Source of the DNA: a virus
Length of the DNA: 64,000 nt
Virus genome (UHGV): UHGV-1550212
Strand: one strand, 5' to 3'
The notes under the pieces: model-generated
Database searches by the model: none
The model's input: only the letters and a program-made list of their open reading frames with translations
What the model was told of the DNA's origin: nothing
Position numbers and translations under genes: made by a program
Part shown: piece after piece, positions 1 through 64,000 of the stretch
Position numbering within the stretch: the first letter of the stretch is position 1
Layout: each line of letters starts with the position of its first letter

Positions 1-200
1 ACAATATGACGTTTGGCTGCATCAATTGTTGCAAATTGCTCACGAGTCTTAAATGCATCAAGCATTGTGCTTATGACATACGCATGCTCACGTTGAATTA
101 TTGTGATATTGATGCCACCAATTGTTGCAGTCCATTGCATTGGCGCAGATAACTGCACATTGACAGATGCATCAATAGACTTGCGCAATGAATCAAACAT
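1..200 (-). CDS. hypothetical protein, partial (N-terminal 66 codons; continues beyond left edge)
   Basis: ATG at 200..198 followed by 66 sense codons with no stop before position 1; absent from ORF track because truncated. Confidence 0.3.
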   Translation of the reverse strand, partial: MFDSLRKSIDASVNVQLSAPMQWTATIGGINITIIQREHAYVISTMLDAFKTREQFATIDAAKRHI

Positions 201-224
201 GGTTGCTTGGGGGTGGGGGGGTCA

Positions 225-734
225 TCATAACATTATGAGTTGTTGACGTGCTTGCATCTGCTCAATGCAATCATCACCTGTTATGCACAAATACTGAGGC
301 AACTTGTCAAGTGAAATGAGCGTGCAAATGTATGGGTCAAAGAACTTATTTGTTGATGCAAGCAAATCGTAAAATAGACATGCTTGTTCTGCATCAAGTC
401 GAGTAACAACAAGTCTATTGTAGCCAGGCGCATCGAAACCACATTTAAGCAAATGTCTACCGACGCGTATGTCATTGCCCATTGTCAATGTTGCTACAAG
501 CATGCTGTCACATTCTACTGCAGGTTCTGAGTAGTGCCAGTTAATTGATGCATACGCAGTTAACACATACATGCCAGCAGTGACGTCCCATTCAGACTCT
601 GCAATAATTGCCCATGTGCGCTTACCATTGTGCTCAATTTCAACAAAATCACCCCTTGTATATGAATCTACAAGCTTTGCAGTTATCAGATACTGCAGTT
701 GTTCTATGCTATTGTATTTGATGCAAGTTTTCAT
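225..734 (-). CDS. hypothetical protein (169 aa)
   Basis: ORF track; no recognisable motif. Confidence 0.45.
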   Translation of the reverse strand: MKTCIKYNSIEQLQYLITAKLVDSYTRGDFVEIEHNGKRTWAIIAESEWDVTAGMYVLTAYASINWHYSEPAVECDSMLVATLTMGNDIRVGRHLLKCGFDAPGYNRLVVTRLDAEQACLFYDLLASTNKFFDPYICTLISLDKLPQYLCITGDDCIEQMQARQQLIML

Positions 735-1029
735 AATCTGTCAATATAAAGCATCGTACAAGTCTTGAAACGAGTCGTCTATGACCCGTCTCAACTCGTA
801 TCATATGCTTGGTGAATAGTGGACCTGCTGCTGTAACACAATGTCTGTCAAGGGCATTTAGTACTTTGTTCATTGCAATCAATGGGTGCAAATGACTATT
901 CGGCCAGCATTCTTCTGCAATGTATGTCAAAATGCCATCGCCATATGACACGACTGCGCATTTGTCTGCAACAAGATGCTTCTTAGCAATCTCTGCAACT
1001 TTCTGTGTAGAACAACACATCACAATCAA
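709..1029 (-). CDS. hypothetical protein (106 aa)
   Basis: ORF track; short start/stop overlaps with both neighbours as in compact phage operons. Confidence 0.35.
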   Translation of the reverse strand: MIVMCCSTQKVAEIAKKHLVADKCAVVSYGDGILTYIAEECWPNSHLHPLIAMNKVLNALDRHCVTAAGPLFTKHMIRVETGHRRLVSRLVRCFILTDYENLHQIQ

Positions 1030-3020
1030 TCATCTGCAGCATCACCATCGAAGCCCATTAGTACTTTGCGTACATGCGCATTGCCGCCGAGCCATGCATT
1101 GATTGCATCCCATGAGTCTTCTTTAGCGACTACTTGTTCGAGTACTGGCGCAGACATAATGTCTTCAAACTCTGTAGAAGTCAATGATGCAAGACCCTTC
1201 TTATGATTGACTTCCCAGTCTTTGCTGCCATTGAATTTGTCTGCGACTTTATTGTAATCATCATAGAAGTAGAACTTTCGCTCTTCACCAGTTTTGCGAT
1301 TGTTGCAAATGATGATTGGCGTGACTACGTTGTACACAAGGCCCATGTCAAATAACTCAGGCCAGAACTTATAGAAGAATAACTGCAGCAATGATGAAAT
1401 GCTGTAGCCATCAACATCAGCATCAGTCAAAATGCAAATCTTGCCATAGCGTAATTTGCGTGGGTCTGCTTTTTCATTGAATCGCAAGCCAAGCGACTGC
1501 ATCAAACCAGCAATTTCAGGCTTTTCTATGAGTTTCTTTGGATTGTCATAGTAGCAATTGCCGATTGACTTACCGCGAATGCAGTAGAAGCCTTGAGTAA
1601 GTGCATTTCGATTGACTCGAATACCTTGTGATGCAGAATCACCTTCTACAATGAATAGCATGCATTCATTACGATTTGTCTTTTGTGCAGCATCTACAAG
1701 TTTATTGACGTGAAACTGCTTTGTCTTGACTTCAAGTTTCTTATTGAGCTCCTTGGCTTCTTTGGCTTTCTCTTTCTCTTCTTCAATCTGTTTCTTGATT
1801 TTGCAGTCCATCAAGATGCGGTCAAGAATTTCAGTTTTTGTCAAGTACTTCTTGAGCTTATCTGAAATGAGAATTGGAAAGCCAAACTTTTGTGTTTTTG
1901 TAGCCAATTTATCTTTGACCTGCGCATCGAATTCAGGATTGGGGATTTTCCACATCGACAAAATTGACATGTGCTTAAATACGTCTTTCTTTGCAGGTTC
2001 AAACCCATATTTGTTTTTGATGTGACTAATCAAAAAGTCTGCGCATACATTCGCGATGAAGTCCATATGCGTGCCATAGTCACATCGAATTGAATTGACT
2101 ATTGCAAAGCTTTCAAAGAAGCCTGCTCTACTTGGACCAATCTCAAAACTGTAGTTTTCGTTTTCATCACCACGAAATTCTTGAGTATGTTCCCATAAGT
2201 CTTTGTATTCCCAGAAGTGTTTGAACTTGAACTCATAGTTTTCACCAGTGACTTCATTGTGCCATTCAACTACAAGTGGATTGTTTACATCGCAGCCCAT
2301 AACTGCGACTTCAATTGCTCGTGATAGCCACTTGTCTACAGTGTCATCTGGAATGTGGTCAAGCGGAGCTGCGTTAATCCACTCCCATCTGCCAAGGTCA
2401 AGATGAGCTTCGATGTATGTAAAATGTTCAGACTTACGGCATTTGCTGACTTTTGCCTCATCATGTCGCCCCATGTTGTCATACCAGCAAATTTCAAGTT
2501 TTTTGCCATCTTTTGCTGTAATGACTTTGAATGACTTAGACATCACATTGACAAGTGACGCGCCAAGACCATTTGTGCCAGACAATGCGCCGCGGTCAGC
2601 AACAAAATTTGAACCAGACCTCAATGAGCCAAATACCATCTGCGGTATGTACTCATTGTACTCTGGATGCATCACTACAGGAATGCCACCGTTGTCCCAT
2701 ACTGCAAGCTTGCCTGTTTTTGGGTTGACTGTGACAGATATGCGATTGACTACTTCTTGTGCATGACTTTGAATGTTACGTTGACGCTCATCAAAACTAT
2801 TATTGATGCACTCATTAAACATTGTATTCAAGCCAATTGACTGATATGTGTCATAGACACGTCGAATCGGTCTTTCAGCATCTTCATATGGACGATACAA
2901 CTCACATTCTTGTTCCGCAAGAAATTCAAGCGAACCTATGTACATGCCGGGCTTCAGTAGACAATGCTCGCGCGATGAAAGTTTTTTGAATTTTTCTGTC
3001 AGAGTGTTTATGTCAGACAT
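1026..3020 (-). CDS. type II DNA topoisomerase, ATPase + Toprim subunit (GyrB / T4 gp39-gp60-like)
   Basis: Bergerat ATPase N-box GLNTMFNECINNSFDE; Toprim motifs LFIVEGDSASQG and ILTDADVDG; likely start is ATG at 3020 (MSDINTL). Confidence 0.8.
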   Translation of the reverse strand: MSDINTLTEKFKKLSSREHCLLKPGMYIGSLEFLAEQECELYRPYEDAERPIRRVYDTYQSIGLNTMFNECINNSFDERQRNIQSHAQEVVNRISVTVNPKTGKLAVWDNGGIPVVMHPEYNEYIPQMVFGSLRSGSNFVADRGALSGTNGLGASLVNVMSKSFKVITAKDGKKLEICWYDNMGRHDEAKVSKCRKSEHFTYIEAHLDLGRWEWINAAPLDHIPDDTVDKWLSRAIEVAVMGCDVNNPLVVEWHNEVTGENYEFKFKHFWEYKDLWEHTQEFRGDENENYSFEIGPSRAGFFESFAIVNSIRCDYGTHMDFIANVCADFLISHIKNKYGFEPAKKDVFKHMSILSMWKIPNPEFDAQVKDKLATKTQKFGFPILISDKLKKYLTKTEILDRILMDCKIKKQIEEEKEKAKEAKELNKKLEVKTKQFHVNKLVDAAQKTNRNECMLFIVEGDSASQGIRVNRNALTQGFYCIRGKSIGNCYYDNPKKLIEKPEIAGLMQSLGLRFNEKADPRKLRYGKICILTDADVDGYSISSLLQLFFYKFWPELFDMGLVYNVVTPIIICNNRKTGEERKFYFYDDYNKVADKFNGSKDWEVNHKKGLASLTSTEFEDIMSAPVLEQVVAKEDSWDAINAWLGGNAHVRKVLMGFDGDAADD

Positions 3021-3051
3021 GTCTGTAAATTGAGATGTTTGTATATGTATA

Positions 3052-3059
3052 TTGTACAA
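3052..3059 (-). promoter_or_regulatory. TTGTACAA palindromic promoter-associated motif about 30 nt upstream of topoisomerase start
   Basis: same palindrome followed by AT-rich tract recurs upstream of many minus-strand genes. Confidence 0.4.
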
Positions 3060-3207
3060 CAAGAATGCAAAACTTGCACTGAAAATATACACATTTTCAC
3101 ATAACAGCAAGCATAATGCCAAGCAGCACTGCAAGACATATCAAACCTATGCCAAGAACAATAAAGTCCAGCATAGAATACGTGTCATTAGACTGTTTCA
3201 TAAGTAG

Positions 3208-4134
3208 TTATCGCAATTGATTCTTTGCAATGAATGCATTGATGTGCTCTGGCTTGCATACAGCACGATAGTAGAGTTCAAATACTCGTTTAGCAGATGG
3301 CAATTTGCATGCAGTCAAATCTTTATTTTGCATTATAACACCAGTGATGTACTTAATGTCATGTCGTTCAATGTCTGAACAATTATGCTTTGCAGCAAAT
3401 TCAAATGCTTGCTTGATAATTTTTGAACATTCTGCTGTGGTGCATTGCTGAAACGCTATGCAAAACTCTGCATAAGTGCTGCAGTCATTTTGCAGATGTA
3501 ATGCAACAGATGATTTCAACATTGATTCTGTTAAGTACTTTGGCAGCTTGCACAAAATTTTGACGTACTTGCACTTGTCATCTGTCACATGCACGTAGCC
3601 AGACACTGCAAGCATTCTAACATATCGAACAAGTTCTCTATGCTGTAGTGCTGTGCGCAGTATGACATTATTTTGCAGCAAAATTTCATTGTCAACTGTG
3701 CAGTTAAGTGGCAATGTGTTGTATGCTACTTTAAGATACGATAGCTTCGTTAATTGTTGTAAGCCATCATAGCCAACAAAATCTGCTGGCACAATCAGTG
3801 GCAGACTGCAAACGACTTGTCGATTATTTCTGTCAACAATTGTGATTGCTGGGTTTTGCAAGTCAAGCACAGATTTTGAGCAAAACACTTGCATGACACC
3901 TTGAACTGTGACAAATCCGAAGTTCTTGCACAATTGCATATTGCATGTACGAGCTTCTGCTGCGCTAATTGTTGCAATGGGCAACTGTTTGTCGCTACGC
4001 ACATGCATTGGAGCTGGCCATATTGGGTCAGCTCTCAATACAAGCACATGTTTATTGCAGTCATATATTGCAGCAAAATCTGCAAGATTGCTGATGTATC
4101 TTAAAGTAGTGTTACAAATCCCATTCATATGCAT
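3208..4134 (-). CDS. hypothetical protein
   Basis: ORF track 3208..4350; in-frame ATGs at 4134 and 4128 avoid long overlap with upstream gene. Confidence 0.45.
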   Translation of the reverse strand: MHMNGICNTTLRYISNLADFAAIYDCNKHVLVLRADPIWPAPMHVRSDKQLPIATISAAEARTCNMQLCKNFGFVTVQGVMQVFCSKSVLDLQNPAITIVDRNNRQVVCSLPLIVPADFVGYDGLQQLTKLSYLKVAYNTLPLNCTVDNEILLQNNVILRTALQHRELVRYVRMLAVSGYVHVTDDKCKYVKILCKLPKYLTESMLKSSVALHLQNDCSTYAEFCIAFQQCTTAECSKIIKQAFEFAAKHNCSDIERHDIKYITGVIMQNKDLTACKLPSAKRVFELYYRAVCKPEHINAFIAKNQLR

Positions 4135-4945
4135 TGTCTTGTACAGGTCCACTAATTTGAACATCGAGGCCAAAGCGCTCAAGATAGCCATCGCAGAAAT
4201 CAAGCCCATATTTGTTGCACTGTCTGAATGCATACTGGAACTTATCCAAGATTGCCCATAGATAAGGCTTTGAGCCTTCTGTGGGATATCCGCCCTTTCT
4301 GTAATGCCACCAGCGCATGATATCATGAAACTCCCAATCTTCTGCTTCACATTCTACTGTAAAGCAGTCATGATATTTTGCCATCTGAGGCCAGAGTTCA
4401 GTATTGATGCGTTGACGAGTTGCTGCGCAGTCATCAAGCAACTCAAGAAACTCTTCAGGCGCATCAATCATGGGCAGATTTGCTTCATTGACATCTATTT
4501 CTGCATCATTCGACAGCAGCTTTGTGATACGACCATTATGCTCCGCAATGTCCTCATAGACTTTTTTGCGCGTAGCATCCATAGTCGCAGTCCACTTCGT
4601 GCCCTCTTCAATTTTCGGAAGTTGCTTGTCTTTGTTTTCATTCCATTCAGGTGACTGGTCGAATATTGCCTTGCGACGAATATCGACAAGCTCCAAAAAG
4701 AAGGGCTTCGTCAACATAACAGTGTCACCCAGAATTTCTTTTGCTTGTTCAAAGCCCTCAATTTTGATTGAGTCTGCTGCAGCACAAATCTGCTCCTGAA
4801 TTTTGTCTGCAGCTTCAAGAATGATGCGAGCTTTTGTTTTGATGTCGTAAGATGCAGAATGTAAGCCAAGCTGCTCTGCAATTTCTACGGAATTTTGAAG
4901 ACGAGCCTGCATGGCTTCTTCATTGTTCTTCTTTCCTCGTGCCAT
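4112..4945 (-). CDS. hypothetical acidic protein (277 aa)
   Basis: ORF track; no motif recognised. Confidence 0.5.
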   Translation of the reverse strand: MARGKKNNEEAMQARLQNSVEIAEQLGLHSASYDIKTKARIILEAADKIQEQICAAADSIKIEGFEQAKEILGDTVMLTKPFFLELVDIRRKAIFDQSPEWNENKDKQLPKIEEGTKWTATMDATRKKVYEDIAEHNGRITKLLSNDAEIDVNEANLPMIDAPEEFLELLDDCAATRQRINTELWPQMAKYHDCFTVECEAEDWEFHDIMRWWHYRKGGYPTEGSKPYLWAILDKFQYAFRQCNKYGLDFCDGYLERFGLDVQISGPVQDNAYEWDL

Positions 4946-4960
4946 AATGTTATTGTTTTG

Positions 4961-5209
4961 CTATATGAGACTTGTTATGACTTCAAGCACATGTTCTTTT
5001 GAATAGCACTTATCAAACTTATGCTTGAAGTCAAATAGTGACTCAAGCTTTGTTAAGTACCATTGATTGTCATACTTGAACCAGACTCGAGCATTTGCCG
5101 AACATATTGCATGCATTGCAGCATTCTGGTCTTCTTCAGGATTACGCCACTTAGACCCAAAGTGATATTGCAATGTAATGCCGCATTTATGAATTTCGTG
5201 CAATTTCAT
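4961..5209 (-). CDS. hypothetical protein (82 aa)
   Basis: ORF track. Confidence 0.35.
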   Translation of the reverse strand: MKLHEIHKCGITLQYHFGSKWRNPEEDQNAAMHAICSANARVWFKYDNQWYLTKLESLFDFKHKFDKCYSKEHVLEVITSLI

Positions 5210-5218
5210 GTGTACTTG

Positions 5219-5473
5219 CTAAAATGTTAACTGTAATGACTTGATATTGCTGCATTCGATTTTTAACATGGCCAACTTGTCATGTGCAGCCATTGCGTCA
5301 TATTTGATGTTTGCAATTTCGAGCTTTTGTGCAATTTTGTATGCAGTGGCAGCATCAGTAGATATGCAGATGCAATTGCCAATGACTATATTTGCTGCAT
5401 CTGTTATGTTAACTTTGCATGCATTATCATTGTTATCAATGACTTCGATGCATTTGATTGAGTTAAAGTCCAT
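5219..5473 (-). CDS. hypothetical protein (84 aa)
   Basis: ORF track; ATG at 5473; TATAAATA on coding strand about 33 nt upstream. Confidence 0.4.
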   Translation of the reverse strand: MDFNSIKCIEVIDNNDNACKVNITDAANIVIGNCICISTDAATAYKIAQKLEIANIKYDAMAAHDKLAMLKIECSNIKSLQLTF

Positions 5474-5505
5474 ATTGCAGAGGTTTAGTATATTTGACTC
5501 TATAT

Positions 5506-5513
5506 TATTTATA
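5506..5513 (-). promoter_or_regulatory. T4-type late-promoter-like box (TATAAATA on minus strand)
   Basis: plus strand reads tatttata; embedded in a ~40-nt block shared with the region upstream of gene 19686..20558. Confidence 0.35.
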
Positions 5514-5677
5514 GATTAATACTACACACTTGCAGATTTTGCACTTAATTGATAAATAATTTGTAAACATTTTCACAAACTTTTAACAGCTCTTTCGCTT
5601 ATGAAAACTACTCAACTCTGGTTTGAACGCCAGCAGTCAATCGCGGGGGGGCTCTTCGTGCTCCTGATTACATAGAT

Positions 5678-6370
5678 GTGCGGTTTACGCTCGTAGATGA
5701 TATGAGCATACATTGTGCATATATGCCAAACATATATGTGTTTGCTGATGGCAATGAGTATGCAATATCTCCAATAGGTTCACAATCACTTGATTATGAC
5801 GGCTCATGTATTGTACGTATTACCAAGTCAGACTGGATTGAAATGTTTGGCGCTGGTGTTACACAAGGCAGACTTAAATTTGGCTATGGTACAAATGAGC
5901 TTGAATTTTGTGAATTGATAAGCACTGCAACTGCTGAAGTCAAATTCGTTATTGGTTATGAGCAAAACCAGTCTGTCACTGCAACATTTAGTGATTTGCT
6001 GCATAATCCACTTGTCGCAACAAACAACAATTCTGCACAAGCAACAATTACATATACATTTAGTCATGCGACATTTAGAACAGCAGCATTTACGATTATC
6101 GGTAATGTGACATTTATTCCAGGCGGTGATGTAAGTAAAACAGCTATAATTCTTGCGCCTAATTATAGTATAACAATTAAGTACACTACGTCATCAACGC
6201 CAAAACTATTTGAGCATTCAATGACATTTGAGCGTAACAATGAAATGCTTGAGTATGTTGGCACTGAAGTAGACAGACATGCGTATTGTCAAATGAGACG
6301 TAGAACTACGGGCTCAACTGTATATTGTCATGTGTATATTGATGATAGCATGCTTAATATGATGGATTGA
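5678..6370 (+). CDS. hypothetical Thr/Ser-rich protein (230 aa; non-ATG start in track, first ATG near 5702)
   Basis: ORF track; plus-strand gene in a minus-strand context, preceded by a G7 run. Confidence 0.4.
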   Translation: MRFTLVDDMSIHCAYMPNIYVFADGNEYAISPIGSQSLDYDGSCIVRITKSDWIEMFGAGVTQGRLKFGYGTNELEFCELISTATAEVKFVIGYEQNQSVTATFSDLLHNPLVATNNNSAQATITYTFSHATFRTAAFTIIGNVTFIPGGDVSKTAIILAPNYSITIKYTTSSTPKLFEHSMTFERNNEMLEYVGTEVDRHAYCQMRRRTTGSTVYCHVYIDDSMLNMMD

Positions 6371-6390
6371 TAGTTGTAATATTGCGCAAA

Positions 6391-6425
6391 AAGAAAGCCG
6401 AACTGAATTTCAGTTCGGCTTTCTT
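6391..6425. terminator. bidirectional rho-independent terminator hairpin
   Basis: perfect 15-bp stem aagaaagccgaactg / cagttcggctttctt with 5-nt loop, A-run before and T-run after; between convergent genes. Confidence 0.6.
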
Positions 6426-6446
6426 TTTGCATACGCTTATGCTATG

Positions 6447-9400
6447 TTAGAACAGAGCAATGATGTTGTCGACAAACATAAAGCATGCATGCAGCAATTC
6501 AGCTGTCGGCATCATCTCATATGCTTTGCCATCATACATGAATCGCACAGTGACAATGGGTGACACTTCATCTTTGAATGCAAGCACAGGAACATCTACA
6601 CCTGCAGTCAATTGCACTTCAACATCCTTGTCAGCTGCTACATCTTTAGCAATCACTGTAATATCTCGACAACGACCAGCAGCTACTGCATATCTAACAT
6701 TTGTCAATGTAGCAGACATGTCAGCAAGAGCTTGCATGATTTGTTGCTGAGTAAATTGCTCAACTGACTTCTTTGCAGCCTTGACAGCTTCGATATCTTG
6801 TGTGTTTGCAAGAATCAATGCTACCACTGCAGGGTCAGAAGTAGTCCACCAACGACCATCAATTGCAAGCCACAGTCGATTGCCATTGACGTCAATTGCA
6901 TATGCATATTGAGTGTTTGGCGCCAATGCGACTTTTCGAGTGTTCTTTAAGAACTCTGCCGCATCAGGAGCCGCAACAATGTTCTTGACAAATGACGGCA
7001 GCATTTCAGCTTCAAATGTTTGTGTAGCTTCAAAGACACCGCCATGTGCATCGTCATCAATTCTGCCTGCAAAGCGTTTGCAGATTTGAATGATTGTAGC
7101 CATGCCTACCGTTGAAACGACTTGACGTTTCATTGCAGGCATTTGCAGAGGCATTGTATCTTGCGCAATGTACAATGATGTCGTATTAATAGTGTCAAGT
7201 ACTCGTGCAATGTCTGCAGTATCAACAATTACAAACCAGTCGCCGTCATGGCAGACAATAAGTTGCTTGCTGTCATTTGCATATGTCAGCAATACTGCAA
7301 TGTCATTTTTGATTGAGATTGCAGGAATCCATGCTTGTTGCAGAGGTAAGTCAAGATTTGGTGTGCCGCATGGATAAAGCGCAGATGGCTGCATAATTGA
7401 GCGGCAATCAAAACCTATTGAACTTACAAGCTGCAGAACTTCGCCACGAATGCAAGCATTACTTTGATTCTGTGTCATGTCATATGCAAGCCAACTGCAA
7501 ATTGCTTTGATTGATGACACTGGAAATGCTACGCCAATTGTGCTGTATGCAATCTTGCCGTCTGCTGACAATGACTCATCAACTGCAATGCCAGCATCAT
7601 TGAACAATGACATATCAATTGAACAATGGAATTCGCCACCAGGCATTGGACCTGCAGCAATGCCATAGCCAGGACCAAGTGACAGCCATTCTTTCATTGC
7701 ATCTGAATTGTATGACGAGAACTTGTACAACACGTATGACTTATGCGGGTCACTAACTGACTTGCGAATCTCCATCTTGGCGCCTGCTTTCTTTGCAATT
7801 GCTTTAATGTTATCGGCGTGCTTCTTTGCCTCAGACTTATCAAATTTGCCTTCATCAAGTTGAGCAATCTTGCCAAGCGCATAAGCAGTCCATGCAATTG
7901 ACAATTGATTCAGCGCGCCAACTTCTGACCACGACTTTTCTGCAAACCATGAGCCAAGACCAGATTTGTCAAGAGTTTCTTTGCGTTCAGCTTTTGTTGC
8001 AGCATCCCACCACTTGCCTGTTGCAGGCAACACAACGTCTTTGATTTGCTCCTTGCGAAGCTCATTGACACCGATTTTGCCCTCATGAACATGCGCATTT
8101 GCATGATATGCTCTAAGAGCAGCCAATGCAGCATCATATGAGTCATAGTCTTGCGGCCAGAATTCCCCATTCTTGCCAATGATGCCCCATACGCCCTTTG
8201 ACTTTTCTTGTATGACAGAATCTTTGTCACCGGCAGCTTCATTGACAAATGCTGTGTTAAGATACGCAATGACATGCTGAAGCTCTTTGTCATCTGCAGA
8301 CTCATTGACATTCTTAGCGTAATCACCAAGAATTGATTCAACTTTGCCACGCAAATTGCTTGGCATATCATCAAGGTCAAGATTGCCATACTTCGTGACT
8401 TCTGGTTGAGACAATCCAAGCAATTTCAACACCTTATCACGGTACTTGTTTGCGAGCTTCTTCCAAATCCAGCGGAATGTTACAGCGCCAATCAGAAATT
8501 TGATGAGGCCCTCATCAAGTACATGCTGTTCACGCAAATATGACGTAATGCATGAACGTTGACCATCAGTCAAGTCAACCCACATTTTATCAAGCAATAT
8601 TGAATCTGGGTTGCTTGCAATGCCAGCACCACTGCGGTTGTACACATTCATTCTGTCAATTGCTGGTGTTGCGTCATTGTCCCACCAAGCTTGTGCATAT
8701 GAACATCCAGCAGGATTTGAGATTGCCTCATTAATGTACATGACATTGAAGATTTCGCAAAGACGCTTGCGGCATTCATGTGACATAACTTGCCATTGTT
8801 CGGCAATTTTGTCTTCTGACCACTGCAGCAACATGTCTGCAAATTCTTTACCTGCGCATTGCTCAACTACACCATGTTTTGAACGCCAATAATTGTCAGG
8901 CTCAATCTGCGCAATTGCATGAACAAATGAAGTCAGATTGTATGACGCAGATTCGCAAATGCAATGCTGTTCAATGTAGCTACGAACAGCAAGTGCAGTG
9001 TCTTCCGGCAAGTTGCTATATGGTGACTCATAGATGTTTGCTTGCTGATTGAGCATATGTGGAGCAACTTCTGCAATGATTTGCTTGCGAACATTCAATG
9101 GCCATGCATTCCATGAAGATTCTACAGATTCATCAAGATGCATGCCAATTGCATCCATAACTGCATCAGCATCTTTGCCCAACAGTTCGTCAAACAATTT
9201 GTCTACTACTGCAGTGTCATATCGCAAATTTGGCTGAGCTTTTGCAAGAGCATTCATCATTGCTTTGCGTTCTTGTTTTGACGCATTGTTCCATGTGCCA
9301 GCATACAATTCTGCTGTCGCGCTTTCACAGACAATATCTGCAGCAGCATATGCTTGCTTCATAATGTCCATGAAGATTGACTTCATTTTTGGATGCATCA

Positions 9401-9653
9401 CATGATACTTTTCATTGTAGATGTCAAGTACGCCATAAACATCTTTCAATGGTCGAATGCTTTCTGATGAGCCGAATGATGGCTTCAAAATTGAATTGCA
9501 TACACGTTCAACGGTGCCACGCATAAACTTGACATCACTTCGCTTGTCACTGATAGACATAAATGCATCAATGACAGACTTGATGGTGTCATCTGCAGCT
9601 TCATTAACAAAGCCTACTGGTCGACCGCCAAACTTGTTTGTTTGTGTTGTCAT
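6447..9653 (-). CDS. large hypothetical protein (1068 aa), candidate virion/internal head protein
   Basis: ORF track; N-terminus MTTQTNKFGGRPVGFVNE-AADD resembles a cleavable targeting peptide; second FVNE and a YINE inside. Confidence 0.5.
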   Translation of the reverse strand: MTTQTNKFGGRPVGFVNEAADDTIKSVIDAFMSISDKRSDVKFMRGTVERVCNSILKPSFGSSESIRPLKDVYGVLDIYNEKYHVMHPKMKSIFMDIMKQAYAAADIVCESATAELYAGTWNNASKQERKAMMNALAKAQPNLRYDTAVVDKLFDELLGKDADAVMDAIGMHLDESVESSWNAWPLNVRKQIIAEVAPHMLNQQANIYESPYSNLPEDTALAVRSYIEQHCICESASYNLTSFVHAIAQIEPDNYWRSKHGVVEQCAGKEFADMLLQWSEDKIAEQWQVMSHECRKRLCEIFNVMYINEAISNPAGCSYAQAWWDNDATPAIDRMNVYNRSGAGIASNPDSILLDKMWVDLTDGQRSCITSYLREQHVLDEGLIKFLIGAVTFRWIWKKLANKYRDKVLKLLGLSQPEVTKYGNLDLDDMPSNLRGKVESILGDYAKNVNESADDKELQHVIAYLNTAFVNEAAGDKDSVIQEKSKGVWGIIGKNGEFWPQDYDSYDAALAALRAYHANAHVHEGKIGVNELRKEQIKDVVLPATGKWWDAATKAERKETLDKSGLGSWFAEKSWSEVGALNQLSIAWTAYALGKIAQLDEGKFDKSEAKKHADNIKAIAKKAGAKMEIRKSVSDPHKSYVLYKFSSYNSDAMKEWLSLGPGYGIAAGPMPGGEFHCSIDMSLFNDAGIAVDESLSADGKIAYSTIGVAFPVSSIKAICSWLAYDMTQNQSNACIRGEVLQLVSSIGFDCRSIMQPSALYPCGTPNLDLPLQQAWIPAISIKNDIAVLLTYANDSKQLIVCHDGDWFVIVDTADIARVLDTINTTSLYIAQDTMPLQMPAMKRQVVSTVGMATIIQICKRFAGRIDDDAHGGVFEATQTFEAEMLPSFVKNIVAAPDAAEFLKNTRKVALAPNTQYAYAIDVNGNRLWLAIDGRWWTTSDPAVVALILANTQDIEAVKAAKKSVEQFTQQQIMQALADMSATLTNVRYAVAAGRCRDITVIAKDVAADKDVEVQLTAGVDVPVLAFKDEVSPIVTVRFMYDGKAYEMMPTAELLHACFMFVDNIIALF

Positions 9654-9712
9654 ATATCAACTATTTTGATTGTCAATCAATTGATTTGTTTGTTATATGT
9701 ATGCAACAATGC

Positions 9713-9748
9713 AAAATGAACCTGCAAATTTCTTCGCAGGTTCATTTT
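9713..9748 (-). terminator. terminator hairpin downstream of nrdJ
   Basis: 13-bp stem aaaatgaacctgc / gcaggttcatttt with flanking T-run on the transcribed strand. Confidence 0.5.
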
Positions 9749-9766
9749 TGAGCATGTCATGCAATA

Positions 9767-12700
9767 TCAATTACATGCTGAATGTCCGCAGTTGGTGCAT
9801 CGAACACAGCCATCAAACTTGACCATGTCACCGCCGCATTCAGGACACTTTGCATACATCTTTGAGCCATCTTGAATATGCAGTTTCAATGCGCGCCCAA
9901 TTGCTTTGCAGAATGTTCCGACAGATGCAAAGCTTTTTGCAGTTTGGTCGACAATTTCGCCAAGGTCAATGCCATTGCGAAGCATCGTTGAGTACAGTCG
10001 AGTAATTGTTTGCTGCTCGTCTGAACCAAGACGTTCTGAGATATTATCATAGTGCTGCAAGAATGACAAATTATCACCAAGCTTGTAGTGCTTCTTATCA
10101 GTCTTTGTGATTGTCGTTTGTTCAATGCCTTGCAACTTGTCGAATTCATCTTTGTCAAGTTCAAATGCAAAGATTTCATAAGGTCGACCGTCATCACAGC
10201 CTACAAGAATACACCACTTGCGCTTATACACTGACACGCAATACACTGCAGCAGGCAATACTGGTTTTCGTTTTGAGCGATGACCAGATTGCAAGATGTG
10301 CGACTTGTCTTTTGACTGCTTGTCATCTTTTACGAGAACACCTGCACGTGAGCCATCTCGATAAATTGTGCAGCCTTTGCAGCCAGATTTCCATGCAGTC
10401 AGATAAATTTCACGAACAAGCTCTTTTGTTGCAGAGTTTGGAATGTTGACCGTTACAGAAATTGACGAGTCAATGTATTTTTGCAATGCACCTTGCAATT
10501 TCACCTTGCCAATCCAGTCAACATCTTCAGTAGTTGCCTTGTAGTATGGTGATTGAATAAGCAATTCATCAATGACTGCTTGCGGAGCATTTGACAACCA
10601 AGCTTTGATGCGAGACATTTCTGCTTCTGACCATTCAATGCCAGTATCTTTGACAAGAGTAAATTTGCCATCGCCAAGCTGCACTCGTTTACAAATCCAC
10701 TGCATCAACGGATAATGAACTACAGCGTATTCAATGAACTTGTCACCAGTAGTCTCATCAATGAAGTTGATGTCGGCCTCATTATCAACTGCAGTTGGCT
10801 TACGACGACGTTTATGTAGTGGCATAAATACGGGCTCAATACCAGACGTTGTCTGAGTCATCAAAGCTGTAGTGCCTGTTGGTGCAATTGTGGTCGTGTT
10901 AATGTTTCGACGGCCAAATTGCTGATAAGTTTTGATGTGCTCATCATCAATCAGTTCAGATAGCATACGCTGGATGAACTTTGATTGCACATCTGTGTCA
11001 TAGTCAAATATTGCAAATGAGCCACGAATCTTTGCCAAGTCAATTGACGCTTCATAAGTCGCCTTTACAAGCCATTGTTGCATAGTGACTGCGAAGTCAA
11101 TTGACTCCTGCGAGCCATAACGCAAGCCAAGCATCGCCATTGCATCGCCAAGCGCAAGGAAGCCCATGCCATATCGACGAGTGTTTGTCAGTTTATCATA
11201 AACTTTGTGCCACAAGTCAAGTTCAGTCTTTTTGATGTCAAAGTCTTCTTTATCTGACCGAACCTTTGCAATGATTCGTTGCACTGCTTCAATTTCAAGC
11301 TGCACAAGGTCATCCATGATGACTGCACAGTCATATGTATCTTTGTAGAATGTCTCAAAGTCAAATGATGCATCAGCAGTCCAAGGATTAAGCACATATG
11401 CAGTCAAATTGCGATGCGACAAAATGCAGCTTGCATATGCAGCGAGAGGCTGTTCACCGCAATTTAGTGTATTGACTACTTGCTTGTCATTGACAGCAAT
11501 AAAGAAATTGTGGAAGTCTTCTACTGTGCCATTGTACACATCTGCTTTGTTCATGTGACGTGTTGCAACGACTTTGACAATTGCATCACCAGTAGTGTCA
11601 ATGTCTGCATATTTGCTGCAGTCACCTAACGCTGCGCAAGCATCACAGCAATATGCTTGTTCACGATTGTCATAAGAAACTTCGAATTCTTTACCACAGC
11701 ACTCGCATTGTTTGATAACTGTGTTTCGTTCTGTTTTTACAAGCTCGTCAGTCTTCAATGCAATTGATAGCTTATCTGCGCTTGGCATATCAATTGCCCA
11801 CAATGAGTCATTTGTTGCAAGGTCAATTGCATTCTTGAAATCGCCATTAGCAAGCCTGAACTCATGATTTGCTGTGCAATTGATGACATGGCCGTCATCA
11901 AGCACAATTTGAATGATTTGCGCATTATGTGCAGTCAATCTGGGTCGACGCATTGTGCGCACAACGAGCTTGCCATTAGAGTCAAGACAATATACTGGAA
12001 TGTCTTCACCACTATCAGCAAGCTCTTTGAATGTCTTCAAACCTGAGCCATCAGCAACAAGTACTTTTGTGTCACCTGTGAAGCATGGATTTGTTGAGCG
12101 CTCTTCATACATTTTGCCATATGCTTTCGAGTTCGACTCTTCCATGATACGGTCCCAGAAGAACACGCCGGGTTCTGCAGATGCCCATACGTTATCAACA
12201 ATTTTGTCAAACAATGCTTTTGCATCTGATGTCTTATGCAGCTCTTGGCCATTAGAGCCACGCCAAACATGCTCAAACTGTTGTTCTGCAAGCACTGCAC
12301 GCATAAATGCATCAGTAAGCTTGATTGAAATGTTTGCGCCTGTGATTTTCGTCAAGTCCTTTTTTGCATCAATGAACTTATCTGCGTCAGGATGCTCAAT
12401 TGACAATGACAACATCAATGCGCCACGCCTGCCATTTTGTGCAACTTCTTTTGTTGATGTTGAAAAACGTTCCATAAATGACACTACACCAGAAGTTGTA
12501 ATAGCACTGTTATGCACTTCTACGTCTTCTGGACGAATGTGCGACAAATCATGACCAACGCCACCACGACGCTTCATCAACTGAACTTGCTCTTCATCTG
12601 TTTTGAAGATGCCGCCATATGAATCTGCGTCATTGCCAATTACATAGCAATTTGACATTGACGTGTAACCGCCAAGACCAATACCAGCCATTGGAGAACC

Positions 12701-12988
12701 ACCAAGCACAAACCGCTTAAAAGGCTCAAGTAAATATGCAAGTCGTTCTTTTGACAATACACGTTTGCCTGTCTGTTCTTCAAATTGTGATTCGATGCGG
12801 TCAAATTCATTGACCCAGCGCTCATGCATATCAGACAATGAGTGTTCATACAAATTGTCTTTGTCATGATGCAAGTATTTTGACATGCATATGTCAGCAG
12901 CCATTGAATCGCCTGTAAATTCATGCGTCAGTGTAGTGTGCACTTCAGCATATTCAGGCGACCCAATTTGAATGGGATGTTTTGTCAT
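9767..12988 (-). CDS. nrdJ: class II (adenosylcobalamin-type) ribonucleotide reductase with intein and C-terminal zinc ribbon
   Basis: active-site motif STNP/CGEQPL interrupted by intein; C-terminal CPECGG...CVRCTNCGHSAC zinc-ribbon tail; ATG at 12988 (track start 13048 is TTG). Confidence 0.75.
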   Translation of the reverse strand: MTKHPIQIGSPEYAEVHTTLTHEFTGDSMAADICMSKYLHHDKDNLYEHSLSDMHERWVNEFDRIESQFEEQTGKRVLSKERLAYLLEPFKRFVLGGSPMAGIGLGGYTSMSNCYVIGNDADSYGGIFKTDEEQVQLMKRRGGVGHDLSHIRPEDVEVHNSAITTSGVVSFMERFSTSTKEVAQNGRRGALMLSLSIEHPDADKFIDAKKDLTKITGANISIKLTDAFMRAVLAEQQFEHVWRGSNGQELHKTSDAKALFDKIVDNVWASAEPGVFFWDRIMEESNSKAYGKMYEERSTNPCFTGDTKVLVADGSGLKTFKELADSGEDIPVYCLDSNGKLVVRTMRRPRLTAHNAQIIQIVLDDGHVINCTANHEFRLANGDFKNAIDLATNDSLWAIDMPSADKLSIALKTDELVKTERNTVIKQCECCGKEFEVSYDNREQAYCCDACAALGDCSKYADIDTTGDAIVKVVATRHMNKADVYNGTVEDFHNFFIAVNDKQVVNTLNCGEQPLAAYASCILSHRNLTAYVLNPWTADASFDFETFYKDTYDCAVIMDDLVQLEIEAVQRIIAKVRSDKEDFDIKKTELDLWHKVYDKLTNTRRYGMGFLALGDAMAMLGLRYGSQESIDFAVTMQQWLVKATYEASIDLAKIRGSFAIFDYDTDVQSKFIQRMLSELIDDEHIKTYQQFGRRNINTTTIAPTGTTALMTQTTSGIEPVFMPLHKRRRKPTAVDNEADINFIDETTGDKFIEYAVVHYPLMQWICKRVQLGDGKFTLVKDTGIEWSEAEMSRIKAWLSNAPQAVIDELLIQSPYYKATTEDVDWIGKVKLQGALQKYIDSSISVTVNIPNSATKELVREIYLTAWKSGCKGCTIYRDGSRAGVLVKDDKQSKDKSHILQSGHRSKRKPVLPAAVYCVSVYKRKWCILVGCDDGRPYEIFAFELDKDEFDKLQGIEQTTITKTDKKHYKLGDNLSFLQHYDNISERLGSDEQQTITRLYSTMLRNGIDLGEIVDQTAKSFASVGTFCKAIGRALKLHIQDGSKMYAKCPECGGDMVKFDGCVRCTNCGHSACN
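11462..12085 (-). mobile_element. intein (~208 aa) inside nrdJ at the NPC|GE active-site motif
   Basis: begins CFTGDTKVLV (block A), TANHEF (block B), VYNGTVEDFHNFFIAVND (block F), ends ...NTLN followed by Cys+1; Cys-rich CECCGK...CCDAC insert instead of a LAGLIDADG domain. Confidence 0.65.
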
Positions 12989-13030
12989 TGTAACAGTGCA
13001 TTTAAGTGTTTTAACTGTTTTATGTATAAA

Positions 13031-13038
13031 TTGTACAA
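13031..13038 (-). promoter_or_regulatory. TTGTACAA promoter-associated motif upstream of nrdJ
   Basis: about 45 nt upstream of ATG 12988, followed by TTTATACAT. Confidence 0.4.
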
Positions 13039-13058
13039 CAATGGGCAAAATTTTGCAT

Positions 13059-13104
13059 CAACTCAAAACAGCCAAGCAATTCATTGCTTGGCTGTTTTGA
13101 GTTG
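13059..13104. terminator. 46-bp perfect palindrome (22-bp arms, 2-nt spacer), likely terminator
   Basis: caactcaaaacagccaagcaat tc attgcttggctgttttgagttg. Confidence 0.5.
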
Positions 13105-13115
13105 ATGCGCACCTG

Positions 13116-13274
13116 CTATTTTACTTGAACAGCTTCTGCAAGAATGAAACTGCAATCTACTACATCATCTTCTTCGCATTTAGAATTGAAGTACTGCTGA
13201 GCATCCTTGGCATTGTCAAATGCTTCATACCATCGATGGTCAATGTAGTCTACTAATACAAGATAGTGTTTCAT
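13116..13274 (-). CDS. small hypothetical protein (52 aa, MKHYLVLVDYIDHRWYEAFDN...)
   Basis: ATG at 13274, TAG at 13116..13118; below ORF-track size cutoff; fills the gap between flanking genes. Confidence 0.3.
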   Translation of the reverse strand: MKHYLVLVDYIDHRWYEAFDNAKDAQQYFNSKCEEDDVVDCSFILAEAVQVK

Positions 13275-13296
13275 AGTTAGTTGCAGTTAGTTGTAG

Positions 13297-13752
13297 TTAT
13301 TGTGCTTTACCAGTGTAATAAGTGATTGCATCAATGTAAGGCTGTTCTTTAGACATTAGCCAATCAATGCCAAATACTGTATCTTGACGAAATCTTCGTT
13401 GTGCAATCATTTGAACTTCGATTGGCATATCTACGTCCTTGCCAAATCTGATTGTATTTGCAAGTTCTGTGATTGCATATCTGAGAATTGTGTCAGTACT
13501 CATTGTTAATGTGCTTTCCGGCAATTGCCAGTAACGTTCTTGGAATGCTCGATTTGCTGAGTAAGTCCAAAGTTCAAGTCTTGCATTTCTGCAATCATAT
13601 GAAACAATCAGACTTAATCCTTTTGTCCAGCAATGTGCTATCTTAATGATAGGGTTGTTGTCATTGATTGATGACATTGCTTGCAATCTTTCGAAATCTT
13701 TAACATATCTGTTATCATTCGAAAGCTGTTCCATTATTTCACCGTAAGTCAT
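13297..13752 (-). CDS. hypothetical protein (151 aa)
   Basis: ORF track; ATG preceded by conserved leader aacctctactaca shared with genes starting at 20558 and 62168. Confidence 0.5.
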   Translation of the reverse strand: MTYGEIMEQLSNDNRYVKDFERLQAMSSINDNNPIIKIAHCWTKGLSLIVSYDCRNARLELWTYSANRAFQERYWQLPESTLTMSTDTILRYAITELANTIRFGKDVDMPIEVQMIAQRRFRQDTVFGIDWLMSKEQPYIDAITYYTGKAQ

Positions 13753-13941
13753 TGTAGTAGAGGTTAAAATATATTAATATATAATAATTATACTACAAAG
13801 TTGTCAGATTTGCACCAGAATGTATAACAAGTTTGCATAAAAGTTTTACATAAAATGCAAACAAAACAAGCAGACTGCAATTGCAGCCTGCTTGCGCCAA
13901 AACAGAAAAAGATGATAACTTACTAACCCAAAAACCTAACT

Positions 13942-15483
13942 TTATCTACTTGCAGAATCCCGCATTGAAGTCATGACTTGCTCTTGAATTGTTATAGGCA
14001 TGATGTTGAAGTCTGACAATTCAGCAATGTCATCAACGTCAAGAGCTCTCAATGTATCTGTGGTGCAACAAGTCACAATGATTGACTTGCGAACAAACTC
14101 ATCTGCGACATTCCACAATAGTTGACAAATTGCTCGATTGTCAAGACAAATTTCATTAACTGTACGAACAAGACTGTACCATGCAGTCACATTGTTGCGT
14201 TTCAGAGTTTCAAGCATATATCGTGCAAGCCCAAAACCTGCTACATATAACCCAGTCTGTTTGTTGAATGACTCGATTGCGTATGCATCAAACAATGCTT
14301 CTGTCATCAAGGGCATTGCTGCAGTCATTCTGTAGTATCGATAGTCAACGCAGACAATTAGCCAGTTAACATATGAATTGACTGCATATGCATATGCCTT
14401 GAAGCCAAGGTCATTCAAGATTTTGCAAACAGCATTGTAAGTCGATTCATCAGCATTGCCAAAGTTTGCAAGCAACTTAACTTTCAGAATGTCTTCACCA
14501 ATTGCATTTCTTGTAGCAGTGAATGATGGCATACATGCAAAGCTTCTTTTGCAGATGTCTGTGATAAGTTGCTGTGCATCATTTACAAGTTGTCTTGCAG
14601 CCTCAGCACGTTTTTCAGACTGTGCTTGATATTTTGGTCGCAACTGTGATGAGCCAGTCGCAGCACCATATCGCATAGCAGCTTGCCAGTCCTTGAGATT
14701 ATTTTGCAATTCACGAACATAGTCTGCAGCAACCATTGCAGATGGAGTTCTTTGTTGCTCGATTAGTTTGTTGATGTTTGCAAGCACATCTGATGCAAAC
14801 ATATCTTTTGGCTTGACTCTTGCAATTTCAGCAAGCACTGCCGGTACACGAGCAATACCGCGAGGTTCATTTGAAACTACTACTGCATAGTCTACAAGTG
14901 CCTCACATACAAGCTGCTCATCAACAAAGTACTCAGGATTCTGCACAGCATCTTCAACAACTGCAATCAATGTTGCTCTACGATTGTCATCAGGTTTGTT
15001 GCCAAACAGCTCAATGTACAGCATGTCTGCTTGCTGGTCTGTCATTGAACCTGCGATGTCAATTGACTTTGCAAGTTTGTTAAGCAGTTCAGCTTGCTTA
15101 CTTGACAATCTGACTTTGTATGACGACTCTACGGCTTCTTTGACTGCTTTGAGTTTTCTATCAATGTCAAGGCTGCTTTCATTGACATTCATGCCGACAA
15201 TACTTGCAGCTTCAGTGTTAAATTGCTCAACAGTTTCTGCTGCAGTTATTGGCACTGACACAATAGATTGTTTTGCATTTGCTGCAAGCTGATTGAGTCG
15301 ATTGACTGCTTCAGAATCTTGCACAACTGCAAGATATCTTACGCACAGCTCATCAATCTGTGAAAGATAACTTTGGGTCATGTTTATCGAAAAAATGTTG
15401 TTTCTTGACGAATAGCTGTTGGATGCAATTTGCGGAAACACTTCGACATTTCTAAGTTCTGATGATGACAACAATGTTTCCAT
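13942..15483 (-). CDS. hypothetical protein (513 aa), possible virion protein
   Basis: ORF track; contains GMNVNE-SS motif. Confidence 0.45.
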   Translation of the reverse strand: METLLSSSELRNVEVFPQIASNSYSSRNNIFSINMTQSYLSQIDELCVRYLAVVQDSEAVNRLNQLAANAKQSIVSVPITAAETVEQFNTEAASIVGMNVNESSLDIDRKLKAVKEAVESSYKVRLSSKQAELLNKLAKSIDIAGSMTDQQADMLYIELFGNKPDDNRRATLIAVVEDAVQNPEYFVDEQLVCEALVDYAVVVSNEPRGIARVPAVLAEIARVKPKDMFASDVLANINKLIEQQRTPSAMVAADYVRELQNNLKDWQAAMRYGAATGSSQLRPKYQAQSEKRAEAARQLVNDAQQLITDICKRSFACMPSFTATRNAIGEDILKVKLLANFGNADESTYNAVCKILNDLGFKAYAYAVNSYVNWLIVCVDYRYYRMTAAMPLMTEALFDAYAIESFNKQTGLYVAGFGLARYMLETLKRNNVTAWYSLVRTVNEICLDNRAICQLLWNVADEFVRKSIIVTCCTTDTLRALDVDDIAELSDFNIMPITIQEQVMTSMRDSASR

Positions 15484-15495
15484 GTGATATGTATT

Positions 15496-16044
15496 TTAGC
15501 CTGCAAACTCATTGATTTTTAGGTCATTTGTCGTAACTGCAAAGCAATCAATGTGCAGCCATGTGACGTCTTTTTCTATACGACAACGATGCGGCAATTC
15601 ATCTGCATGCTCTTTAATGAGCTTTCGCATTTCTGCAGCAGTCATATCTGCAGACTGACAATCAATTGCTGCGCCATTACAATGAGCACTCAAATAAAGC
15701 TTGTTTGCAAGCGTTTTGTCTTTTGGAATTTGACAAATATTGCATCGTAAGCCACGTTGACTCATTGCGCCGCCTTTAGCCCAATTATTGACACATAACG
15801 GCACTTTCAGCACAAATTTGCGTAATGCAAGCAGCAAATCAAGCAGTTCTCTGTCAAGAAACTGCCAAGAATTATCGCCAAACTTGTCATAGCAGTGTTT
15901 GCATACAAGTTCTTTTATGCTGAAATATTGCTTAAGCTCTGCAATAACAGAGTCTCTTGAAGCACTTGCAATATCTGCAATGTTAGTTATGCTGTTGTTG
16001 CTGTTGTTCATGTTGTCTGTCAAGTTCTTTGCATTTGCACTCAT
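15496..16044 (-). CDS. peptidase M15-family endolysin (L-alanyl-D-glutamate / D-Ala-D-Ala peptidase-like)
   Basis: zinc-binding signature LSAHCNGAAIDC (SxHxxGxAxD) and WLHID; likely start at in-frame ATG 16044 or 16011. Confidence 0.6.
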   Translation of the reverse strand: MSANAKNLTDNMNNSNNSITNIADIASASRDSVIAELKQYFSIKELVCKHCYDKFGDNSWQFLDRELLDLLLALRKFVLKVPLCVNNWAKGGAMSQRGLRCNICQIPKDKTLANKLYLSAHCNGAAIDCQSADMTAAEMRKLIKEHADELPHRCRIEKDVTWLHIDCFAVTTNDLKINEFAG

Positions 16045-16294
16045 TTCGTTCACCCATGACTTTTGTAATACCTGCAGTTGCAAACATGCCTGCGACTGCG
16101 CCAATTATGCCTGCAACTGCGCCAAGTTGTTCAGTTGTTTTGCCAGTTGCTACGACTTCCCATATGATTGCAAAACAAACAACGAGTAATATAAAGATGC
16201 CTATAAAAGTCACAGCTACGACAAAAAATGATTTGACTGACACACCAGTGTCATTCGTCACTAAGTTGCGCATTGTAAATTTGTTGTTATTCAT
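15983..16294 (-). CDS. holin-like small membrane protein (103 aa)
   Basis: two hydrophobic helices (FFVVAVTFIGIFILLVVCFAII; LGAVAGIIGAVAGMFATAGI) and charged C-terminus; overlaps start of the M15 peptidase gene. Confidence 0.4.
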   Translation of the reverse strand: MNNNKFTMRNLVTNDTGVSVKSFFVVAVTFIGIFILLVVCFAIIWEVVATGKTTEQLGAVAGIIGAVAGMFATAGITKVMGERNECKCKELDRQHEQQQQQHN

Positions 16295-16398
16295 AGGGAT
16301 GGCGAACTGTACACATTGTGCATATTGTACACACTATATATTGTATGTGTTTGTATATGTATTTTAACAGGCATTAGCAAACAATACAAAAACAACAA

Positions 16399-16436
16399 AT
16401 GAAAGTGGCCCAGATGTATATCTGAGCCACTTTCAT
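16399..16436 (-). terminator. terminator hairpin
   Basis: 16-bp stem with one mismatch (atgaaagtggcccaga / tctgagccactttcat), T-rich 3' flank on minus strand. Confidence 0.45.
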
Positions 16437-16455
16437 TTATCGTATAGTCTGTTTA

Positions 16456-18111
16456 TTATGCAAGTAGTGTTTGCAGCATATAGCAGCCTTTTGCATATGC
16501 AACAATTGCTTTTGCAGGATTGTTCTTGATGTATGCAGGTAACTTGAGCCAAATCAATGACACAAGTACTTTCTGTCGCAGCGTCAAATCAAGTTCATCG
16601 ATATTGTAGCCAATGACTTTTGCTCTGACATCGCCATCAACATAATCGAATTGCTGATATGCTGACTGATTGAATGCATCATAGCCAGACAAGCCATACG
16701 CAAACTTTGCAATGTCATAATCGATGTCACCTGTCATCTTAACGTCACCAAAGTAGCCTCTTGGGTCAATGAACATGCATTTTGATGAATCTGCACTGAA
16801 CATCGTATTTGACGTATTCGGGTCACCATGAATGAATGACCAATTTTCGCATGCATAGTCAATTGAATCTTCTTGCGACAAGAAGAGTCTTAACTTGCTC
16901 ATCAGTTCATCGAATGGCATCAATGCAATGCCATTGAATGATTTGATGCCTGCTACAAGTGACTTGACTTCAGCATATCTTGCAATAGTAGTCTCAATGT
17001 ACTCTTTGCGCATTGCGTCAATCATTTGTTGTCTGCTAACGGGCCAAATCTCGTCATTGTCAAGATTGCTTGCATGCAATTCATTGATTGACTGCTTGAA
17101 TGTCGTCATGCAGCCGCGCGCAATTGCAGCATATCTACGCTCAATATCAACTTTATTGAGGAACTGATGCACAGTCACTCCGTTAATTTTCGACATTTTG
17201 ATGAAGTCTTCACCAGTTTCAAATATCGATGGAATGACTGTTGATTCTGCATTCATCGCATGACGATACCACTCTTGCTCTTTCTGAATGAGTGCCAAGC
17301 CTCGAGCATTTGTAGCAGATTTTGTAACAATATCGCCATCAATGCTAATGCTATTGAAATATCGCACTTCATTGTCACGTGCAGTCTTGACTGCTTCACT
17401 GACAAATACACCACGTTCACCATATGAATGACAACCAGCAATTTCATATCTGTCTACAAATGTAACGTTGGTCATCAAATCAGCAAAATCAGCATTGCTA
17501 TCATTGTGCTGCATATCAATGACATTGTTATGAAATGCTGCAGGTACATAGTATGCACCGACAATGCCACTATGATATGTTGACTCACATATGTGGTCAA
17601 GCATATATGATTCTGCATCTGCATATGAACCTACTTTGTTGTACACTTCTGCAGGAATAAGATGAAGTCTGCAATCAATATCATTTGACGTGCAGCAAGT
17701 TATGCAGCCAGTTTTGAATTTGTCAAGTGGCAATTCAATATCGCCAAGCCACACATCAGACCAATGATAGAATACATTGCATTCACCAATGTTGTTAGCA
17801 ATAAACATTGCTACATCTGCGCATGCTTTTGCTGAGCCATCAGCTTTGTCATGCACAATAGTTGACAATTTGATATCTGGCGCAAATGCTGCAGCATGTT
17901 CATGAATCATTGCTGCATGAGTGTCATTTGCACATGCAACAATGAATTCATCAAACTGTTGAGCATAGGATGTCAAAATCTTTGCGAGCACTGTTTGTTT
18001 GCCTGCATTTACAAGCGTTTTTGGAATGTAGTTATTACCAGTCATTGTTGACATGCGAGTGCCCAAACCACATGCAATGATTGCTAACACATTTGGATAT
18101 TGATGAGACAT
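16456..18111 (-). CDS. bifunctional sugar-phosphate nucleotidyltransferase / APH-ChoK-fold kinase
   Basis: N-terminal GLGTRM nucleotidyltransferase motif (LAIIACGLGTRMSTM); C-terminal kinase motifs FIHGDPNTSN and MFIDPRG...DIDYDIAKF; ATG at 18111. Confidence 0.7.
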   Translation of the reverse strand: MSHQYPNVLAIIACGLGTRMSTMTGNNYIPKTLVNAGKQTVLAKILTSYAQQFDEFIVACANDTHAAMIHEHAAAFAPDIKLSTIVHDKADGSAKACADVAMFIANNIGECNVFYHWSDVWLGDIELPLDKFKTGCITCCTSNDIDCRLHLIPAEVYNKVGSYADAESYMLDHICESTYHSGIVGAYYVPAAFHNNVIDMQHNDSNADFADLMTNVTFVDRYEIAGCHSYGERGVFVSEAVKTARDNEVRYFNSISIDGDIVTKSATNARGLALIQKEQEWYRHAMNAESTVIPSIFETGEDFIKMSKINGVTVHQFLNKVDIERRYAAIARGCMTTFKQSINELHASNLDNDEIWPVSRQQMIDAMRKEYIETTIARYAEVKSLVAGIKSFNGIALMPFDELMSKLRLFLSQEDSIDYACENWSFIHGDPNTSNTMFSADSSKCMFIDPRGYFGDVKMTGDIDYDIAKFAYGLSGYDAFNQSAYQQFDYVDGDVRAKVIGYNIDELDLTLRQKVLVSLIWLKLPAYIKNNPAKAIVAYAKGCYMLQTLLA

Positions 18112-18137
18112 TGTGTAGTGTTGCTTATATGAAAATA

Positions 18138-18145
18138 TTGTACAA
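18138..18145 (-). promoter_or_regulatory. TTGTACAA promoter-associated motif upstream of nucleotidyltransferase-kinase gene
   Basis: lies in a ~40-nt block nearly identical to 25369..25408. Confidence 0.4.
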
Positions 18146-18182
18146 CATGCATTGCAAATTTGCAATGATACAACATGCATTG

Positions 18183-18440
18183 CTATTTTGCAAGATGACA
18201 ATGCTTACGCCATACTGCAATTTCAACATCTGTAGCAAAATCAAAGTGCAAGCCATGCAATTGTTTCATGTCATATTGACGTCTTGCAATATACTTGTTG
18301 CCAACTCGCTCAACAACAGAACCAACTTCTACTACATTTTTAGAATGTCGTGGCTCATGTAATGGCACTCTGAATATGTATCTGCCATCTAATGTTGACA
18401 TTATATCACCATTGTCAATTATGCCTGTTTGCCTGCTCAT
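18183..18440 (-). CDS. hypothetical protein (85 aa)
   Basis: ORF track. Confidence 0.4.
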   Translation of the reverse strand: MSRQTGIIDNGDIMSTLDGRYIFRVPLHEPRHSKNVVEVGSVVERVGNKYIARRQYDMKQLHGLHFDFATDVEIAVWRKHCHLAK

Positions 18441-18455
18441 TGTTAAAGCATCAAG

Positions 18456-19130
18456 TTATTTTTGAATGTCTGCAAGTTCTGCTGCAATTCTATTGTATGC
18501 TAATATGTGCTTAATTGCGTCATCAAGCAGCTTGTTAAATTCAAGATACTGCTGCAGCACTTTGTCATTCTGCAATGACTGCTCAAGCGCAGCATAATCA
18601 CCTGCAAACGGGCGATTCATTGACAGACCAAAGTTCTTCGCGCATTTAGCATAAAAAGCATTGTACTCTGCAGCATCAATCGGTGTCGCGTCATGAGCAT
18701 TAAGCGCACTTTCACTGAGCAATGGGATTGTAAGTTTTCTGCAACGAGTAAACTCATCTTTGTCGACATACAGCACAGAACAACGAACGACATGGTCTTC
18801 TGCATTCATGCCGCCAGTCAACAAATCCATGTCCCAATCGAAGCAAATGTTGTAGATGTACAGCATCACAGTTCGATGTTTTTTGTAGACAAATTTCCAG
18901 TATCGAGACTTCTTGCATATATCTTTGATATGCTGCAAGTCATGCATAAATTTGTCATACGATATCGCATCAAAGCGAGGCAATGATTTGTTGTCAATGA
19001 ATGCGTTTGCTGCATCTGCACAACGTTTGAATTCTGCTTGATGCATATTTAGCTCTTCTGTGCGCTTTGCTACAAGTGCTTCATATTCTGCTTTTGCAAG
19101 TTCAAGTCTTGCTTCATACAAACTTTGCAT
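18456..19130 (-). CDS. hypothetical protein (224 aa)
   Basis: ORF track; N-terminal coiled-coil-like segment. Confidence 0.45.
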   Translation of the reverse strand: MQSLYEARLELAKAEYEALVAKRTEELNMHQAEFKRCADAANAFIDNKSLPRFDAISYDKFMHDLQHIKDICKKSRYWKFVYKKHRTVMLYIYNICFDWDMDLLTGGMNAEDHVVRCSVLYVDKDEFTRCRKLTIPLLSESALNAHDATPIDAAEYNAFYAKCAKNFGLSMNRPFAGDYAALEQSLQNDKVLQQYLEFNKLLDDAIKHILAYNRIAAELADIQK

Positions 19131-19155
19131 ATTTGTGTACGTTTATGAGTTTCTG

Positions 19156-19611
19156 TTAAAATTTGCCATCTGCTACTTGAAAGCATCGATAGCCAAGCTC
19201 TCGCCATTTAGCAACCATAGAATCACGGTCTTCAAGTATAAACGCGATTTGTTTCAGCTCATCTTCAGACAAGGCTTCTACAAGCAATTCAGGCTTGACA
19301 AGTGTATCATGACGTTTATCACCATCTTTTCGCATAAGAATTTGCGGATTGACGATTCTGCCATCTGTATGCTGTGCAAGCCAAATTTCTGTCATTTGTC
19401 TACAGCTTTCACGACGACCTGTGCAGAATATGATTCTGTAGCCAACTTGCTGCAAATCGCAAAGCAAGTCAAGCACAGTCATAATGGGCATGTCTTCATG
19501 ACAGTGTGCATAAAACGCATCCCAATCTTTGTTTGATTGTTGAAGATATTTTAGACGGTCGCCAACTTTTGAAATTGTTCCGTCAATGTCGCATATAATG
19601 ATATTTGCCAT
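19156..19611 (-). CDS. HAD-superfamily phosphatase
   Basis: motif I IIICDIDGTI (DxDGT), downstream Thr and acidic motifs; ATG at 19611. Confidence 0.6.
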   Translation of the reverse strand: MANIIICDIDGTISKVGDRLKYLQQSNKDWDAFYAHCHEDMPIMTVLDLLCDLQQVGYRIIFCTGRRESCRQMTEIWLAQHTDGRIVNPQILMRKDGDKRHDTLVKPELLVEALSEDELKQIAFILEDRDSMVAKWRELGYRCFQVADGKF

Positions 19612-19629
19612 GATGTGTATGCTTATGAA

Positions 19630-19656
19630 AGGAAGAGCTCAATTGAGCTCTTCCTG
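19630..19656 (-). terminator. terminator hairpin (palindrome aggaagagctcaattgagctcttcct)
   Basis: perfect inverted repeat with the same caattg loop as hairpins at 22852 and 35654. Confidence 0.55.
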
Positions 19657-19685
19657 ATAGTCAACTTGATAAACCTCTACGAAAA

Positions 19686-20558
19686 TCAAGCCTGACTACT
19701 TTTGTTGATTACGAGATACTTGTATCGTTCTTTGATTGTGATGTTCTTTGATTTTGCAGCCTCGATTTCTTTGCGTTCCTTGGAGGAATAGTTGAACTTG
19801 ATATAGTCGGAGAACAATTCGGGCTTATCTGCTACTTCATTGTTCTTGACTTCTTTTACAAGAGTTTGCTGAAACTCATTGATTGTAGTGAAACCGAGGA
19901 ATGACTGGAACTTGTTAAGCGGAAACAGCTTATCTGTGTTGTCCTCGAATGTCGGGAATTCGTCAGAATACGTAATTTCAATTTGGTCTACAAAATATCT
20001 GAGTTTTTCCCAGGGTTCCTTGCCAATGAGGAGAATGTTCTGATGGTCGAGTTTTTCCTCGAACATTTCCAGGAGACATTCGTATGATTTTACGAGACGA
20101 ACTCCAGGATATGTAATTGATGCAATTGAACGAGGTTTGTGAGTCGTCTTAACTTCTTTATTGTACGTTTCCTCGTCAATGCAATAGATGTATCGCTTAA
20201 CCTTGTCGTATTCTTTAGGAAGATAGTTGTTGTCAAGGAATTGCTTGTCAACTACAATGAAACTGAAAGGATAGAGTTCATTGAATCGTTGGCGAAGCTG
20301 TTCTGTTGCAAGGAAGAAATGCGAGCCATCTTTTGCTGCAAATTCCATATTTGAATTGCATCCTGCATATGCAATGTATCTGTTTCGCTTCCATTTGAGG
20401 AATCGACTTACCAGGTTCTTTTCGAAGATGTCCTTGTATTTGAAGTTAGTGTCCCAGTACTCCTTAACAATTCCATCTTGCATTTTTCTTGACAATTTTG
20501 AATTGTCTACCGGCCTATCAGTAAAAACTGAAGGTTTGTTTGCGTTGTATAATCCCAT
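19686..20558 (-). CDS. hypothetical protein (290 aa) with atypical C-ending codon usage
   Basis: ORF track; TATAAATA late-promoter-like box and conserved leader upstream; codon usage resembles the capsid gene rather than neighbours. Confidence 0.5.
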   Translation of the reverse strand: MGLYNANKPSVFTDRPVDNSKLSRKMQDGIVKEYWDTNFKYKDIFEKNLVSRFLKWKRNRYIAYAGCNSNMEFAAKDGSHFFLATEQLRQRFNELYPFSFIVVDKQFLDNNYLPKEYDKVKRYIYCIDEETYNKEVKTTHKPRSIASITYPGVRLVKSYECLLEMFEEKLDHQNILLIGKEPWEKLRYFVDQIEITYSDEFPTFEDNTDKLFPLNKFQSFLGFTTINEFQQTLVKEVKNNEVADKPELFSDYIKFNYSSKERKEIEAAKSKNITIKERYKYLVINKSSQA

Positions 20559-20653
20559 TGTAGTAGAGGTTTGTTAATTTATTATTTATAGATATATAAT
20601 ACTACGACAATGCAAATTTTGCACTGTCGTAGCATAAAAGTTTACACATTTTT

Positions 20654-21004
20654 TTACAAATGTGAGAACAACTTATTCGTAACTCGTTCAATTGCAAATT
20701 CAACACCATATTGCAATAACTGTTCAGTGCTAAATGACCTTGCTGCACGTGCAGGTGCTACAATATGCTTTGATTGCGCATACAAAATCCAAGTATCAGT
20801 TGGCCTGTCATAAGTAACTGTCAGTCTGTATGTTTGCAACACAAACTCTTGACTAAAGTGTTCTCTTCGCCAAAACTCTGGTTCTGCAATATGCAAATCA
20901 AACCAAGCAAACTCAAACAAGATTTGTTCGAGTTGACGTTGATGCTTGCGTTCAGCACGATATGTACCGCTGAACAGATACTTGATGATGTTCATCATTT
21001 GCAA
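20654..21004 (-). CDS. hypothetical protein (116 aa)
   Basis: ORF track. Confidence 0.4.
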   Translation of the reverse strand: MQMMNIIKYLFSGTYRAERKHQRQLEQILFEFAWFDLHIAEPEFWRREHFSQEFVLQTYRLTVTYDRPTDTWILYAQSKHIVAPARAARSFSTEQLLQYGVEFAIERVTNKLFSHL

Positions 21005-21711
21005 TCATTATGCTGAGTATGAATTGCGTTGCCCTGTGAATCCAAGCGAATCGCAGTTTGCATTGCGACTTCAGATTGTATTTGTTCTGCCACATAAGAC
21101 TTTCCGATGCCCCCGCCTGGATGTACTGCCCTGAACCTATCAAAATCTGTGCCCAGCTGCTCAGCAACAGACAGCATGATATTATCACCAACGAGCTGAG
21201 ATGCCAGCAGAGAATTCGTCGGAATTCGCGGATTGCGTGAGTCCTCATCAATTGCTGGCAATGACACAAGCAAATCTGCCCAAGCATTCATATCAGTGAC
21301 CTTGCCACCAGCAAAGTTGATGCCAATGATTTGGCAATTCGGTGCAAGCAATTCACGATGTTCACGAAGATATGTCATTGCAGTTGCAAGTTCAGATGTG
21401 TTGCCAGTTTTGCTGAATGCTACAATAACATCGTTGTTTCGAATCATGCCAAAGTCACCATGCATTGCATGCACTGCATCAAAGAATGATGCGTTCAATG
21501 ACAAGCAATAACATGTTGCAGCAAGTTTTTCACAGCAATGCACATTTTTACCAATGCCAGTGAACAACACTTTGCCATCAGACTTCAATGCATTTGCAAT
21601 GATATCTGCTGCAATACCAAGAACGTCATATTGCGCATCTGAAATATTGTTGTGCCATGCTACAAGCGATTCAACTGATGCAGCAATGCCTTTGTGTACA
21701 AGTGTTTTCAT
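20995..21711 (-). CDS. SIS-domain sugar-phosphate isomerase (KdsD/KpsF arabinose-5-phosphate isomerase-like, no CBS domains)
   Basis: GKVLFTGIGKN...KLAAT...FFDAVHAMHGDFGM...DVIVAFSKTGNTSEL matches the KdsD SIS pattern; ATG at 21711. Confidence 0.6.
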   Translation of the reverse strand: MKTLVHKGIAASVESLVAWHNNISDAQYDVLGIAADIIANALKSDGKVLFTGIGKNVHCCEKLAATCYCLSLNASFFDAVHAMHGDFGMIRNNDVIVAFSKTGNTSELATAMTYLREHRELLAPNCQIIGINFAGGKVTDMNAWADLLVSLPAIDEDSRNPRIPTNSLLASQLVGDNIMLSVAEQLGTDFDRFRAVHPGGGIGKSYVAEQIQSEVAMQTAIRLDSQGNAIHTQHNDCK

Positions 21712-21730
21712 TTTTGTGATGTTTGAAGGT

Positions 21731-22411
21731 TCAAAGAAACTTGAGTTTTGACAGCATTTCAGTGTCTTGTTCAGTGTTGATGCAGAGCTCTTGCATAACA
21801 TCAAGCAATGCAGACCATAATTGCTCATATGATTTGCCGTTGTTCATAACAACAGCGTCAACAAACAGCTCATCTATGTGTTGTTCACTTGAATGACTGA
21901 TGTTTTGCTTGACATCATCATTGACAATTTTAATGAGTTTGAAACCTCTTGAACGCAATGCGGTCGCTTCGTTTGGATATCGACAATCGCCAACACAAAT
22001 AAGTGCTTCATTATGACAATTGTCAAGTCGATACAGCAAACTGTTTACAAAGAAGTCTTCACCATACAGTTTCTTGAGCGCATCTGAAACATCAAGATGC
22101 ACATTGCGAATCGATGAACCTGCAAACTCTACAAAGTGTTTCTGTTTGAATGCATTGTTATGCAAGTCTTGCAAATTGTAGCCCAGTGTACTTGCAATAA
22201 ATGCTTTCAGTGGCTTTGCAAAGCACTCATATGCAAGATTGCAGCCACATGGCCAGTATGGATTTGCTTCAATTTGCTGCAAAGTTGATGTGTAAATGCC
22301 ATCAATTACAGTGAACTTGCATTTAGTCATGACTCGAATCATCGCCCAAGCCAAATCTTTGCCTACGCCTGCATGACCAACAAGCGCAATTTTTGTTATG
22401 TCATCATTCAT
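21731..22411 (-). CDS. P-loop nucleotide kinase-like protein (dNMP kinase-like)
   Basis: Walker A-like KIALVGHAGVGKD near N-terminus. Confidence 0.45.
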   Translation of the reverse strand: MNDDITKIALVGHAGVGKDLAWAMIRVMTKCKFTVIDGIYTSTLQQIEANPYWPCGCNLAYECFAKPLKAFIASTLGYNLQDLHNNAFKQKHFVEFAGSSIRNVHLDVSDALKKLYGEDFFVNSLLYRLDNCHNEALICVGDCRYPNEATALRSRGFKLIKIVNDDVKQNISHSSEQHIDELFVDAVVMNNGKSYEQLWSALLDVMQELCINTEQDTEMLSKLKFL

Positions 22412-22793
22412 TGCACCACTGTTTAAGAGTCACAAAATTGTTGAAGTCTGCATAAAAGTCATCACCACCGTTAAGCATTGCGACATTCTCAAGTTCATTG
22501 AGAATGATTTGCTTATCAATGACTATTGCAAGAGCGTCAAAGTCTTCTTTTGATTGCAAGTTAAGTAGCACAGGATGACCTTTGAGTCTTGTAGTTAATG
22601 TTGCTGGCAGTCTATGCACAGACTTCTTTTTCTTTGACTGCGTAGGATGTTTTGAGCGCTTTCTTGTAGCAGTCAGCTGAATATCATAATCAATTTCAAG
22701 CAAACCTGCATCTTGCATTACAAAATTGAGATTAACATGCACAGGATACTTTTGCTGAATGTCTATGAATTCTTGTAATTTGTCGTTTATCAT
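22404..22793 (-). CDS. hypothetical protein
   Basis: ORF track 22404..22886; probable start at in-frame ATG 22793 just downstream of a TTGTACCA motif and hairpin. Confidence 0.4.
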   Translation of the reverse strand: MINDKLQEFIDIQQKYPVHVNLNFVMQDAGLLEIDYDIQLTATRKRSKHPTQSKKKKSVHRLPATLTTRLKGHPVLLNLQSKEDFDALAIVIDKQIILNELENVAMLNGGDDFYADFNNFVTLKQWCNE

Positions 22794-22851
22794 TTGAAAT
22801 GCATTTGTATATGATAATTGTACCACGTATGCATCAACTTTGCACACAAAA

Positions 22852-22879
22852 CAAGACCAGCTCAATTGAGCTGGTCTTG
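22852..22879 (-). terminator. terminator hairpin (caagaccagctcaattgagctggtcttg)
   Basis: perfect palindrome; identical core to 35654..35681. Confidence 0.55.
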
Positions 22880-22897
22880 CGGTCATATGTAGACTTC

Positions 22898-23470
22898 TTA
22901 AAATTTGGATAGACTCGTAGTATCAAGCGATGCAATTGAATCAATGCGCAAAGAATCTGCTATAGGTGCGCAATCATCAATTGGGTGACTTGCAGGCTTA
23001 ACTTTGAGCATATACATTCTGCAGTTGCCAATATCTATAAGGGAACCAGAACGTGTCATATAATCACAGCCCAAAATGCCAACGACTTCATGACCAAGTG
23101 CTTTGCTAAGCTGAACTAAAATAGGCGAAATGTCATCAATAAACATGTCCAGCTCTACAGAGCCATTTGCGATAGTAATGTCTGCATCTATTGCATGAGA
23201 TACTTGAAGAGCCCCTGTGACATATGATAGTCGCTTAACTGAACGCTCTTTGCCAACCATGTCATGAGTAGCAACAAATGTGCTATCAATCAATGACAAT
23301 GACGCGCCAGTATCAAGCAAAAGCCATGCATCGACACCATTGACATTTGCATGTACAAATGGCAGGCTCTTCAAAACAATCGGTGACTGTGATTGCTGCA
23401 ATGCTTCATTGCACATTGTCAGCGTCATAATCGCAAGTAGCGATATAAGAAACAATTTGAATGCTTTCAT
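22898..23470 (-). CDS. secreted retropepsin-like aspartic protease
   Basis: N-terminal signal-peptide-like MKAFKLFLISLLAIMTLTMC; catalytic motif LLLDTGASLSLI. Confidence 0.55.
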   Translation of the reverse strand: MKAFKLFLISLLAIMTLTMCNEALQQSQSPIVLKSLPFVHANVNGVDAWLLLDTGASLSLIDSTFVATHDMVGKERSVKRLSYVTGALQVSHAIDADITIANGSVELDMFIDDISPILVQLSKALGHEVVGILGCDYMTRSGSLIDIGNCRMYMLKVKPASHPIDDCAPIADSLRIDSIASLDTTSLSKF

Positions 23471-23474
23471 AAGG

Positions 23475-25232
23475 CTACTCTGCTTTTGTTGCTTGCATCA
23501 GTTCAGCAAAGCTTACAGTGTAAGCATCTTCACCAACAGTCACATATGCAGCATCAACATTTGAGTCATTGCCTGTGTATGCAACCAAGGTGCCTGCTGG
23601 AATTTCTACACCGTCAATTGTTAGCATCGAATTGACAAGCTTGTATGTCTTGTTATCTTCGAAGTTCTCATTGACATATGCAGCAGCAATCATTGTTGAA
23701 CGTTTACGAGATTCATTGACAAAGCTTGCGCCAACAAGTTCTGACAGCTTCTTCTTTGTTGCTGCAGAGCATTTGTCATATGCAATGTCAATTGCGAGGT
23801 CTACATCACCAAGTTCCTTTGCAATGAGTTCATCAATCTGAGACAGCTTCTTGTCATCTTTGACAGCGACAAAATTCATTGCAAACTTGCGAGCGTTGTC
23901 TGACAATGATTCATCAATGTTCCACTGTTTCATCAATGTCTGCTTCAACACCTTGTCAAGTTCTGACCAGTCCTTATCTGCAAGAGTAGTTGCATCAAAG
24001 TCTTCATTGCTGAACTGCTTCAGCACTTTGACTTTGTCATCATGTGACAATGCTGACCACTTGTTTGCAGCGTCTTCAGCAGATTCAAGCAGAGGCTTGA
24101 TTGCATCTTTGAGTTCTTGCGGCCAAGTTTCAGGCGCTTTGAGCAGCATCTCAGATGAGTTGTACTCAAGCATGTCTGTCATGATTGCAAGCTTGACATT
24201 GTTAGCTTTCTCTTCAGGTGACAGAGCTTTGAATTTTTCAGCCCAGTCTTCAGATTCAGTCACGATTGATGCAGGCTTTGCAAAACCAGCAACAAAAACG
24301 AGCTTGTACATGATGTTCGTCATGAATGAGCAAGCTGCATCGATATCTGACTGAGTTGCTGCAGATTGAGCATCACGAATGTTGAGCAATGCCTGACGAA
24401 GAGACATAATGCCTACAACAGGGTCAGACCATGTCAATACAACTGAACTATCGATTGTGATGCCCTTGTCAAATCGCATATTTTCTGCAATGCGGTCAGC
24501 AAGTTCAGGCAGTTCAGTGTAGTACTGCTCAAGCGCTGCATGTGCAGCAGGAATTGAAACTTTTGCAGCATCAAATGCGTTGTTGATGTGCATAACATGC
24601 GCAGTTTGAATTGACTGCATCAACATCGACACTACTGCAGATTCTGTTGCAACATCATCTGTTGCAGCTTCATTAACAAATGACGCCATTGCATTTTGCA
24701 GCATGTATTGATGGTCTCGTACTGGCAACTCAACAATTTCAAAGCCTTCAAGAGACTTTGGCGAATCAGTTGCTGAACCTGCTTCAAGACACTTCTTTGA
24801 TGCATTGTCAATGACAAACCACATCTTTTGTGCTTTGAGTGCAATGTAAGTCTTGTCTTTTGATTGCTGAACAGTCATGTTGTCAAGAGCCAACGCACTG
24901 ATTGGCAAATTCTTGACTGCTGACTTGTCAAGTGCTTCATTGACTGCTACATTGTCATCACTCATTAACTGAGTATTTGCAGCAAATGTTGCAGAATCAA
25001 TGCTAAGCTCTTTGCCATCAGGCATAGAGAACTTAACTGCATCTGCAACATCAAGCACTTGCACCATGGCGCCTGCTTCGACTTTGTCATCACCAACAGC
25101 GAACTCAGTTACAACCTGATATGCCTTGTTAGCTTCAACAGTTTCAACAGACTCCATAATGAACTTTGCTGTACTGCAAGAGATTTTGTGCTTTTTCATG
25201 TTCATGTATGAATTTGAGTGTTTGTTGTTCAT
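23475..25232 (-). CDS. hypothetical acidic protein (585 aa), candidate head/internal protein
   Basis: ORF track; motifs SFVNE-A, SFVNE-S, YVNE-N, AVNE-A. Confidence 0.5.
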   Translation of the reverse strand: MNNKHSNSYMNMKKHKISCSTAKFIMESVETVEANKAYQVVTEFAVGDDKVEAGAMVQVLDVADAVKFSMPDGKELSIDSATFAANTQLMSDDNVAVNEALDKSAVKNLPISALALDNMTVQQSKDKTYIALKAQKMWFVIDNASKKCLEAGSATDSPKSLEGFEIVELPVRDHQYMLQNAMASFVNEAATDDVATESAVVSMLMQSIQTAHVMHINNAFDAAKVSIPAAHAALEQYYTELPELADRIAENMRFDKGITIDSSVVLTWSDPVVGIMSLRQALLNIRDAQSAATQSDIDAACSFMTNIMYKLVFVAGFAKPASIVTESEDWAEKFKALSPEEKANNVKLAIMTDMLEYNSSEMLLKAPETWPQELKDAIKPLLESAEDAANKWSALSHDDKVKVLKQFSNEDFDATTLADKDWSELDKVLKQTLMKQWNIDESLSDNARKFAMNFVAVKDDKKLSQIDELIAKELGDVDLAIDIAYDKCSAATKKKLSELVGASFVNESRKRSTMIAAAYVNENFEDNKTYKLVNSMLTIDGVEIPAGTLVAYTGNDSNVDAAYVTVGEDAYTVSFAELMQATKAE

Positions 25233-25368
25233 ATGATATGATATATATCAAGTGCAGCAATTGAACAGATTGCAAAAACAATGCTCAGACTGTAAAGTCT
25301 GAGCATTGAACGACTAAATTGTACATCTTCCACAATGATATAGAATCATTGTTAATATTGTATTGATA

Positions 25369-25453
25369 TTGTACAACATGCATTGCATATTTGCAATGAT
25401 ACAACATGCAAAATGCACTTGCACTTTGATGCAAAGTACTGCGTACACAACAT
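25369..25453 (-). promoter_or_regulatory. intergenic regulatory cassette: TTGTACAA motif plus 29-nt element duplicated at 26556..26584
   Basis: 25425..25453 tttgatgcaaagtactgcgtacacaacat is identical to 26556..26584; 25369..25408 nearly identical to 18138..18178. Confidence 0.45.
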
Positions 25454-25482
25454 GCATCGCGTATTTGCATTTTGACGCAATG

Positions 25483-26505
25483 TCATTGTTGTTTATGCCA
25501 GCCATATGATGCCTGACCAGCATCATACACTTCTACGAAGCCATGGTCGTACATAAAATCTTCATTACGAGTGCCCTTGCCCCCATTAGTGCCAAGAATA
25601 CGGTCTGCGCCATGCATAAGCAGCATATTATTTGTGACATGTTGCTTTGTCAGCATATTGAACCAGTGTTTGCTATATGACAAGCCAAGACCATCAAAGC
25701 CCAGCTTTGTGTACACACCACCGTCAAACTTGCTTAAATCACAATATGATAACACAGATTCAGGGTCATATGTCTTGATAAAGTGCTTAAAGATTCGTTC
25801 AGCACCACCAACAACTTTGGTTGCTGCACAAAGACGTAGCAATTCATATTGATAGCGCTTATTGTATCGTGGACGACCAAATGTCATAAGTTGATGAATG
25901 ACATAACCACCAAGCAACTCAAGTGGATGACCTTCAATCAACGCAAGATTGATAAAATTGCCTGAGCACTTGCCTTGCAAATGATGTTCAATCAAAAATT
26001 GATTTGCAGTATACTTGTCAATTTCAACAACTTTAAGCTTGCGAGCATATACAATCTTTGATTTGTCTACGATTTGATGCTTGATGTGATTGATAACTTT
26101 CTTGGCGTCATCCCAGTCCCACACATGAATGCAATGAAAGCCTGCTGATTTGGCGATGTCTGTTTTCTTTGCATGAATATCACAAGGCAAATGCGAATCT
26201 TTTGCATCATGCATAAACAGATGTTCAAATGAATGTGTGCTGTTATGTGAAAATGCAGGATTGATGTTAATGACAATATTGTCATGTCGAAAATCGAAGA
26301 CTTCATCGCCAATGACAAAGTTGCGCTCAAAATTTATACCGACATGTTTGAGTAACACTTGATGCCACACATCTTTATAGGCTGATTCAAGCTTGCTTAG
26401 CTCATCACAGTTTGCAATGTTTTTGTAACGTTGAATAGCAGCATCAAAGTCAAGATTGACTTCAGCGTAGTCTGCATTTTTATCGTAGTGAAATTTTGAG
26501 CTCAT
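25483..26505 (-). CDS. Vsr/DUF559-like nuclease-domain protein (paralog family; N-terminal nuclease module, extra C-terminal domain)
   Basis: NIVININPAFSHNS and GFHCIHVWDWDD match the family module; C-terminal GFVEVYDAGQ tail; ATG at 26505. Confidence 0.5.
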   Translation of the reverse strand: MSSKFHYDKNADYAEVNLDFDAAIQRYKNIANCDELSKLESAYKDVWHQVLLKHVGINFERNFVIGDEVFDFRHDNIVININPAFSHNSTHSFEHLFMHDAKDSHLPCDIHAKKTDIAKSAGFHCIHVWDWDDAKKVINHIKHQIVDKSKIVYARKLKVVEIDKYTANQFLIEHHLQGKCSGNFINLALIEGHPLELLGGYVIHQLMTFGRPRYNKRYQYELLRLCAATKVVGGAERIFKHFIKTYDPESVLSYCDLSKFDGGVYTKLGFDGLGLSYSKHWFNMLTKQHVTNNMLLMHGADRILGTNGGKGTRNEDFMYDHGFVEVYDAGQASYGWHKQQ

Positions 26506-26528
26506 GTGTATAATTTTGTATGAGATTA

Positions 26529-26536
26529 TTGTACAA
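26529..26536 (-). promoter_or_regulatory. TTGTACAA promoter-associated motif
   Basis: about 20 nt upstream of ATG 26505. Confidence 0.4.
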
Positions 26537-26612
26537 CATGCAAATGCATGTTGCATTTGATGCAAAGTACTGCGTACACAACATAAAGTACAAGTTTGTC
26601 TTTTGATAGACT

Positions 26613-27674
26613 TTACTTTGTATTGCTACGCGTCATTGTTAAATGACCGCAATCATACACATCAACTTCTGTTTTGCCAAGCATGCATGTATGACAATTT
26701 ATTTTGAAATCTGCTGCAGCGTAATCAGGATAGTTTAGTGGAGATTCTTTTGACAAATCAATTTCAATTGTGTCAGTAGTTTTAAGCTGTTCAGTACCTG
26801 CAATGATATCTGCAATAAGATTGATAACTTCTTCTTGTGAATCCCAATCAAACACAGTTATGCAACGATAGCCTACATCAAGTGCAAGTTTTGTTTTATT
26901 GTAATGGTATTGCGCACCAATAACATTGTTGTCTTTTGCTCGACCAGTTAAATATGCAAAACTAACAGTGCAGTTGTGCGTAACTGTTGGACAAATTTCT
27001 ATAAGTAACTTTGCAGGCTCATACTGCAAATCATATGTTTGATTATTGATGTTAAACTCGTACTGTGTATCAATTGCCAACTGTCGTAATAACGCATCAT
27101 GCCACATCATATTACATTTAGAAATTGTTTTGGATGACAATCTGCATTGAGGCAATTGACATGGCCAATCTACGCCGTACATTTGTTGTGTTGTTTGACG
27201 CATTTTGTTAACATCACCAAAATGATTGCCATATCGATGCTCTTTGGTTTTAAGCGACTGCTCAATATTGACATTGCCTACACAACCATAACGTTCAAGT
27301 TTTGTTGCAGCAGTTTTGCTAACATCACCATGTCCATTACCAAATTTGGCGACTTTAGTTGCAAGTATTTTATGACTTGGGCCAAATGCATTGCCATACA
27401 ATTCTTGTTTAGTCGCAAGCATTTTGTCGATATTACAACCAGCGCCATAAGTGTTATGCATAGTTTGCATACGCTGTCGAATAAATTTTGGCACAGATAA
27501 AGGACTTTCTACACCATATTTGCGTAAGCAACTGATTTTGCATGCGTACTTTTGCTTGATGACAGAATGTGCATTTCGACGTCCTATGTAAGTATTTTCT
27601 GATGTAGCAGCAAGCTCTGCATCTCTAAGAACTTCAAGTGCAGCAATTCGTGCTTCAATTTCTTCAGATGTCAT
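26613..27674 (-). CDS. RYG-repeat / Vsr-DUF559-like nuclease (putative free-standing homing endonuclease)
   Basis: seven ~21-aa tandem repeats each with R/K-Y-G (KYG, TYG, LYG, KFG, RYG, RYG, MYG); C-terminal LLIEICPTVTHNCT...GYRCITVFDWDS...VDVYDCGH. Confidence 0.55.
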   Translation of the reverse strand: MTSEEIEARIAALEVLRDAELAATSENTYIGRRNAHSVIKQKYACKISCLRKYGVESPLSVPKFIRQRMQTMHNTYGAGCNIDKMLATKQELYGNAFGPSHKILATKVAKFGNGHGDVSKTAATKLERYGCVGNVNIEQSLKTKEHRYGNHFGDVNKMRQTTQQMYGVDWPCQLPQCRLSSKTISKCNMMWHDALLRQLAIDTQYEFNINNQTYDLQYEPAKLLIEICPTVTHNCTVSFAYLTGRAKDNNVIGAQYHYNKTKLALDVGYRCITVFDWDSQEEVINLIADIIAGTEQLKTTDTIEIDLSKESPLNYPDYAAADFKINCHTCMLGKTEVDVYDCGHLTMTRSNTK

Positions 27675-27695
27675 TTTTTAATAGCATATTGATAA

Positions 27696-27703
27696 TTGTA
27701 CAA
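27696..27703 (-). promoter_or_regulatory. TTGTACAA promoter-associated motif
   Basis: 22 nt upstream of ATG 27674. Confidence 0.4.
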
Positions 27704-27760
27704 CATACAAATGCGTTTTGCATTTTTGATGTAGCAATTGCTTGCACAGTTTGCAAAAAA

Positions 27761-27791
27761 GAACCGCTTGCAATCTAATTGCAAGCGGTTC
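27761..27791 (-). terminator. rho-independent terminator downstream of the major capsid gene region
   Basis: 13-bp stem gaaccgcttgcaa / ttgcaagcggttc, 5-nt loop, followed by T6 on the minus strand. Confidence 0.6.
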
Positions 27792-27840
27792 AATGAATAC
27801 GTTTGTCAGAAACTGTCAATGTGTGCAATCGCTTGAAGAG

Positions 27841-27963
27841 TTAGCTGAACAGCTTGTTGATGCGATTGCTGCATTGGTGACTACCAAGCAGCCCATTGAA
27901 CATTGGATTCGACATCAACGTCTTTGTGGTTGTTGTTGAACTCACCAAGCCAGCAAGTATCAT
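27841..27963 (-). CDS. possible small ORF (40 aa) in capsid-gene 3' region
   Basis: ATG at 27963, TAA at 27841..27843; GC-rich codon usage like the capsid gene; weak. Confidence 0.2.
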   Translation of the reverse strand: MILAGLVSSTTTTKTLMSNPMFNGLLGSHQCSNRINKLFS

Positions 27964-28021
27964 TTAGCAAGTTTCCAAACTTAACGTACTTGTCGTTCCC
28001 CGGCTTGGGTGGCGCAGGTTG

Positions 28022-29737
28022 TCAAATCCAGCCGTAGTCGCTGTGGATAGCGAAGGTGAGATAAGCCAACTCGGGATACATACCCGTCTCCGCGAGAGCG
28101 TAATCCGACTCAATCAGCAACTTAGGTGCTGCTGTACCCTCAGCGGTTAATTCCACACTTGATGCAAGGTCATATGGCATGAATACACATCCCTGGTTGA
28201 CATTCTCTACGTCAACGCCGTCAGCAGTCTTGTTCGTACGAAGAACGAGAACAGTGTTATCGTTCAGCGGCTGCTTAGGATTGCAATAGATTTTAATGCC
28301 AGCCAAGTCACCTGCATAATACAGGTTCTTGTTGTCCTGTACCAGCGTATTGTCAAGAGCTGCAACAAAGTTCTTCTGAGCCTTAATTGCAACCAAGGCA
28401 ATCGTATTGACCACAGCAGCATCACCAGCACCGAAACGCGACAGGTTGCCAATGATTGTCGAAGCAGCCAGGATACGAGTTGCGATACGAGCCTGACGGG
28501 TAATCTGGTTCTCAGCCGAGCTGTTCGATTCAGCGTTAGGAACCATGCCGAACTCAGCCGTGCGGTCTACACCCATCTTGTCAACGAATGCAGGAGCCTG
28601 GAATTCCGAGAATGCCTTGGCAGTCGAACCAGCGTAGCCAATGTACAAGTTCAGGTTGTAGCCCTGAGCAGCCAACAGCTGAGCATGTGTCGTAACACCA
28701 AGTGCACGCATGCGCTTCAGACCATTGTCGTTGATTGACTGCGTGATTTCATTCTGCATTGCATTCTTGATGATTGCAACTGCATCCAAACCGCGAGCAC
28801 GGAGGTCCTTAACCTGGCGACGAGTCAGAGCACCCCAAGTCTGGTACGTCTTAACTTCGATAGCCTTTGAGAAGGTGCGGAGCTCCAGCATGTTCGGGTT
28901 GCCAGCCTCAGCCTCAGAACGAGACATTGGATTGCCGTCAAGGTCATCCATTGCAGCGAAGCCGTGGATGTGTTCGTCACCAGCCGAAACCAGGTCGAAC
29001 ATAACCTCAGTCATGCCAGTCAGCATGTCAGTTACAGCACCTGTAGCGTCAACCGAGTAGATTTTCGATGCAGCCATTGCAACATCAGCCAACGACTTGT
29101 CAGGAGCAACAGTCATTGCGCCACCAGCGCCAACGGTATATACGCCTTCATTGCGAACTACGAGGTAGCCTGCAACACGCGATACCTGTACGAACGTTAC
29201 CTTGGCAGCAAGCTCACCAGCAGCTGAACCGCCGATGTACAGAACTTGACCCTTCTTGAGGCCATGAACCATTGTCTGCGAAGCAACATTGTACAACTCC
29301 TTCCACTTGATGAGGAAGTAGCGAGGACCCTTGGCTGCGTTCAACTTGCCACCACCATACACGTAGTCTACATAGTCCAGCTGAACCAGCGGGCTGTATA
29401 CAGGAATGGCCGGGAGCAGGTCGAACAGAATCGTGTTGGCTGCGATGTTCATGTTCAGAGCCAGAACATTGGCAGCTACATCGATTGAACCACGCTTACG
29501 CGACGGGTCATGGAACTGTGCTTGCGTACCTGGGTCAGCAGGGAAAGCGACCGGACCTACGCCATTGAGATTCTGCGAATACGTCGACTCAAACGACTCG
29601 TTCATATACTGAACGTTCTGAGCGATTGATGCGAGCAGATACTTCTTAGCGGGCGAAAGCTTGGAGTCAAACGACTCATCAAGAACAGGGCCCCACTTTT
29701 TCAGCAATGCATCAATCTGTGTACGTTTTGCGTTCAT
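28022..29737 (-). CDS. major capsid protein (T4 gp23-like)
   Basis: N-terminus MNAKRTQIDALLKKWGPVLDE parallels the gp23 N-terminal pattern; 571 aa; markedly GC-rich C-ending codon usage; followed by a strong terminator. Confidence 0.7.
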   Translation of the reverse strand: MNAKRTQIDALLKKWGPVLDESFDSKLSPAKKYLLASIAQNVQYMNESFESTYSQNLNGVGPVAFPADPGTQAQFHDPSRKRGSIDVAANVLALNMNIAANTILFDLLPAIPVYSPLVQLDYVDYVYGGGKLNAAKGPRYFLIKWKELYNVASQTMVHGLKKGQVLYIGGSAAGELAAKVTFVQVSRVAGYLVVRNEGVYTVGAGGAMTVAPDKSLADVAMAASKIYSVDATGAVTDMLTGMTEVMFDLVSAGDEHIHGFAAMDDLDGNPMSRSEAEAGNPNMLELRTFSKAIEVKTYQTWGALTRRQVKDLRARGLDAVAIIKNAMQNEITQSINDNGLKRMRALGVTTHAQLLAAQGYNLNLYIGYAGSTAKAFSEFQAPAFVDKMGVDRTAEFGMVPNAESNSSAENQITRQARIATRILAASTIIGNLSRFGAGDAAVVNTIALVAIKAQKNFVAALDNTLVQDNKNLYYAGDLAGIKIYCNPKQPLNDNTVLVLRTNKTADGVDVENVNQGCVFMPYDLASSVELTAEGTAAPKLLIESDYALAETGMYPELAYLTFAIHSDYGWI

Positions 29738-29825
29738 GATTGAATTTGTTTGTTATTGAAAGTGAAACATATATTTCTGTATAATATGTATAGAACTACT
29801 GACATTGATTGAATTGTGAAAATGG

Positions 29826-31217
29826 TCATTTTTCAATCTTTTTGAGCAATGCATGACCACAATCATAGACTTCGACGAAGCCTGACGCAATCATTTGTTG
29901 CCTATCAAACCCATTGTCAAGTAGATGTTCCCATGTCTTTGTATTGTGCCAATGCAATTGAATTGATGATTTATCTGTACTAAGCTGCGGATTTTTTGAA
30001 AAGTCTGCACAGTCAATTTTGTCACCGTTAAGATGCTTACGAATGCATTCAATGACAGTGTCGTGGTCATCCCAGTCCCATATTGTTATGCATACATAGC
30101 CATGTTGTAATGCAATTTGTGTCTTGTCAAAATGACTATCATGTCTCTTTGGCCTATTACGCTTTGTGCGCTTAGTAATATATGCATATGAGTATGTTGA
30201 GTTATGCGAAAATGTTGGATTCACTTCAATCAACAATTTGCAATGTTCATTTTCATAATGCAAGTCATATGAAAAGCCAAGTAGCTTAACATCGTCATAA
30301 CTGCAATCAATGTTAAGCTCTTGTTGCAACTTATCATGCCAAAATTGATTTGGCTTAGATATTATGTTGCCTTGACTGTTTATGCAGTTAGAAGTCATAC
30401 ATGACCATGGCACGCCATAACGCTCAATGTTTGTTTTGTTTGCACTTGCTTGAATTTTTGACAATGGGCCCCATGGATGACCATACTTTGCACGCTTGAC
30501 ATCTGCACCACGTTTAGCAACTTCACGATAATCGCCATAACGCTCTTTTCTTGTAGCAAGCATTTTTGCAATATTGCCCGCGCCACGAGAGCCATATCTA
30601 AGCTCTTTAGTCTTTTGAGCTTTGGCGTAATCACCACAAAATGCATTGCCATATCGAGCAATTTTTGTTGCTTTCATTTTTTCAATGTTGCCTGCACCAG
30701 CATTGCCATAACGTTCAAGTTTTGTTTGCTTGGACAATTCAACATTGCCAAATTTGTTGCCATAACGCACTAATTTTGTTTCTTGTGAACGTTGACGTAT
30801 TTCTTGCACTTGTGCACAGTATTCTACGCCATAGCGTTTTAACATTGTTATTCGTTGATTATATGCACGTTTAATAGGTGCATGCGATGTTCGTTTTGGC
30901 CCATATTTAACAAACTCAGTAGATGCAAGTAATTCATCACGCTCACGTTCAAGTTCTGCAATTCGTTGTTGTATATGGACATCATACACAGGCTGCTCAG
31001 AAATGTCATCAATAGCTGTCGTTTCTAATTTAGCAAGTTTGCGTTTAAGAGCTTTTGTTGTTTGCGTGCAGCTCATTTTTATCAATGCATGTGCATGTCT
31101 GCCACAGTCAAGTACAATGTTAGGCTCATTTGCAAGGCGTTCATCACGTTTACATTCTGCAGCATGTATTGCATCAATAAGTTGTCGTCTCTTTACATTA
31201 TATTCGTCTTGTGTCAT
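29826..31217 (-). CDS. RYG-repeat / Vsr-DUF559-like nuclease (putative homing endonuclease)
   Basis: tandem repeats (KRYG, VRYG, ERYG, ARYG, LRYG, ERYG, AKYG, ERYG); C-terminal FSYDLHY...LLIEVNPTFSHNS...GYVCITIWDWDD...FVEVYDCGH. Confidence 0.55.
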   Translation of the reverse strand: MTQDEYNVKRRQLIDAIHAAECKRDERLANEPNIVLDCGRHAHALIKMSCTQTTKALKRKLAKLETTAIDDISEQPVYDVHIQQRIAELERERDELLASTEFVKYGPKRTSHAPIKRAYNQRITMLKRYGVEYCAQVQEIRQRSQETKLVRYGNKFGNVELSKQTKLERYGNAGAGNIEKMKATKIARYGNAFCGDYAKAQKTKELRYGSRGAGNIAKMLATRKERYGDYREVAKRGADVKRAKYGHPWGPLSKIQASANKTNIERYGVPWSCMTSNCINSQGNIISKPNQFWHDKLQQELNIDCSYDDVKLLGFSYDLHYENEHCKLLIEVNPTFSHNSTYSYAYITKRTKRNRPKRHDSHFDKTQIALQHGYVCITIWDWDDHDTVIECIRKHLNGDKIDCADFSKNPQLSTDKSSIQLHWHNTKTWEHLLDNGFDRQQMIASGFVEVYDCGHALLKKIEK

Positions 31218-31333
31218 AATTATCTGTGTTTAATTTATGTATACTATTGTATTGTAGCATTGACTACTTTGCGCATAACAAAAAAGAAGCCAAGTCATTT
31301 GACTTGGCTTTGAAATGTGTACTTGCAGTTGTA

Positions 31334-31909
31334 TTAGAACTGAGAACCGACAACTCGTGGCACTGCAAGTTCGCTCGTAAGAGTAACTTGGCAAGTGTAA
31401 ATGTCGTCACTATTCTTGTCATGTGAATCAACTGCGCTGATAGGACCCTTAGGGAATCCATTCTTGTACGACGTTACTCTCCAGGCTGTTCCAACCTGAT
31501 TATTTTCAACGAGAATCCAAGAACCTACATAGTTCTTCTTGAGACCCATGGCTCCCGTGAGAGGATTCCTGCGTTTAGCATTCCAACTTTGGAAAGCATT
31601 GTAAATCACAGGGTCATTGGTGTCTGGTCCATGCAAGTTCAGATTCATTGTGATAGTCAGGTTATGAATGTTGCTGACTGTCAATGCTGAGAACTGACGA
31701 GACTGATTTTGTGCAACTTTTTGTGAAACCACATCAGGCGCATTGTCAAGTGTGCCCAAACCTGAAATTGACTGAATTTGCTCATCAATTGTATCTGGAA
31801 TCACAACGCCTGTAGGTGGCATAAGTGTGAGCTCGAACAATGAACTGAACACGGGTTCAGCATATTCGGCAGTCACTTCGCTGTTTTTGATATGCGGTAA
31901 CTTCGGCAT
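31334..31909 (-). CDS. tail tube protein (gp19-like)
   Basis: 191 aa downstream of sheath gene; N-terminal LFELTLMPPTG and C-terminal IYTCQVTLTSELAV parallel gp19 patterns. Confidence 0.5.
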   Translation of the reverse strand: MPKLPHIKNSEVTAEYAEPVFSSLFELTLMPPTGVVIPDTIDEQIQSISGLGTLDNAPDVVSQKVAQNQSRQFSALTVSNIHNLTITMNLNLHGPDTNDPVIYNAFQSWNAKRRNPLTGAMGLKKNYVGSWILVENNQVGTAWRVTSYKNGFPKGPISAVDSHDKNSDDIYTCQVTLTSELAVPRVVGSQF

Positions 31910-31950
31910 GATTGTAATGTGTTATTAAATTGTTCTTGTTTTGTTATGCG

Positions 31951-32646
31951 TCATCGTACAGTGAATGAATTATCGTCATCTTCTGTAGTAGTTGGGTCAT
32001 CAATTACATCGTGGCCAATACCTGACATGGGCTCTGGCTCAGGTTCCGGTTCAGGTTCCGGTTCAGGTTCCGGTTCAGGCTCCGGTTCAGGTTCCGGTTC
32101 AGGTTCCGGTTCAGGTTCCGGTTCCGGTTCCGGTTCAGGTTCCGGTTCAGGTTCCGGCTTGGGCTTTGATGAATAGTTAAACATCTTGTGAATCCATTTG
32201 CACCACCATTTGTGACATGCATGTGCGCCATCATGATAATACGCTTGCAGCTCCATTGGAATTGCATGATATGCTTTGTCATGTGACATACCTTTGAATA
32301 TTCGCAAGTACACATAGCACAAGCAATATGCAATGTAGTACATAAGCGGTGATGCAAGCAGCCACCACCAGCTAAGCACATTGCATGCTGCAAGCACAAT
32401 AAGTACAAGCAACGTCGCAAGTGTTACAAAGATGAATTGCTTTGCATGCACAGCTTCATGCTTCAAGGTCTCAGAGTATCTGCTAAGTGTGTCATCATAT
32501 GACTTATCACTTCTTATGAAGCACATTGCACACAACGACATTGCATAATAATGTGAAAATGGAATGCATGGCTGGTCGATGACAAGCATTGGTCCAGCAA
32601 ACCACAGTCGCCACTGAGATTTATTTGGCAGTGTTGCAGTTTTCAT
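31951..32646 (-). CDS. membrane protein with HExxH motif and long (Pro-Glu)n repeat
   Basis: HEAVH motif next to two hydrophobic helices, then about 25 PE dipeptides and an acidic tail. Confidence 0.5.
32029..32160 (-). repeat. hexanucleotide tandem repeat (ggttcc/ggttca)n encoding (Pro-Glu)n
   Basis: about 22 near-perfect 6-bp units with a 12-bp super-period. Confidence 0.9.
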
Positions 32647-32709
32647 AAATGATGTTTATTGTTTGATGATGAAGACTGAAGAGCCGAAGCTCTTCAGTCT
32701 GTCAATTTG

Positions 32710-35547
32710 CTACTCAGCAGATGCACCTTGCAGTGACAATGTTGTACGATGTACGCCAATTCGAATGCCTTGAGCATTGATGATTTCAGTGTCAAGTACA
32801 ATGAATCCGCGAGCAATCGTTTCATCATCATTGTTGCTGCTATCGCAGACATTCGTGTACGAAACTGCGCCACCGGCTGCAACGATGCCATCCATGAAGT
32901 TGTCTGCTTTTGTTTTGACCTGCAAACGAACATTTGCAGTGTTTCGTTTGTACTGAGCAGACTTCAGATATGGCTCAATGTTGTCAGCGACATAGATGAG
33001 CAACTCAAGATTTTCAATGTAGCTGAATGCGCTGGTGTAAGCTACTTGTGCAGAACGAGATGTCAGCATTGTGATGACGCCTTGGTCTGAACGAGCGAGC
33101 ATGTTCCAACCTGCAGGTTCAAGGTCATCCATATCAGACCCTTCACCTTGCGAGACAATCATGTCAATGTCGGTTACACCAACACCAGACAGTGGCCACT
33201 CATCACCAGCAACGACGTCAAAGACATGCTTGCCTGCTTCTGTATGCTTTCTCATGAAGACATTCGACAAGATACCTGTTGCAGGAATCGTCATATCATC
33301 AATGCCATCATTGTAGCGAACATTGGCTACATATGTGATGAACGGTGCGCCATCAGTTTGACCTGCGAAGCTGAACAACTTGCTGTATGGTTTATCGGTG
33401 TTACCACCTGCAGCACAGTACTTAGACTCAATTGGGTCACCTGCATTGTCCTTAAAGTACGGGTCAGTTGAGCGGAACAAGTCATACTTGGTTGGCAGAG
33501 CAGAGAATGCGATTGCACGTTTTGAATCATTGCAAATCTTTGCAAACTCGTACTTTTGATTTGCTGCAATGTATGTCTTGAATGGGTCAACTACATAACG
33601 CCATTGACATTGATTGTGGTCCATCAAGCTACGATAAACGCCGCCTGAAATGAGAGCTTGCAGTACTTCTGTCTGACGTGCAGATGTGCCATCAACAAAT
33701 TGAGTTGCACGAAGAGCTACACCATGTAGATATGCGCCCTTGAAGAACTTAACTTGGTCAACAAGCTTCGTCAATGACCAAACAGACGCCTGCGAGGCGT
33801 ACTTCATCATTGAGCCATCTGCAAGTTCAAATTCGCCTTCAGCACCTGCAGCTTTGTATGCCAATGCACCAGTGAATTGATATTCAATCAGCACTTTGTT
33901 TTCTGCAAATGCGTCGTAGACATTCTTCTTCTCAAGCGGCGACAAATCAGCTTCAGTGATTGTGATTGGCATACCGCCATACTTGAGTGGCTTGTCTAAT
34001 GGCAGGCCATTTGAATCATATTCAACAAGGTCACCGCCATATGAAATTGTCTCACCTGCAGCTCTTGCTTTACGAGCTTTCGTTGATGAAGTTTCTGCAT
34101 CTGCAGACTCTTCGCCGCCAATTATGACTGTTGAGCCTTGTGGATAGATGAAGTTGCCCTTTGCATCCTGAGGGAATGCTACCTTTGCACCTGATTCGTT
34201 AGTGTACATTGGAATGCCGCCTTCCTTGCCAATGACAGGAACTGCGCGATATTCAGCTACAACTGCGCGACTTGTACAACGTACTGGCGAGCCATCTGCA
34301 CCAATAAAGATGTCGCCAAGCGAAATTGGCAACACTGGTGCAACAAATGAAGTCTTTGAAGCTTCACCTGGCTGCACAAATGGAACCATCACATTAACAA
34401 ACTCAGATGACACGAAGTCCTTGAGCTGTTCTTTTGTGATTGCGACATCTGTTGCTGTTGGCGTGCAGTCAATCTTTTCAGGATTGATGTCAGTTGACGG
34501 ACGAGCCATGCCAAGATATTGATGCGTAGCATCATCAGCAAACAGTGGACCTGCAGCGTCATCTACAGAAATGTAGTTCGAACCAAAGATGTCCACTGCA
34601 CGTTGGAAACGAGCATCTTCGATATCATTCGAATTGTAGAACTCGTCAACCTTGTCAGGGTCAATCTTACACATGATACCCGTCGTGTCTGACACTGCAT
34701 TCACAGCAGTTTCCAATGACAACTTGTTACCATTGATATCAAGCAAGTCAGGAATCAATGAGCCAGATACACGACCCATGTAGCCAGATGCAGCAAGCTT
34801 TGACAATGCCTCAGGACCATACATGCCATCAACTTGTGCACGGATACCATCCTTTGTGAAGTACTTGCCATATACAGTCGAACCTGCAAGTGACTCATAG
34901 TTCGTCAGCTTTTCAGAGAAGAACCAAACGTCAACCATATAGTCTGACACAAGGTCATTGCAATTCACGCCAGGCACATACATTGATGGGAAGCGGTCTT
35001 GAACTGACTTGATATCATAATCATAGCCAGTCAATGTCGTCGGCGTAATGAAGATTGTTGCAGACTTGTTTGTAAGTGTTGAGAAGTTGAGCAGTTGTAC
35101 AGGGTCAGTGCCAACTGCATTGAGCAGATTCAATGGCTCAGCTTTCCAGAAGTTTGATGTATCATAGACATCCTTAAATGGAACGTCTACAGGCGAGCCA
35201 TCTTCTCCTGAGCTGTTTGCAGCAAAAGTCACTCGTGACAACACATCGCTATCATTGAATGAGCGCAAGTTCAACACAAGAATTGGGCTTGTTGCAAGCA
35301 TTTGCTCTGCAATGAGACCAGCGAAACAGCCGGCACGCTCCAAACGCTTGTCACGTTGACCGAAAATTTCATGCAGCTGGTCTGCATCTTCAACAAGCGC
35401 GGCGCGATTGACCGGACCGTTCTTCCACTGGCCAGGCAGCAATCGAAGTGTTTGAGCGGGCAGTGAGTCAAGGCGACTTGCGTCAATGAACAGACGATAT
35501 GTCCCGACTGACTTGAACCGTTCAAATAAAGAAGTGTTATTTGCCAT
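32710..35547 (-). CDS. contractile tail sheath protein (gp18-like)
   Basis: N-terminal pattern PGQWKNGPVNRAALVEDADQLHEIFGQR parallels the gp18 W-GP...FG motif; large protein immediately upstream of tube gene; ATG at 35547. Confidence 0.65.
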   Translation of the reverse strand: MANNTSLFERFKSVGTYRLFIDASRLDSLPAQTLRLLPGQWKNGPVNRAALVEDADQLHEIFGQRDKRLERAGCFAGLIAEQMLATSPILVLNLRSFNDSDVLSRVTFAANSSGEDGSPVDVPFKDVYDTSNFWKAEPLNLLNAVGTDPVQLLNFSTLTNKSATIFITPTTLTGYDYDIKSVQDRFPSMYVPGVNCNDLVSDYMVDVWFFSEKLTNYESLAGSTVYGKYFTKDGIRAQVDGMYGPEALSKLAASGYMGRVSGSLIPDLLDINGNKLSLETAVNAVSDTTGIMCKIDPDKVDEFYNSNDIEDARFQRAVDIFGSNYISVDDAAGPLFADDATHQYLGMARPSTDINPEKIDCTPTATDVAITKEQLKDFVSSEFVNVMVPFVQPGEASKTSFVAPVLPISLGDIFIGADGSPVRCTSRAVVAEYRAVPVIGKEGGIPMYTNESGAKVAFPQDAKGNFIYPQGSTVIIGGEESADAETSSTKARKARAAGETISYGGDLVEYDSNGLPLDKPLKYGGMPITITEADLSPLEKKNVYDAFAENKVLIEYQFTGALAYKAAGAEGEFELADGSMMKYASQASVWSLTKLVDQVKFFKGAYLHGVALRATQFVDGTSARQTEVLQALISGGVYRSLMDHNQCQWRYVVDPFKTYIAANQKYEFAKICNDSKRAIAFSALPTKYDLFRSTDPYFKDNAGDPIESKYCAAGGNTDKPYSKLFSFAGQTDGAPFITYVANVRYNDGIDDMTIPATGILSNVFMRKHTEAGKHVFDVVAGDEWPLSGVGVTDIDMIVSQGEGSDMDDLEPAGWNMLARSDQGVITMLTSRSAQVAYTSAFSYIENLELLIYVADNIEPYLKSAQYKRNTANVRLQVKTKADNFMDGIVAAGGAVSYTNVCDSSNNDDETIARGFIVLDTEIINAQGIRIGVHRTTLSLQGASAE

Positions 35548-35653
35548 GTTCGTTATCGTATTTGTTGTAAATTGTGAAATGTTGCTTTGTTTGATTATAA
35601 CTTGATATATGTATGTATATGATGACATCAAACATGTTGTTGACCAAAATCAA

Positions 35654-35681
35654 AAAGACCAGCTCAATTGAGCTGGTCTTT
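35654..35681 (-). terminator. terminator hairpin (aaagaccagctcaattgagctggtcttt)
   Basis: perfect palindrome identical in core to 22852..22879. Confidence 0.55.
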
Positions 35682-35704
35682 CAAATGCTGTTTAACTGTC
35701 ATCA

Positions 35705-38700
35705 TTAGCCACGAATCAAGTCAACCAAGCGTTGCTGTTCAGGAGTCAATGAAGACTTTCCGCTGCCATCAATGTTTTCGTTAACGAAACCGACTGGCTG
35801 CTTAGTCGAATATGACTTGATTGCAGCCCAGTTACGTGAACGATAGAATGCTGCGACATCTGACTCATTTACGAAAGTGCGAACTGCTGCCTGAGTAGCA
35901 ATCAATGACTTCTGTTCAGGAGTCAAGCTTTCATAAATGTACTTGTATGCTGTTGGCATATGCTTCAGATACAATGGTGTATGGTCAATTGGCTGCAGGT
36001 TCTCATCCAAGACTGCTACACCAGCAGCATCATAGCGAGTTGCAAGCTGCTTTGTTTGACGACGCAATGCAGCAATTTCATGCTTGATGCTTGTCAAGCA
36101 TTCATCAGTTGCTTGTGCGCCAAGATATGTGCGAAGCATATCAGACAGCATCTTCTGATTTGCATCGGTCAAATCACCTGCAACTTCAATGCCAGTCAGC
36201 TGGCCATCTTTGCTGATGACTACAGAAATTGTAGAACCGTCGCGTTCAACTGTGCGGAAGTCAAAGTCATCGTATGACTTATCCTTAAGGACAGCTTCAC
36301 GAATATTGTCATCTACGCCTTCATTGACCATGCTCATGCATTCCTCAACATCTACGTCAAGTCCAAGCTCTTCTGCAGTTTCAGCAATCTTTTCTGCAAG
36401 CTGAGCTTTATTCTCAACTTTGTCAAGGTCTGCTGCATCTGATACAGCATCGACAAGTTCATCTGCCTGTGCACGAGTAATCGTTGAAGCATCAACAAGG
36501 CCATCAATGATTTGCTCTACATCTGCAGGTGTCGGCTTGTTGTCTTCTGCTGCTTCATTGATAAACTTGGCAGTCTTTGGCTTGTAGCTAAGCTTGCCCT
36601 CATTGACCATCTCATCCTGCAATTGTGCAGCGATGTATGCAATTAGCAATGACTTGTTGGCTTCAAGTTCATCGACTGCTTCAGCAGACTTTTGAGCTTT
36701 GATGAGTTCATCGTAAGCTGCTGCAACTTTGTCATCCATCGTAGACTTGTCAGGGTCAATGTTTTTGATGCATGTCTTGACAATATCATCCTGATAGAAC
36801 TTGTCAATGATTGATTTGTCTGTGTCAGAGTATGTTGCATATAACTTGTCTGCGACAATTGATTCATTGACAATCTTGCCTGGCTCAGATGCAGGAACAA
36901 GAGTCCACTTACCATCAACTTCTGCAACAATGCCTGAAGTCGATTCGCCATAAGTGACTGTTAGACGAGTGCCTGCTTCATTGTTGTCAATTGTGTTGAC
37001 GACTGCTTCGAATTCATTACCATCAGCGTCATAGATTTTGATGCTGTCACCGACAGCAGCTTCATCTACTGGTGCTTCGAAGAACTCTTTGACAAAGTTC
37101 TGAACATCAACGGGCAGACTGTCATATGGCTGTGATGCATAGTACTCTGAGTCAGCATCAAGGTAATTCTTTGAAAGCAGCCAAGCTTTTCGAGTAGCAA
37201 CATCTGCAGCATTCCAAGCATCGACTGACTCATCGCAGTCATCGACAAGTGCAAGATACTCATGGTCTTTCTTGTCATCAAAACGAAGAGTAATCTTTTG
37301 TTCGGGCTTGCCAGCAGGCCAAACTTCGACTTCAATTTCTGTAGTGCCTGCAACATTTTTGACTGTGCCTACAACAATCTTGTCGCCTTTGTTGATGCCA
37401 TTAGACATGTCGTATGGTGCTTCAATAGATTCATCTGTCGACTGAGCTCGAATTGCTGCAGCAATAGCATTACGAGATTCATTGTCGAACATCTCCCATG
37501 TAGCATTCGCAGCATCTTCTACACCAATCTTGTCTTTGCCAACCTGCTCAATCAACTGATTGCGGTCAGCTACTGAAGCATTGTACCACCAGTCTGCAGC
37601 AGTGTCAGATGCTTCATTGACAAATGCATTGAGCAATGCAGTCTGAACGTTATCAGGCAACTTGTCAAAGTCAACAAGCTCTACGTCATCTGCAATATTT
37701 GCTTGCTTTGCTGTTGCTTTACGGCCATCTGCATCAGACTTATTCCAGTCATCAATGAATGCCTGTTCAGCAGCAGATTCATCAAGCGCTTTGACAGTTT
37801 CATATCGACCGTCATACAGCATGTACTTATCGCCTTCTTTGATGGCTACAGACTCCTTGCCATTGTACTTGAATGACACTTTGTCACCATTGAAGCCGGT
37901 CAATTCAGCTGTGATTTTATCGCCATTCTTGTCATACACTTCAACTGTCTGCTCTTCATCAATGTTCAAGTGCTTCTTGAGTGCATCTACAAGTTCTTTG
38001 CCAAGAGCGTCTTCATTGTCATGGGCTTGCTGGAAGCAATCTTCATCTGACTTGTCAGGCTGAACAGCTTTCAATGCTGTTGCCCGATTAAGCATTGACA
38101 TCGTGCCCCAGATTGACATGAAGCTTTTGCCCTCATTGTCTTGTGCTTCGGCTTCGTCAATTGCATCAATGTCTTTCTCAAGCATTGCATGATGAGCAAT
38201 GTCGATGCCAGACCATTTCGTCTTTGCATTATATGGCAAACCAATATGCTTCGACAAAATTGACTGACGTTGGTCATCTGTGAATGAATCCCAAGCTTCG
38301 CCAAGTGTTGCATGCTTTGCTTCATCAGCAGCAAATTCTGTTTCAATCTTAAGTTTGTGGTCCTTGTCAATCAGTTGCCACTTGGCATTTGGACGATAGA
38401 ACTCAGACAATGACAGCTTGTCAAGAATGACTTTGCGTTCGTCATCTGACAATTCGTCCCACTTGTTGTCAGCAGATTCATCGATGTTGACGAGTTCTTT
38501 CTCAATGAGATTCTTGTCAAGCATTGCATCAATGATTGGCTGCTGGGCTTCTGCTGGAATGTCTTTGAACGACTTAATTGCAATGACAGCGTCTTTGTCA
38601 TCAACTTTAGCAGCTTCAACAATTTCTGTCTTCACTTCATCAGTCAAAGCGCCCCAAGCAGCATCGAGATAATCAAAGTTGAGAGCTTCATCACATTCAA

Positions 38701-39820
38701 CAATGCCATACTGCTTTGCAATGTCATTGTGCTTGTCAAGATTGCTGTTGAGTTCAGCTTCAATTGCTGCTTTGATGTCATCAATTGACTTATCTTCAAC
38801 TTCAAGCTCAAGAGCTTTTGCAAGTTCAGTCAATGCTGCATCATCAAGCTTGCTAATGTCATAAGGCTTAGCATCTTCATTTGTGAAGTCAATGCCAAGC
38901 AAAGACATTGCTTGCTTCTTGTTTTCTTCTGAGAGTGCATCGAATGCAGTTGCAAGACCGACATCGGTGTAGTCGCACCCAACTTCGTCAAGTAATGCTT
39001 CGACTTTCTGGATGTTTTCTACGCCAACTTCGTTAGCATCAGCATTGTTGTATGCCTCAACAAAACGTGATTGGTTTGTCATGGTAGTGAAATCTTCTAT
39101 TGATTCGTTTATGAGTTGCTGTTTGAGTGCATCCAATGATGCTGAGCCAATCAATGCATCAGGGAATAGCTTCTGCAACATACCTGTACGTGCAAGCTCA
39201 ATCAATTGGAGCATCAATGAGTTTGGCGAGTCTTCGTCATCTACAGATTCACAAATGAGAGTGTCTTTTGATTCATTAACTGAACCGACAAGATTGAACT
39301 CTGCATTCGAAAAGCCTGGCTGTGCAACCAAATCAAATGTCACGATTTTGAGAAGCTGAACTCTGCCAGTAGTTGGATTGACTACGCCAAGGGCGCGACT
39401 TGAAATGAACAATGGCGAACCTGCTGTAACAATTGCCCATGCAATGCGACCTGCAGGCGTATCAAGAATTGTAATGTAGCCTTCAAAACGTCGTTTTTCA
39501 GGATTCCATTCAATACTGTCCAATCTGTGGCTTACGTTTCCATAACGTACAGTACGTCGCTTAACATGTTCAAGTTCGCCAAGAAGTCGCTTTGCTTTAA
39601 TTGCAGGTTGCAATGCCTGTACTTGAGCAAAGTAATTCTCAAAGTCATACGTGCGCCCATTTTCGTTTTTCTGGTCCATGTATGCATACACGCCAAAAAG
39701 ACGACCAAGTGCGCCGCTTGGCACATGAGAATCTTCTGCTTCAACTACAAACTGACAATCTGCGCGGCTTTCAAGCATAAGTGAGGCTTCCCTGCCTTTG
39801 TACTTATATGACTTTGCCAT
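35705..39820 (-). CDS. prohead protease-like N-terminal domain fused to ~1200-aa acidic scaffold-like region
   Basis: N-terminal ~190 aa with GELEHVKRR and LFISSRALGVV (gp21-like His/Ser context); remainder highly acidic with nine aliphatic-N-E motifs; ATG at 39820. Confidence 0.5.
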   Translation of the reverse strand: MAKSYKYKGREASLMLESRADCQFVVEAEDSHVPSGALGRLFGVYAYMDQKNENGRTYDFENYFAQVQALQPAIKAKRLLGELEHVKRRTVRYGNVSHRLDSIEWNPEKRRFEGYITILDTPAGRIAWAIVTAGSPLFISSRALGVVNPTTGRVQLLKIVTFDLVAQPGFSNAEFNLVGSVNESKDTLICESVDDEDSPNSLMLQLIELARTGMLQKLFPDALIGSASLDALKQQLINESIEDFTTMTNQSRFVEAYNNADANEVGVENIQKVEALLDEVGCDYTDVGLATAFDALSEENKKQAMSLLGIDFTNEDAKPYDISKLDDAALTELAKALELEVEDKSIDDIKAAIEAELNSNLDKHNDIAKQYGIVECDEALNFDYLDAAWGALTDEVKTEIVEAAKVDDKDAVIAIKSFKDIPAEAQQPIIDAMLDKNLIEKELVNIDESADNKWDELSDDERKVILDKLSLSEFYRPNAKWQLIDKDHKLKIETEFAADEAKHATLGEAWDSFTDDQRQSILSKHIGLPYNAKTKWSGIDIAHHAMLEKDIDAIDEAEAQDNEGKSFMSIWGTMSMLNRATALKAVQPDKSDEDCFQQAHDNEDALGKELVDALKKHLNIDEEQTVEVYDKNGDKITAELTGFNGDKVSFKYNGKESVAIKEGDKYMLYDGRYETVKALDESAAEQAFIDDWNKSDADGRKATAKQANIADDVELVDFDKLPDNVQTALLNAFVNEASDTAADWWYNASVADRNQLIEQVGKDKIGVEDAANATWEMFDNESRNAIAAAIRAQSTDESIEAPYDMSNGINKGDKIVVGTVKNVAGTTEIEVEVWPAGKPEQKITLRFDDKKDHEYLALVDDCDESVDAWNAADVATRKAWLLSKNYLDADSEYYASQPYDSLPVDVQNFVKEFFEAPVDEAAVGDSIKIYDADGNEFEAVVNTIDNNEAGTRLTVTYGESTSGIVAEVDGKWTLVPASEPGKIVNESIVADKLYATYSDTDKSIIDKFYQDDIVKTCIKNIDPDKSTMDDKVAAAYDELIKAQKSAEAVDELEANKSLLIAYIAAQLQDEMVNEGKLSYKPKTAKFINEAAEDNKPTPADVEQIIDGLVDASTITRAQADELVDAVSDAADLDKVENKAQLAEKIAETAEELGLDVDVEECMSMVNEGVDDNIREAVLKDKSYDDFDFRTVERDGSTISVVISKDGQLTGIEVAGDLTDANQKMLSDMLRTYLGAQATDECLTSIKHEIAALRRQTKQLATRYDAAGVAVLDENLQPIDHTPLYLKHMPTAYKYIYESLTPEQKSLIATQAAVRTFVNESDVAAFYRSRNWAAIKSYSTKQPVGFVNENIDGSGKSSLTPEQQRLVDLIRG

Positions 39821-39953
39821 ATTTGAATTGTGTTTGAAAGTTTGCAAATTTTTGTTGTTATTGATTATATATGCAAGGCAGACTTGTGTGTTGAAAAATT
39901 GCAAAATTTCAGTTATGTGTACATAACAAAACCATCCAAATCAATTCAATTAT

Positions 39954-40622
39954 ATGTCAACAAACAATCATGGCAAGCTCAGATTGCTTGAGCTCAAAGA
40001 AGCACAGCCATATGACACGCTCAAAATTGGCATTGACGTATCAGTAGATGCTACTGGCATGTGCATGATATTTGGCAAAACTGTTGCGCTGTTCAAATTT
40101 ACGCCGCACTTGCCACCAGAAGATGACAGTTCAGATGATGTGAATTTTGTGCAGTTCAACAAAATCTATCTGCAAACATCATCTTCTGCAAGAGAACGCT
40201 CAAAAATGCATACTCGACACACACTTGCAAACAAGATTGTTGACGCGATTGATATGTTCATGCAGGAAATTTGGCCGAATAGCCCAGCAAACATTCAAAT
40301 TGTTACAGAAGGGTCTGCATATGGCTATGCCGCACACAACTCTAACAGCTTGGTAGAACTTGCTGAATTTAGAAGCGTGATTTTAGAAAGAGTCTATCAT
40401 CGTTGGCCACTCGGCACGCATCTAAGTCTTGACGTTATTGCGCCAAAATCATTGAAGAAACATGCAACCGGTGACGGCAAAGCAGACAAACTAAAGATGA
40501 TTGAAGCTGCAATTGCTAAGTTGACACACATTCATTGGGCAGGCAAAATTGACGATGAATGCGATGCATTGCATCTTTGTCTGTATGAGCCATTAAGCAA
40601 TCCTGAACCACGACTTTGGTGA
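39954..40622 (+). CDS. RuvC-like Holliday junction resolvase
   Basis: KIGIDVSVDATG (catalytic Asp region), IVTEGSAYG, KSLKKHATGDGKADKLKM and DECDALHLCLY parallel RuvC motifs. Confidence 0.55.
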   Translation: MSTNNHGKLRLLELKEAQPYDTLKIGIDVSVDATGMCMIFGKTVALFKFTPHLPPEDDSSDDVNFVQFNKIYLQTSSSARERSKMHTRHTLANKIVDAIDMFMQEIWPNSPANIQIVTEGSAYGYAAHNSNSLVELAEFRSVILERVYHRWPLGTHLSLDVIAPKSLKKHATGDGKADKLKMIEAAIAKLTHIHWAGKIDDECDALHLCLYEPLSNPEPRLW

Positions 40623-40788
40623 CATTACATCGTACAACATAAGTTTCATTTCAAAAACTCAATTCATATGCAAATCCCTCGTAACTGGGGGTGGGGCACA
40701 ACAAGCCCTCCAAGTCAAAGACGGCGCATTTGACATCACTGTGCGCTTTACATGTGAAAGCTCTACAGCTGCACAATATAAGTACATC

Positions 40789-41049
40789 ATGGTGCACATT
40801 GATGGCTTACATGCAGCAGGTCAATATGCATATCTTGGCGTATCATTGTCACAGACAGGCGTCATATACCATGCAAAGTGGACATCTGGTTCTGGTACAG
40901 GACCTCAAGGCCCATTTAAGCCAGGCACAATTATCAGATTTGGCTTGCACAATTCAGTGTCATCAACTACAACGCCTCGTGCAATGCAAGCAATAGAAGT
41001 TGACGCAAAGCAATTTGGGCAAAATTATGCTATATTGTTTCAGCTGTAG
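40789..41049 (+). CDS. hypothetical small protein (track ORF 40741..41049 with GTG start; first ATG at 40789)
   Basis: ORF track; preceded by GGGGGTGGGG run. Confidence 0.3.
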   Translation: MVHIDGLHAAGQYAYLGVSLSQTGVIYHAKWTSGSGTGPQGPFKPGTIIRFGLHNSVSSTTTPRAMQAIEVDAKQFGQNYAILFQL

Positions 41050-41092
41050 TATTGATTGCAATGGTATGCACTCGTTAACATAAGCATCAAAA

Positions 41093-41121
41093 AACTCCGA
41101 CAGAATTGTTCTGTCGGAGTT
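41093..41121. terminator. bidirectional terminator hairpin
   Basis: 13-bp stem aactccgacagaa / ttctgtcggagtt with A-run before and T-rich after; between convergent genes. Confidence 0.5.
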
Positions 41122-41167
41122 TGCTGTTGTAAACAGCTGTCTTAATGTTTTGCAATCTATAGCAAAT

Positions 41168-42961
41168 TCAATTTTGTGTTGCAACGTCATCAGTCTTGTT
41201 ATCAACTGGCTCATCGTCGACATGTGTATCAACATCAATGCCAGAAGCTGCAGCAAGTGAAACATCATTAGCGACGCCTTGTTGTTCAAGTTGTTGTTGA
41301 GCTTGCTTTGTTTGAATTGCGACAAGTCTTGCAGCTTCCATTGCAAGCTTAAGATTCTCTTGAAGTTCGATATCAAGCTGTTCAGCATTAGCTTGCATGT
41401 CTTCTTTGCTTAAGCCAAGATACTTGTTGATAAGCCAATTGCTTGAGAAGAATGGGCGTTCAGTATCAGACATGTTAAGTGAACGAACAAGTGAACTGCG
41501 AATGTCTTCGATTGTATGAATACGCTTCTGAAGCAATGTGAGCTCCATTTGCGTCTGGAAATGATTGTATCTATTGAATTTGAGTTTTAGCGCATTCAAA
41601 ACTTCATTGTCGCCAATGTAGTTATTGTTTTTGATGCACATCAAAACATACACAGGCTTCAATATGATTGCAATGCCAAATCTACGCATCAAAGCTGAAA
41701 TAAAGATTGCAAAACGACGCTCATCACGCTGAATTGACTCTTCAGAAACATTCCACATGCCACCGCCATCATCGAATCTGCTTAGAGGCAGCTTTGACAG
41801 ACGTTGTAAGTTATTGCGGAAATATGTGACTGCTGAAGTATCAGATAAGTCAGGCATGCCTGTGCCAATTGTTTGAATGTTGGGTTTGCCTGCATTAGTG
41901 TCAGCCATCCAAAATTCGCTATTGAAAGGCACAGATGCTTCGCCATTAACTTGGAGTTCGCCGGTTTGATTGTCGAATTCAATTTTTTCGTGGTACTTAT
42001 TCATTGCTTTACGCAATGTTTCCTGTGCAGCAGCTTTCAGTTTACCGCCAGTAGGAATTGTGATAAGTGAACGAAAACGAGAAGCTGTCGTAGCATATGC
42101 AATGCGACTTCGCTCCAAAATCCTGAGCAAGTTGAATGCACGAACAAGACGCTCAAAATATGACATAGACCCAACCATGTCATCGTTCCACTGCAAATAT
42201 GCTACTTGCGAATCAAGCAAGTTGATTTTTTCTGAGTTGTTAGACACAAATGCTGGTGCTTTGACATCAAACATTGTATGTGTCTTGAACATATCTTGTT
42301 GAGACTTATCATACTGCCAGAAGAACATTTCACCCTTCTTCATAGGCGTCAATGCAAATGCATTCAACTTTTTGATGCCAACAATATCAGTCGGCTCATC
42401 TGCATTATCAAACACAATCTCATAGCCAAGTCTGCCTCGTACAAGATATTCACGCAACAATGCTCTAACATCTTGTTTGCGAGGTTCAGAGTTCAACCCA
42501 TTGAATGCATACATCAAATAGACTTGCTTGAATGCATCCATAAAGTCATCTTTGATTGTCTGCTTTGCTGTGTCGTCTATCTCAAGTTTATCGATGTCAC
42601 AAAAATCAGGCTCGCAAAAGAAATTACTATCGGAATTGAACACGATGCACTCATCAATCATGCGGTCAAGAATGTCGTCGAGTTCCGGTTCTGCACTTAA
42701 GATGTCATATTTTTTGGCTCGAAGATAACTTGTCAATCCAAAAAGATTCTTTTTAGGTGACTCTTTCTGATTGAACACGTCATCAGTAGACAACACAACA
42801 ACTTCTTGGTCATTGATGTTATGCTCACCTGTATATGCTGCTTTCTCCAAATCTGCATCAGACCCAGACTTGTGCACATTCAATTGCTGCAATGGACTGT
42901 CTTTCGGAATTGAGCGTAATGCATCAGTTCCCAGATATGTTCGTTTGGTCTTTTTAGCCAT
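41168..42961 (-). CDS. portal protein (gp20-like), putative
   Basis: 597 aa, basic N-terminus and acidic C-terminal tail; segment KDDFMDAFKQVY...RALLREYLVRGRLGYEIV fits the portal pattern; located upstream of protease/scaffold. Confidence 0.5.
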   Translation of the reverse strand: MAKKTKRTYLGTDALRSIPKDSPLQQLNVHKSGSDADLEKAAYTGEHNINDQEVVVLSTDDVFNQKESPKKNLFGLTSYLRAKKYDILSAEPELDDILDRMIDECIVFNSDSNFFCEPDFCDIDKLEIDDTAKQTIKDDFMDAFKQVYLMYAFNGLNSEPRKQDVRALLREYLVRGRLGYEIVFDNADEPTDIVGIKKLNAFALTPMKKGEMFFWQYDKSQQDMFKTHTMFDVKAPAFVSNNSEKINLLDSQVAYLQWNDDMVGSMSYFERLVRAFNLLRILERSRIAYATTASRFRSLITIPTGGKLKAAAQETLRKAMNKYHEKIEFDNQTGELQVNGEASVPFNSEFWMADTNAGKPNIQTIGTGMPDLSDTSAVTYFRNNLQRLSKLPLSRFDDGGGMWNVSEESIQRDERRFAIFISALMRRFGIAIILKPVYVLMCIKNNNYIGDNEVLNALKLKFNRYNHFQTQMELTLLQKRIHTIEDIRSSLVRSLNMSDTERPFFSSNWLINKYLGLSKEDMQANAEQLDIELQENLKLAMEAARLVAIQTKQAQQQLEQQGVANDVSLAAASGIDVDTHVDDEPVDNKTDDVATQN

Positions 42962-42981
42962 TTTTGTATTGCTTTGAATAT

Positions 42982-44220
42982 CTATACACGTCTTGTCAAT
43001 TTGACATGACCGCAGTCATCTGCAAGCAGTTTAACATGACCGCAGTCATCTGCAAGCAGTTTAACATGACCGCAGTCATAAACTTTGACGAAGCCTGCAT
43101 CAATCATAGTTTGCTCATCATGATTGCAGTCAAGCACATGTGTATGAGTTTTCATATTGTACCAATGCAAGCCGATGTAAAAGTCAGTCTTGTGATATGC
43201 GTCAGTATATAATCGTGGGTCATCTATAGACAAATCAAGTTCGACGCAGTCAGCAGTCTGCAGTTGTTCTGTGTCAGTTAGCAATGATTTGACAAGCTTG
43301 ACTACAGCATCAAATGACATCCAATCAAATACAGTGATGCATCTATAGCCATGTTGCATAGCTGTGCAACATTTGTCAAAATGCGTAGTTGATGCAATTG
43401 GCTTGTTGACTGTAGAACGACCAGTAGCAAAATCAAATGCAAATGTGCTGTTATGCGTAAATGACGGATTGACATCAATTAGCAAATTGTCATATCGCAA
43501 ATCAAATGCGTAGCAATCTACGTCATGTTCATATTCAAAATCAACACCAGTATGCTCAAGTAGCATATCATGTAACAAGACGTTTGGCTTTGTAATGATT
43601 TTGCCATTTGCAAGTCTGCACTTCTGAGTTAAACAATGCCAAGGCACGCCATATCGTTCAAGTGTAGTGTTGCTAATCTTCTGCAAATTGCCAAAACCGC
43701 TGCCATAGCGTAATTGCTTTGTGACTGTTTGCTGTGCAACATTACCATTAGCATGACCAAACTTGTTGATGTTTGTTTGCTTGCGCTTAGCATTTGCAGT
43801 TGCAATATCAACAGATTCAAGTGACTCAAGAAATTTTGACATGTCGCCAAGCCCATTGCCATATAGTTGACGTTTAGTGTCAACAACTTTTGTCATGTTC
43901 CAGTGCTTGTAGCCATATCGAGCTTCTTTTGTCGCAAATGCTTTGTCATAGTTGCCAAAGCCTGCATGACCATATCGTTCAACTTTTGTTGCAGCAATTT
44001 TGTCTGAGACTTCTTTAAGCTGATGTTTGTATTCAACGCCAAACTTGCGCAAATTTGATATGCGAATGTTGAACACTCGTTTGACTTTTGTATGCGTAGA
44101 GCCTTTGTCAAGCTTTGCATATGGAATTTGTGCAAGTGCAGCGTCTCTTTCATCTTCAAGCTCTCTTATTCGAGCTTCAAGTGCATCACCAGCCAAAACT
44201 TCTATGCGTATAGTCTGCAT
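42982..44220 (-). CDS. RYG-repeat / Vsr-DUF559-like nuclease with C-terminal tandem decapeptide repeat
   Basis: N-terminal ALEARIRELEDERD coiled coil, RYG repeats, LLIDVNPSFTHNS...GYRCITVFDW...FVKVYDCGH; C-terminus DCGHVKLLAD repeated three times. Confidence 0.55.
   Translation of the reverse strand: MQTIRIEVLAGDALEARIRELEDERDAALAQIPYAKLDKGSTHTKVKRVFNIRISNLRKFGVEYKHQLKEVSDKIAATKVERYGHAGFGNYDKAFATKEARYGYKHWNMTKVVDTKRQLYGNGLGDMSKFLESLESVDIATANAKRKQTNINKFGHANGNVAQQTVTKQLRYGSGFGNLQKISNTTLERYGVPWHCLTQKCRLANGKIITKPNVLLHDMLLEHTGVDFEYEHDVDCYAFDLRYDNLLIDVNPSFTHNSTFAFDFATGRSTVNKPIASTTHFDKCCTAMQHGYRCITVFDWMSFDAVVKLVKSLLTDTEQLQTADCVELDLSIDDPRLYTDAYHKTDFYIGLHWYNMKTHTHVLDCNHDEQTMIDAGFVKVYDCGHVKLLADDCGHVKLLADDCGHVKLTRRV
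43001..43080 (-). repeat. 30-bp tandem direct repeat (about 2.7 copies) at the 3' end of the nuclease gene
   Basis: ttaacatgaccgcagtcatctgcaagcagt repeated. Confidence 0.85.
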
Positions 44221-44279
44221 TGCAATTTGTTGTCAAATCGCGAACTTCATATGTTGTCATTGACTCATTCATAGTCGCA

Positions 44280-45041
44280 TCAAATCATTCTGTTATCACT
44301 AACTGCAAAGTTGATATTGTTGTCTTTCAGATATTGCATGTATCGCTGAAAAATCTGGTCAGCTGTCAGTTTTTCATAATGATTCGATGGAATGAAGATT
44401 GCTTTAGACCAATCTTCATATTTGAACTCAATCAAGCCTGTCATTCGTGGTGGCAAATATGAACGAAATGCGAATGCTGCGCCATACTTTGTGACAAGTG
44501 AGCCAACTTGCTGCCATGTCATATGCACTGCAGTTTGTTCAGAACGATACATCTCGCCTTTGTATTTAGACGCAAATGCTTTGAAGACAGTCTCAATGAC
44601 AAGAAAACGAACTTCAAGAGGCAAGTGGTGCAAGTTTACACCCATGCTGACTACTGAGCCGTCCTTTGCAATATAATACGACAATGACAAAATTAACGGC
44701 GCGCAGTCGTACCAATCAAGTACATCTGCATGCTTTGGATTGTCATACACAAACATGTACAATTTCCCAGGTTCCATGTACTTTCTGCGAATCTGCACAT
44801 CAGGATTCGTAGCATATGATTTGAACCATGCAGCAGCTTCTCTACCACCGTTTGGCATTTTGTACCATGGATTGCTTCGAATTTCTTTGCCAAGGTCATA
44901 TTGACCGGACTTTACCAAACGATTGAATAATCGTTGTGCTGCAGTCAATATTGAACGTCCTACTGACTTCGCTTTGTCAATAAAAGACGTTTTTGCTTGT
45001 GTATCTAATGAATTAAACTTGGGCATATCTTTATGCAGCAA
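44280..45041 (-). CDS. hypothetical protein (253 aa)
   Basis: ORF track. Confidence 0.45.
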   Translation of the reverse strand: MLHKDMPKFNSLDTQAKTSFIDKAKSVGRSILTAAQRLFNRLVKSGQYDLGKEIRSNPWYKMPNGGREAAAWFKSYATNPDVQIRRKYMEPGKLYMFVYDNPKHADVLDWYDCAPLILSLSYYIAKDGSVVSMGVNLHHLPLEVRFLVIETVFKAFASKYKGEMYRSEQTAVHMTWQQVGSLVTKYGAAFAFRSYLPPRMTGLIEFKYEDWSKAIFIPSNHYEKLTADQIFQRYMQYLKDNNINFAVSDNRMI

Positions 45042-45187
45042 TTATTATCGTTTCGGCTTTGTGACTACATGCCAAGCATTGCATTCTTGACACCACACAG
45101 CTCTCTTTGCTTGTTTAGCGTTTAGCACTGCTTGCTTAGCTACTTCTGCATTTGCAGCAATCTTGTCATAGCATTTCTTTGAGCAAC

Positions 45188-45637
45188 TCATTTGAAGAAT
45201 CGTTCTGTAATGATTTTGAACTTGATATTTTGTTGTTTGCAGTATGCAATGGTGGCATTCCACTTCGCAACATTTTTGCGATATGTTTCTTTCGCATAAT
45301 TTGATGCTGACCGACTTGGACATTGTGTTTCATGCCACGGTTTCACTTCAACGATATATGTAGAATCTGCAGTTTTGAACAAAAAGTCAGGCCAATATGT
45401 ATGAGTTACGCCATCAAGCTCATATACAATTGGCAGAGTCTCAGATGACCAAGCAAGCACTTTTGAACTCATGTCACAAAGCTTGCAAAATCTGAATTCA
45501 AGTGAACTGCGGTATATGATTGTCTTGTCTGTCGCATCTTTGCCTTTGTACTTATCTGGGTTCATACATCTGTAGTAGCCTTGCTTATACGGTCCAGATT
45601 TGTTTGGCTTAAGTTGCTTAATGTTCATTGCAGTCAC
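45188..45637 (-). CDS. hypothetical protein with PD-(D/E)XK-like motif
   Basis: WPDFLF...YIVEVKP suggests a D...E-x-K nuclease core; weak. Confidence 0.35.
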   Translation of the reverse strand: MTAMNIKQLKPNKSGPYKQGYYRCMNPDKYKGKDATDKTIIYRSSLEFRFCKLCDMSSKVLAWSSETLPIVYELDGVTHTYWPDFLFKTADSTYIVEVKPWHETQCPSRSASNYAKETYRKNVAKWNATIAYCKQQNIKFKIITERFFK

Positions 45638-45879
45638 TCATTGTCAGGTTTGACGTCTTTGCAGCCAAACTTATGAACAGCATATTCAAGACCAAGTCGT
45701 TGCAATTCTGCAAATGTCTTGTCTTGTATGTATTCCTTTGGAAATCTGCCATGCCATTTGCCTATTGTAGGCGCACATTCTGAACACATTCGAGGCTTAT
45801 TTTGTAAACGTGCAGACCAATAATAGCCAAGCGCAGTATTTTCAATTGCGCCACACTTTTCACATACAAATAAAGGCAT
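45634..45879 (-). CDS. zinc-ribbon protein (81 aa)
   Basis: CEKCG...CSECAP (CxxC...CxxC). Confidence 0.4.
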   Translation of the reverse strand: MPLFVCEKCGAIENTALGYYWSARLQNKPRMCSECAPTIGKWHGRFPKEYIQDKTFAELQRLGLEYAVHKFGCKDVKPDNE

Positions 45880-45883
45880 GATG

Positions 45884-47263
45884 TCAACTGTTTACTTCCC
45901 ACATGTTATCAATATCAAGTACAGGCCACATTCTACGTTGAAGCTCAACTGTTTGTGACAGTTTGCCTGACTTTGTGTAGTTCCATTTCAATGCAGTGCT
46001 TATGTATTTGCCGCTCAATCGCAAGTTCTTTGCATTCTGAGATACGCTTGGCTGTCGCTTTGGCGAATCTGTTGCTTTCTCATCAGGTTTTGTTGGCTCT
46101 TCAAGCTTGTTCTTGATTGACCATATCTCAACGTTGAGTGTTTTGAATGCATATAGCTGGTTCAGTGTTCGTTGTAATGTGCACGACAAAATTACTCTAT
46201 CAAGCATGCCTTGAGACCAATCATACATTGCAGCAGCTTCATAAAAGTGCTCATGCACATTTGAGTGGTCTGGGTCTCGTTTAGCAAGTTGAATTGCAGT
46301 CTGCTCTGTGTAATCTGCAAAAGTGTCCCAAATCTTATCTGTAGATTCTTGTTTGATGACAGGCTGTGATGTTTGCGCGTATATGCTTTGTTCACCTAAA
46401 TTGTGCTGCATTGACACAACATTAACCGCTGATGGTCTGCGCATAGATGTTGAATTGTATGTCATGCCATATTTTGTGAATCTTGACATCCAATTTTCAC
46501 CATTGACATTGTTATTCAAGATGAGCTTTTGCGGCTTTGGTAATTCTTTGCCGTCAATGTTATCAATTGTTATTGTGTCATCAAGCGGAGTCTCTTCCAT
46601 TTCTGCAAACACATCAACAATCGTCAAACGATACCAAGGGTCAATGAATGCTTTGACAACTTTGTTTTTACCAAGCCACATATGTCGTAATACATGACGT
46701 TTAATGAAGCTTAGATATGTTTCATTGCATTGCAGCCATGTCATTTTGTCATCTGTGCCATCAATGTTTGTGACAAGTCCAAGACCTGTATCTTCGCAAA
46801 TCTTCTTTATGACATCAATGCTTGTCATGTCATCAAATGATTGAACCATTGTTTGCTTCAATGCATCATCGACAAACAAATGTGCAGAAATTCGAATGTT
46901 GCCATTGTCTTGTTCTGCATTATCAATCAAAAAGTCGGCTTTGATGACCTTAAATTCTGTGTCAGCAGTGTTGCCAATGTAAAGCGTTGCGATGTCATGC
47001 ACAAGCGGAAAGTCATTGAACATAAAGTTCGCATTGTCATTAAATGACAACTCAAACTGCGGCAAAAAATCTTTGCCATATGACAGCTCAAAGTACTGAA
47101 TTGACCCAAAGGGCACATTCGTGTTGCACACATACACAAGTGGCACAAGTTTACCTGCAGACTTCAGCACAGATTTTGTCGAGTCTTCATTGACAGGGTC
47201 ATAGTTGACCATTATGTCTCGCACTTCATCAATCAAAGTGCCCTTCAAAACTTCTTTGAGCAT
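45884..47263 (-). CDS. hypothetical protein (459 aa), possibly structural
   Basis: ORF track. Confidence 0.45.
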   Translation of the reverse strand: MLKEVLKGTLIDEVRDIMVNYDPVNEDSTKSVLKSAGKLVPLVYVCNTNVPFGSIQYFELSYGKDFLPQFELSFNDNANFMFNDFPLVHDIATLYIGNTADTEFKVIKADFLIDNAEQDNGNIRISAHLFVDDALKQTMVQSFDDMTSIDVIKKICEDTGLGLVTNIDGTDDKMTWLQCNETYLSFIKRHVLRHMWLGKNKVVKAFIDPWYRLTIVDVFAEMEETPLDDTITIDNIDGKELPKPQKLILNNNVNGENWMSRFTKYGMTYNSTSMRRPSAVNVVSMQHNLGEQSIYAQTSQPVIKQESTDKIWDTFADYTEQTAIQLAKRDPDHSNVHEHFYEAAAMYDWSQGMLDRVILSCTLQRTLNQLYAFKTLNVEIWSIKNKLEEPTKPDEKATDSPKRQPSVSQNAKNLRLSGKYISTALKWNYTKSGKLSQTVELQRRMWPVLDIDNMWEVNS

Positions 47264-47264
47264 G

Positions 47265-47729
47265 TCAGAAGATGATTTTGCCTGCTTGCTGATTGATAAT
47301 TACATGTGATGTGCTTCGCCTGTTTGCGACAATTGATGCATTAGATGCTTGTGCTTCAACTTTGTCTGTTGTAGTTTTATTGACTGTCTGTGGAACTGTT
47401 TTTGCATCTGCATTCTGCTTGTATGTCAGCACTGTTATGGCATCATATACAGAAGTCTCAGGCACAAGCAAGATGTCATTAGGCTCAAAATCAAATGGGG
47501 ACTTGCGATTGTTGAATGTCATCAATTGCTCAATGCCGCGTTTATGCGCGTATACGTACTCAGATAAGCCAATAGGATTTGCTGCATACACAGGATGCAC
47601 AAGAGCAACACCGCCGACACCGACAGTGTCAAATTGTCTTGATTGCGTAGCTGTTATGGGTTCATCTGAGTGCAATGTAACATTGTCAAGCAATGGCATT
47701 GCAACATCATCATAATTATCTGTGACCAT
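47265..47729 (-). CDS. hypothetical protein (154 aa)
   Basis: ORF track. Confidence 0.45.
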   Translation of the reverse strand: MVTDNYDDVAMPLLDNVTLHSDEPITATQSRQFDTVGVGGVALVHPVYAANPIGLSEYVYAHKRGIEQLMTFNNRKSPFDFEPNDILLVPETSVYDAITVLTYKQNADAKTVPQTVNKTTTDKVEAQASNASIVANRRSTSHVIINQQAGKIIF

Positions 47730-47781
47730 GGTAGATGTGGTTTATGCTTATGAGATTGAGACATGAAATTGAACATCAATG

Positions 47782-48405
47782 TTATGCATTGGCAATTTCA
47801 GATGGCATTCTGAACTTGATGTCATTATACACAAATGTCAATGTGAATGTCATCACGTTCTGGTCTACACGAGTTTTGTCATATGTGAGTTCTGAAATTG
47901 CAGAAAACACGACATCAATGAAGTCGATGCCAAACAATGGTTTCTTTGCACCGCCATATGTCGCTACAAATCTGCAGGGCTGAAAGTAGATAGTTTCGCG
48001 TTTATCGTTAGCGTATCTGAACAAACTCTCTAAGCAACAAAAATAGCTTAAACCACCATTCGTCAATCTGCATGTCACCTGGATTCGCTTATCAAGTGCT
48101 TGATGAATTGTCTTGCTGCCCTTATGAAACTGTGTAATTGACTTCTTCATGCCACTGTCATCAAGAACTTTATTGACATTCTGAGTAACAATTGGCATCG
48201 ATATGCCCATCAATGACACAGACTGAATTGAATCATGCAACAAGTCATTGATGTCATAAATGATTTGTGTTGGTTGTTGCACAAACACTTTATTGTAAGT
48301 ATCAGCAATATCTTGCGGAATCAAATCAATTGGCAAGTCAAAGCGAAACTGGTCTGACCGTGTATCGAGAATGAGCATATTTTTGATAATTTGTTTATGT
48401 ACCAT
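47782..48405 (-). CDS. hypothetical protein (207 aa)
   Basis: ORF track. Confidence 0.45.
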   Translation of the reverse strand: MVHKQIIKNMLILDTRSDQFRFDLPIDLIPQDIADTYNKVFVQQPTQIIYDINDLLHDSIQSVSLMGISMPIVTQNVNKVLDDSGMKKSITQFHKGSKTIHQALDKRIQVTCRLTNGGLSYFCCLESLFRYANDKRETIYFQPCRFVATYGGAKKPLFGIDFIDVVFSAISELTYDKTRVDQNVMTFTLTFVYNDIKFRMPSEIANA

Positions 48406-49604
48406 TAACTGTCATACGACCAGTGACCACAGTCATACACTGGCACAAATCCAGTGTCAAGCATTTCTTGCTCAATAAAGCCATCATCAAGCAAATGTTC
48501 ACCTGACTTCGTATTGACCCAATGCTTCTTAATTGTGCATTCATCAACCACAAAGGGATTAAGTGCATTGTCAGTGCAATCAATGAACACATTATTCAAA
48601 TGCGCGTCAATGACATGCAGCACAATTTCTGGGTTGTGCCAATCAAATATCATAAGTGGCGTGTAGCCACATACAATTGCAAGTTGTTGCTTCCACCAAT
48701 GATAGTTTGGCTGTTTTGCTTCTGCGGCATTTCGTTTAAAGCCATACACGCTATTATGAGTATGCGTCGGGTTAACGTCAATTAGCAGATTGCCATAATA
48801 CAGGTCATATGATGTTATGCCAACATCATGTTCAAACTCAAAATGCACACCAAGATGTTCTTCAATGTATGATTGCCACCATCTGTTTGGCGCAGATATG
48901 ATTTGCCCATTTGCTTGCATACATTTATTTGTCATGCAAAACCATGGCACACCGTAACGTTCCATACAGGTTTTTGAAATTGCAGCAAGCCATTCATCTT
49001 TGTCTCTATGCGGCCATGCATAACCATAACGCAGACGACATGTTTGTTGAGCTTTAGCAACGATTGGCGCTAAACGTTCACCGTATATTTCACGTTTAGT
49101 TGCGATGGCTTTGCGTGGATTAGTCCATCCAGCATCACCCCATCGCTCAAGCTTCGTTTGCTGAGATTTTTCAACAATCAGTTCAAGATTCTCACCATAT
49201 TTTTGACGACGAGTTTGCATTGCTGCAACATAATCTGTAATGCATCTATGGCCATACAAACGTTCTTTTGTCGCACTATGTGCTTTATCGCCATATGAAC
49301 TGCCGTAGCGTGCAACTTTAGTGGCAATTGTTTGCTTGATGTTGCCTGCTTTAGAACCATAACGAGCTTCTTTAGTTGCTACGCATTTTTGTTTGACTTC
49401 TGCTCTGTTCCAATTATGCTCAACGCCATGTTTACGAAGATGGCCAATTTTCATGTTGTACACGTTTTTGATATGACCATGAGATGTCTTACGTGGTGCA
49501 TATCGTACAAATGGTGTTTCTGCAAGCAACTTATCTCGTTCAGCTTCAAGCTCTTTAATTCGAGCTTCAAGAGCTTCACCAGTCAAATGCTCTACATGTT
49601 TCAT
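48405..49604 (-). CDS. RYG-repeat / Vsr-DUF559-like nuclease (putative homing endonuclease)
   Basis: N-terminal ALEARIKELEAERD, tandem RYG repeats, LLIDVNPTHTHNS...GYTPLMIFDWHN...FVPVYDCGH. Confidence 0.55.
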   Translation of the reverse strand: MKHVEHLTGEALEARIKELEAERDKLLAETPFVRYAPRKTSHGHIKNVYNMKIGHLRKHGVEHNWNRAEVKQKCVATKEARYGSKAGNIKQTIATKVARYGSSYGDKAHSATKERLYGHRCITDYVAAMQTRRQKYGENLELIVEKSQQTKLERWGDAGWTNPRKAIATKREIYGERLAPIVAKAQQTCRLRYGYAWPHRDKDEWLAAISKTCMERYGVPWFCMTNKCMQANGQIISAPNRWWQSYIEEHLGVHFEFEHDVGITSYDLYYGNLLIDVNPTHTHNSVYGFKRNAAEAKQPNYHWWKQQLAIVCGYTPLMIFDWHNPEIVLHVIDAHLNNVFIDCTDNALNPFVVDECTIKKHWVNTKSGEHLLDDGFIEQEMLDTGFVPVYDCGHWSYDS

Positions 49605-50089
49605 TCGTGTTTGCCAGTTTGAAATAACGAATCAATTGGGATGTGAATACCAGGTTTGGATTGAATGTTCCATCCGCGCGCCAAACCATTAAGTACGCAG
49701 CTCGTAAGGTAAGAAAACGCGTTTTGAGTTACTGTTGGGTCAAACATTTGCCACTTTGACGCCAAAATTAACATGGCTTCTGCTGCGACATCTGCTTGTA
49801 AGTCTTTGTCCCTGTAGTATAAACGTCTCTGCACATGTTTGATAAGCAACTCAAACATGTGTATAAGTTTATTTGACAGCTGTCCAGATACTTTGCATGC
49901 GCATATTTCTGCACAAAGTTCTTTGCTGTTGATGTAATAGTTTGATGGCTGACCTCGCTTCTTTGTGTTTGCAGCTTCTTCACGAAGTTGGTCTTCAAGT
50001 TGTGTCAACATGTCATCATCTGACACGTATTGAATATGCTTGTCTTCTGGTAGTTTAGATTCTATTGGTTGTAAGTTTTGCAGTGGCAT
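49601..50089 (-). CDS. late transcription sigma factor (T4 gp55-like), putative
   Basis: YYINSKELCAEI...AMLILASKWQ...NAFSYLTSCVLNGLARGW parallels gp55 conserved regions; ATG at 50089 downstream of TTGTACAA motif at 50119. Confidence 0.5.
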   Translation of the reverse strand: MPLQNLQPIESKLPEDKHIQYVSDDDMLTQLEDQLREEAANTKKRGQPSNYYINSKELCAEICACKVSGQLSNKLIHMFELLIKHVQRRLYYRDKDLQADVAAEAMLILASKWQMFDPTVTQNAFSYLTSCVLNGLARGWNIQSKPGIHIPIDSLFQTGKHE

Positions 50090-50153
50090 AGCAGTGAGCA
50101 TTAAAATTCCTATATAAATTGTACAACGCTTTGTGCACATTTGCAATCATAAA

Positions 50154-50181
50154 AAAGCTCAGCCAATTACGGCTGAGCTTT
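50154..50181 (-). terminator. terminator hairpin
   Basis: 11-bp stem aaagctcagcc / ggctgagcttt with A-run/T-run flanks. Confidence 0.5.
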
Positions 50182-50205
50182 CATTGAGATGCGTCTTGTC
50201 TGCCA

Positions 50206-51495
50206 CTATTCTTTTGGCAGAAGTTCAGCAATGCGTGACTGCAATTGCTCTTTCTGCTTCAAGTAGCTATCAAGAATTTGCTGATGAGCTGCATAGCCCT
50301 CTGATGTCGGGTCCATGCTCTGCATTGTTACTTGAACTGCAGCAATGTCTGATTCAACATTATTGAGCACTGTTTGATATGCATCAACTTGTGCAGATGC
50401 ACGAATTGCAGCTTTCATTGCAGTATCATAATGTTCACGCCACATTGACTTGATGCATTCGATTTCTGGTGTGCTTACAGAAATTGACTGCAATGCTGCA
50501 ATGAGTGCAACAATGCCGCCATACACTGTAATGATGCCAGACTGAGTATCAAGCATATTGAAGTGATTGCCATCAACTGCATATACAATGATAGGCGCAG
50601 ATTGCAGCTTAACTGAATTGTCGAGAACTGCAAGCTTTGTGAACTGCTGTGCTACTGCAATGACTGCATTGCAAATTGCCTCTGCAGTCTCAAATTCGCC
50701 AGCAACTTGCATGCTAACTTGATTGAGTTGCATATAAGTCTTGACTTTCTCAGCGAATTCAAGTGCAGTCATAACTTGTGAATCAAGCTCAACTGCATCT
50801 TGGCCAACAATGCGAACATGGCCGACAATTGTGTCAGCAAAGAATGCTTCAGTCTTTGGACAATACTGAACAAGTGATATTGCATTCATCAATGCGATAG
50901 ATTCTGCTGATGGCTCAGATGTTGTAGCATACAGCAAATTGCCATCAGACACAGTGAACCACTTGCCAACTACAGGCAGACCCATGATGTCACCTGCAAT
51001 AATTGCAAGCACATGCTGGCAATCACCTGTAGCAATGATGTGTTCGGGATTTGCTGCGTAGTAGATGTCTTTTGCCTGCTTAATGAGCGACTTCACCTCA
51101 GGGTACATGTCATAATTGTCAAGCACGCCATCAACTGCAATTGCTCGAATGATTGGCTCATCAGTTGATGCAACATCTACTGCATCTTCGATTGCTGACG
51201 CAGCCCTTTGCATATTTGCAGAGCCATCACTCATCAAATCCTCCATGACAAGTGATGCTTTGAAGCCAAAGCCATCTGCACCAATTGCTGTTTTCTGTGA
51301 TTTTGCAAATGCGCGTACAGCAGCATCTTTGCTATTTGCGGCGCTTTCCAAAATCAATGCAGCTTTTCGAAGAGTCAGACCAGACTTTTTGATTTGTGCA
51401 AGTGACTCATTGACAAAGTTTGCACCGCCAAAAGTCAATGCTTTGATGCCTTTGATACCTTGAACAAATGCATCAACGTTTACAGTATGTTTCAT
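50206..51495 (-). CDS. hypothetical head-associated protein (429 aa) with N-terminal propeptide-like segment
   Basis: N-terminus ...TFGGANFVNE-S carries the recurrent FVNE motif at residues 27-30. Confidence 0.45.
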   Translation of the reverse strand: MKHTVNVDAFVQGIKGIKALTFGGANFVNESLAQIKKSGLTLRKAALILESAANSKDAAVRAFAKSQKTAIGADGFGFKASLVMEDLMSDGSANMQRAASAIEDAVDVASTDEPIIRAIAVDGVLDNYDMYPEVKSLIKQAKDIYYAANPEHIIATGDCQHVLAIIAGDIMGLPVVGKWFTVSDGNLLYATTSEPSAESIALMNAISLVQYCPKTEAFFADTIVGHVRIVGQDAVELDSQVMTALEFAEKVKTYMQLNQVSMQVAGEFETAEAICNAVIAVAQQFTKLAVLDNSVKLQSAPIIVYAVDGNHFNMLDTQSGIITVYGGIVALIAALQSISVSTPEIECIKSMWREHYDTAMKAAIRASAQVDAYQTVLNNVESDIAAVQVTMQSMDPTSEGYAAHQQILDSYLKQKEQLQSRIAELLPKE

Positions 51496-51502
51496 AGTCT
51501 AC

Positions 51503-52993
51503 TTATGCCTTTTTAGATTTGCGCTTTGCGGCAACTACGACTTCTGCTACGATAGCTTCTACAGTAGCTTCAGTTACAACAGACTTGTCTGCAACTTTTA
51601 CAAGAGCTGCATGCAACTTGTAGTTGCCGACTTTGCTGAAAGTGCACTTGAATTCTGTTGTTGCGTTGTATTCTGCAGGTACTGCAAAACCACTGTCAGG
51701 ACCCCATACACCAGTGTCTTCAAATGTCCAAGACTGTCCTTGTGAATCTGTTGCAGCGAATGTCACATGACCATCTTCAGGTGCTTCTACAATTTCATAT
51801 TGCAGCTGAACGCCATCAACACCTGCTTTACCAACGACTTCAGTTGCAAGTGTTGCATTGATTGCAACTTCTGTTGTAGGCTGAATACTTGCAGGGACAT
51901 CTACAGAAATCTTGTATTCTGACACTTCAGGCTGAACTGGCTCAGCAACAACTACTGTAGACTCTGCTTCAACAACTACACTGTCATCAGCAACCTTGGC
52001 AAGAACTGCATGCAACTTGTATGCGCCTGCCTTGCTAAAGATTACAGTGAACTTTGTAGTTGCATTGTATTCTGCTGGAATGTCAAAGCCTACTGCAGGA
52101 CCCCAAGTTCCATTATCGACGAATGTGTATTCATTGCCAGTTGTGTCAGTAGCCTTGAATGTCACATGACCATCTTCAGGTGCTACGTCCACGCCATAAC
52201 GGAACTGAACTTTGTCAACGCCGACGTCGCCAACAGTCTTCGTTTTGAATGTTGCATCAAGCTCAACTTCAGTGTTTTCGATTATTGTTTCAGGTGCAGA
52301 CATTTCGAACTCGTACTCAGACACTGTTTGTGCAGCTTGTTCAAGTTTGATGTTCTTTGTCTTGTTTGAACTCATAGTCTCACGACCAGCATGGCTAATG
52401 TAGCCCTCTTTAGACACTTCCCATACAATTTCTTCGCCTGACAAAACAGTCAACGAATTGCGAACTTCGCCATTCATCTTGATAACTGCATCTGCAGGTT
52501 CTACATTAATTGTCAGTGTAGCTTTGCTAAGCTTAACAAGCTCCACTACTTGAATGACATCATGATTTGTGAGCGTGATTGTGCCCTCCTGAGATTCATA
52601 GCCCTCTTTCGACACTTCCCACTTAATTGGAATGCCTGCGGGCACATTCTCAAGCATCTTTGTAGCCTCACCATTGATTTCTACATGAGCATCTTCAGGC
52701 ACTGGCTGAATTGTGATGCTGAACTTGTCTTTACCAGGTTCAGGGTCTGGTCCGGGTCCTGGGTCATCACCAGTAATTGCAGGGATGATAGTGTTTTCGA
52801 TGACTTTCTGAGCTTCTGCAGTTGTGCCATAGAATTTGAGAGTTTTCTTGGCTTCTTCTACAGACATCTTCTCAAGATTATCTGCAAGATATGTCAGACC
52901 AGTGACTGCAGCAATTTTCTGCCGCATTTCTGGGCTAATGACTACACCAGTAGATTTGACTACTGGAGCAGCTTGTTTTTGTTTCTTTGCCAT
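51503..52993 (-). CDS. surface/decoration-type protein with PEGA-like and Ig-like domain duplications
   Basis: two ~60-aa PEGA-like repeats (...NGE...WEVSKEGY) and two ~100-aa repeats (APEDGHVTF.ATD...WGP..GF..PAEYNATT.F...SK.G.YKLHA); GPGPDPEPG linker; Lys-rich C-terminus; ATG at 52993. Confidence 0.5.
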   Translation of the reverse strand: MAKKQKQAAPVVKSTGVVISPEMRQKIAAVTGLTYLADNLEKMSVEEAKKTLKFYGTTAEAQKVIENTIIPAITGDDPGPGPDPEPGKDKFSITIQPVPEDAHVEINGEATKMLENVPAGIPIKWEVSKEGYESQEGTITLTNHDVIQVVELVKLSKATLTINVEPADAVIKMNGEVRNSLTVLSGEEIVWEVSKEGYISHAGRETMSSNKTKNIKLEQAAQTVSEYEFEMSAPETIIENTEVELDATFKTKTVGDVGVDKVQFRYGVDVAPEDGHVTFKATDTTGNEYTFVDNGTWGPAVGFDIPAEYNATTKFTVIFSKAGAYKLHAVLAKVADDSVVVEAESTVVVAEPVQPEVSEYKISVDVPASIQPTTEVAINATLATEVVGKAGVDGVQLQYEIVEAPEDGHVTFAATDSQGQSWTFEDTGVWGPDSGFAVPAEYNATTEFKCTFSKVGNYKLHAALVKVADKSVVTEATVEAIVAEVVVAAKRKSKKA

Positions 52994-53137
52994 AAGATAT
53001 TGTGAATTTGGTTGTTTATTCTTAACAAAATATGTACATACAGATGCAACAGATGATATGTCAGATACACAAAGCTGCATAAAATGACCAGACTTGCAAA
53101 TAAATTTAAGCAAGTCTGGTCATCAGTTTTGATTGCA

Positions 53138-54430
53138 CTACAACAATGACGGCACTCGTTGAGTTTCAAGTGGGTCGCTGACATTGATGCCTGTGTATGC
53201 AACAAGTCGTTGTATTGGGCCAAGTACGAGTTTTTCGAACATGAGTCGTTTGTTCATTGGCGGCACATCTGGCATATACTTCGGTGTCGGCATTTCGCCT
53301 GGTGCAAAGCCAAATGCATCGCAATATTGACGAGAGCCAATTGGTATATTTGACAAATCTGACTTTGCTCTGTCAACAAAGTAGTAGAACACTCGACCGC
53401 CTTCAATCAATGGGTATCGTGTTTCCAATCCATGTGCTTTGACAAGACAGTTATGCCAACAACATGCTCTATATTGAGGCAGTACACCTTTTGCTAACTG
53501 CCATTCACCATCATAGCTTAGCACATAGTCATGATACTTGTTTGCATTGACATATGCACAAAGTTTCTCCAAGTCTTGCTCGGCTTCAAAGCGTTTCCAT
53601 AATTTCTGTATGAGCTTTGGATATGTCGCAGAAGTTAATTCGCCTCTGAACATTTTCTTGAATGCATAATCAAGCATTTGTCTAACAAGCATTGACGAGC
53701 CTGTTTGAATAAGTTCGATGCCTTTGCCTTGAATGTGCTCAGTAGGGTCTTCGAATACTCGACCATCTACATATATTTGAGCCTTTAAGTACTTTTTCTT
53801 TTGGGCAAATAATGCAGTGTCAGAAATCGTTTCGAGGTCAAATAGCAAAATTGAATTGCCGTGGCGTTTTGCGAGGTCTGCTGCATATGCACCATTGAAT
53901 AACTCTTCCATACGATATTTGAATATCGCAAGAATCAAGTCATACCAATTTTTGCCTATGTAGCCAATTGATTTGACAGTTGGCTCAAAGTGAATGTACA
54001 AAGAGTCTGTATCAATGTACAACACTTTGTCTTCATAAGGCTCTTGCTTTGGCGACACAGACAAATCAAAATTGCCCTTCAATTGTGGGTCATTACGCAG
54101 CTTTTCATGCAATTCATAATCACACCACCACTTATTGTTGAGATAGTCATTTGCTACTCGTTCACCAAAGTGAATGAAGTTGCGGCCTTCAGCAGTAATT
54201 GATTCTGCAACTGCCATATTAAAGAAGTGATAGAAACGATTGCTTGTAGCGCCATATATTGAGTTTCGACAACATTTTGCTGAGACTTGCAGTCCTGCAT
54301 GCTTTAGTGATTCTTGCATTGCAAAATCTCTCAATTCAAATAGACGTTCAGTAGACAACTGGCTTAAATCACCAGTCAAATCTACTCCATCTATTTCAAT
54401 TTTTGACATATCTATCTGAGCTTCTGCCAT
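53138..54430 (-). CDS. family-B DNA polymerase, C-terminal (polymerase motifs B and C) fragment
   Basis: motif B KCCRNSIYGATS (KxxxNSxYG), motif C YIDTDSLYI (YxDTDS). Confidence 0.8.
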   Translation of the reverse strand: MAEAQIDMSKIEIDGVDLTGDLSQLSTERLFELRDFAMQESLKHAGLQVSAKCCRNSIYGATSNRFYHFFNMAVAESITAEGRNFIHFGERVANDYLNNKWWCDYELHEKLRNDPQLKGNFDLSVSPKQEPYEDKVLYIDTDSLYIHFEPTVKSIGYIGKNWYDLILAIFKYRMEELFNGAYAADLAKRHGNSILLFDLETISDTALFAQKKKYLKAQIYVDGRVFEDPTEHIQGKGIELIQTGSSMLVRQMLDYAFKKMFRGELTSATYPKLIQKLWKRFEAEQDLEKLCAYVNANKYHDYVLSYDGEWQLAKGVLPQYRACCWHNCLVKAHGLETRYPLIEGGRVFYYFVDRAKSDLSNIPIGSRQYCDAFGFAPGEMPTPKYMPDVPPMNKRLMFEKLVLGPIQRLVAYTGINVSDPLETQRVPSLL

Positions 54431-54571
54431 AAGTTGTTTATTTTTGATTAAATTGTACTACACATGTTGCAATTTTTGCAATACACATGTTAAACCAAAA
54501 TGCAGCAGCAGATGTTCTGCTGCTGCATCGGCAGGTATCTTCACAATTGTTTGAGTTGATTGCAATGCGAT

Positions 54572-55399
54572 TTAGAATGGCAGGTCGCCATCATCACCTA
54601 CAGCATCAAAATCAGCAGCAATGTCATATACCAACGTCATTGCGATTCGCAAATCACGTTTCTTAGATTTCAGACGCATGATGTCATGACCTGAATTGTT
54701 TGTGATGACTGAGCATTCAAACTCTTCATTGCCGTCGATGAATGACAGCATTGATTTGTGAATTGTGATTGGCGACAAATCTGACGGATATGACGAATCA
54801 ATCACATATTCAAAGTTGTTGTTCTTGGCAATTAGGCCTCGTTCAGTTGTGCGAATCTCAATGCCGGGCAGTTCCTTGTCACCTGTATTCAATGAGCCAT
54901 ACGATGACATGATGCCAAAGTGATTTGACGTCAAATCGAGCTTTCTCAGATTTGTTGTGCTATCAAACAGCATTGACATATCATTGTCAGACAGCTCAAA
55001 GTAGCCAAGTGATGGCATTGAACAAACCTGATTGATTTTGAGCTGATTGTTTGAGATTACAATGAGCTCTGCAATTGTATCTGTACCAATTTGTTTGACA
55101 TAGATTTCAATCATTGCATATGAGCCAAATGCAGCAAGTACTCGATTGTTGAATTGCGTGCCATTGTAAATAAGCGCCTTGACTGTGACATCTTTGAGTG
55201 TAGACTCATAATGTTCGCAAATGTCAAGCACATTAAGTGTCTGCGACTTTACAAAGCTACTATTGCCAGCATCAGTTCTGATTCGCTGGTCATTGAGTGA
55301 AAAGCTAAGCTTGCCATCGCATTTTAATGATGATGCAAACAATGCTCGCAGCATATCAATGTTTGCATTGCGTAACGTAATTTTGTTCAGATTTTCCAT
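54572..55399 (-). CDS. hypothetical protein with SSB-like acidic C-terminal tip
   Basis: C-terminus DFDAVGDDGDLPF resembles the bacterial SSB DDDIPF tip; no clear OB-fold recognised. Confidence 0.35.
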   Translation of the reverse strand: MENLNKITLRNANIDMLRALFASSLKCDGKLSFSLNDQRIRTDAGNSSFVKSQTLNVLDICEHYESTLKDVTVKALIYNGTQFNNRVLAAFGSYAMIEIYVKQIGTDTIAELIVISNNQLKINQVCSMPSLGYFELSDNDMSMLFDSTTNLRKLDLTSNHFGIMSSYGSLNTGDKELPGIEIRTTERGLIAKNNNFEYVIDSSYPSDLSPITIHKSMLSFIDGNEEFECSVITNNSGHDIMRLKSKKRDLRIAMTLVYDIAADFDAVGDDGDLPF

Positions 55400-55467
55400 C
55401 TTGTATCTATGTTGTTGATTTTCAATTTAATATATTGAACAACATTTGTTGACATTTTGCAACATTG

Positions 55468-55842
55468 TCATCGATTGTCGCCTGACCCATGCAATACACC
55501 TCGCAATTTTCGAGACTGCAGTTTCTGAATGTTAAGCTGACAAATGTCAGTTAAGCTGTAGCCCAAATCATGTGCAAGAGTTGCAGCATACCACATGACA
55601 TCGCTGAGCTCTTTTGCGATTTCCTTGCGAATGTCTTCATTATCAAAATCACCATTCTTGTCTCGAATGACTTTTTTGACTTTGTCTGCAACTTCGCCTG
55701 CTTCACCCGTTAAGCCAAGTGTTGGATAGATAATTGCAGCTGATTTAGGATATACTGCGCTATCAAGCGCAGCAGTCTGATATTCATCAATAGTTGAAAT
55801 CCAAGTGTGGTCGATTACGCCGTGTTCATCTCGTTTAAGCAT
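55468..55842 (-). CDS. MazG-like nucleoside triphosphate pyrophosphohydrolase
   Basis: LTGEAGEVADKVKK and ELSDVMWYAATLAHDLG all-alpha NTP-PPase motifs. Confidence 0.6.
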   Translation of the reverse strand: MLKRDEHGVIDHTWISTIDEYQTAALDSAVYPKSAAIIYPTLGLTGEAGEVADKVKKVIRDKNGDFDNEDIRKEIAKELSDVMWYAATLAHDLGYSLTDICQLNIQKLQSRKLRGVLHGSGDNR

Positions 55843-55843
55843 A

Positions 55844-56335
55844 TCATTTACGTTTTTGTTTGACTCTTAATCGTTTTTGCATAAATGCTCTTGTAGCTTC
55901 ACCAAAAGCCATCTCGTCTCGTTCGCCACCACAAAGCTTTGCAAGCTTATTGAATGTGTCTTGGTCAATCATTGTGTACGTTGAGTTGTTGACCACATGC
56001 AATGCAAACTGAATCAGCGGTGCGCCTGGCTGCAAGCAGAATGGCTCTTTACCTGCATTGTACACTGCAAGATGAATCTCGCCATGATAGTCTGAATCTA
56101 CAAACTCACTTGTTTTGATGATAAGATGATTTCGTGAAATGCCCGACTTATTGTAGGCAATCAATGCATGACCGGCAGGCACAAGTGCTTTGATGCCAGA
56201 TGGAATTGCAATGCCCTCACCAGGTTGCAGCATTGTTTGCACAAAATCATTGGGTATGCAAAAGTCCCATGCGCCAGATTCTGCTGTTGACTTAAAAGGA
56301 CTTTCTACATTTCTGCATTTTGCAAAGAATAACAT
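55844..56335 (-). CDS. dUTPase-like protein
   Basis: SGAWDF, YNKSGISRNH, FVDSDYHGEIHLAVYN parallel dUTPase motifs 1-3. Confidence 0.5.
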   Translation of the reverse strand: MLFFAKCRNVESPFKSTAESGAWDFCIPNDFVQTMLQPGEGIAIPSGIKALVPAGHALIAYNKSGISRNHLIIKTSEFVDSDYHGEIHLAVYNAGKEPFCLQPGAPLIQFALHVVNNSTYTMIDQDTFNKLAKLCGGERDEMAFGEATRAFMQKRLRVKQKRK

Positions 56336-56358
56336 ATTAAGTATGTGTTTGTATGTTG

Positions 56359-56709
56359 TTAGTACATTTCTCGTTTAACAAGAGCTTTGCGTTTTGAGCG
56401 TAGCCCTGCCCTATTACGTAATTCTACTGACCAATCACGAATCATTTGCCATGCAATCCCACCACGTTGAATACCACCGTGCTTGAACATTTCATTGCAA
56501 ATACCTTGAATAAACACCGCATCAGACTTTGTCAATGCGTCAACAATTTGACCATGGTTGTCTTCTGTCTTGACATCATTGCAAAGCTTAAGCTCATCTA
56601 CTGAAAGTTCGCCAAGCAGCTCATAGTAGTATATGAGAGCTTTGCGTGCGGCAATTGCTTTTCTTGAATTGCCAGAATAAGACAAAGTCACATGTTTGCT
56701 CATATTCAA
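56359..56709 (-). CDS. hypothetical protein (116 aa)
   Basis: ORF track. Confidence 0.4.
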   Translation of the reverse strand: MNMSKHVTLSYSGNSRKAIAARKALIYYYELLGELSVDELKLCNDVKTEDNHGQIVDALTKSDAVFIQGICNEMFKHGGIQRGGIAWQMIRDWSVELRNRAGLRSKRKALVKREMY

Positions 56710-56723
56710 TTATTGTTATGGTG

Positions 56724-58229
56724 TTACAATTTGATTGCGCCTCTACGAGCAAGCTCTTCTTCAATCAATCGAACATGATTGTTAGCATACCAAAATTGCA
56801 ATTTTTTGTGATAATTGCGAACGTTGCCAAGCTGTTCTTGAGTTTCTTTATACATTGAAGGCTCTCTGTTGTCATACAGACAATTGTTGACTGACACAAA
56901 GTAATTTGGGTCTGCTTTGTAATGCTCAATTTCATCAGGATTTGTTAAACGTCTAATAAAGTTGTCTGGTGAAATATTCGCCGAGCGCATACTTGACGGA
57001 TACAATGAGTTTGCGTCAACACAGACAACCATACGAGCCCAATGGTTAAATGGTTGCTTAACAAAGCCGCCCTCAAATGAATGTACTACATTCTCTGGGC
57101 CACCTTGAGCACATACAACTTTGCCGCCATATTTGTTGTATAAGTATGTCATCATGACGCCCTCAGATTGCTTAACTGGTCCTTGGCAGTGATTCATGTC
57201 AATATTTGTCATATTTGACAATGACATCACATTTGATATCAAGTCAGTTTTTGCAGCAATCATTGCATTGACCATAGTATCGACAGCATTGTATGCAATG
57301 AATGTGCATGGATGATACAAATACAGCTCTTTAAGTGTGCAATCATAGGGCAACTTACCTACGCCGAACATACGATGTGCAATGTAGTCAAGTCGCAATG
57401 ATTCCTTTTGCCACACTGAATAGTCGTATGTGTCCATGAGCTGCATGTAGTCATCAATGTACTTGTGATATGGCATACCATTGCCCCAGACAGTTCTGCC
57501 AACTGGAGATGCCAATGCTAAATCAATATTGTGCATTGCGCATCGATTTTTGACATAGATGTTATCGAAGTCATTGATGTTCCAGCCTGTCAATGCAGGA
57601 ATGTTTTTGAAGAGCTTAGTCACCCAAAAATGCAACAATTCATGCTCATTTGCATGTTGAAAAATTTTGACAGTTGGATGTTCTTTCAAATACGCAGCAA
57701 AGCAATGTTGACCCATATACTCTTGAATGATGCCATTGACAAACTCAAATGCATCATCCAATGTTGGGTTTTGTTTGCCGCAGCTTTTGCGCAAATCATC
57801 ATCATTCAACAAGTCAACAGTAGTCTGAATGACACAATTGCATTGTTCATCGCATGTACTTATTGCATTAATGGGCATTTCAGCTTTGTCAGGCTTTGGA
57901 AAGCCATTGCCAATTTCAGTCTCAATATCGTAAAAGTACAACTTTGGTCTACGATAAGCAAACAATTCAGCTTTGTCAGCTTCAGGCAATTCAAATAAGA
58001 ATTGCAGCAAGTCAAATTGATTGAATCGTTTTGCTGTGACTCGAGTCACTGGCAATTTACGCCAATCTTGAATATCTGCATATTGAGGCTCTACGTGGTC
58101 TGATATTTGCCACACTGGAAATTGATATGGCTGTTCACAGACTGGGTATGTTTTGATGTCAATGCCACCTTGCTCATTAACATATGAGACTTCAATGCCA
58201 TGTGACAAATATGCTACGTCAACAATCAT
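56724..58229 (-). CDS. family-B DNA polymerase, N-terminal (3'-5' exonuclease + motif A) fragment
   Basis: Exo I YFYDIETEIG, Exo II LTGWNINDFDNIY, polymerase motif A VDANSLYPSSM; ends with stop after motif A. Confidence 0.8.
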   Translation of the reverse strand: MIVDVAYLSHGIEVSYVNEQGGIDIKTYPVCEQPYQFPVWQISDHVEPQYADIQDWRKLPVTRVTAKRFNQFDLLQFLFELPEADKAELFAYRRPKLYFYDIETEIGNGFPKPDKAEMPINAISTCDEQCNCVIQTTVDLLNDDDLRKSCGKQNPTLDDAFEFVNGIIQEYMGQHCFAAYLKEHPTVKIFQHANEHELLHFWVTKLFKNIPALTGWNINDFDNIYVKNRCAMHNIDLALASPVGRTVWGNGMPYHKYIDDYMQLMDTYDYSVWQKESLRLDYIAHRMFGVGKLPYDCTLKELYLYHPCTFIAYNAVDTMVNAMIAAKTDLISNVMSLSNMTNIDMNHCQGPVKQSEGVMMTYLYNKYGGKVVCAQGGPENVVHSFEGGFVKQPFNHWARMVVCVDANSLYPSSMRSANISPDNFIRRLTNPDEIEHYKADPNYFVSVNNCLYDNREPSMYKETQEQLGNVRNYHKKLQFWYANNHVRLIEEELARRGAIKL

Positions 58230-58244
58230 ATATCATTATCTTTT

Positions 58245-58655
58245 TTAGAATAGAGATATTGTACAACAATTTGATTCAGGTTGCCATTCTACAATATGCG
58301 CATCAAAGTGTTTGTTAAGCCAATGTGCAAGTATGTGTCTATGACAAAATGCAGATAGTCTGCACCAACATAACAATACAATGTCTCGTTCGCCTGCAAG
58401 AATCTTTATGCGATGCAGCATCAAACTTATCTGTGACAATGCAGCGTCAAGTTTTGCTGCATATTGCTCTGCATATTGTGCATTGTCAAGCAAGCCTGCT
58501 TTATGCAAACGAACAAGTGACATGTAATCAGGCATGACGTCAGTCCATGTAAAATCTGCTATGAAGCCCTTAGGCTTTGTTGCAGACACTTGAACAAGAA
58601 ATGCGTTATCAGGCAGATGCCTGCATGCATAATATGAAGTTAAGATTCTTGTCAT
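58245..58655 (-). CDS. hypothetical protein (136 aa)
   Basis: ORF track. Confidence 0.4.
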   Translation of the reverse strand: MTRILTSYYACRHLPDNAFLVQVSATKPKGFIADFTWTDVMPDYMSLVRLHKAGLLDNAQYAEQYAAKLDAALSQISLMLHRIKILAGERDIVLLCWCRLSAFCHRHILAHWLNKHFDAHIVEWQPESNCCTISLF

Positions 58656-59575
58656 TCTACAATAATTGTTGCAAGTTTGTTAATTGGCTGTATGAACACA
58701 TCAAAACCCTTAACAGTGCCGAACGCGTTTCGTTTGACTGCATATAACATTGCAGTGTTCACATCATGCTTTGCATAACGAGTTTCAATGACTTGACTGA
58801 TGTAGCCTTTTGAGTCTCGAATGTATTCTATGCTTGTAGCAATTTTGTTTGCTTTGATAGAATTTACTGTTATCAATGCATCATTCTGACCATACGCATA
58901 TTGCATTGTTGCTGTAGATGGCTTTGCAGCATTTACACTTAACTGCTGAATGACTTGCATTTTGCGACCATGCGAATCATAGTAATATGTGAATGTGCAT
59001 GGAAACTTGCCAACCAAACTGTTCAAATGATGCAACTGCTCATAATGATAGCTGAACTGCACTACACTGCTATTAGATTCGCAAATGCTGCTTGGTCTAT
59101 AGTAGCCATTGAAGTACCCATACTGAATTGAGTATGTTTCAAAACGACCTCTACGATACAAACTCAACAAACTAAGCATATTCGTCGCTTCATCAATATG
59201 CAAGAACTTGATGTCTGCGCATGCATTGCTCTTGGCATAATCAGCTGCATTCCACTTATCAACGACTTTCCAAGAGTAGCATTTGATGCTTTGATTGCGC
59301 TCATTGACAAAGTGTATACCATTTGACTGCACCTTTACAATGTCATAGCAATTCAAATGCCCATTACTGTCAATGAATTTTTGCAGCCAATTTAAAGCCA
59401 TGATGTTTGTTGCAAATGTCTGTGCAAATGCAATTTGGCCATCTGCAAATGCTGCAGTGTATGTCTTGTTCTTATCGTAGATTGGCAATGTCGCATCTGC
59501 ATATGATGCTGCTACAAATGCATAGCCAATCACATTATTCTCAGAACTCAAATTAGAGTGTCTTAACTGTTCCAT
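58652..59575 (-). CDS. hypothetical protein (307 aa)
   Basis: ORF track. Confidence 0.45.
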   Translation of the reverse strand: MEQLRHSNLSSENNVIGYAFVAASYADATLPIYDKNKTYTAAFADGQIAFAQTFATNIMALNWLQKFIDSNGHLNCYDIVKVQSNGIHFVNERNQSIKCYSWKVVDKWNAADYAKSNACADIKFLHIDEATNMLSLLSLYRRGRFETYSIQYGYFNGYYRPSSICESNSSVVQFSYHYEQLHHLNSLVGKFPCTFTYYYDSHGRKMQVIQQLSVNAAKPSTATMQYAYGQNDALITVNSIKANKIATSIEYIRDSKGYISQVIETRYAKHDVNTAMLYAVKRNAFGTVKGFDVFIQPINKLATIIVE

Positions 59576-59772
59576 GTGCCATTACGCTTACGACGTTCAA
59601 TTTCTGCTTCAACGTCATCAATGTCGTGATTTATTTGAGCAAGACGAATGTCATTGTCGTACTCTTTAAGCAATTGTTCAAACAAATCTTCTTTGAACTG
59701 CTTCAAACGTTCATTTGAAAATGCTCTTACATTCATATCAAAGTCTACAGTCTTTTTCAAGTTTCTTGTCAT
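59563..59772 (-). CDS. hypothetical small protein (69 aa)
   Basis: ORF track; charged, helical-looking. Confidence 0.3.
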   Translation of the reverse strand: MTRNLKKTVDFDMNVRAFSNERLKQFKEDLFEQLLKEYDNDIRLAQINHDIDDVEAEIERRKRNGTWNS

Positions 59773-60307
59773 TTATGACTGCATTCAACAAATAATTGAC
59801 ATGCTTACATGAATGACGATACATAAAGCCTGGGCAATCACAATATGCTTGCATTGATTCAGGATATAACACAAGTACATGTGAATTGCCTCGTGAGCCA
59901 AAGACCTTGTACTTGACTGGCGCTGTTGGCATGCCAATCAAATTGTTAATGTCTTGTGAATGCCTGATATTATGCAGTTGTTTAAGTGAAACCCAGTGTT
60001 CTGCGGCTTCAGTAGCAGACATCAAATCAATGCCAAATGCTTGTTTGTATTGTTGTTTGCAAAACAATTGCCATTTGTGTGCATATACAGAGTTCTTTTG
60101 CAGCATCTCTTTATGCAACAAATACTCTTCAATGTATCTTGGCTGCCAACGAGTTGACCATGACACAAATTCAGGCACAAACTGAATGTCTTCAAGAGTT
60201 GTGCCTGCTGGTACAGAATGCCAAGCATCACCTGTGCATGCATAAGTACCGGTCGTTGTTACAATTATTGCCGGATTACATTTGCCAATGATTTGAATCT
60301 TGTCCAT
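59738..60307 (-). CDS. SWIM zinc-finger protein
   Basis: CDCPGFMYRHSCKH matches CxCxnCxH; TTGTACAA motif 45 nt upstream. Confidence 0.45.
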   Translation of the reverse strand: MDKIQIIGKCNPAIIVTTTGTYACTGDAWHSVPAGTTLEDIQFVPEFVSWSTRWQPRYIEEYLLHKEMLQKNSVYAHKWQLFCKQQYKQAFGIDLMSATEAAEHWVSLKQLHNIRHSQDINNLIGMPTAPVKYKVFGSRGNSHVLVLYPESMQAYCDCPGFMYRHSCKHVNYLLNAVINDKKLEKDCRL

Positions 60308-60519
60308 CTTATTTATGATTTGATGTCTTGTTATATTATTATATGTTGATATTGTACAACGCTAAGTGTCATTTTGCACTATCGCCGCCAATTTTTATTG
60401 ATGGCGTTGCAAACAATGCAAGCAAACACCAGCCACTTTTAGTAACTGCACAAGCAACTGCTATTGCAGCAAAGAAGCTTGCATAAATGATTGCTGCAGC
60501 AAGCCAACTTGTTTTATCG

Positions 60520-60810
60520 CTACATTTGTTGTTCGATGAGTTCTCCATTGATAATGTCTTTTCTGATGTAAACGCCCTTTAATGTTGGATGCTGCTGTAC
60601 AAATGTCATGTGACCAATAACATGCACTTTGTGATTTTTGGGCAGTACAATGCCATACTCGAATATGGCATGAGTATCTGTAAATCGTAACAGTTTTACT
60701 GGAGATGTAACACAATTGACGAAGTATAGCTTGCCAACTTGCGCATCTGCTGCTTTGATTTTGTCTTTCATTGTTATGCAATTTGAGTGCTGGCGTATTT
60801 TACTAGCCAA
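60520..60810 (-). CDS. hypothetical protein (96 aa)
   Basis: ORF track; preferred over the overlapping alternative frame 60461..60781. Confidence 0.3.
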   Translation of the reverse strand: MASKIRQHSNCITMKDKIKAADAQVGKLYFVNCVTSPVKLLRFTDTHAIFEYGIVLPKNHKVHVIGHMTFVQQHPTLKGVYIRKDIINGELIEQQM

Positions 60811-61052
60811 GCGTACACGTCATAATGAAAAATCTTCACATAATGTGGCATGCTAAAGCATTCACCGCAGCTACAATGAGCGTCAATATTACCTGTAATG
60901 ACATTGTACGTCAGCCGAACAATTTCATATGACTCAGAACCCATTTGACAATGCTGCTTAATGTCAATTGTTCTGCCAAATCGCTTACGAAACCATATTA
61001 CAAGCTGAGCATACAACTCATCAACGTTTGATGTCATTGAGCAATCTTTCAT
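60774..61052 (-). CDS. hypothetical protein (92 aa)
   Basis: ORF track. Confidence 0.3.
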   Translation of the reverse strand: MKDCSMTSNVDELYAQLVIWFRKRFGRTIDIKQHCQMGSESYEIVRLTYNVITGNIDAHCSCGECFSMPHYVKIFHYDVYAWLVKYASTQIA

Positions 61053-61524
61053 ATGCGCAAGGATATTCAGGATTTGTCAGTATATGTTTGATGAACTGTT
61101 TAAGCTGCATTTTGCTGTCGAATGCTTGAACTGCAGGCTTGCCAACAAATTTGAGATATTTAATTGCTTCTTTAGCAAATTTGCCTGCAGAATTGCTGTC
61201 AAGCATTATGTATGATGTCAGAGTATCAATCATAAAAATGCTTCGCCAACTTGGTGCGCCGCAAATGACTTCTACTGCATTTCTGTTAGGAATGCGTCGT
61301 ACACGCACATTAAGAATAGTCATCAAGTCATTCCAAGATGCATCTCTGCATGTACATGGCTGCAAGTTCCGCTGACGTGTCATATGACACCAATACAAAA
61401 TTGTGTTTGCAGGCAATTCTGCTCGTTCAGCTTTGCTAAGCTTATGGCCATCTGCTGCATAGACTGCTTGTCTGCTAATTTGAACAGAGCTAAGCTTGCC
61501 TCGTTTGTGCGTAACTGCTACCAT
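61021..61524 (-). CDS. hypothetical protein (167 aa)
   Basis: ORF track. Confidence 0.4.
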   Translation of the reverse strand: MVAVTHKRGKLSSVQISRQAVYAADGHKLSKAERAELPANTILYWCHMTRQRNLQPCTCRDASWNDLMTILNVRVRRIPNRNAVEVICGAPSWRSIFMIDTLTSYIMLDSNSAGKFAKEAIKYLKFVGKPAVQAFDSKMQLKQFIKHILTNPEYPCAYERLLNDIKR

Positions 61525-61916
61525 GTCTTTGCGTAGTTAATGAGCTGCTTAATATCACAGAATACAGGATTGTCGTACGCAGACTTGTTGTAATCGAAGA
61601 TGACACAAATGTTGTTGCCAAGCAATCTGCAGTTGCCATAGATTTTTGCAATCTTTGTGTTACGTTTATTGTCAACGCAAATATTGATTGCTCGTACTTT
61701 CATGACATCAAGCCACTGACCAGTACATTCATTCTGAACTGCAGATGGTTCACAAGTTGGCAATGCAAGCACATATGTCTTACCACTGTCAAGTCGTTCA
61801 ATGACTTCACCATGATATTGAGGTTCAAGAATGTTGATGCCATTGACATCAGGATTTGCTGTTCGTAATGCAACTTTCAATTCTTCTGTAGTTGCGTTGT
61901 AATTTATTCTGTACAT
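61518..61916 (-). CDS. hypothetical protein (132 aa)
   Basis: ORF track. Confidence 0.4.
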   Translation of the reverse strand: MYRINYNATTEELKVALRTANPDVNGINILEPQYHGEVIERLDSGKTYVLALPTCEPSAVQNECTGQWLDVMKVRAINICVDNKRNTKIAKIYGNCRLLGNNICVIFDYNKSAYDNPVFCDIKQLINYAKTW

Positions 61917-61931
61917 ATCTATTGATATTTG

Positions 61932-62168
61932 TTATTCGAAATCCGTGTCATCTGCATTTTCATTAGGGTCATAGATAAGCCATACAAATGCTGCACAGCC
62001 AAGTATGAATAAGCCTCCGCCAATGATTGTCGTAAAAACCGAACCAATCCAATGCTTCATAATATCACCGAGCGGATTCAATGTTTCATAGCCAATCATA
62101 AATGCGACAAATACAACTATTATTGCTGCTATTGCTTTGTTTGTGGTATTTCGTTTTATTGTTGCCAT
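61932..62168 (-). CDS. small membrane protein (78 aa, two predicted TM helices)
   Basis: ATG at 62168 preceded by conserved leader aacctctactaca; hydrophobic segments AIAAIIVVFVAFMIGY and VFTTIIGGGLFILGCAAFVWLI. Confidence 0.4.
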   Translation of the reverse strand: MATIKRNTTNKAIAAIIVVFVAFMIGYETLNPLGDIMKHWIGSVFTTIIGGGLFILGCAAFVWLIYDPNENADDTDFE

Positions 62169-62291
62169 TGTAGTAGAGGTTTGTTGTGTTCTGTATATTA
62201 TGTTCGAATATATGAGGACATATATTATATATAGATATATTACAACACGCAAATCATTTTTGCACACTTTTATAAACCAAATTTCACAAAA

Positions 62292-62597
62292 ATGCAAACA
62301 CAAGAAGTTTTAGATGCAATTGACATGTCGCAGTCAGCTCGCAATTATGCGCTTGGCACTGTATGCGATGCAGAAGAGCATGAAGATGCTGTTGAAGCAG
62401 TTATCGAAGATTACATGCAAGGCGCAAGAGAAATGTACGTCAAGCTGACTACATTTGTCAATGTTAATGATGCAGTGCCTGCAAACAACTACCCAGTCAT
62501 TGCAAAGCTTGCAAATGACTCATATGCAGTTGCAACGTTTGAAAATGACATGTGGTCTGTCGACAACGTAGTTGCATGGCGCAAGTTGCACATTTAA
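62292..62597 (+). CDS. hypothetical acidic protein (101 aa)
   Basis: ORF track; plus strand, divergent from 62168 gene. Confidence 0.4.
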   Translation: MQTQEVLDAIDMSQSARNYALGTVCDAEEHEDAVEAVIEDYMQGAREMYVKLTTFVNVNDAVPANNYPVIAKLANDSYAVATFENDMWSVDNVVAWRKLHI

Positions 62598-62609
62598 GCC
62601 CTACAGCAC

Positions 62610-62642
62610 AAAAAAAGTCCGAGCATTGCTCGGACTTTTTTT
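62610..62642. terminator. bidirectional terminator hairpin
   Basis: stem aaaaaaagtccgagca / gctcggacttttttt between convergent genes. Confidence 0.55.
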
Positions 62643-62659
62643 GTTGTGCATTGATTGGC

Positions 62660-64000
62660 CTATCGAACAATCGATGTAATTGATGCTACTGGTATCGTAC
62701 CAATGATTGATGTAGTTGAGCGGAAGTCTGCATAGACTTTAATGTCAAATGTGAACTCCTTGCCACCAATGTAGCATATGAAATTCATTGTTTTTGTGTA
62801 TGACAGCTTATTTTGCTGAGCATTGCTATCAATATCAGATGAACCAACTGCATCAGTCATACGAGCTTGGAACAGCAATGGTATCAACAATGCATTATTT
62901 TCGCCAGGCTTAACTACATAAGCTGCAGAATCAGTGCTATTCGAAACTTGCATTTGATTGACTGCAGTTGGATTCAACAACAAGAATGCACCACGACTAT
63001 TTGCACCAACTGCATAGACATCATTGTCTGTGAATGCACATTTAGGTGCGTTTTCTGCAGTAAGTTCAAGTGGCAGAATCTGCTGATACTTTGATTTGAT
63101 GACAGAATTGAACTTAGCAAGCTCTGCAAATGCTGCAGTCAATGTTGCTTTTGTTTGTTCATTCTTATTTGCTGAGTATGCAATCCATGCTGGATGCTGA
63201 ACAGACATCAGATTGTATGCATCTGGTGATACTGTCGACTTCAATGCGATTGCTTCATAATCATCGCCATTCTTATGAACGAACTTGCGATTTGCTGCTT
63301 GTGCAGAAGTATCAATGTTTTGTGTTTCTACAGTAGACGATGATGGTGTTTCTGCAGCAACGTACAGCTTTTCTGTGCCTGCTACGTTTTTCAAGCCAGC
63401 ATACAATGTTTGACCCATGTATTGACGAGTGCCATACGGTGCTAAGATGTCATTGCTGTCATATGCATCGCTGTTAAGTACAACAGGTACGTCATAGACA
63501 TCTGCGAAATCTTGCAGCTTGTCTGTAATATGCTGTGACAAGTCGCCATGATATCGTGGGTACAATGAGATGTTTTCTGCACCAATGTTGTAGAACTTCA
63601 ACCAATATTGTCGAGTAAGCACTTTGCCATAGTTGTCTGCTGAAGTGATGTCAAACTTATCTGCATAAGTGCCTGCAAACAAAACATTGCTTGACCCATT
63701 CAGAATTTCTGTTTGATTGCCCTCATCATCTACAATTGCGACTCGAAGCATTGAGCCTTGATTCAAAATGATGTCTTTGAGCTGCGCAACTTCATTGCTA
63801 AGCGACAGTAGTTTTTCATATGTAGTCACTTTTGCAAGCTCTGATGTGAAGAAGCCTGATGCAATGTTTTGAGCATTGTGGGCGTAGTAGATGTTGTTTT
63901 CTGAGAATGCATCTGCAATATGCTTGATAAGTCCTTTGTTCTCAAGCATATTTTCAAGAGCCACATTTTGCTTATCAATTGCAAGTTCATCTTTAAGCGT
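62660..64000 (-). CDS. hypothetical protein, partial (5' end beyond right edge)
   Basis: track start at 63964 is GTG; reading frame stays open to position 64000, so the true start is outside the window. Confidence 0.5.
   Translation of the reverse strand, partial: TLKDELAIDKQNVALENMLENKGLIKHIADAFSENNIYYAHNAQNIASGFFTSELAKVTTYEKLLSLSNEVAQLKDIILNQGSMLRVAIVDDEGNQTEILNGSSNVLFAGTYADKFDITSADNYGKVLTRQYWLKFYNIGAENISLYPRYHGDLSQHITDKLQDFADVYDVPVVLNSDAYDSNDILAPYGTRQYMGQTLYAGLKNVAGTEKLYVAAETPSSSTVETQNIDTSAQAANRKFVHKNGDDYEAIALKSTVSPDAYNLMSVQHPAWIAYSANKNEQTKATLTAAFAELAKFNSVIKSKYQQILPLELTAENAPKCAFTDNDVYAVGANSRGAFLLLNPTAVNQMQVSNSTDSAAYVVKPGENNALLIPLLFQARMTDAVGSSDIDSNAQQNKLSYTKTMNFICYIGGKEFTFDIKVYADFRSTTSIIGTIPVASITSIVR

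Follow-up and report, generated by a model that had tools for sequence, protein, structure and literature searches.

The EDxHD or Vsr-like homing endonucleases include I-Bth0305I and the phage Hef-type enzymes, and I-Bth0305I acts as a dimer on pseudo-palindromic sites and has no zinc site (PMC3239194). In phages, homing-endonuclease genes undergo gene conversion and domain shuffling and are located at recombination boundaries (Barth, Dunham and Seed, 2023, PMC10055350). Tandem gain of copies next to a homing endonuclease gene of a T4-like phage is represented by SegB in phage T6, which is reported to amplify whole gene segments under host-defence selection (PMC13096335). Microbial in-frame minisatellites, or VNTR loci, consist of head-to-tail units of 10-100 bp that keep the reading frame and vary in copy number among independent isolates, with slippage or unequal exchange as their likely engine. 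To our knowledge, no C-terminal tandem cassette has been reported in EDxHD/Vsr-like homing endonucleases.

The feature described here was found in the virus genome UHGV-1550212, of which a stretch of 64,000 nt was analysed (the window, to which all positions refer unless a contig is named), and it joins an in-frame minisatellite with probable gene conversion between paralogs, in selfish genes of a T4-like gut phage. It resembles VNTR loci in its head-to-tail 30-bp unit, in the preserved reading frame and in the occurrence of one, two or three copies among natural strains. It differs from them because the unit of the host gene is common to three diverged paralogs at separate loci, because it is anchored on a conserved motif of the catalytic domain and because its first copy does not appear to come from local sequence. 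A high-identity patch within diverged paralogs, mosaic C-terminal segments and a nuclease gene at the boundary between diverged and near-identical flanks are all shared with the phage homing-endonuclease system cited above (PMC10055350), but the exchanged piece measures only 30-60 bp here and is neither a domain nor a multi-kilobase island. Likewise, the gain of tandem copies recalls SegB, except that a 30-bp unit within a candidate nuclease gene is affected rather than whole gene segments (PMC13096335). Compared with other EDxHD/Vsr-like enzymes, the host protein carries N-terminal modules made of DUF7487-type YGxxxGN repeats instead of NUMOD domains, and an extra beta-rich subdomain that ends in VYDCGH follows the Vsr core. 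The explanation that we consider likely is that a cassette common to three paralogous nuclease genes was distributed by short-patch recombination and then expanded locally, with an extra protein tail that is probably near-neutral.

The host gene and its repeat array

The array is located in a free-standing homing-endonuclease-like ORF of 412 aa (42982..44220, minus strand), here termed the host gene. Its neighbourhood is a T4-like structural module with a gp2-like end protector, a gp4-like head closure protein, the gp20 portal, a prohead protease, the sheath and a gp23-like capsid protein. Directly downstream lies the portal protein gene, a homolog of T4 gp20 (41168..42961, minus; Portal_T4, E 3.8e-59; phrog_213), and directly upstream a gp2-like DNA end protector gene (44280..45041, minus; phrog_429, E 4e-29), whose counterpart in relatives is annotated as Phage_T4_gp2. 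The portal of the nearest deposited phages is only ~33% identical, and the host gene has neither a DNA nor a protein match among GenBank phages. In the same part of the window, head-maturation-protease homology was detected inside a 1411-aa ORF (35705..39940, minus), which is adjacent to a RuvC-like resolvase gene (39954..40622, plus), the sole clear plus-strand gene of that part.

The host protein combines an N-terminal coiled-coil and DUF7487-type repeats with a C-terminal Vsr-like nuclease domain, and the catalytic domain has the Vsr-like PD-(D/E)xK fold, in agreement with the initial annotation of the gene as a nuclease paralog. Residues D240, H256, N257, H280 and D299 are invariant in 25 family sequences. 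The arrangement of D240, N251 and H256 (+11/+16) resembles that of D196, N208 and H213 in I-Bth0305I (+12/+17) in its spacing along the sequence. The N-terminal half consists of helical repeats with YGxxxGN motifs and matches DUF7487 with 24.8 bits, which is under the cut-off of 27 bits, while three paralogs score above it; the term DUF7487 itself occurs in no paper of the literature searched. The host protein has no match to NUMOD domains, and a sequence search of solved structures as well as a search of NCBIfam returned nothing significant.

Scanning the window with tblastn identified three full paralogs and one divergent family member, all on the same strand as the host gene and all without the cassette. 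The full paralogs comprise 353 aa (26613..27674, minus; C-terminus VYDCGHLTMTRSNTK), 463 aa (29826..31217, minus; C-terminus VYDCGHALLKKIEK) and 399 aa (48405..49604, minus; C-terminus VYDCGHWSYDS), and the divergent member comprises 360 aa (25483..26565, minus; C-terminus VYDAGQASYGWHKQQ). These proteins stop 5-13 residues past VYDCGH or VYDAGQ (1-15 residues past VYDCGH across the paralogs), as had been noticed for the paralogs at the outset, and the cassette is also absent from >100 members of other paralog clusters. The divergent member is devoid of N-terminal YGxxxGN repeats, and an extra domain of ~190 aa separates its nuclease core from the VYDAGQ motif at its end; it thereby resembles distant homologs of 500-620 aa (P0017-P0030). 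Two orthologs of the 463-aa paralog, P0095 and P0103, are 10 residues longer (…KKIEK[C/W]PFSQFNQCQ); their tails were rejected as cassettes and represent read-through of a stop codon that is mutated to Cys or Trp. Additionally, the motif GCATGTTGTRYM occurs six times on the coding strand (0.47 expected; 18139..18178, 25370..25455 and 26530..26541, minus). Its sites fall into intergenic stretches and downstream of nuclease paralogs, and it is also found after a nuclease gene outside the window (the third locus below, contigs L061 and L062). A function as a promoter or other regulatory signal of the phage is possible.

Tandem Repeats Finder reports the array of the host gene at 43000..43079 with a period of 30, 2.7 copies, 98% matches and a score of 153, the second-highest tandem-repeat score within the window. 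The strongest repeat (32039..32157, 12-nt period, 9.9 copies, 96% matches) belongs to another ORF (31951..32655, minus), whose small product appears to be membrane-associated and has a run of ~24 Pro-Glu dipeptides close to its C-terminus. In the host gene, the longest exact tandem run extends over 46 nt compared with 10-11 nt in shuffled windows, so that the head-to-tail arrangement exceeds chance, and the 30-nt period preserves the reading frame. The unit encodes the ten residues DCGH-x-KLLAD and is composed of the DCGH codons, the last conserved motif of the family, plus 18 nt that are missing from the single-copy gene. Unit 1 (43048..43077, minus; GACTGCGGTCATGTTAAACTGCTTGCAGAT) specifies DCGHVKLLAD at residues 382-391, unit 2 (43018..43047, minus; residues 392-401) shows 0 differences to it, and the resident copy (42997..43017, minus) departs from both by two synonymous differences. 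The resident gene end (42985..43017, minus; GACTGCGGTCATGTCAAATTG ACAAGACGTGTA) encodes DCGHVKL TRRV at residues 402-412, is identical to the entire tail of single-copy alleles and completes the C-terminus ...VYDCGHVKLLADDCGHVKLLADDCGHVKLTRRV of the 412-aa protein. A near-perfect 30-bp repeat of about 2.7 copies had been annotated from position 42982 onwards: the repeat and its near-perfection are borne out, but this start is part of the stop codon TAG (42982..42984, minus; separated by 20 nt from the start codon of the portal gene downstream), and the repeat proper begins at 42997 or 43000.

Copy-number alleles and cassettes at three loci

At 90% identity, the host protein belongs to a cluster of 61 members from human-gut metagenomes. 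Most of the listed members have one copy and end in VYDCGHVKLTRRV (e.g. P0001 and P0032), and the one-copy protein P0032 alone was found on 24 contigs. Two copies are present in P0043 (contig L005), which ends in VYDCGHVKLLADDCGHVKLTRRV; this contig represents an independent strain with just 94% identity to the window, and a private synonymous change distinguishes its resident copy. The three-copy allele occurs in the window and in L016, which is 100% identical over 7.2 kb and hence does not provide independent confirmation. The suspected length-variable locus is therefore real, with one-, two- and three-copy alleles in public assemblies.

The same cassette is present at two further loci, and all contigs compared derive from human-gut metagenomes and one phage group. 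The second locus lies outside the window and harbours a paralog upstream of a sigma-factor-like gene, with a 527-aa gene on the other side. Its proteins P0009 and P0012 share 33-34% identity with the host protein and end in VYDCGHAKLLADDCGHC, and their DNA carries GACTGCGGTCATGCTAAACTGCTTGCAGAT, which is identical to the unit of the window at 29/30 nt and is placed immediately 5' of the resident DCGH codons, i.e. at the same codon position as in the host gene. Over the 123 nt upstream of the motif, the host gene and the second-locus contig L048 are identical at only 60/123 positions (49%), and blastn detects little else that the two genes share. One-copy alleles of this locus are found in L049 and L050 (ending DCGHC) and in L059 (ending DCGHALLTRRS), two-copy alleles in L047, L048 and L060, and three-copy alleles in L057 and L058, the units of L058 being diverged; multi-copy alleles are the majority. 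The tail of L049 and L050 appears to be the product of a 4-nt deletion in DCGHALLTRRS, since the old tail is readable out of frame past the new stop.

At the third locus, which is likewise outside the window and has a nuclease gene between a 246-aa gene and a 377-aa gene, L062 has one copy (…DCGHAR) and L061 three copies (…DCGHAKQLIDDCNHAKLLAYDCGHAR) between the same flanks, and copy number thus varies among independent samples at all three loci. The two-unit block of L061 is identical to that of L058 at 55/60 nt and in the same order, compared with 84/123 positions (68%) in their flanks. Furthermore, L058 and L061 have derived changes in common, namely a Leu codon turned into CAG (Gln) in unit 1 and the Gly codon changed to AGT or AAT in unit 2. 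Both pairs, host gene with L048 and L058 with L061, accordingly display a short tract that is far more similar than its surroundings, and in the second pair derived substitutions are shared across loci. Three observations thus argue for the transfer of patches of 30-60 bp between paralogs: identity rises abruptly at the cassette, derived substitutions are shared, and the insertion point is the same.

Origin of the unit and the gp2-portal boundary

The single-copy allele of the host gene reads GTTTAT followed by GACTGCGGTCATGTCAAATTG and ACAAGACGT (also given as GTTTAT, GACTGCGGTCATGTCAAATTG and ACAAGACGTGTATAG), and the 3' part of the unit, CTGCTTGCAGAT (its last 9-12 nt), is missing from it, with a best match of 9/12. 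The codons differ as well: the unit contains GTT AAA CTG, the resident copy GTC AAA TTG and the second-locus paralog GCT AAA CTG. Within the second-locus lineage, the best matches to the filler are 11/12 in inverted orientation (TICKHW codons) and 10/12 in direct orientation (MIAD codons); each of these candidate sources has p ~0.01 and they are mutually exclusive. A scan of the metagenome collection for a filler donor with 18-mers gave 30 matches, all attributable to chance with flanks of ~25% identity, nothing related was found in IMG/VR, and among the homologs examined no lineage has a native ...AKLLAD... tail. Many paralogs have near-identical C-terminal segments joined to different N-terminal parts, which indicates that recombination among paralogs is frequent. 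Given that CTGCTTGCAGAT is absent from the one-copy allele and that the unit exists at two other loci, the first extra copy was most likely acquired by transfer between paralogs.

The proposed course of events comprises three steps. First, the unit would have arisen in another paralog lineage, for which the second-locus paralog is the best candidate; an origin outside the host gene is suggested by the common and diverged arrays at the second locus, by the filler matches and by the positions at which the unit departs from the resident copy and agrees with the second-locus unit. Next, short-patch gene conversion or ectopic recombination would have copied the unit into the host gene, with the conserved DCGH codons, TATGA(C/T)TG(C/T)GGTCAT, as homology on both sides, to yield the two-copy allele. 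Finally, replication slippage or unequal exchange would have added one unit to generate the three-copy allele. Here, the near-palindromic core ATGACTGCGGTCAT may let copies pair with each other; as single-stranded DNA, the three-copy allele is predicted to fold with -21 kcal/mol (z -4.8) compared with -4.9 kcal/mol for the one-copy allele. The direction of transfer, from the second locus to the host gene, is deduced from sequence diversity, allele frequency and filler similarity and should be read as putative. The unit of the window and that of the putative donor are one base apart (GTT versus GCT), which calls for an additional mutation or an unsampled donor. The initial annotation had assigned the whole triplication to slippage or unequal recombination, an assignment that is plausible for the step from two to three copies but fails for the first step, as CTGCTTGCAGAT is locally absent and the unit is present at two other loci.

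The gp2-portal junction (42962..44279) exists in three states. It holds the host gene in the window and close relatives, it is empty in L064 (5257..5383 of that contig, a 127-nt gap), and in L063 (5258..6521) it contains an unrelated ORF of 372 aa, weakly similar to TnsA/endonuclease I, together with a remnant of the host gene (last 36 nt). Contig L001 was rejected as an occupancy witness for this site since it represents a different locus. The TnsA-like endonuclease N-terminal domain that is weakly detected in the replacement ORF of L063 is also matched by the gp4-like head closure gene of the window (45188..45637, minus; E 1e-17). Judged from these states of presence, absence and replacement at a fixed site, the host gene behaves like a free-standing homing-endonuclease gene, with an activity that is predicted from sequence. 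The non-coding remnant of L063 (TTGCAGAT continuing into GACTGCGGTCATGTCAAATTGACAAGACGTGTATAG…) is identical at 67/67 nt to the 3' end of the host gene and the portal start, and in the 8 nt that precede it all positions agree with the cassette filler (8/8), compared with 3/8 for the one-copy allele. Across the site, gp2 of L063 is 73% identical and its portal 97% identical. The filler match and the contrast between gp2 and portal identity place a recombination boundary at the 3' end of the nuclease gene and at the cassette.

These observations also bear on the age of the cassette. The nearest relatives of the three-copy gene body are one-copy alleles, at 4-7 differences over 185 aa, and 14 differences separate it from the two-copy allele; alleles of the host gene that bear the cassette are thus not each other's nearest relatives. 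It follows that the cassette either moved among strains or was gained and lost repeatedly, and at the gp2-portal locus it may be older than a simple recent event would imply. Of the recent origin assumed at first, the last step from two to three copies is plausible, because the added units are identical, but the cassette as a whole is not uniformly young in view of its diverged backgrounds and the L063 remnant.

Alternative explanations and significance

In the structure model (mean pLDDT 69), the last beta-strand covers residues 377-390, with the first DCGH at its end, and residues 393-412 have pLDDT values below 50. Non-first copies replace the family-invariant Gly (DCSH, DCNH, DCAH). Together with the low pLDDT, this makes the extra copies look weakly constrained, i.e. 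only the first DCGH appears to keep its structural position and the remainder looks like a disordered C-terminal tail. A model of moderate confidence and a handful of substitutions thus suggest that the extra copies are probably close to neutral. The high frequency of multi-copy alleles at the second locus, where they are the majority, and the spread of the cassette to three loci could nevertheless reflect selection on a protein feature, with additional DCGH-x-KLLAD modules that contribute metal binding or oligomerisation or tune the nuclease. Residues C196, C201, C383 and H385 are invariant or nearly so and could form a C-x4-C...C-x-H site, and P0166, in which the first copy is DCGY and the second retains DCGH, gives a hint of redundancy. 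This explanation is unlikely all the same: besides the predicted disorder and the loss of the invariant Gly in several non-first copies, the motif reads DCGQ or DAGQ in distant members of the family, so that a Cys/His metal site is not general, and I-Bth0305I functions without zinc (PMC3239194), both of which weaken a zinc site at DCGH. Nor can the open frame be taken as a sign of selection, since a 30-nt period keeps the frame automatically.

A purely local event, in which slippage or unequal crossing-over triplicated the host gene's own 30 bp, would readily account for two identical added units in a head-to-tail, in-frame array whose near-palindromic core favours slipped intermediates. It would leave unexplained why no single-copy allele contains 12 nt of the unit (CTGCTTGCAGAT), why two further positions differ from the resident copy and match the unit of the paralog, and why the unit is present at two other loci; slippage can cover the step from two to three copies only, and we regard a wholly local origin as quite improbable.

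Comparably poor prospects are assigned to the idea that the array is a DNA-level element, with the near-palindromic DCGH core as a preferred site of breakage or strand exchange, possibly cut by a nuclease of the family, and with the units as repair scars. The breakpoint in L063 is in line with it, as homology resumes inside the cassette (8/8 filler nt, then 67/67 nt) and the identity of gp2 and portal differs sharply across the site (73% and 97%), and so is the placement of the cassette at the same codon at three loci. Dimers of the I-Bth0305I type act on pseudo-palindromic sites (PMC3239194), homing endonucleases are located at recombination boundaries (PMC10055350), and they can drive local tandem amplification (PMC13096335). 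However, a family nuclease with this specificity would be self-destructive, since its own gene contains the conserved motif, recombination among paralogs that is limited by homology predicts the same clustering of breakpoints without site-specific cutting, and the array contains no promoter or terminator signal. If this hotspot reading were true, the units would both record and promote the exchange and replacement of homing-endonuclease genes, and a recombination hotspot would lie at the conserved 3' end of the family's genes.

An assembly artefact, i.e. a short repeat mis-resolved by the assembler in a genome with one true copy, had been named as the outcome that would overturn the annotation and is very improbable, even though the three-copy allele is known from the window and L016 only, and L016 may share the sample of the window. 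With a longest exact repeat of 46 nt, the copy number is determined by any k-mer of at least 47 or by one read of ~100 nt, and this repeat is covered by single reads as well as by the final k-mers in common use (55-141). Moreover, the two-copy strain is independent and has a private substitution, and independent samples contain arrays of three copies with diverged units at two other loci. A regulatory role was rejected as the main explanation, because neither a sigma-70-like promoter nor an intrinsic terminator was found in the array and because its distance to the downstream gene differs among loci (39 nt to the portal start here, at least 117 nt elsewhere).

Short-patch recombination among paralogs followed by local expansion remains the preferred explanation. 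Taken alone, the array is a small polymorphism in the length of a selfish gene that is probably near-neutral and can be used as a strain-typing marker for this gut phage group. In a wider context, it provides a natural example of patches of 30-60 bp that move between homing-endonuclease paralogs otherwise 30-45% identical. Such patches are anchored on ~15 bp of conserved codons, and their movement helps to explain the mosaic nature of phage nuclease families. In addition, the array and the L063 remnant put breakpoints exactly where the nuclease gene ends on its 3' side, beside the essential portal gene, a placement that fits the emerging view that homing-endonuclease genes mark the boundaries of genetic exchange.

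Follow-up and report, generated by a model that had tools for sequence, protein, structure and literature searches.

The gene at positions 51503..52993 on the minus strand of the window, by which we mean the whole 64,000-nucleotide stretch of UHGV virus genome UHGV-1550212 that was analysed, encodes a modular 496-aa protein that, on balance, is probably an accessory fibre or decoration protein of the virion surface with an adhesive role. Its domain anatomy, its homologies, the conserved locus in which it lies, the swapping of its modules and its accessory distribution among related phages are all observed directly. The protein is of a familiar phage kind, that of the Ig-like surface proteins; the new elements are an undescribed putative anchor domain, an Ig-like domain absent from Pfam and a locus that behaves as a cassette.

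Domain architecture

A sequence-only reading of this DNA had pictured a capsid-decoration or adhesin candidate composed of two PEGA-like and two Ig-like repeats, a Gly/Pro/Asp/Glu linker and a Lys-rich C-terminus. This architecture is real and far beyond chance. In an AlphaFold2 model obtained with 18 family sequences (mean pLDDT 83.4, pTM 0.40), residues 1-14 are disordered, residues 20-75 form a four-helix domain and residues 77-88 a disordered linker; four beta-sandwiches follow, at aa 90-151, 157-216, 226-350 and 359-482, and a disordered tail occupies aa 486-496. Low pTM combined with high local confidence fits a beads-on-a-string arrangement. All four beta domains are confidently predicted to be Ig-like or PEGA-like sandwiches, and the model shows neither a coiled coil nor an intertwined trimeric fold. 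The protein has no signal peptide, transmembrane or hydrophobic segment, which implies that modules of extracellular type would reach the outside only on the virion or via lysis.

The coding sequence starts with the ATG at 52993 and ends with the stop codon at 51503-51505, an assignment backed by homologues and by the model. Longer versions of the open reading frame (TTG at 53113, ATG at 53080) were rejected: they overlap a terminator hairpin and its U-tract, and the extension is missing in other family members. We thus take ATG 52993 to be the right start.

The PEGA-like and Ig-like repeats

The first pair of sandwiches lies at aa 89-152 (52538..52729, minus strand; defined by Pfam PF25641 / PF08308, repeat alignment and AlphaFold2) and aa 156-218 (52340..52528, minus strand; PF25641). 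As expected of the PEGA-like duplication noticed initially, the two stretches are 44% identical over 55 aa, with an alignment score of 102 versus 24.9 +/- 4.4 in 300 shuffles (z=17). A domain HMM search of Pfam returned PF25641, Head_fiber_dimeric, at 74.7 bits against a cut-off of 30 (5e-21), over aa 92-152 and 157-218. PEGA (PF08308) passed marginally over aa 92-152 (22.1 bits, gathering threshold 20.8), PF25641 being the better model.

The sole solved relative is the dimeric crAss001 head fibre gp29 (PDB 7qof_j, E=8e-9). PF25641 covers gp29 residues 56-119 only, and in BLASTP the target aligns solely to gp29 residues 55-116, at 36-42% identity (36% for the second sandwich, to gp29 residues 56-116). 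Cryo-EM has shown that gp29 residues 1-58 bind a capsid hexon pocket; residues 58-118 make up a distal Ig-like sandwich that was merely docked into the map (PMC10172136). Since the match is restricted to residues 55-116, the homology is with the outward-facing module of gp29 and not with its anchor, and would speak for a phage fibre module rather than for a capsid binder. Arrays of PF25641 are also found in large fibre-like proteins adjoining portal and tail genes of other uncultured phages, as at a crAss-like locus with a BACON-domain neighbour (L008) and in the 1406-aa and 742-aa proteins of another locus (L009).

The second pair comprises repeats at aa 223-352 (51938..52327, minus strand; delineated by repeat alignment and AlphaFold2) and aa 356-485 (51539..51928, minus strand; single-domain model pLDDT 93.9). 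They are 57% identical over 130 aa (score 373 versus 33.6 +/- 6.0, z=57) and 60% identical to each other in DNA, and both copies contain the APEDGHVTF, WGP, PAEYNATT and YKLHA motifs that had been proposed as their signature. The repetition first noticed is therefore genuine, but its unit, as given by the alignment of aa 223-352 with aa 356-485, is ~130 aa long and not ~100 aa. These repeats are confidently modelled as Ig-like sandwiches; they match no usual Pfam Ig-like family (Big_2, I-set, FN3).

Relatives of the larger repeats are numerous. A profile of nine repeat copies retrieved 809 cluster representatives at E<=1e-3 (378 at E<=1e-10) from 1.84 billion proteins; the proteins bearing the repeat often have multiple copies and reach 6,594 aa. 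When 50 of the 809 representatives were scanned with Pfam, SLH domains were found in 12 and the T9SS Por_Secre_tail sorting domain in 7, and the remaining ones included Flg_new (Listeria-Bacteroides repeats), Big_2, beta-helix, cohesin/dockerin and CBM domains. Company of this kind is typical of bacterial cell-surface and glycan-binding contexts. A separate profile search of genome contigs, made from a four-sequence repeat alignment, identified repeat copies with 41-43% identity in genomes (MAGs) of Clostridium sp. and Tepidanaerobacter sp.

The N-terminal domain, linker and basic tail

The protein begins with a Lys-rich disordered extension, MAKKQKQAAPVVKS (aa 1-14; 52952..52993, minus strand; pLDDT <50), which in the alignment is confined to the target's sub-lineage, other family members beginning at the helical domain. 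That domain (aa 17-76; 52766..52945, minus strand) defines the family and carries the motif I-x3-TGLTYLADNLEK. AlphaFold2 places its helices at residues 21-31, 36-40, 45-55 and 59-74, and the family alignment shows I27, T31, G32, L33, L36, A37, E41, L52 and Y55 to be invariant. We infer that it serves as a virion anchor or oligomerisation module. It has no match in Pfam, PHROG, the PDB or isolate phages: the PDB profile search and tblastn against phages (E<=10) yielded only noise, at E ~0.5 in the former. With 5.8 billion proteins as the target set, a profile search gave zero matches and missed known family members too, probably on account of a word-index limit.

Next comes an acidic, flexible Gly/Pro/Asp/Glu linker (aa 77-88; 52730..52765, minus strand; pI 4.05). 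It had been recognised from its composition, and the corresponding sequence, GDDPGPGPDPEPGK at aa 75-88, is indeed present and predicted to be disordered (pLDDT <50 for aa 77-88). The same holds for the Lys-rich C-terminus, a disordered Ala/Lys/Arg-rich tail (aa 486-496; 51506..51538, minus strand) that includes AAKRKSKKA. Such a tail is kept in 16/19 family members regardless of the module that precedes it, and it closes a protein that apart from it is strongly acidic (net charge about -29). Its partner might be the particle, an anionic ligand or some assembly factor. Comparison with a 96%-identical variant (P0001) revealed differences at 18 of 397 residues in the sandwich domains versus none of 88 in the N-domain and linker. 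Substitutions among near-identical variants thus avoid the N-domain.

A variable gene in a fixed genomic slot

The family defined by the N-domain consists of about 19 cluster representatives and five metagenomic loci, with at least one member from a human gut metagenome assembly. Its proteins range from 227 to 740 aa. Both ends, the N-domain and the basic tail, are kept and the middle varies: the cargo encoded 3' of the linker includes zero to two PF25641 domains, one to three Ig-like repeats, beta-helix-like and other unrecognised domains. P0010 and P0014 are among several members whose distal module is beta-helix-like and reminiscent of tailspikes.

At every locus with enough flanking DNA, the genes follow in the same order: a 275-aa ORF, the C-terminal half of a split family-B DNA polymerase (polB), the family gene and a gene for a 429-aa protein. 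The slot lacks the target in Chryseobacterium phage MA9V-2 and in Sphingomonas phage PAU, where the polB C-half is directly followed by the 429-aa gene or its positional counterpart, and in Tenacibaculum phage pT24, where a ligase gene occupies it; the target gene must therefore be dispensable. Dispensability is a property of decoration proteins. Across relatives, the flanking genes diverge uniformly and can be aligned over their full length (35-51% identity); of the target, nothing outside the N-domain can still be aligned. As judged from these comparisons, the gene is an accessory insert at a fixed hotspot.

The most direct view of the exchange comes from loci L013 and L014, whose family proteins (227 aa and 493 aa) have nearly the same ends and differ by an internal cassette situated between two copies of another domain. 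Closely related phages can thus carry either the 227-aa version (L013) or the 493-aa version (L014/L015). The shorter one looks like the product of recombination between the two internal ~130-aa domain copies. This domain (ASYN...WTWEQSK...) has no Pfam match.

The phage and its genome

The genome is that of a T4-like myophage. Its genes include those for the major capsid protein (28022-29737), sheath, portal, a prohead protease that is a large fusion, a gp2-like DNA end protector and a gp55-like late sigma factor. The major capsid protein shares 33-37% identity with its counterparts in Chryseobacterium phages MA9V-1/2, Sphingomonas phage PAU and Tenacibaculum phages PTm1/PTm5/pT24, and is more distantly related to those of Lak megaphages. 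IMG/VR contains one near-identical genome of 175.6 kb. Neither tblastn of the target protein nor megablast of the 15 kb around it found anything among 50,697 phage records; in PTm1, PTm5 and pT24 no homologue of it could be detected, and the PHROG search gave no family for the target or for its 429-aa neighbour. We class this T4-like phage as one of human-gut type.

The polymerase is encoded in two genes on the minus strand, for the N half (56724-58229) and the C half (53138-54430). Between them lie a dUTPase gene (55844-56335), a MazG-like gene (55468-55842) and the 275-aa ORF (54572-55399), which may encode a sliding clamp and has no family match. The split and the gene order are kept in metagenomic relatives, in MA9V-2 (with a TnpB insertion), in PAU and in pT24. 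The 429-aa protein is mostly helical and is a core positional gene product of the PAU/MA9V-like group, with identities of 35% in L001 and 42% in L014 and a marginal counterpart in PAU gp111 (E=0.16); it has no Pfam match and no informative or named homologue.

Several other features of the window deserve mention. A 1,399-aa ORF on the minus strand (35705-39904) has its prohead-protease domain (phrog_207) confined to the first ~350 residues; its relatives are products of 1,393-1,621 aa with faint Peptidase_S77/S80 matches, and it may be a protease-scaffold fusion. Two homing-endonuclease-like ORFs with weak phrog_3339/19446 matches are found on the minus strand, one (29826-31217) directly upstream of the major capsid gene and the other (42982-44220) directly upstream of the portal gene. 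The ribonucleotide reductase large subunit (9767-13048, minus strand) is unusually long at 1,093 aa, and its match extends over aa 45-1092 yet takes up only ~777 profile positions. This points to a large insertion, perhaps an intein or an additional domain. GC content is 0.49 across the major capsid gene (28001-30000) versus about 0.40 in the rest of the window. Finally, the portal and protease genes are 1.3 kb apart, and the gap holds the only sizeable plus-strand ORF (39954-40622, 222 aa) of an otherwise single-strand array.

Transcription unit and expression signals

The target gene is located 3' of the polB C-half and 5' of the 429-aa gene (50206..51495, minus strand), a core gene of the phage group. 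Directly 3' of the polB C-half stop codon is an intrinsic-terminator-like hairpin (about 53079..53124, minus strand; 15-bp perfect stem and U-tract, dG -26.7 kcal/mol, z -6.2), which parts the target from the replication genes. A second terminator-like hairpin, with a 13-bp stem and U6 (50147..50182, minus strand), follows the 429-aa gene. Because such hairpins flank the pair on both sides, the target and the 429-aa gene look like one transcription unit and are likely co-transcribed.

Forty-five nucleotides upstream of the ATG lies a candidate promoter element, a TGTACATA box (53031..53038, minus strand) that is one mismatch away from TATACATA/ATACATA. ATACATA/TATACATA occurs 18 times, versus 9.3 expected, on the coding strand upstream of genes in the window, and is present upstream of target orthologues as well. 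Its copies are intergenic, 25-55 nt before start codons (e.g. 3051, 9703, 13028, 29792, 31243). Since it precedes the capsid gene and replication genes alike, the motif assigns no timing class, and we rejected it as timing evidence in either direction. For the T4 late box TATAAATA, 2 occurrences versus 1.4 expected amount to no enrichment. Boxes of the GTTGTACAAT type precede replication genes; the sequence upstream of the target is no less similar to these than to any feature peculiar to the capsid gene, so that late expression is no more than a possibility.

Shine-Dalgarno sequences are almost absent throughout the window, a scarcity that fits a Bacteroidota-type host. An identical 16-nt leader whose last letters are the start codon, AACCTCTACTACAATG, is present in 3 copies versus 0.03 expected (13750-13765, 20556-20571 and 62166-62181, minus strand), with a related copy near 5473-5513. 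Each of the three copies has a similar promoter-like stretch, TAGTAT...TATA(A/T)ATA, upstream and a small gene downstream, and the whole looks like a repeated promoter and 5'UTR cassette.

Discussion

The features described above can be assembled into a working model. The basic four-helix N-domain (aa 17-76) would dock the protein onto the particle, probably as an oligomer, and the disordered acidic Pro/Gly linker would act as a hinge. From there, the two PF25641/PEGA-like and two Ig-like sandwiches would project outward as a flexible string of ~15-20 nm. Through weak binding of glycans or other polymers, present on the host cell or in the gut around it, they would raise the rate of encounter or adsorption. 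The distal modules would be exchanged by recombination, including with bacterial cell-surface proteins. Presence on the virion, attachment site, oligomeric state and ligand are the parts of this model that we infer. The case for an adhesive protein at the virion surface is made by the conserved foot, the hinge, the exchangeable sandwiches, the missing secretion signal and the accessory distribution, in the genome of a tailed phage. That the gene lies on the margin of the replication module, immediately behind polB, speaks against it.

The initial proposal of a Hoc-like decoration protein stands in part. Architecture, a PF25641 module shared with a capsid fibre, the tailed-phage genome and the lack of a signal peptide agree with a decoration or adhesive function; descent from Hoc and a gp29-type anchor do not hold. 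T4 Hoc gives a BLASTP E of 0.45, and I-set/PKD matches in Pfam are found in Hoc and not in the target. Against viral structure models, the large repeat reaches Hoc-type entries only at E ~0.014 and TM 0.38. The likeness to Hoc is one of organisation: both are dispensable accessory proteins in which a string of Ig-like domains is joined to one non-Ig attachment domain, the gene of each stands alone in a T4-like genome, away from the main structural clusters, and for both a role in weak adhesion has been proposed. In contrast, Hoc has I-set/PKD-type domains and a C-terminal anchor, whereas the conserved non-Ig domain of the target is N-terminal.

The parallel with gp29 (PDB 7qof/8ckb) is closer in one module and looser elsewhere. 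Both PEGA-like sandwiches of the target belong to PF25641, both proteins have an N-terminal foot followed by outward-facing beta-sandwiches, and both phages come from Bacteroidota-rich or gut habitats. However, gp29 has 122 aa and a single sandwich, and its virus is a crass-type podovirus in which an auxiliary capsid protein forms the gp29 binding pocket (PMC10172136). The target, from a T4-like myovirus, has two additional large Ig-like repeats and a basic tail, and its four-helix N-domain shows no similarity to the capsid-binding residues 1-58 of gp29 in BLASTP. Orthology with Hoc or gp29, implying binding at hexamer centres through a homologous anchor, is accordingly very improbable. It can draw on the PF25641 domain common to target and gp29, on the general architectural resemblance, and on nothing else; the Hoc comparison, gp29 residues 1-58, which find no counterpart in the target, and the lack of a PHROG match all count against it. 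At the sequence level, descent from Hoc and whole-protein orthology with gp29 are contradicted.

In a wider context, Fraser et al. in 2006 reportedly described a class of Ig-like domains displayed on structural proteins of tailed phages. The target shares with such proteins the appended Ig-like sandwiches, the modular exchange and the relatives in bacterial surface proteins; it differs in that its repeats belong to a family that is not in Pfam and counts at least 809 cluster representatives. Tenacibaculum phages PTm1/PTm5 are of the same lineage (major capsid protein 33.6% identical) and have head-fibre-like appendages, but they lack a target homologue. We know of no gene assigned to these head fibres. 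Their hair-like capsid fibres were seen by EM, according to the passages of PMC13282480 and PMC8643167 that cite Kawato 2020.

As to where on the particle the protein might sit, we tentatively consider the capsid the more likely site. This choice is guided by the Hoc-like string of independent domains without a trimeric fibre fold, by the dispensable single gene outside the tail clusters, by the module shared with a proven head fibre and by the capsid hairs attributed to PTm1/PTm5 in the sources just named. A capsid location is plausible rather than proven, since the gp29 anchor is unmatched, PF25641 arrays lie near portal and tail genes, and the protein is not Hoc-like by descent. An accessory whisker or side fibre attached to tail, neck or baseplate, whose N-domain would be docked on a protein of the tail or neck and whose distal sandwiches would assist primary host recognition, is a serious rival, though we rate it as rather unlikely. 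It would account for the PF25641 arrays close to portal/tail genes in L008 and L009, for the tailspike-reminiscent beta-helix-like module of several members (P0010, P0014) and for the whole-model Foldseek matches, which are mostly annotated as tail, baseplate or structural; these are generic tandem Ig arrays with TM <0.3 among viral structures and cannot separate head from tail. Yet the gene lies outside the sheath/baseplate cluster, and the predicted structure lacks a coiled coil and an intertwined trimeric fold, independent Ig-like strings being more typical of monomeric decorations. Moreover, the gene is missing in otherwise syntenic relatives, hence the target is not an essential receptor-binding protein.

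The genomic setting invites yet another explanation, namely that the protein does not belong to the virion. It could act inside the cell, in keeping with the replication/transcription region, or be a soluble product, released on lysis, that coats cells or debris and serves, for example, as a superinfection block or decoy. The gene does lie between polB and the gp55-like sigma factor gene, in a hairpin-bounded two-gene unit with the 429-aa core gene, and its promoter class is ambiguous. Nevertheless, every recognisable module is of the extracellular adhesion type, module swapping and accessory distribution are typical for surface proteins under host-range selection, and replication proteins normally do without interchangeable Ig-like arrays. 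We regard this explanation, in its intracellular and soluble forms together, as improbable, and keep to an adhesive protein on the virion surface.

One may speculate further that the site flanked by the polB C-half and the 429-aa gene is a dedicated display-cassette locus of PAU-related gut myophages. The four-helix anchor at one end and the basic C-terminal tail at the other would enclose freely swapped modules of extracellular type, acquired from S-layer and T9SS surface proteins of bacteria; both conserved ends would contact the particle or a common ligand, and the product would be the type of gene behind the capsid hairs of this phage group. Taken jointly, these claims are more doubtful than not. 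If true, they would define a way of attachment that is new among phage decoration proteins.

The leads that follow from all this are modest and leave current understanding in place. The locus illustrates clearly how modules are swapped in nature while the genomic slot stays the same, and the large repeats reveal a widespread ~130-aa Ig-like domain without a Pfam entry, common to phages and bacterial SLH/T9SS surface proteins. The N-domain, having no known relative, could be a basis for predicting the surface proteins of PAU/PTm1-like and related uncultured myophages. Accessory Ig-like fibres affect both the host search of phages and their persistence in habitats rich in mucus, the gut among them.

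Follow-up and report, generated by a model that had tools for sequence, protein, structure and literature searches.

The window, a 64,000-nucleotide stretch of the virus genome UHGV-1550212, encodes a family-B DNA polymerase as two separate minus-strand open reading frames (ORFs), which together make up one complete, colinear enzyme with all exonuclease and polymerase motifs intact. Very probably, this is the replicative polymerase of the phage, and the two gene products work as a non-covalent two-chain enzyme; that the chains physically assemble and are active together is what we infer by analogy with split polymerases already described.

Two halves of one polymerase

The N-terminal half (N-half; 56724..58229, minus strand) comprises 501 amino acids (aa) and ends in a TAA stop codon, and the C-terminal half (C-half; 53138..54430, minus strand) starts with its own ATG and comprises 430 aa. 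In the N-half, the N-terminal domain and the 3'-5' exonuclease are followed by the beginning of the palm, in which motif A (DANSLYPS) lies upstream of the stop, and by the first finger helix with R471 and K475/K476. Its exonuclease motifs, FYDIETE (Exo I), GWNINDFD (Exo II) and YNAVDT (Exo III), follow the family-B patterns DxE, Nx2-3FD and Yx3D, and the motif residues are invariant in a four-sequence alignment. The C-half continues with the second finger helix and motif B (KCCRNSIYG, from residue 52), the rest of the palm, which includes motif C (YIDTDS, residues 138-143), KKKY (residues 211-214), the thumb and a C-terminal tail. All polymerase motifs, namely A (DxxSLYPS), B (KxxxNSxYG), C (DTDS) and KKxY, are present, distributed over the two ORFs and invariant in the alignments. 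An earlier sequence-only reading had described this division, with an N-terminal ORF that terminates after the exonuclease motifs and motif A and a C-terminal ORF that starts about 50 residues before motif B and carries motif C, and it was right on both ORFs and on their extent.

Family searches give the same picture. Pfam DNA_pol_B_exo1 (PF03104) matches the N-half at 1.4e-12 and DNA_pol_B the C-half at 3.6e-15, and the N-half also matches RB69/T4 gp43 at 8e-21. Each half additionally matches a PHROG family end to end, the N-half phrog_2062 (2e-61) and the C-half phrog_1918 (5e-46), both of which are made of half-polymerases.

Position of the break

The two halves tile the full-length family phrog_262 at positions 111-489 and 504-842, respectively. 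The junction aligns to about residues 501|502 of T4 gp43 and about 505-510 of RB69, which places it in the fingertip loop, after the helix with R471/K475-476 and before the helix with motif B, the alignment being imprecise inside the loop itself. An unsplit relative of 929 aa (L088) aligns straight across the junction, and compared with unsplit polymerases nothing is absent from the two halves and nothing is additional. The breakpoint alignment to T4 gp43 that had been proposed as a check thereby bears out the earlier claim that a family-B polymerase is divided between motif A and motif B. Judged by sequence, the locus is a bicistronic polymerase cut at the fingertip: each ORF has a stop and start of its own, and the pair is colinear with unsplit polymerases.

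The fingers domain is cut at its tip, in a variable loop. The first chain (501 aa) spans everything from the N-terminal domain through the exonuclease to motif A in the palm and the first finger helix, which has the Arg/Lys residues that contact the gamma-phosphate of the dNTP in RB69, where the roles of R482, K486 and K560 have been described (PMC3061061). The second chain (430 aa) takes over at the second finger helix, where motif B lies, and runs through motif C of the palm, KKxY and the thumb to the C-terminal tail; in the alignment, the finger-helix Arg/Lys indeed lie in the N-half and motif B in the C-half. The dNTP-binding fingers hairpin and the catalytic palm would each be assembled from both chains, which implies a large obligatory interface.

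Genes in the gap

The halves are separated by 2293 nt (54431-56723) with four ORFs, all on the minus strand. A small ORF (56359..56703) encodes 114 aa from an ATG at 56703, the more likely start, or 116 aa from a TTG at 56709; it has no family match in Pfam, PHROGs or NCBIfam, and a 93-aa ORF of comparable size occupies the equivalent position in a relative (L171). A dUTPase-like protein (55844..56335, 163 aa) matches PF00692 at 7e-11, its 42.4 bits lying above the curated cutoff of 22, and TIGR00576 at 2e-13, under the cutoff of that model. With the dUTPase encoded in the gap of the relative L003 it shares 62% identity, and the gaps of PAU and L171 hold a dUTPase as well. A MazG-like NTP pyrophosphohydrolase (55468..55842, 124 aa) matches phrog_229 at 1e-35 and PF03819 at 8e-9, with 36.1 bits above a curated cutoff of 22. 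The sequence-only reading had named these three genes correctly; the fourth, which it took for SSB-like, has a sliding-clamp fold instead.

This fourth protein (54572..55399, 275 aa) is of gp45/PCNA size and has an acidic C-terminal tail ending in DDGDLPF. Its predicted structure shows the DNA-clamp fold, with two domains of repeated beta-alpha-beta-beta-beta units within the expected range of about 230-290 aa, and matches clamps only, at moderate model confidence (pLDDT 66.8). Profile comparison with PAU gp109 gives a probability of 98% (hhalign, E 6e-14), and PAU gp109 has been assigned as a gp45-like clamp (PMC4889955); clamp loaders have been reported in PAU (PMC4889955) and in MA9V-1. On the predicted fold and this match, the 275-aa protein is a sliding clamp and not an SSB. 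An exhaustive search yielded 125 representatives of its family at 50% clustering. No clamp-family match in Pfam came from any of the 95 members scanned, and the few Pfam matches were scattered and weak.

The SSB-like appearance is confined to the last residues, where the protein ends in ...DFDAVGDDGDLPF and satisfies the pattern of an SSB-like acidic tip. The acidic tip of E. coli SSB ends in ...DDDIPF, and close kin of the 275-aa protein end in ...DDDDLPF; an acidic tail is found in 38 of 95 family members. Such a tip alone is insufficient for an SSB. An SSB identity was rejected, since neither an SSB family nor an OB-fold ssDNA-binding domain was found in Pfam, PHROGs, NCBIfam or the predicted fold.

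Conservation of the split arrangement

A contig 94% identical to the window (L002) has a matching split, and the order N-half, clamp, C-half recurs in L003, MA9V-1, PAU, pT24, L171, L172 and L173. The end of the N-half, RRGxxK[LI] followed by a stop, is repeated in a contig 62% identical. Gap length among relatives varies between 1.2 kb and about 19.4 kb, the longest in L008, and even there the clamp gene stands directly before the C-half, as it does in all cases with a split. Seven further contigs (L007, L009-L014) carry the clamp and C-half pair with no N-half within 10 kb. In a search of 5.8 billion proteins with the N-half, 17 of the 19 best clusters measured 359-520 aa; the remaining two are longer, at 666 aa and 750 aa, and the 750-aa one has an intein domain.

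In L002, a 1231-bp insert falls at a point corresponding to 56719..56721 (no strand assigned), in the spacer past the N-half stop codon. It encodes a 399-aa homing-endonuclease-like ORF (PF24308, 9e-9; phrog_3339, 2e-7) that is absent from the window. The cargo of the gap is replication-related, with the clamp joined in the window phage by the dUTPase, MazG and small ORF, and variable insertions, including the homing endonuclease in this near-identical relative, have built up in the gap since the split.

The same comparison speaks to a rival account in which the polymerase is a single gene and the split stems either from faulty sequencing or assembly, the 2.3 kb being misassembled, or from an insertion so recent that the gene is a freshly broken pseudogene. 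No support for it was found, the one weak point being that the window is a single assembly. Identical stop and restart and identical gene order are common to independent assemblies and cultured phages, every catalytic motif is kept in both halves at 25-60% identity across the clade, of the 93 codons in which the window and L002 differ, 68 encode the same residue, and half-sized PHROG families already exist. The probability of an artefact, which the earlier reading had listed among its refuting outcomes, is practically negligible.

Splicing, the other such outcome, is very improbable. The halves would then be rejoined by a group I or II intron, an intein, split-intein trans-splicing or ribosomal bypassing, and the active enzyme would be a single chain. 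Introns and inteins do occur in the polB genes of relatives; P0147 has an intein domain, and in L146 an insert of about 1.25 kb with an endonuclease-like ORF interrupts the gene past motif C. The gap of the window, by contrast, is made up of four normal protein-coding genes whose functions can be recognised, together with promoter- and terminator-like elements, and its length varies from relative to relative over the range given above. An Rfam search of 52500-59000 returned no intron RNA match at E up to 1, a single chance snoRNA match being the only result, and Pfam finds no Hint/intein domain in either half. Both ends lie inside the fingertip alignment with no spare length, and neither the extra 100-aa or 35-aa pieces of an intein nor an HN[CST] junction is present. 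Two separate chains remain the reading that the locus favours.

Putative transcription signals

A promoter-like motif (TGCAAAAATTGCAACATGTGTAGTACAAT; 54452..54480, minus strand) ends 22 nt before the ATG of the C-half, and its GTACAAT core is conserved in L002. The earlier reading had rightly placed a promoter-like element ahead of the C-half but quoted it on the wrong strand: its TTGTACTA, the reverse complement of the core of this motif, occurs once in the window, on the plus and here non-coding strand, with 1.26 occurrences expected by chance. Read on the coding strand it becomes TAGTACAA, the core of the recurrent motif TGCAAR-N15-16-GTWHWAT, a pattern derived after inspection of the intergenic regions. 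It occurs 13 times, always on the minus strand, compared with an expectation of 0.52. Another such motif (TGCAAAATGTCAACAAATGTTGTTCAAT; 55434..55461, minus strand) lies upstream of the clamp gene.

Terminator-like hairpins flank the C-half on the minus strand. The first (54499..54529), between the clamp gene and the C-half, has a 14-bp stem followed by TTTTGGTTT; the spacer that holds it folds at -40 kcal/mol (z -3.5), and L002 has the identical stem with a different loop. The second (53084..53123), directly past the C-half stop, consists of ATGACCAGACTTGC, 12 nt and GCAAGTCTGGTCAT, followed by TTT; it was read from the intergenic sequence and is unscored by the hairpin scan because its loop exceeds 8 nt. 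From these motifs, the C-half appears to form a short transcription unit of its own, with a promoter-like motif ahead and hairpins on either side, and the N-half appears to lie within a longer one.

That the halves look separately transcribed, and lie more than 10 kb apart in some relatives, would suit a different reading, in which they do not form one enzyme: the N-half would be a stand-alone 3'-5' exonuclease or nuclease, the C-half would have another or no catalytic role, and replication would depend on a polymerase encoded elsewhere. Jumbo phages of this general group have indeed been reported with a second, minimal split Pol III-like enzyme (PMC7824862). This reading is opposed by motif A in the N-half and motif C in the C-half, whose aspartates make up the catalytic pair of a single active site, and by the finger residues distributed over both chains; all are strictly conserved in both halves throughout the clade, which would be difficult to account for if the halves did not act jointly. 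In addition, the halves co-occur in every contig of sufficient length, and an active two-chain family-B polymerase has experimental precedent (PMC2988022, PMC3061061). Separate functions are as such quite unlikely, and a joint enzyme is the better account.

Relation to known split polymerases

Naturally split polymerases of this type are already known, and the split in the window is real and conserved. Bicistronic gp43 (43A/43B) has been described in the T4-related Aeromonas phages 25, 31, 44RR and 65 and in Acinetobacter phage 133 (Petrov et al. 2006, 2010, as summarised in PMC2988022 and PMC3061061), and 43A and 43B of phage 25 are reported to co-purify and to be active (PMC2988022, citing Petrov 2010). 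As the sequence-only reading had suggested, the arrangement has a counterpart in these T4-like phages (PMC3061061; PMC2988022): both are family-B replicative polymerases cut in the loop between the finger helices, encoded by two genes on one strand in N-to-C order, and the 43A/43B junction of Aeromonas phage Asfd_1 maps by alignment to about 510, some 10 residues from the break in the window. The T4-like gap, reportedly 2 bp to about 3 kb, is a further point of likeness and sometimes holds a homing-endonuclease gene. Among relatives of the window, the gap reaches about 19.4 kb; the window lineage always has the clamp gene directly before the C-half, together with nucleotide-metabolism genes, whereas T4-like phages have it upstream of the entire polymerase locus.

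Common descent of the two splits was rejected. The window polymerase is 22% identical to T4-like HY01 gp43 and to Asfd_1, whereas Asfd_1 is 53% identical to the unsplit HY01 gp43, and a neighbour-joining tree and the pairwise identities put the window in a separate clade and Asfd_1 with unsplit T4-like gp43. The split is therefore an independent event, and it is old in the jumbo phage lineage of PAU, pT24 and MA9V-like phages.

The architecture of the window, with an N-half, variable genes, a clamp of 270-300 aa and a C-half, is shared by PAU (gp105...gp110), pT24 (gp165...gp168) and MA9V-1 (ORF135...ORF138). PAU is a Sphingomonas (Sphingobacterium) phage, pT24 a Tenacibaculum phage and MA9V-1 a Chryseobacterium phage. 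Their halves have only 25-38% protein identity to those of the window, and their cargo differs, MazG and the 114-aa ORF being found only in close kin of the window. The split is visible in their database annotation and goes without discussion in the accessible literature; the MA9V-1 paper does not contain the word 'split'.

Two chains also reassemble into active enzyme in the archaeal PolB of Methanothermobacter thermautotrophicus (Kelman et al. 1999) and in split Pfu polymerase (PMC3061061), both without a clamp gene in the gap. The Methanothermobacter halves lie 85 kb apart, resembling relatives of the L008 type, but that split is in the palm, about 83 residues further C-terminal. The Pfu cut is also in the fingers, but in an artificial construct; split at the fingertip, it stays fully active, and its C-fragment depends on the N-fragment for folding (PMC3061061).

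Implications

The clamp and the C-half, with its thumb and clamp-binding tail, form an invariant and apparently separately transcribed unit even with the N-half 19 kb away, which could mean regulated or stepwise assembly. It is a tentative and on balance unlikely idea that the split is more than a tolerated scar, in that independent expression of the chains controls polymerase assembly, or that C-half and clamp pre-assemble on DNA before the chain with the exonuclease and motif A docks; the DDGDLPF tail could tether the clamp to the polymerase or to SSB-binding host proteins. If true, this would be a logic of replisome assembly not described for single-chain PolB.

For annotation pipelines, the results mean that the two halves should be functionally joined and that members of the 275-aa family should be annotated as sliding clamps, not as hypothetical or SSB-like proteins. 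Split fingertip enzymes have, furthermore, shown altered tolerance of nucleotide analogues in engineering work (PMC3061061).

The comparative series, with an unsplit relative, gaps of 1.2-4 kb, a gap of 19.4 kb and near-identical genomes that do or do not carry a homing endonuclease, offers a natural experiment on the evolution of a split essential gene. Taken together, PAU, pT24, the MA9V-like jumbo phages and their metagenomic kin constitute a second, independent phage lineage in which a family-B polymerase was cut at the fingertip and, very probably, kept as two chains, which strengthens the view of the fingertip loop as a hot spot that is permissive in structural terms and where mobile DNA can land.

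The polymerase locus encodes a family-B DNA polymerase as two separate open reading frames on the minus strand, which also carries every other gene of the region. Specifically, the N-half (56724-58229, -; 501 aa) starts at an ATG one codon past a stop, ends in TAA and holds all three exonuclease motifs (FYDIETE, GWNINDFD and YNAVDT) together with polymerase motif A (DANSLYPS), while the C-half (53138-54430, -; 430 aa), whose start is the earliest ATG that its open frame offers, holds motif B (KCCRNSIYG, starting at residue 52) along with motif C (YIDTDS) and KKKY, followed by a remainder of thumb length. This bears out the sequence-only reading, which had placed the exonuclease motifs and motif A on one ORF, motifs B and C on the other, and the C-half start about 50 residues before motif B. 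Pfam assigns DNA_pol_B_exo1 and the beginning of DNA_pol_B to the N-half and DNA_pol_B profile positions 153-353 to the C-half. Among the PHROGs, the N-half covers phrog_2062 (a 502-position profile) and the C-half phrog_1918 (382 positions) from end to end, and together they tile the full-length family phrog_262 (positions 111-489 and 504-842); half-polymerase families thus already exist, and nothing is lost between the halves. The 2293-nt gap comprises four ORFs, as had been proposed: a dUTPase, a MazG, a 275-aa protein and a 114-aa ORF, for which ATG 56703 is a likelier start than the TTG picked by the ORF lister.

Against solved structures, N-half residue 427 corresponds to residue 433 of RB69 gp43, residue 476 to T4 485, and C-half residue 21 to RB69 529. 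The breakpoint, for which the sequence-only reading had suggested an alignment to T4 gp43, falls at T4 501|502 when the joined halves are aligned with an unsplit T4-type gp43 (HY01) and the polymerase of Aeromonas phage Asfd_1, which is annotated as split. In the same alignment, the junctions of the cultured jumbo phages MA9V-1, PAU and pT24 lie at 498-507 (T4 numbering) and the 43A/43B junction of Asfd_1 at about 510, and all of them sit in a poorly alignable loop separating the two finger helices, so that the Asfd_1 and window enzymes are broken in the same loop. Finger helix 1, with its conserved Arg/Lys residues (R471 and K475/K476 in the window), is kept on the N-half, whereas finger helix 2, with motif B, opens the C-half. 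As the dNTP phosphate contacts in RB69 are R482, K486 and K560 (PMC3061061) and motifs A and C lie on separate chains, both the nucleotide-binding fingers and the palm would be composite. We infer that the two chains assemble into one polymerase, because motif complementarity is complete, conservation is deep and there is direct experimental precedent: 43A and 43B of phage 25 co-purify and are active (PMC2988022), and Pfu polymerase split at the fingertip is fully active, with folding of the C-fragment requiring the N-fragment (PMC3061061).

An assembly error could in principle have broken a single gene, yet the stop and restart recur well beyond this genome. They are the same in L002/L006, an IMG/VR contig 175.5 kb long with ~94% DNA identity to the window, and in the Logan contig L003, whose N-half is 62% identical, the N-half ends at the same terminal residue (RRGVLKI, versus RRGAIKL in the window) and the restart is alike. 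The same layout is found in MA9V-1, PAU and pT24 and in three more metagenomic contigs. A search of the phage collection returned no near-identical DNA, and among cultured phages the nearest show only 33-36% protein identity to the window. In a profile search of 5.8 billion proteins, 17 of the 19 best clusters measured 359-520 aa and the remaining two were longer, at 666 aa and, with an intein domain, 750 aa; enzymes of full length (813-875 aa) appeared only at far lower scores. RNA or protein splicing was the other route by which the halves might be rejoined. Rfam finds no intron in 52500-59000, both halves lack an intein domain or the spare length for a split intein, and the gap consists of ordinary genes carrying their own signals. 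Rejoining by split intein, intron, read-through or frameshift was therefore rejected.

The 275-aa gap protein (54572-55399, -) had been described as having an SSB-like acidic tip, and a C-terminal DDGDLPF is indeed present, but by its predicted fold the protein is a sliding clamp. It has no family match in Pfam, PHROGs or NCBIfam, and its naming required an exhaustive HMMER search together with fold comparison: a word-indexed protein search found only 12 relatives, whereas HMMER recovered 125 cluster representatives of 245-300 aa. The AlphaFold2 model (shallow alignment, pLDDT 66.8) consists of four helix-plus-sheet repeats, and the four best PDB matches of a 95-sequence family profile are all PCNA, at E only ~0.1. 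Leucine-rich-repeat matches obtained with a 6-sequence profile against the PDB were spurious. The gene that immediately precedes the C-half encodes a homologue in MA9V-1 (BLASTP 3e-12), PAU (gp109; hhalign 98%), pT24 (gp167; by alignment only, 16% identity) and L003. The acidic tail (54572-54615, -; ...DFDAVGDDGDLPF) closely resembles the C-terminal tip of bacterial SSB. Acidic, aromatic-rich tails occur in 38 of the 95 family members, the DDxDLPF form only in close kin of the window; acidic tails rich in Phe/Trp belong to the clamps of 270-300 aa and are missing from shorter members. No described clamp is known to end in an SSB-like tip, whose binding partner might be the polymerase, the clamp loader or a partner of the host SSB.

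The C-half, furthermore, looks like its own short transcription unit, with a promoter-like motif before it and hairpins on both sides. The motif, TGCAAR-N15-16-GTWHWAT (typically TGCAAA...TGTTGTACAAT), recurs on the coding strand of intergenic regions, with 13 copies in the window, all on the minus strand, versus 0.52 expected, an excess that is indicative only because the pattern was defined after inspection. Six of the 13 are at 3051-3078, 13030-13057, 25368-25395, 27695-27722, 50118-50145 and 60351-60378 (all -), the last being the next copy upstream of the N-half. Also written TGCAAA-N15-16-(T)GTTGTACAAT, the motif occurs only on the coding strand and is mostly intergenic. Of its copies, one stops 22 nt short of the C-half ATG and a second lies ahead of the clamp gene. 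A promoter-like motif ahead of the C-half had been anticipated, and a real one is there, but the sequence then quoted, TTGTACTA, is the reverse complement of the motif core, within which GTAC forms a palindrome; TTGTACTA itself was rejected as a separate recurrent motif, having one copy, on the wrong strand. The motif looks like a -35/-10 pair of the sigma-70 type and not like the Bacteroidota consensus, a possible clue to the host or to a phage-specific sigma factor; a generic sigma-70 scan gave no enrichment over shuffles (23 sites versus 17.8), and the window-specific motif was used in its place. The spacer from the clamp gene to the C-half contains a hairpin (14-bp stem) that leads into a T-rich run; in L002 its stem is unchanged and its loop differs. 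A second hairpin directly follows the C-half stop codon. Just downstream, a 525/536-aa ORF (51503-53113, -) has internal repeats of ~100 aa (for example ...GVDKVQFRYGVDVAPEDGHVTFKATD... and ...GVDGVQLQYEIVEAPEDGHVTFAATD...) and no PHROG match; in the related locus L171, the gene in this position matches the head-fibre family PF25641.

Mobile DNA has also reached this locus. Compared with the window, L002 carries a clean 1231-bp insertion (L002:4483-5713; insertion point 56719-56721 in the window) in the short spacer past the N-half stop codon, encoding a 399-aa ORF that contains DUF7487 repeats (9e-9) and matches the homing-endonuclease family phrog_3339 (2e-7). The window has a 412-aa paralogue (42982-44220, -; 39% identical, E 1.5e-80) with weak matches to PHROG homing-endonuclease families, adjoining the portal gene (41168-42961, -), and this endonuclease family seems active in the phage population. 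DNA identity between the window and L002 is 97-100% over most of the region and drops to 66-73% at 56808-57004, just inside the N-half 3' end, with codons 376-475 holding 51 of the 93 codons that differ. Such local divergence beside the insertion point looks like what one would expect near a homing-endonuclease target or co-conversion tract. Since the split is far older than the insertion, the endonuclease entered a gene that had been split beforehand, as has likewise been suggested for the seg-like gene of phage 25 (PMC2988022). In another relative, the polymerase L146:2803-7266 (IMGVR_UViG_3300028805_004760) has an intact fingertip and is interrupted by ~1.25 kb right after motif C (YSDTDS); the ORF within this insert is endonuclease-like, has KYG repeats and shares its general type with the L002 gene. 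The 750-aa N-half of a further relative (P0147) carries an intein splicing domain. In this group, mobile elements appear to have targeted polB repeatedly.

Split polymerases of this kind are already known, and the annotations of PAU, pT24 and MA9V-1 show the same layout; the original observation is solid and correctly interpreted, and its novelty is modest. The literature found on these phages does not discuss the endonuclease polymorphism, the invariant clamp-then-C-half unit or the growth of the gap to ~19 kb. When N-half, clamp and C-half profiles were scored on 86 loci, the clamp gene lay directly upstream of the C-half in every split relative, whereas ~70 more distant unsplit enzymes (~850 aa) had no clamp in that position. 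The gap measures about 1.2 kb in pT24, 2.2 kb in MA9V-1, 2.3 kb in the window, 2.4 kb in PAU, 3.5 kb in L002 and 4.0 kb in L003, and includes a dUTPase in the window, L003, L171 and PAU. Eight contigs (L007-L014) have the clamp and C-half and no N-half within 10 kb, and an N-half profile scan of viral contigs did not recover them. Walking one upstream located the N-half 3' end, with motif A (DFASLYP) and then a stop, on the strand of the C-half and ~19.4 kb ahead of it (L168:1-361 and L168:19779-20870; IMGVR_UViG_3300042540_001822); the intervening genes include topoisomerase II subunits, UvdE and DnaJ, and the clamp still directly precedes the C-half. These large related phage contigs also include L007, L009-L014 and L174, the last with an N-half adjoining portal and terminase genes and no C-half within 10 kb.

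These comparisons also speak to the origin of the split. An unsplit 929-aa polymerase on a 410-kb contig (L088:2794-5580; IMGVR_UViG_2799112330_000002) is colinear through the fingertip and has no clamp of the window's family in its 3-kb flanks. In a rough NJ tree without support values, it sits at the base of the split clade, and the T4-like enzymes, including split Asfd_1, form a separate clade; the Asfd_1 polymerase is 53% identical to unsplit HY01 versus 22% to the window. Taken together, the tree and identities are most simply read as a single old split in the window lineage, which would have arisen independently of the T4-like one in the same permissive loop.

Follow-up and report, generated by a model that had tools for sequence, protein, structure and literature searches.

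A candidate sliding clamp with an SSB-like C-terminal tip, encoded between the halves of a split phage DNA polymerase

The window, which is the whole 64,000-nucleotide stretch of virus genome UHGV-1550212 that was analysed, encodes a family-B DNA polymerase (PolB) in two pieces. The polymerase genes, the genes lying between them and the features discussed below are all on the minus strand:

53138..54430, minus strand: PolB C-half, 430 aa, with motifs B and C and the thumb (Pfam DNA_pol_B, profile positions 153-353)
54452..54481, minus strand: promoter-like site TTGCAA-18-TACAAT ahead of the PolB C-half (consensus match only)
54499..54529, minus strand: terminator-like hairpin with a 14-bp stem and a T-run, 43 nt past the clamp stop codon
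54572..55399, minus strand: predicted sliding-clamp gene, 275 aa, stop codon included (ORF and translation)
55468..55842, minus strand: MazG-like NTP pyrophosphohydrolase in the polymerase split (Pfam MazG, 8e-9; phrog_229, 1e-35)
55844..56335, minus strand: dUTPase in the polymerase split (Pfam dUTPase, 7e-11)
56359..56709, minus strand: 116-aa ORF in the polymerase split, matching no Pfam or PHROG family
56724..58229, minus strand: PolB N-half, 501 aa, with the 3'-5' exonuclease and motif A (Pfam DNA_pol_B_exo1; DNA_pol_B positions 40-97)
49601..50146, minus strand: gp55-like late sigma factor (phrog_234 late sigma transcription factor, 2.5e-7)

The N-half also matches phrog_2062 and positions 111-489 of phrog_262, and its motif A is visible as DANSLYPS. 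The C-half matches phrog_1918 and positions 504-842 of phrog_262, with motif B visible as KCCRNSIYG and motif C as YIDTDS. The initial annotation had placed a 275-aa protein between the polymerase halves, and the Pfam, PHROG and motif assignments of the two polymerase genes confirm this position. The dUTPase also lies inside the split in the related loci L004, L005 and L014. In L005, a near-identical relative, a 114-aa gene occupies the position of the 116-aa ORF, and a 382-aa DUF7487-like gene is found in the gap between the clamp gene and the PolB C-half. The intergenic motif TTGCAAAA-N4-CAACA was considered as a phage promoter, and its 4 matches against 1.3 expected are not significant.

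The clamp ORF starts with the ATG at 55399 and ends with the stop codon at 54572-54574. Its 275-aa translation terminates in ...ADFDAVGDDGDLPF, or in a longer view ...LVYDIAADFDAVGDDGDLPF, as expected from the earlier description of a 275-aa protein with an acidic tip like that of bacterial SSB. The strand, which had not been given in that description, is minus; the plus-strand frame of 54572-55399 has many stops.

The structure of the protein was predicted with AlphaFold2 from a 53-sequence alignment (pLDDT 92.8, pTM 0.87). The predicted protomer consists of two domains built from duplicated beta-alpha-beta-beta-beta units, has four helices and shows the strand order expected for clamps, and is followed by a tail:

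55016..55399, minus strand: domain 1, residues 1-128, two beta-alpha-beta-beta-beta units, pLDDT 86-98 (first unit E5-13, H14-25, E31-35, E39-45, E49-56; second unit E63-66, E73-77, H80-91, E94-104, E107-116, E121-125)
54626..55015, minus strand: domain 2, residues 129-258, second beta-alpha-beta-beta-beta pair, pLDDT 85-96 with the deep alignment (H138-145, E152-154, H158-168, E179-201 / E211-214, H215-218, E227-255)
54596..54625, minus strand: flexible acidic linker DIAADFDAVG, residues 259-268, pLDDT about 65
54575..54595, minus strand: SSB-Ct-like tip DDGDLPF, residues 269-275, with D..DLPF kept down to 43% identity

A Foldseek search of the PDB gave 516 matches at E<=1e-3, and the best 50 of these 516 are all sliding clamps (beta-clamps or PCNAs). 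The best E-value is 2.4e-10, the alignments are full length, and the TM scores against PCNA are 0.60-0.65. The fold matches of an earlier model, made from a shallower alignment, were likewise clamps only, 9-1-1 subunits among them; its matches in BFVD were uncharacterised proteins from the Tenacibaculum phages PTm1 and pT24. Weak matches to Pfam LRR_6 and to leucine-rich-repeat structures in the PDB, covering residues ~127-164, disappeared with a deeper profile. They contradict the clamp model and were treated as spurious.

The initial annotation had allowed for either an OB fold or a clamp fold. The model contains no OB-fold core, and the clamp fold spans residues 1-258. Nor does the protein match any SSB or gp32 family in Pfam or PHROGs, or T4 gp32. 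Of the functions that had been suggested, that of a clamp-like replication accessory factor is upheld by the high-confidence two-domain model and by the listed fold matches, and that of an SSB is not. The identification of the gene product as a phage DNA sliding clamp rather than an OB-fold SSB is strongly supported. The two-domain architecture suggests that the protomer would form a trimeric ring.

Homology searches found 10 close and 57 distant homologues of the protein, a family of ~57 representatives to which a word-indexed profile search added only 3 further members. There is no conserved stretch from which a family-wide degenerate pattern could be made. The protein matches no family in Pfam or PHROGs. 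It also has no match in NCBIfam, where a negative result is uninformative, T4 gp45 itself being without a model. The Pfam models of the gp45 family, PF02916 and PF09116, match neither the target nor any of 53 family members, and in the positive control they recover T4 gp45 itself at 1.6e-51 and 8.8e-34. Alignment of the family with T4 gp45 by hhalign gave a probability of 2%, and phmmer with T4 gp45 as query did not match the family. Because there is no sequence-level link to known clamp families, the identification rests on the predicted structure and on gene context. Judged by its predicted fold, this deep orphan family is one of DNA sliding clamps that the databases do not recognise: it goes undetected by Pfam, PHROGs and NCBIfam and in the GenBank annotations. 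Cultured relatives, Chryseobacterium phage MA9V-1 among them, have their copies labelled "hypothetical". A function can therefore be proposed for a "hypothetical protein" family that is widespread in jumbo phages related to T4, among them Shirahamavirus PTm1/PTm5, MA9V-1 and numerous marine and metagenomic phages.

MA9V-1 is the closest cultured relative. Its complete genome encodes exactly one member of the family, MA9V1_137, located between the polymerase halves, and has no annotated clamp and no match to gp45. It does have an annotated clamp loader, MA9V1_237, which is matched by T4 gp44 in phmmer (3e-22) and by Pfam AAA and DNA_pol3_delta2 and is encoded away from the polymerase split. MA9V1_137 is the only clamp-fold candidate in this genome with its gp44-like loader, and the orphan loader of MA9V-1 would in this way gain its clamp. 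A passage of Iyer et al. (2021) describes group-2 jumbo phages as typically having an RFC-like loader and a PCNA-superfamily clamp. A gene of ~350 aa kept in the split of both MA9V-1 and PTm5 was considered as a loader and rejected, being DUF7487-like or without a significant family match, and not AAA+. MA9V-1 also has a separate gp32-type SSB, MA9V1_045. Neither a clamp loader nor an SSB was found within the 64-kb window. The matches listed for the MA9V-1 loader as query include 80 other contigs, the target phage's own 175.5-kb IMG/VR contig IMGVR_UViG_3300045988_149023 not being among them, and a query with the MA9V-1 SSB gave no match for an SSB of the target phage.

The linkage between the clamp and polymerase genes is kept in every context examined. 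In the window, in MA9V-1 and in loci L004, L005 and L013-L018, the clamp gene precedes the PolB C-half either directly or at a distance of one gene, and in PTm5 it directly follows the PolB N-half. Clamps with this linkage are only 19-44% identical to that of the target. A gene so constantly tied to the split polymerase is best explained as the processivity factor of that polymerase. The C-half ends in ...ETQRVPSLL, a candidate clamp-binding peptide; its ends across the clade are short and hydrophobic (RVPSLL, LLPALI, QMMMEL, LPSFKNMF, VYSATLF), and T4 gp43 for comparison ends in ...SLDFLFG. By analogy with T4, the clamp may have a second client in the gp55-like sigma factor, whose C-terminus is ...IPIDSLFQTGKHE.

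A tail of roughly 19 residues, acidic and with a pLDDT of 55-65, follows the last beta-strand of the clamp body (tail peptide AADFDAVGDDGDLPF). F264 and the terminal D-x-D-L-P-F do not vary in homologues down to 43% identity. Among ten near-identical variants 5 of the 10 linker sites vary, compared with 25 of the 258 body sites (Fisher p=0.002), and F264 is constant within this hypervariable linker. The sole tip variant among the near-identical relatives, G271D, gives DDDDLPF. Local composition predicts about 4e-5 window ORFs with a [DE][ILV]PF ending after an acidic run, and among 1907 six-frame ORFs from the window and related loci such an ending occurs only in the clamp gene and its orthologues. 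The SSB-like tip is not due to chance, and it is under constraint.

Most members of the clamp family have a flexible, acidic and aromatic C-terminal tail, and ~18 are tail-less. The DLPF end occurs only in the small subclade of the target. Other tailed members carry [FW]-x-x-[FW] motifs unlike SSB-Ct, and the family-wide tail motif is [ISN]-[DE]-F-x-[DEN]-F, with examples such as DFDDF, EFNW and DFADF. Since DLPF is confined to one subclade and the other tails differ from SSB-Ct, partners of SSB are not necessarily involved in the general function of the tail. Presence or absence of a tail showed no covariation with PolB C-half features. The idea that tail and split polymerase occur together was discarded, as tail-less clamps also sit in split polymerases. 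Docking of the tail on a basic insertion in the PolB C-half was likewise unsupported: the residues that tailed lineages add there are acidic or neutral.

The nearest counterparts of the tip are found in bacterial SSBs. Those of Flavobacterium and Psychroflexus (Flavobacteriia) end in DLPF (PMC3991886, Table 1), the tip of S. aureus SsbA is DDDLPF (PMC5531588), and E. coli SSB ends in MDFDDDIPF (PMC5531588, PMC11436948), in which a residue appended after the terminal Phe abolishes SSB-Ct function (PMC11436948). The clamp ends in DDxDLPF, sharing its last four residues with the Flavobacteriia SSBs, and the Firmicutes tip DISDDDLPF is a reference form for its DDGDLPF. The D-F-D upstream of the clamp tip parallels the E. 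coli sequence, and as in SSBs a fixed tip is placed at the end of a flexible, drifting linker (PMC5531588, PMC3991886, PMC11436948). The differences are that the clamp tip is attached to a clamp fold and not an OB fold, that the clamp linker has only ~10 residues compared with 30-110 in SSBs, and that 4-5 additional residues separate DFD from the tip in the clamp. Mimicry of an SSB tip is a reasonable inference from this sequence likeness. The comparison with a host SSB tip extrapolates from the hosts of relatives; a KpsF/GutQ-like auxiliary gene, which might have pointed to a host phylum, has ~30% identity to scattered taxa and is uninformative.

The best explanation, to which we give about an even chance of being right, is that the protein is a replicative clamp with a tethered, partner-recruiting tail that mimics the SSB C-terminus. 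Two-domain protomers of the PCNA/gp45 type would assemble into a trimeric ring, which a gp44-like loader encoded beyond the window would place on primer-template junctions. The ring would hold the two-subunit polymerase on DNA by way of the hydrophobic end of the PolB C-half. The tail would act as a tethered recruitment peptide, so that the three tips of each ring offer the ligand used by SSB itself. Proteins having an SSB-Ct pocket might then be gathered at the clamp, whether SSB-interacting enzymes of the host such as RecQ, PriA, RNase HI, ExoI and Ung or proteins of the phage replisome that have a comparable pocket. The last 50 residues of the MA9V-1 gp32-type SSB contain 4 D/E and no aromatics, compared with 15 and 3 in T4 gp32. 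As this SSB lacks an acidic-aromatic end, the clamp may carry the acidic recruitment tail in the clade. A more specific proposal is that the clamp took over the host SSB recruitment peptide, the loaded ring becoming a surrogate SSB hub that diverts or titrates host SSB-interacting enzymes (RecQ, PriA, RNase HI, ExoI, Ung and others) at phage primer-template junctions. In this proposal the acidic tail moved from SSB to clamp, as the missing tail of the MA9V-1 SSB would suggest. We regard it as tentative and somewhat improbable.

Two other functions of the tail can be imagined. It might act in cis, folding onto the partner pocket of the clamp or into its basic central channel, where as a pseudo-ligand or a mimic of DNA it would gate the polymerase and other clients or aid ring opening. 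The family motif [ISN]-[DE]-F-x-[DEN]-F does resemble the peptides by which T4 gp43 (LDFLF) and gp33 (LDFLL) bind the clamp, and AlphaFold places a short helix of intermediate confidence at residues 261-264 (ADFD) instead of full disorder. Furthermore, the tail exits the last beta-strand, located on the partner-binding face in clamps of the PCNA type. E. coli SSB, T7 gp2.5 and T4 gp32 have acidic tails that fold in a comparable way onto the DNA-binding surfaces of the proteins themselves. However, a pseudo-ligand should co-vary with the polymerase peptide, and the tail does not: the respective polymerase ends and clamp tails are RVPSLL and DLPF in the window, LPSFKNMF and SWDDFETD in PTm5, and QMMMEL and EFAAF in MA9V-1. 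Action in cis also leaves the convergence on the exact SSB ending in one subclade unexplained, and we consider it improbable. We judge similarly the possibility that the tail binds the phage polymerase or primase-helicase as a reciprocal second tether, perhaps joining the polymerase subunits, with the likeness to SSB-Ct arising by convergence on a ligand of a general acidic-aromatic type. T7 gp2.5 and gp4 bind T7 DNA polymerase through acidic tails that end in Phe, acidic-aromatic tails recur in phage replisomes (T4 gp32, T7), the association of the clamp gene with the split polymerase genes is close and ancient, and most tailed members are acidic-aromatic without an SSB-like tip. Yet the tail-less clamps in split polymerases show that the split arrangement does not depend on the tail, the PolB C-half residues added in tailed lineages are acidic and form no basic docking patch, and such binding does not require the exact DLPF end.

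The remaining alternatives concern the protein as a whole or the last residues of its tip. A clamp fold need not mean a replicative ring, and the protein could be a processivity or checkpoint-like factor, monomeric or heteromeric, in the manner of UL42 or 9-1-1, or a clamp for late transcription. In keeping with this, the family has no sequence relation to gp45, 9-1-1 subunits are among its fold matches, and a gene for a gp55-like late sigma factor lies nearby, T4 gp45 being annotated as an activator of late transcription. Against it stand the polymerase-gene linkage in all family contexts examined and the position of the MA9V-1 copy as sole clamp-fold candidate in a complete genome encoding a gp44-like loader; a late-transcription role would, as in T4, add to the replicative one. 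We think a non-replicative clamp highly improbable. That the protein is an ssDNA-binding homologue or analogue of SSB with a normal tip is hardly credible, as the tip is the one feature in its favour and the clamp fold, the missing OB fold and SSB/gp32 matches (T4 gp32 included) and the separate gp32-type SSB of MA9V-1 all oppose it. There is equally little reason to believe that the LPF end is a degradation tag by which a host protease such as ClpXP sets the level of the clamp. PMC5143411 describes the C-terminal LPF of Streptococcus mutans SsbA as sufficient for degradation by ClpXP, and the same paper describes LPF recognition as strain-dependent and absent in other bacteria. A tag would also not explain the conserved acidic run, F264 or the acidic-aromatic tails elsewhere in the family.

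Clamps are usually the receptors for peptides of their partners, and SSB tails are ligands for pockets of theirs. A clamp with a functional SSB-type tip would be both receptor and ligand, a new form of replisome wiring, and would lead to the idea, testable with peptides, that phages redirect the host SSB interactome. A literature search found no SSB-Ct-type tip on PCNA or DnaN clamps, and to our knowledge none of these carries one.

Among known clamps, the closest parallel is T4/RB69 gp45 (PF02916 DNA_PPF and PF09116 gp45-slide_C), which is also a phage-encoded two-domain protomer of ~230-290 aa with the DNA-clamp fold. In the relatives of the target phage the clamp is similarly paired with a gp44-like AAA+ loader. 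The clamp gene lies next to that of a T4-type family-B polymerase ending in a short hydrophobic peptide, and, like T4, the target phage encodes a late sigma factor (gp55-like). The protein differs from gp45 in having no detectable sequence similarity to it, in being encoded between split polymerase halves and not beside loader genes, and in its acidic tail of 19 residues, which has an SSB-like tip; gp45 has only the brief end ...EADSTHDF. Archaeal and eukaryotic PCNA and DnaN are the best structural matches, at 9-12% identity in the structural alignments. The two-domain architecture is that of PCNA; the DnaN protomer has three domains.

The tails of the family (DFDDF, EFNW, DFADF) resemble the A-domain of T4 gp32 with its DAFNVDDF...EDDF (acidic tail DDLDAFNVDDFNTKTEDDF). 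Like the C-terminal peptides of T4 gp32 and T7 gp2.5 and gp4, which are replisome tethers, they are acidic, aromatic and flexible, but those peptides are on SSBs or the helicase-primase and not on a clamp. The polymerase is divided into the same N-half and C-half as the split PolB of other T4-related and jumbo phages (PHROGs 2062 and 1918; annotated in PTm1/PTm5 as 'split DNA polymerase'), and MA9V-1 and PTm5 have the same split. What is new is that the previously unannotated gene constantly found beside the split is predicted to encode the clamp, which would provide a landmark for genome annotation and for reconstitution of a two-subunit holoenzyme.

The gene under study is the sole long open reading frame between positions 54572 and 55399 of the minus strand, running from an ATG at 55399 to a stop codon at 54572-54574; the opposite strand has stops throughout. 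Its translation bears out the length of 275 aa and the C-terminal end, ...LVYDIAADFDAVGDDGDLPF, given in the initial annotation. The position claimed for it is also confirmed by Pfam, PHROG and motif matches, which place it inside a split family-B DNA polymerase. The split point lies between motif A (DANSLYPS), in the N-terminal half (PolB-N), and motifs B (KCCRNSIYG) and C (YIDTDS), in the C-terminal half (PolB-C). Four genes lie between the halves, encoding a 116-aa unknown protein, a dUTPase, a MazG-like pyrophosphatase and the 275-aa protein.

58245..58655 (-), DUF488-N3a ("active DUF488-N3 subclade") protein, directly upstream of PolB-N
56724..58229 (-), PolB-N, 501 aa; DNA_pol_B_exo1 and the first part of DNA_pol_B; PHROG 262 positions 111-489
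54572..55399 (-), the 275-aa protein
54431..54571, gap of 141 nt with a 14-bp terminator-like hairpin at 54499..54529
53138..54430 (-), PolB-C, 430 aa; remainder of the polymerase; PHROG 262 positions 504-842
51503..53113 (-), 536-aa protein with two Head_fiber_dimeric domains and a PEGA domain, immediately downstream of PolB-C

Head-fibre appendages have been described in Tenacibaculum phages PTm1 and PTm5, and the 536-aa protein is consistent with such structures. A 382-aa DUF7487-like gene (L005:2331-3479) occupies the gap before PolB-C in a 97%-identical relative, suggesting that mobile genes can insert there.

A structure predicted from a shallow alignment was confident for residues 1-128 only. 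Its significant fold matches in the PDB were sliding clamps, and its best viral matches were uncharacterised proteins of about 270-300 aa from the Tenacibaculum phages PTm1 and pT24; viral PCNAs and DnaN-like clamps made up most of those ranked next. The model from a 53-sequence alignment has a mean pLDDT of 92.8 and a pTM of 0.87, with low confidence confined to the last ~15 residues. It consists of two domains, each a duplicated beta-alpha-beta-beta-beta unit, as in the DNA-clamp fold. Foldseek found 516 PDB matches at E<=1e-3; the 50 listed are without exception beta clamps or PCNAs whose alignments span the whole protein, and TM against PCNA is 0.60-0.65. The modelled fold and these matches make it very probable that the protein is a two-domain protomer of the PCNA/gp45 type, and by analogy a trimeric ring should form. 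Of the earlier proposal of an SSB or clamp-like protein, the clamp-like part thus stands; a true, OB-fold SSB is excluded by the fold.

The family is invisible to sequence methods. The 275-aa protein has no significant Pfam or PHROG match and no tblastn match over 50,697 phage records. None of the 53 aligned family members matches the Pfam clamp or SSB models, and those tested match no PHROG or NCBIfam model; the Pfam gp45 models do detect T4 gp45, the positive control, at 1.6e-51 and 8.8e-34. Aligned with T4 gp45 by hhalign, the family profile reaches a probability of 2%. A word-indexed protein database yielded only 10 homologues, all unnamed, with identity down to 43%, and when 1.84 billion representatives were searched exhaustively with a profile, 57 relatives came up, most of them full length (247-296 aa).

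Polymerase similarity places the phage among the Bacteroidota-infecting jumbo myoviruses, nearest to Chryseobacterium phage MA9V-1 (36% identity), then to PTm1/PTm5 and Sphingomonas phage PAU. The window carries T4-type core genes for a gp55-like late sigma factor, portal, major capsid protein, prohead protease, DNA end protector, topoisomerase II subunit and ribonucleotide reductase. The polymerases of MA9V-1 and PTm5 are also split, and between the halves lies a gene annotated "hypothetical protein" (291 and 279 aa, respectively); both products are clear homologues of the 275-aa protein (hhalign probability 99.9-100%, E=1e-35 and 4e-41). The complete MA9V-1 genome has an annotated clamp loader (MA9V1_237; T4 gp44 phmmer 3e-22; AAA+ by Pfam), no annotated clamp, no gp45 match and exactly one member of the family, which would therefore supply the clamp that the loader needs. 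All metagenomic contexts retrieved have the clamp gene ahead of PolB-C, either directly or with one gene in between.

L004: dUTPase, two small ORFs, clamp, PolB-C
L014: PolB-N, small ORF, dUTPase, ORF, clamp, PolB-C
L017 and L018 (marine): PolB-N, ribonucleotide reductase, Hc1, clamp, PolB-C; the clamp and PolB-C genes overlap
L013, L015 and L016: the same clamp/PolB-C adjacency

The adjacency is constant while the other genes in the split change (the window, L001, L002, L004, L005, L014 and L016-L018); these include dUTPase, MazG, ribonucleotide reductase subunits, histone-like Hc1, DUF7487-like genes and, in PTm5, an intein-containing fragment. This context supports a replicative clamp. Neither a clamp loader nor an SSB was found within the 64-kb window, and their genes must lie elsewhere in the genome, which is at least 175 kb.

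Candidate mobile genes also occur away from the polymerase.

48405..49604 and 26613..27674, DUF7487 genes
42982..44220, 29826..31217 and 25483..26565, homing/HNH-endonuclease-like PHROG genes

At least five endonuclease-like or DUF7487 genes, paralogous or related, are scattered among the core genes of the window, and the PTm5 split contains a DUF7487 gene, pointing to extensive spread of mobile endonuclease genes. The ribonucleotide reductase large subunit (1093 aa; 9767..13048, -) has an intein-splicing domain match at residues 338-517. The product of a 149-aa ORF (45188..45637, -) clearly matches the N-terminal domain of TnsA-like endonucleases (Pfam 9.8e-18), which is unusual for a lytic phage of the T4 type.

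When the family is aligned at the end of the last beta-strand, about 35 "long" members have a strongly acidic tail of 15-33 residues (4-13 D/E, 0-3 K/R), which is absent from about 18 "short" members (~250 aa). Most long tails contain one to five aromatics in a recurring [FW]-x-[DEN]-[FW] motif, such as IDFDDFDNL, SDFADF, SEFNW or NEFEDF. The DLPF ending is found only in the subclade of the 275-aa protein and its 76% and 43% homologues (ADFDAVGDDGDLPF, NFDDADSDDLPF, NFDDESDDDDLPF). About 4e-5 ORFs of the window would be expected by chance to end in an acidic run followed by [DE][ILV]PF. Such an end is far beyond chance: six-frame translation of the window and related loci gives 1907 ORFs, and it occurs in none of them except this gene and its orthologues. 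In ten near-identical variants the linker (259-268) varies at 5 of 10 positions and the body at 25 of 258 (Fisher p=0.002); F264 is invariant, and the sole change in the tip (269-275) is G271D, giving DDDDLPF. Bacterial SSB tails show the same pattern of a drifting linker and a fixed tip. The interaction motif is MDFDDDIPF in E. coli SSB (PMC11436948, PMC5531588) and the tip is DISDDDLPF in Firmicutes (PMC5531588). Gamma-proteobacterial SSBs end in DIPF, and the two characterised SSBs that make up the Bacteroidota sample, from Flavobacterium psychrophilum and Psychroflexus torquis, end in DLPF (PMC3991886). The tip thus equals the SSB ending of the Flavobacteriia, the class hosting the nearest cultured relatives of this phage.

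The C-terminus of the gp32-type SSB of MA9V-1 (MA9V1_045, L006:44078-45067; PF08804 at 39.8 bits) is rich in A, Q and P, and the last 50 residues include 4 acidic ones and no aromatics, against 15 and 3 in T4 gp32. This one sequence hints that in the clade the acidic tail is carried by the clamp instead of the SSB. MA9V1_045 starts with an acidic-aromatic stretch, MSTDLFNSVFDFDAS, resembling clamp-binding or tail motifs, and its interaction peptide may have been relocated. T4 gp45 (L011:7918-8604) itself ends in a short acidic stretch and a terminal Phe (...ALEADSTHDF); acidic clamp C-termini closed by a Phe may predate this family and be more widespread.

Candidate clients carry possible clamp-binding peptides. 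The PolB-C C-termini are short and hydrophobic (RVPSLL, LLPALI, QMMMEL, LPSFKNMFKKK, VYSATLF), in the position of the clamp-binding SLDFLFG of T4 gp43, and by this analogy would bind the clamp. The gp55-like sigma factor (49601..50146, -) ends in ...IPIDSLFQTGKHE, of which DSLF resembles the T4 late-transcription clamp-binding peptides (gp33 end, ...TLDFLL), suggesting clamp-activated late transcription as in T4.

We propose that the protein is the replicative sliding clamp of a two-subunit polymerase, possibly with an additional role in late transcription. The flexible tail would be a tethered ligand that in this subclade copies the SSB C-terminal tip, so that each ring loaded at a primer-template junction would expose three SSB-type tips there. 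These could bind proteins that recognise the SSB tip, whether enzymes of the host that interact with SSB or phage proteins that have a comparable pocket. Taken whole, clamp identity together with a tail acting in trans, the proposal has about an even chance of being correct.

The tail might instead act in cis as a pseudo-ligand, given that the family motif is similar to LDFLF and LDFLL, peptides that bind the clamp in T4, and that the model has a short helix at 261-264; however, the tails do not covary with the cognate polymerase peptides. Alternatively, the tail might serve only within the replisome, tethering the clamp to the polymerase or helicase of the phage as in T7 gp2.5 and gp4; no basic docking insert was found in PolB-C. 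Two further rivals are that the tip is a ClpXP degron (PMC5143411) and that the clamp fold belongs to a factor that forms no ring.

The clamp annotation is solid, and SSB mimicry by the tail is attractive, unproven and testable with peptides. The existence of a clamp was to be expected, since a PCNA-superfamily clamp together with an RFC-like loader is attributed in general to group-2 jumbo phages, PTm1 included (Iyer et al. 2021, PMC7824862). New with respect to the annotations and libraries queried are its identity, its fixed place in the polymerase split and its tail; a literature search found no report of a sliding clamp with an SSB-type tip. The protein would work like gp45 and PCNA, yet by sequence it falls outside the gp45 Pfam families, and it bears the tip of a bacterial SSB on a body that is not an OB fold.
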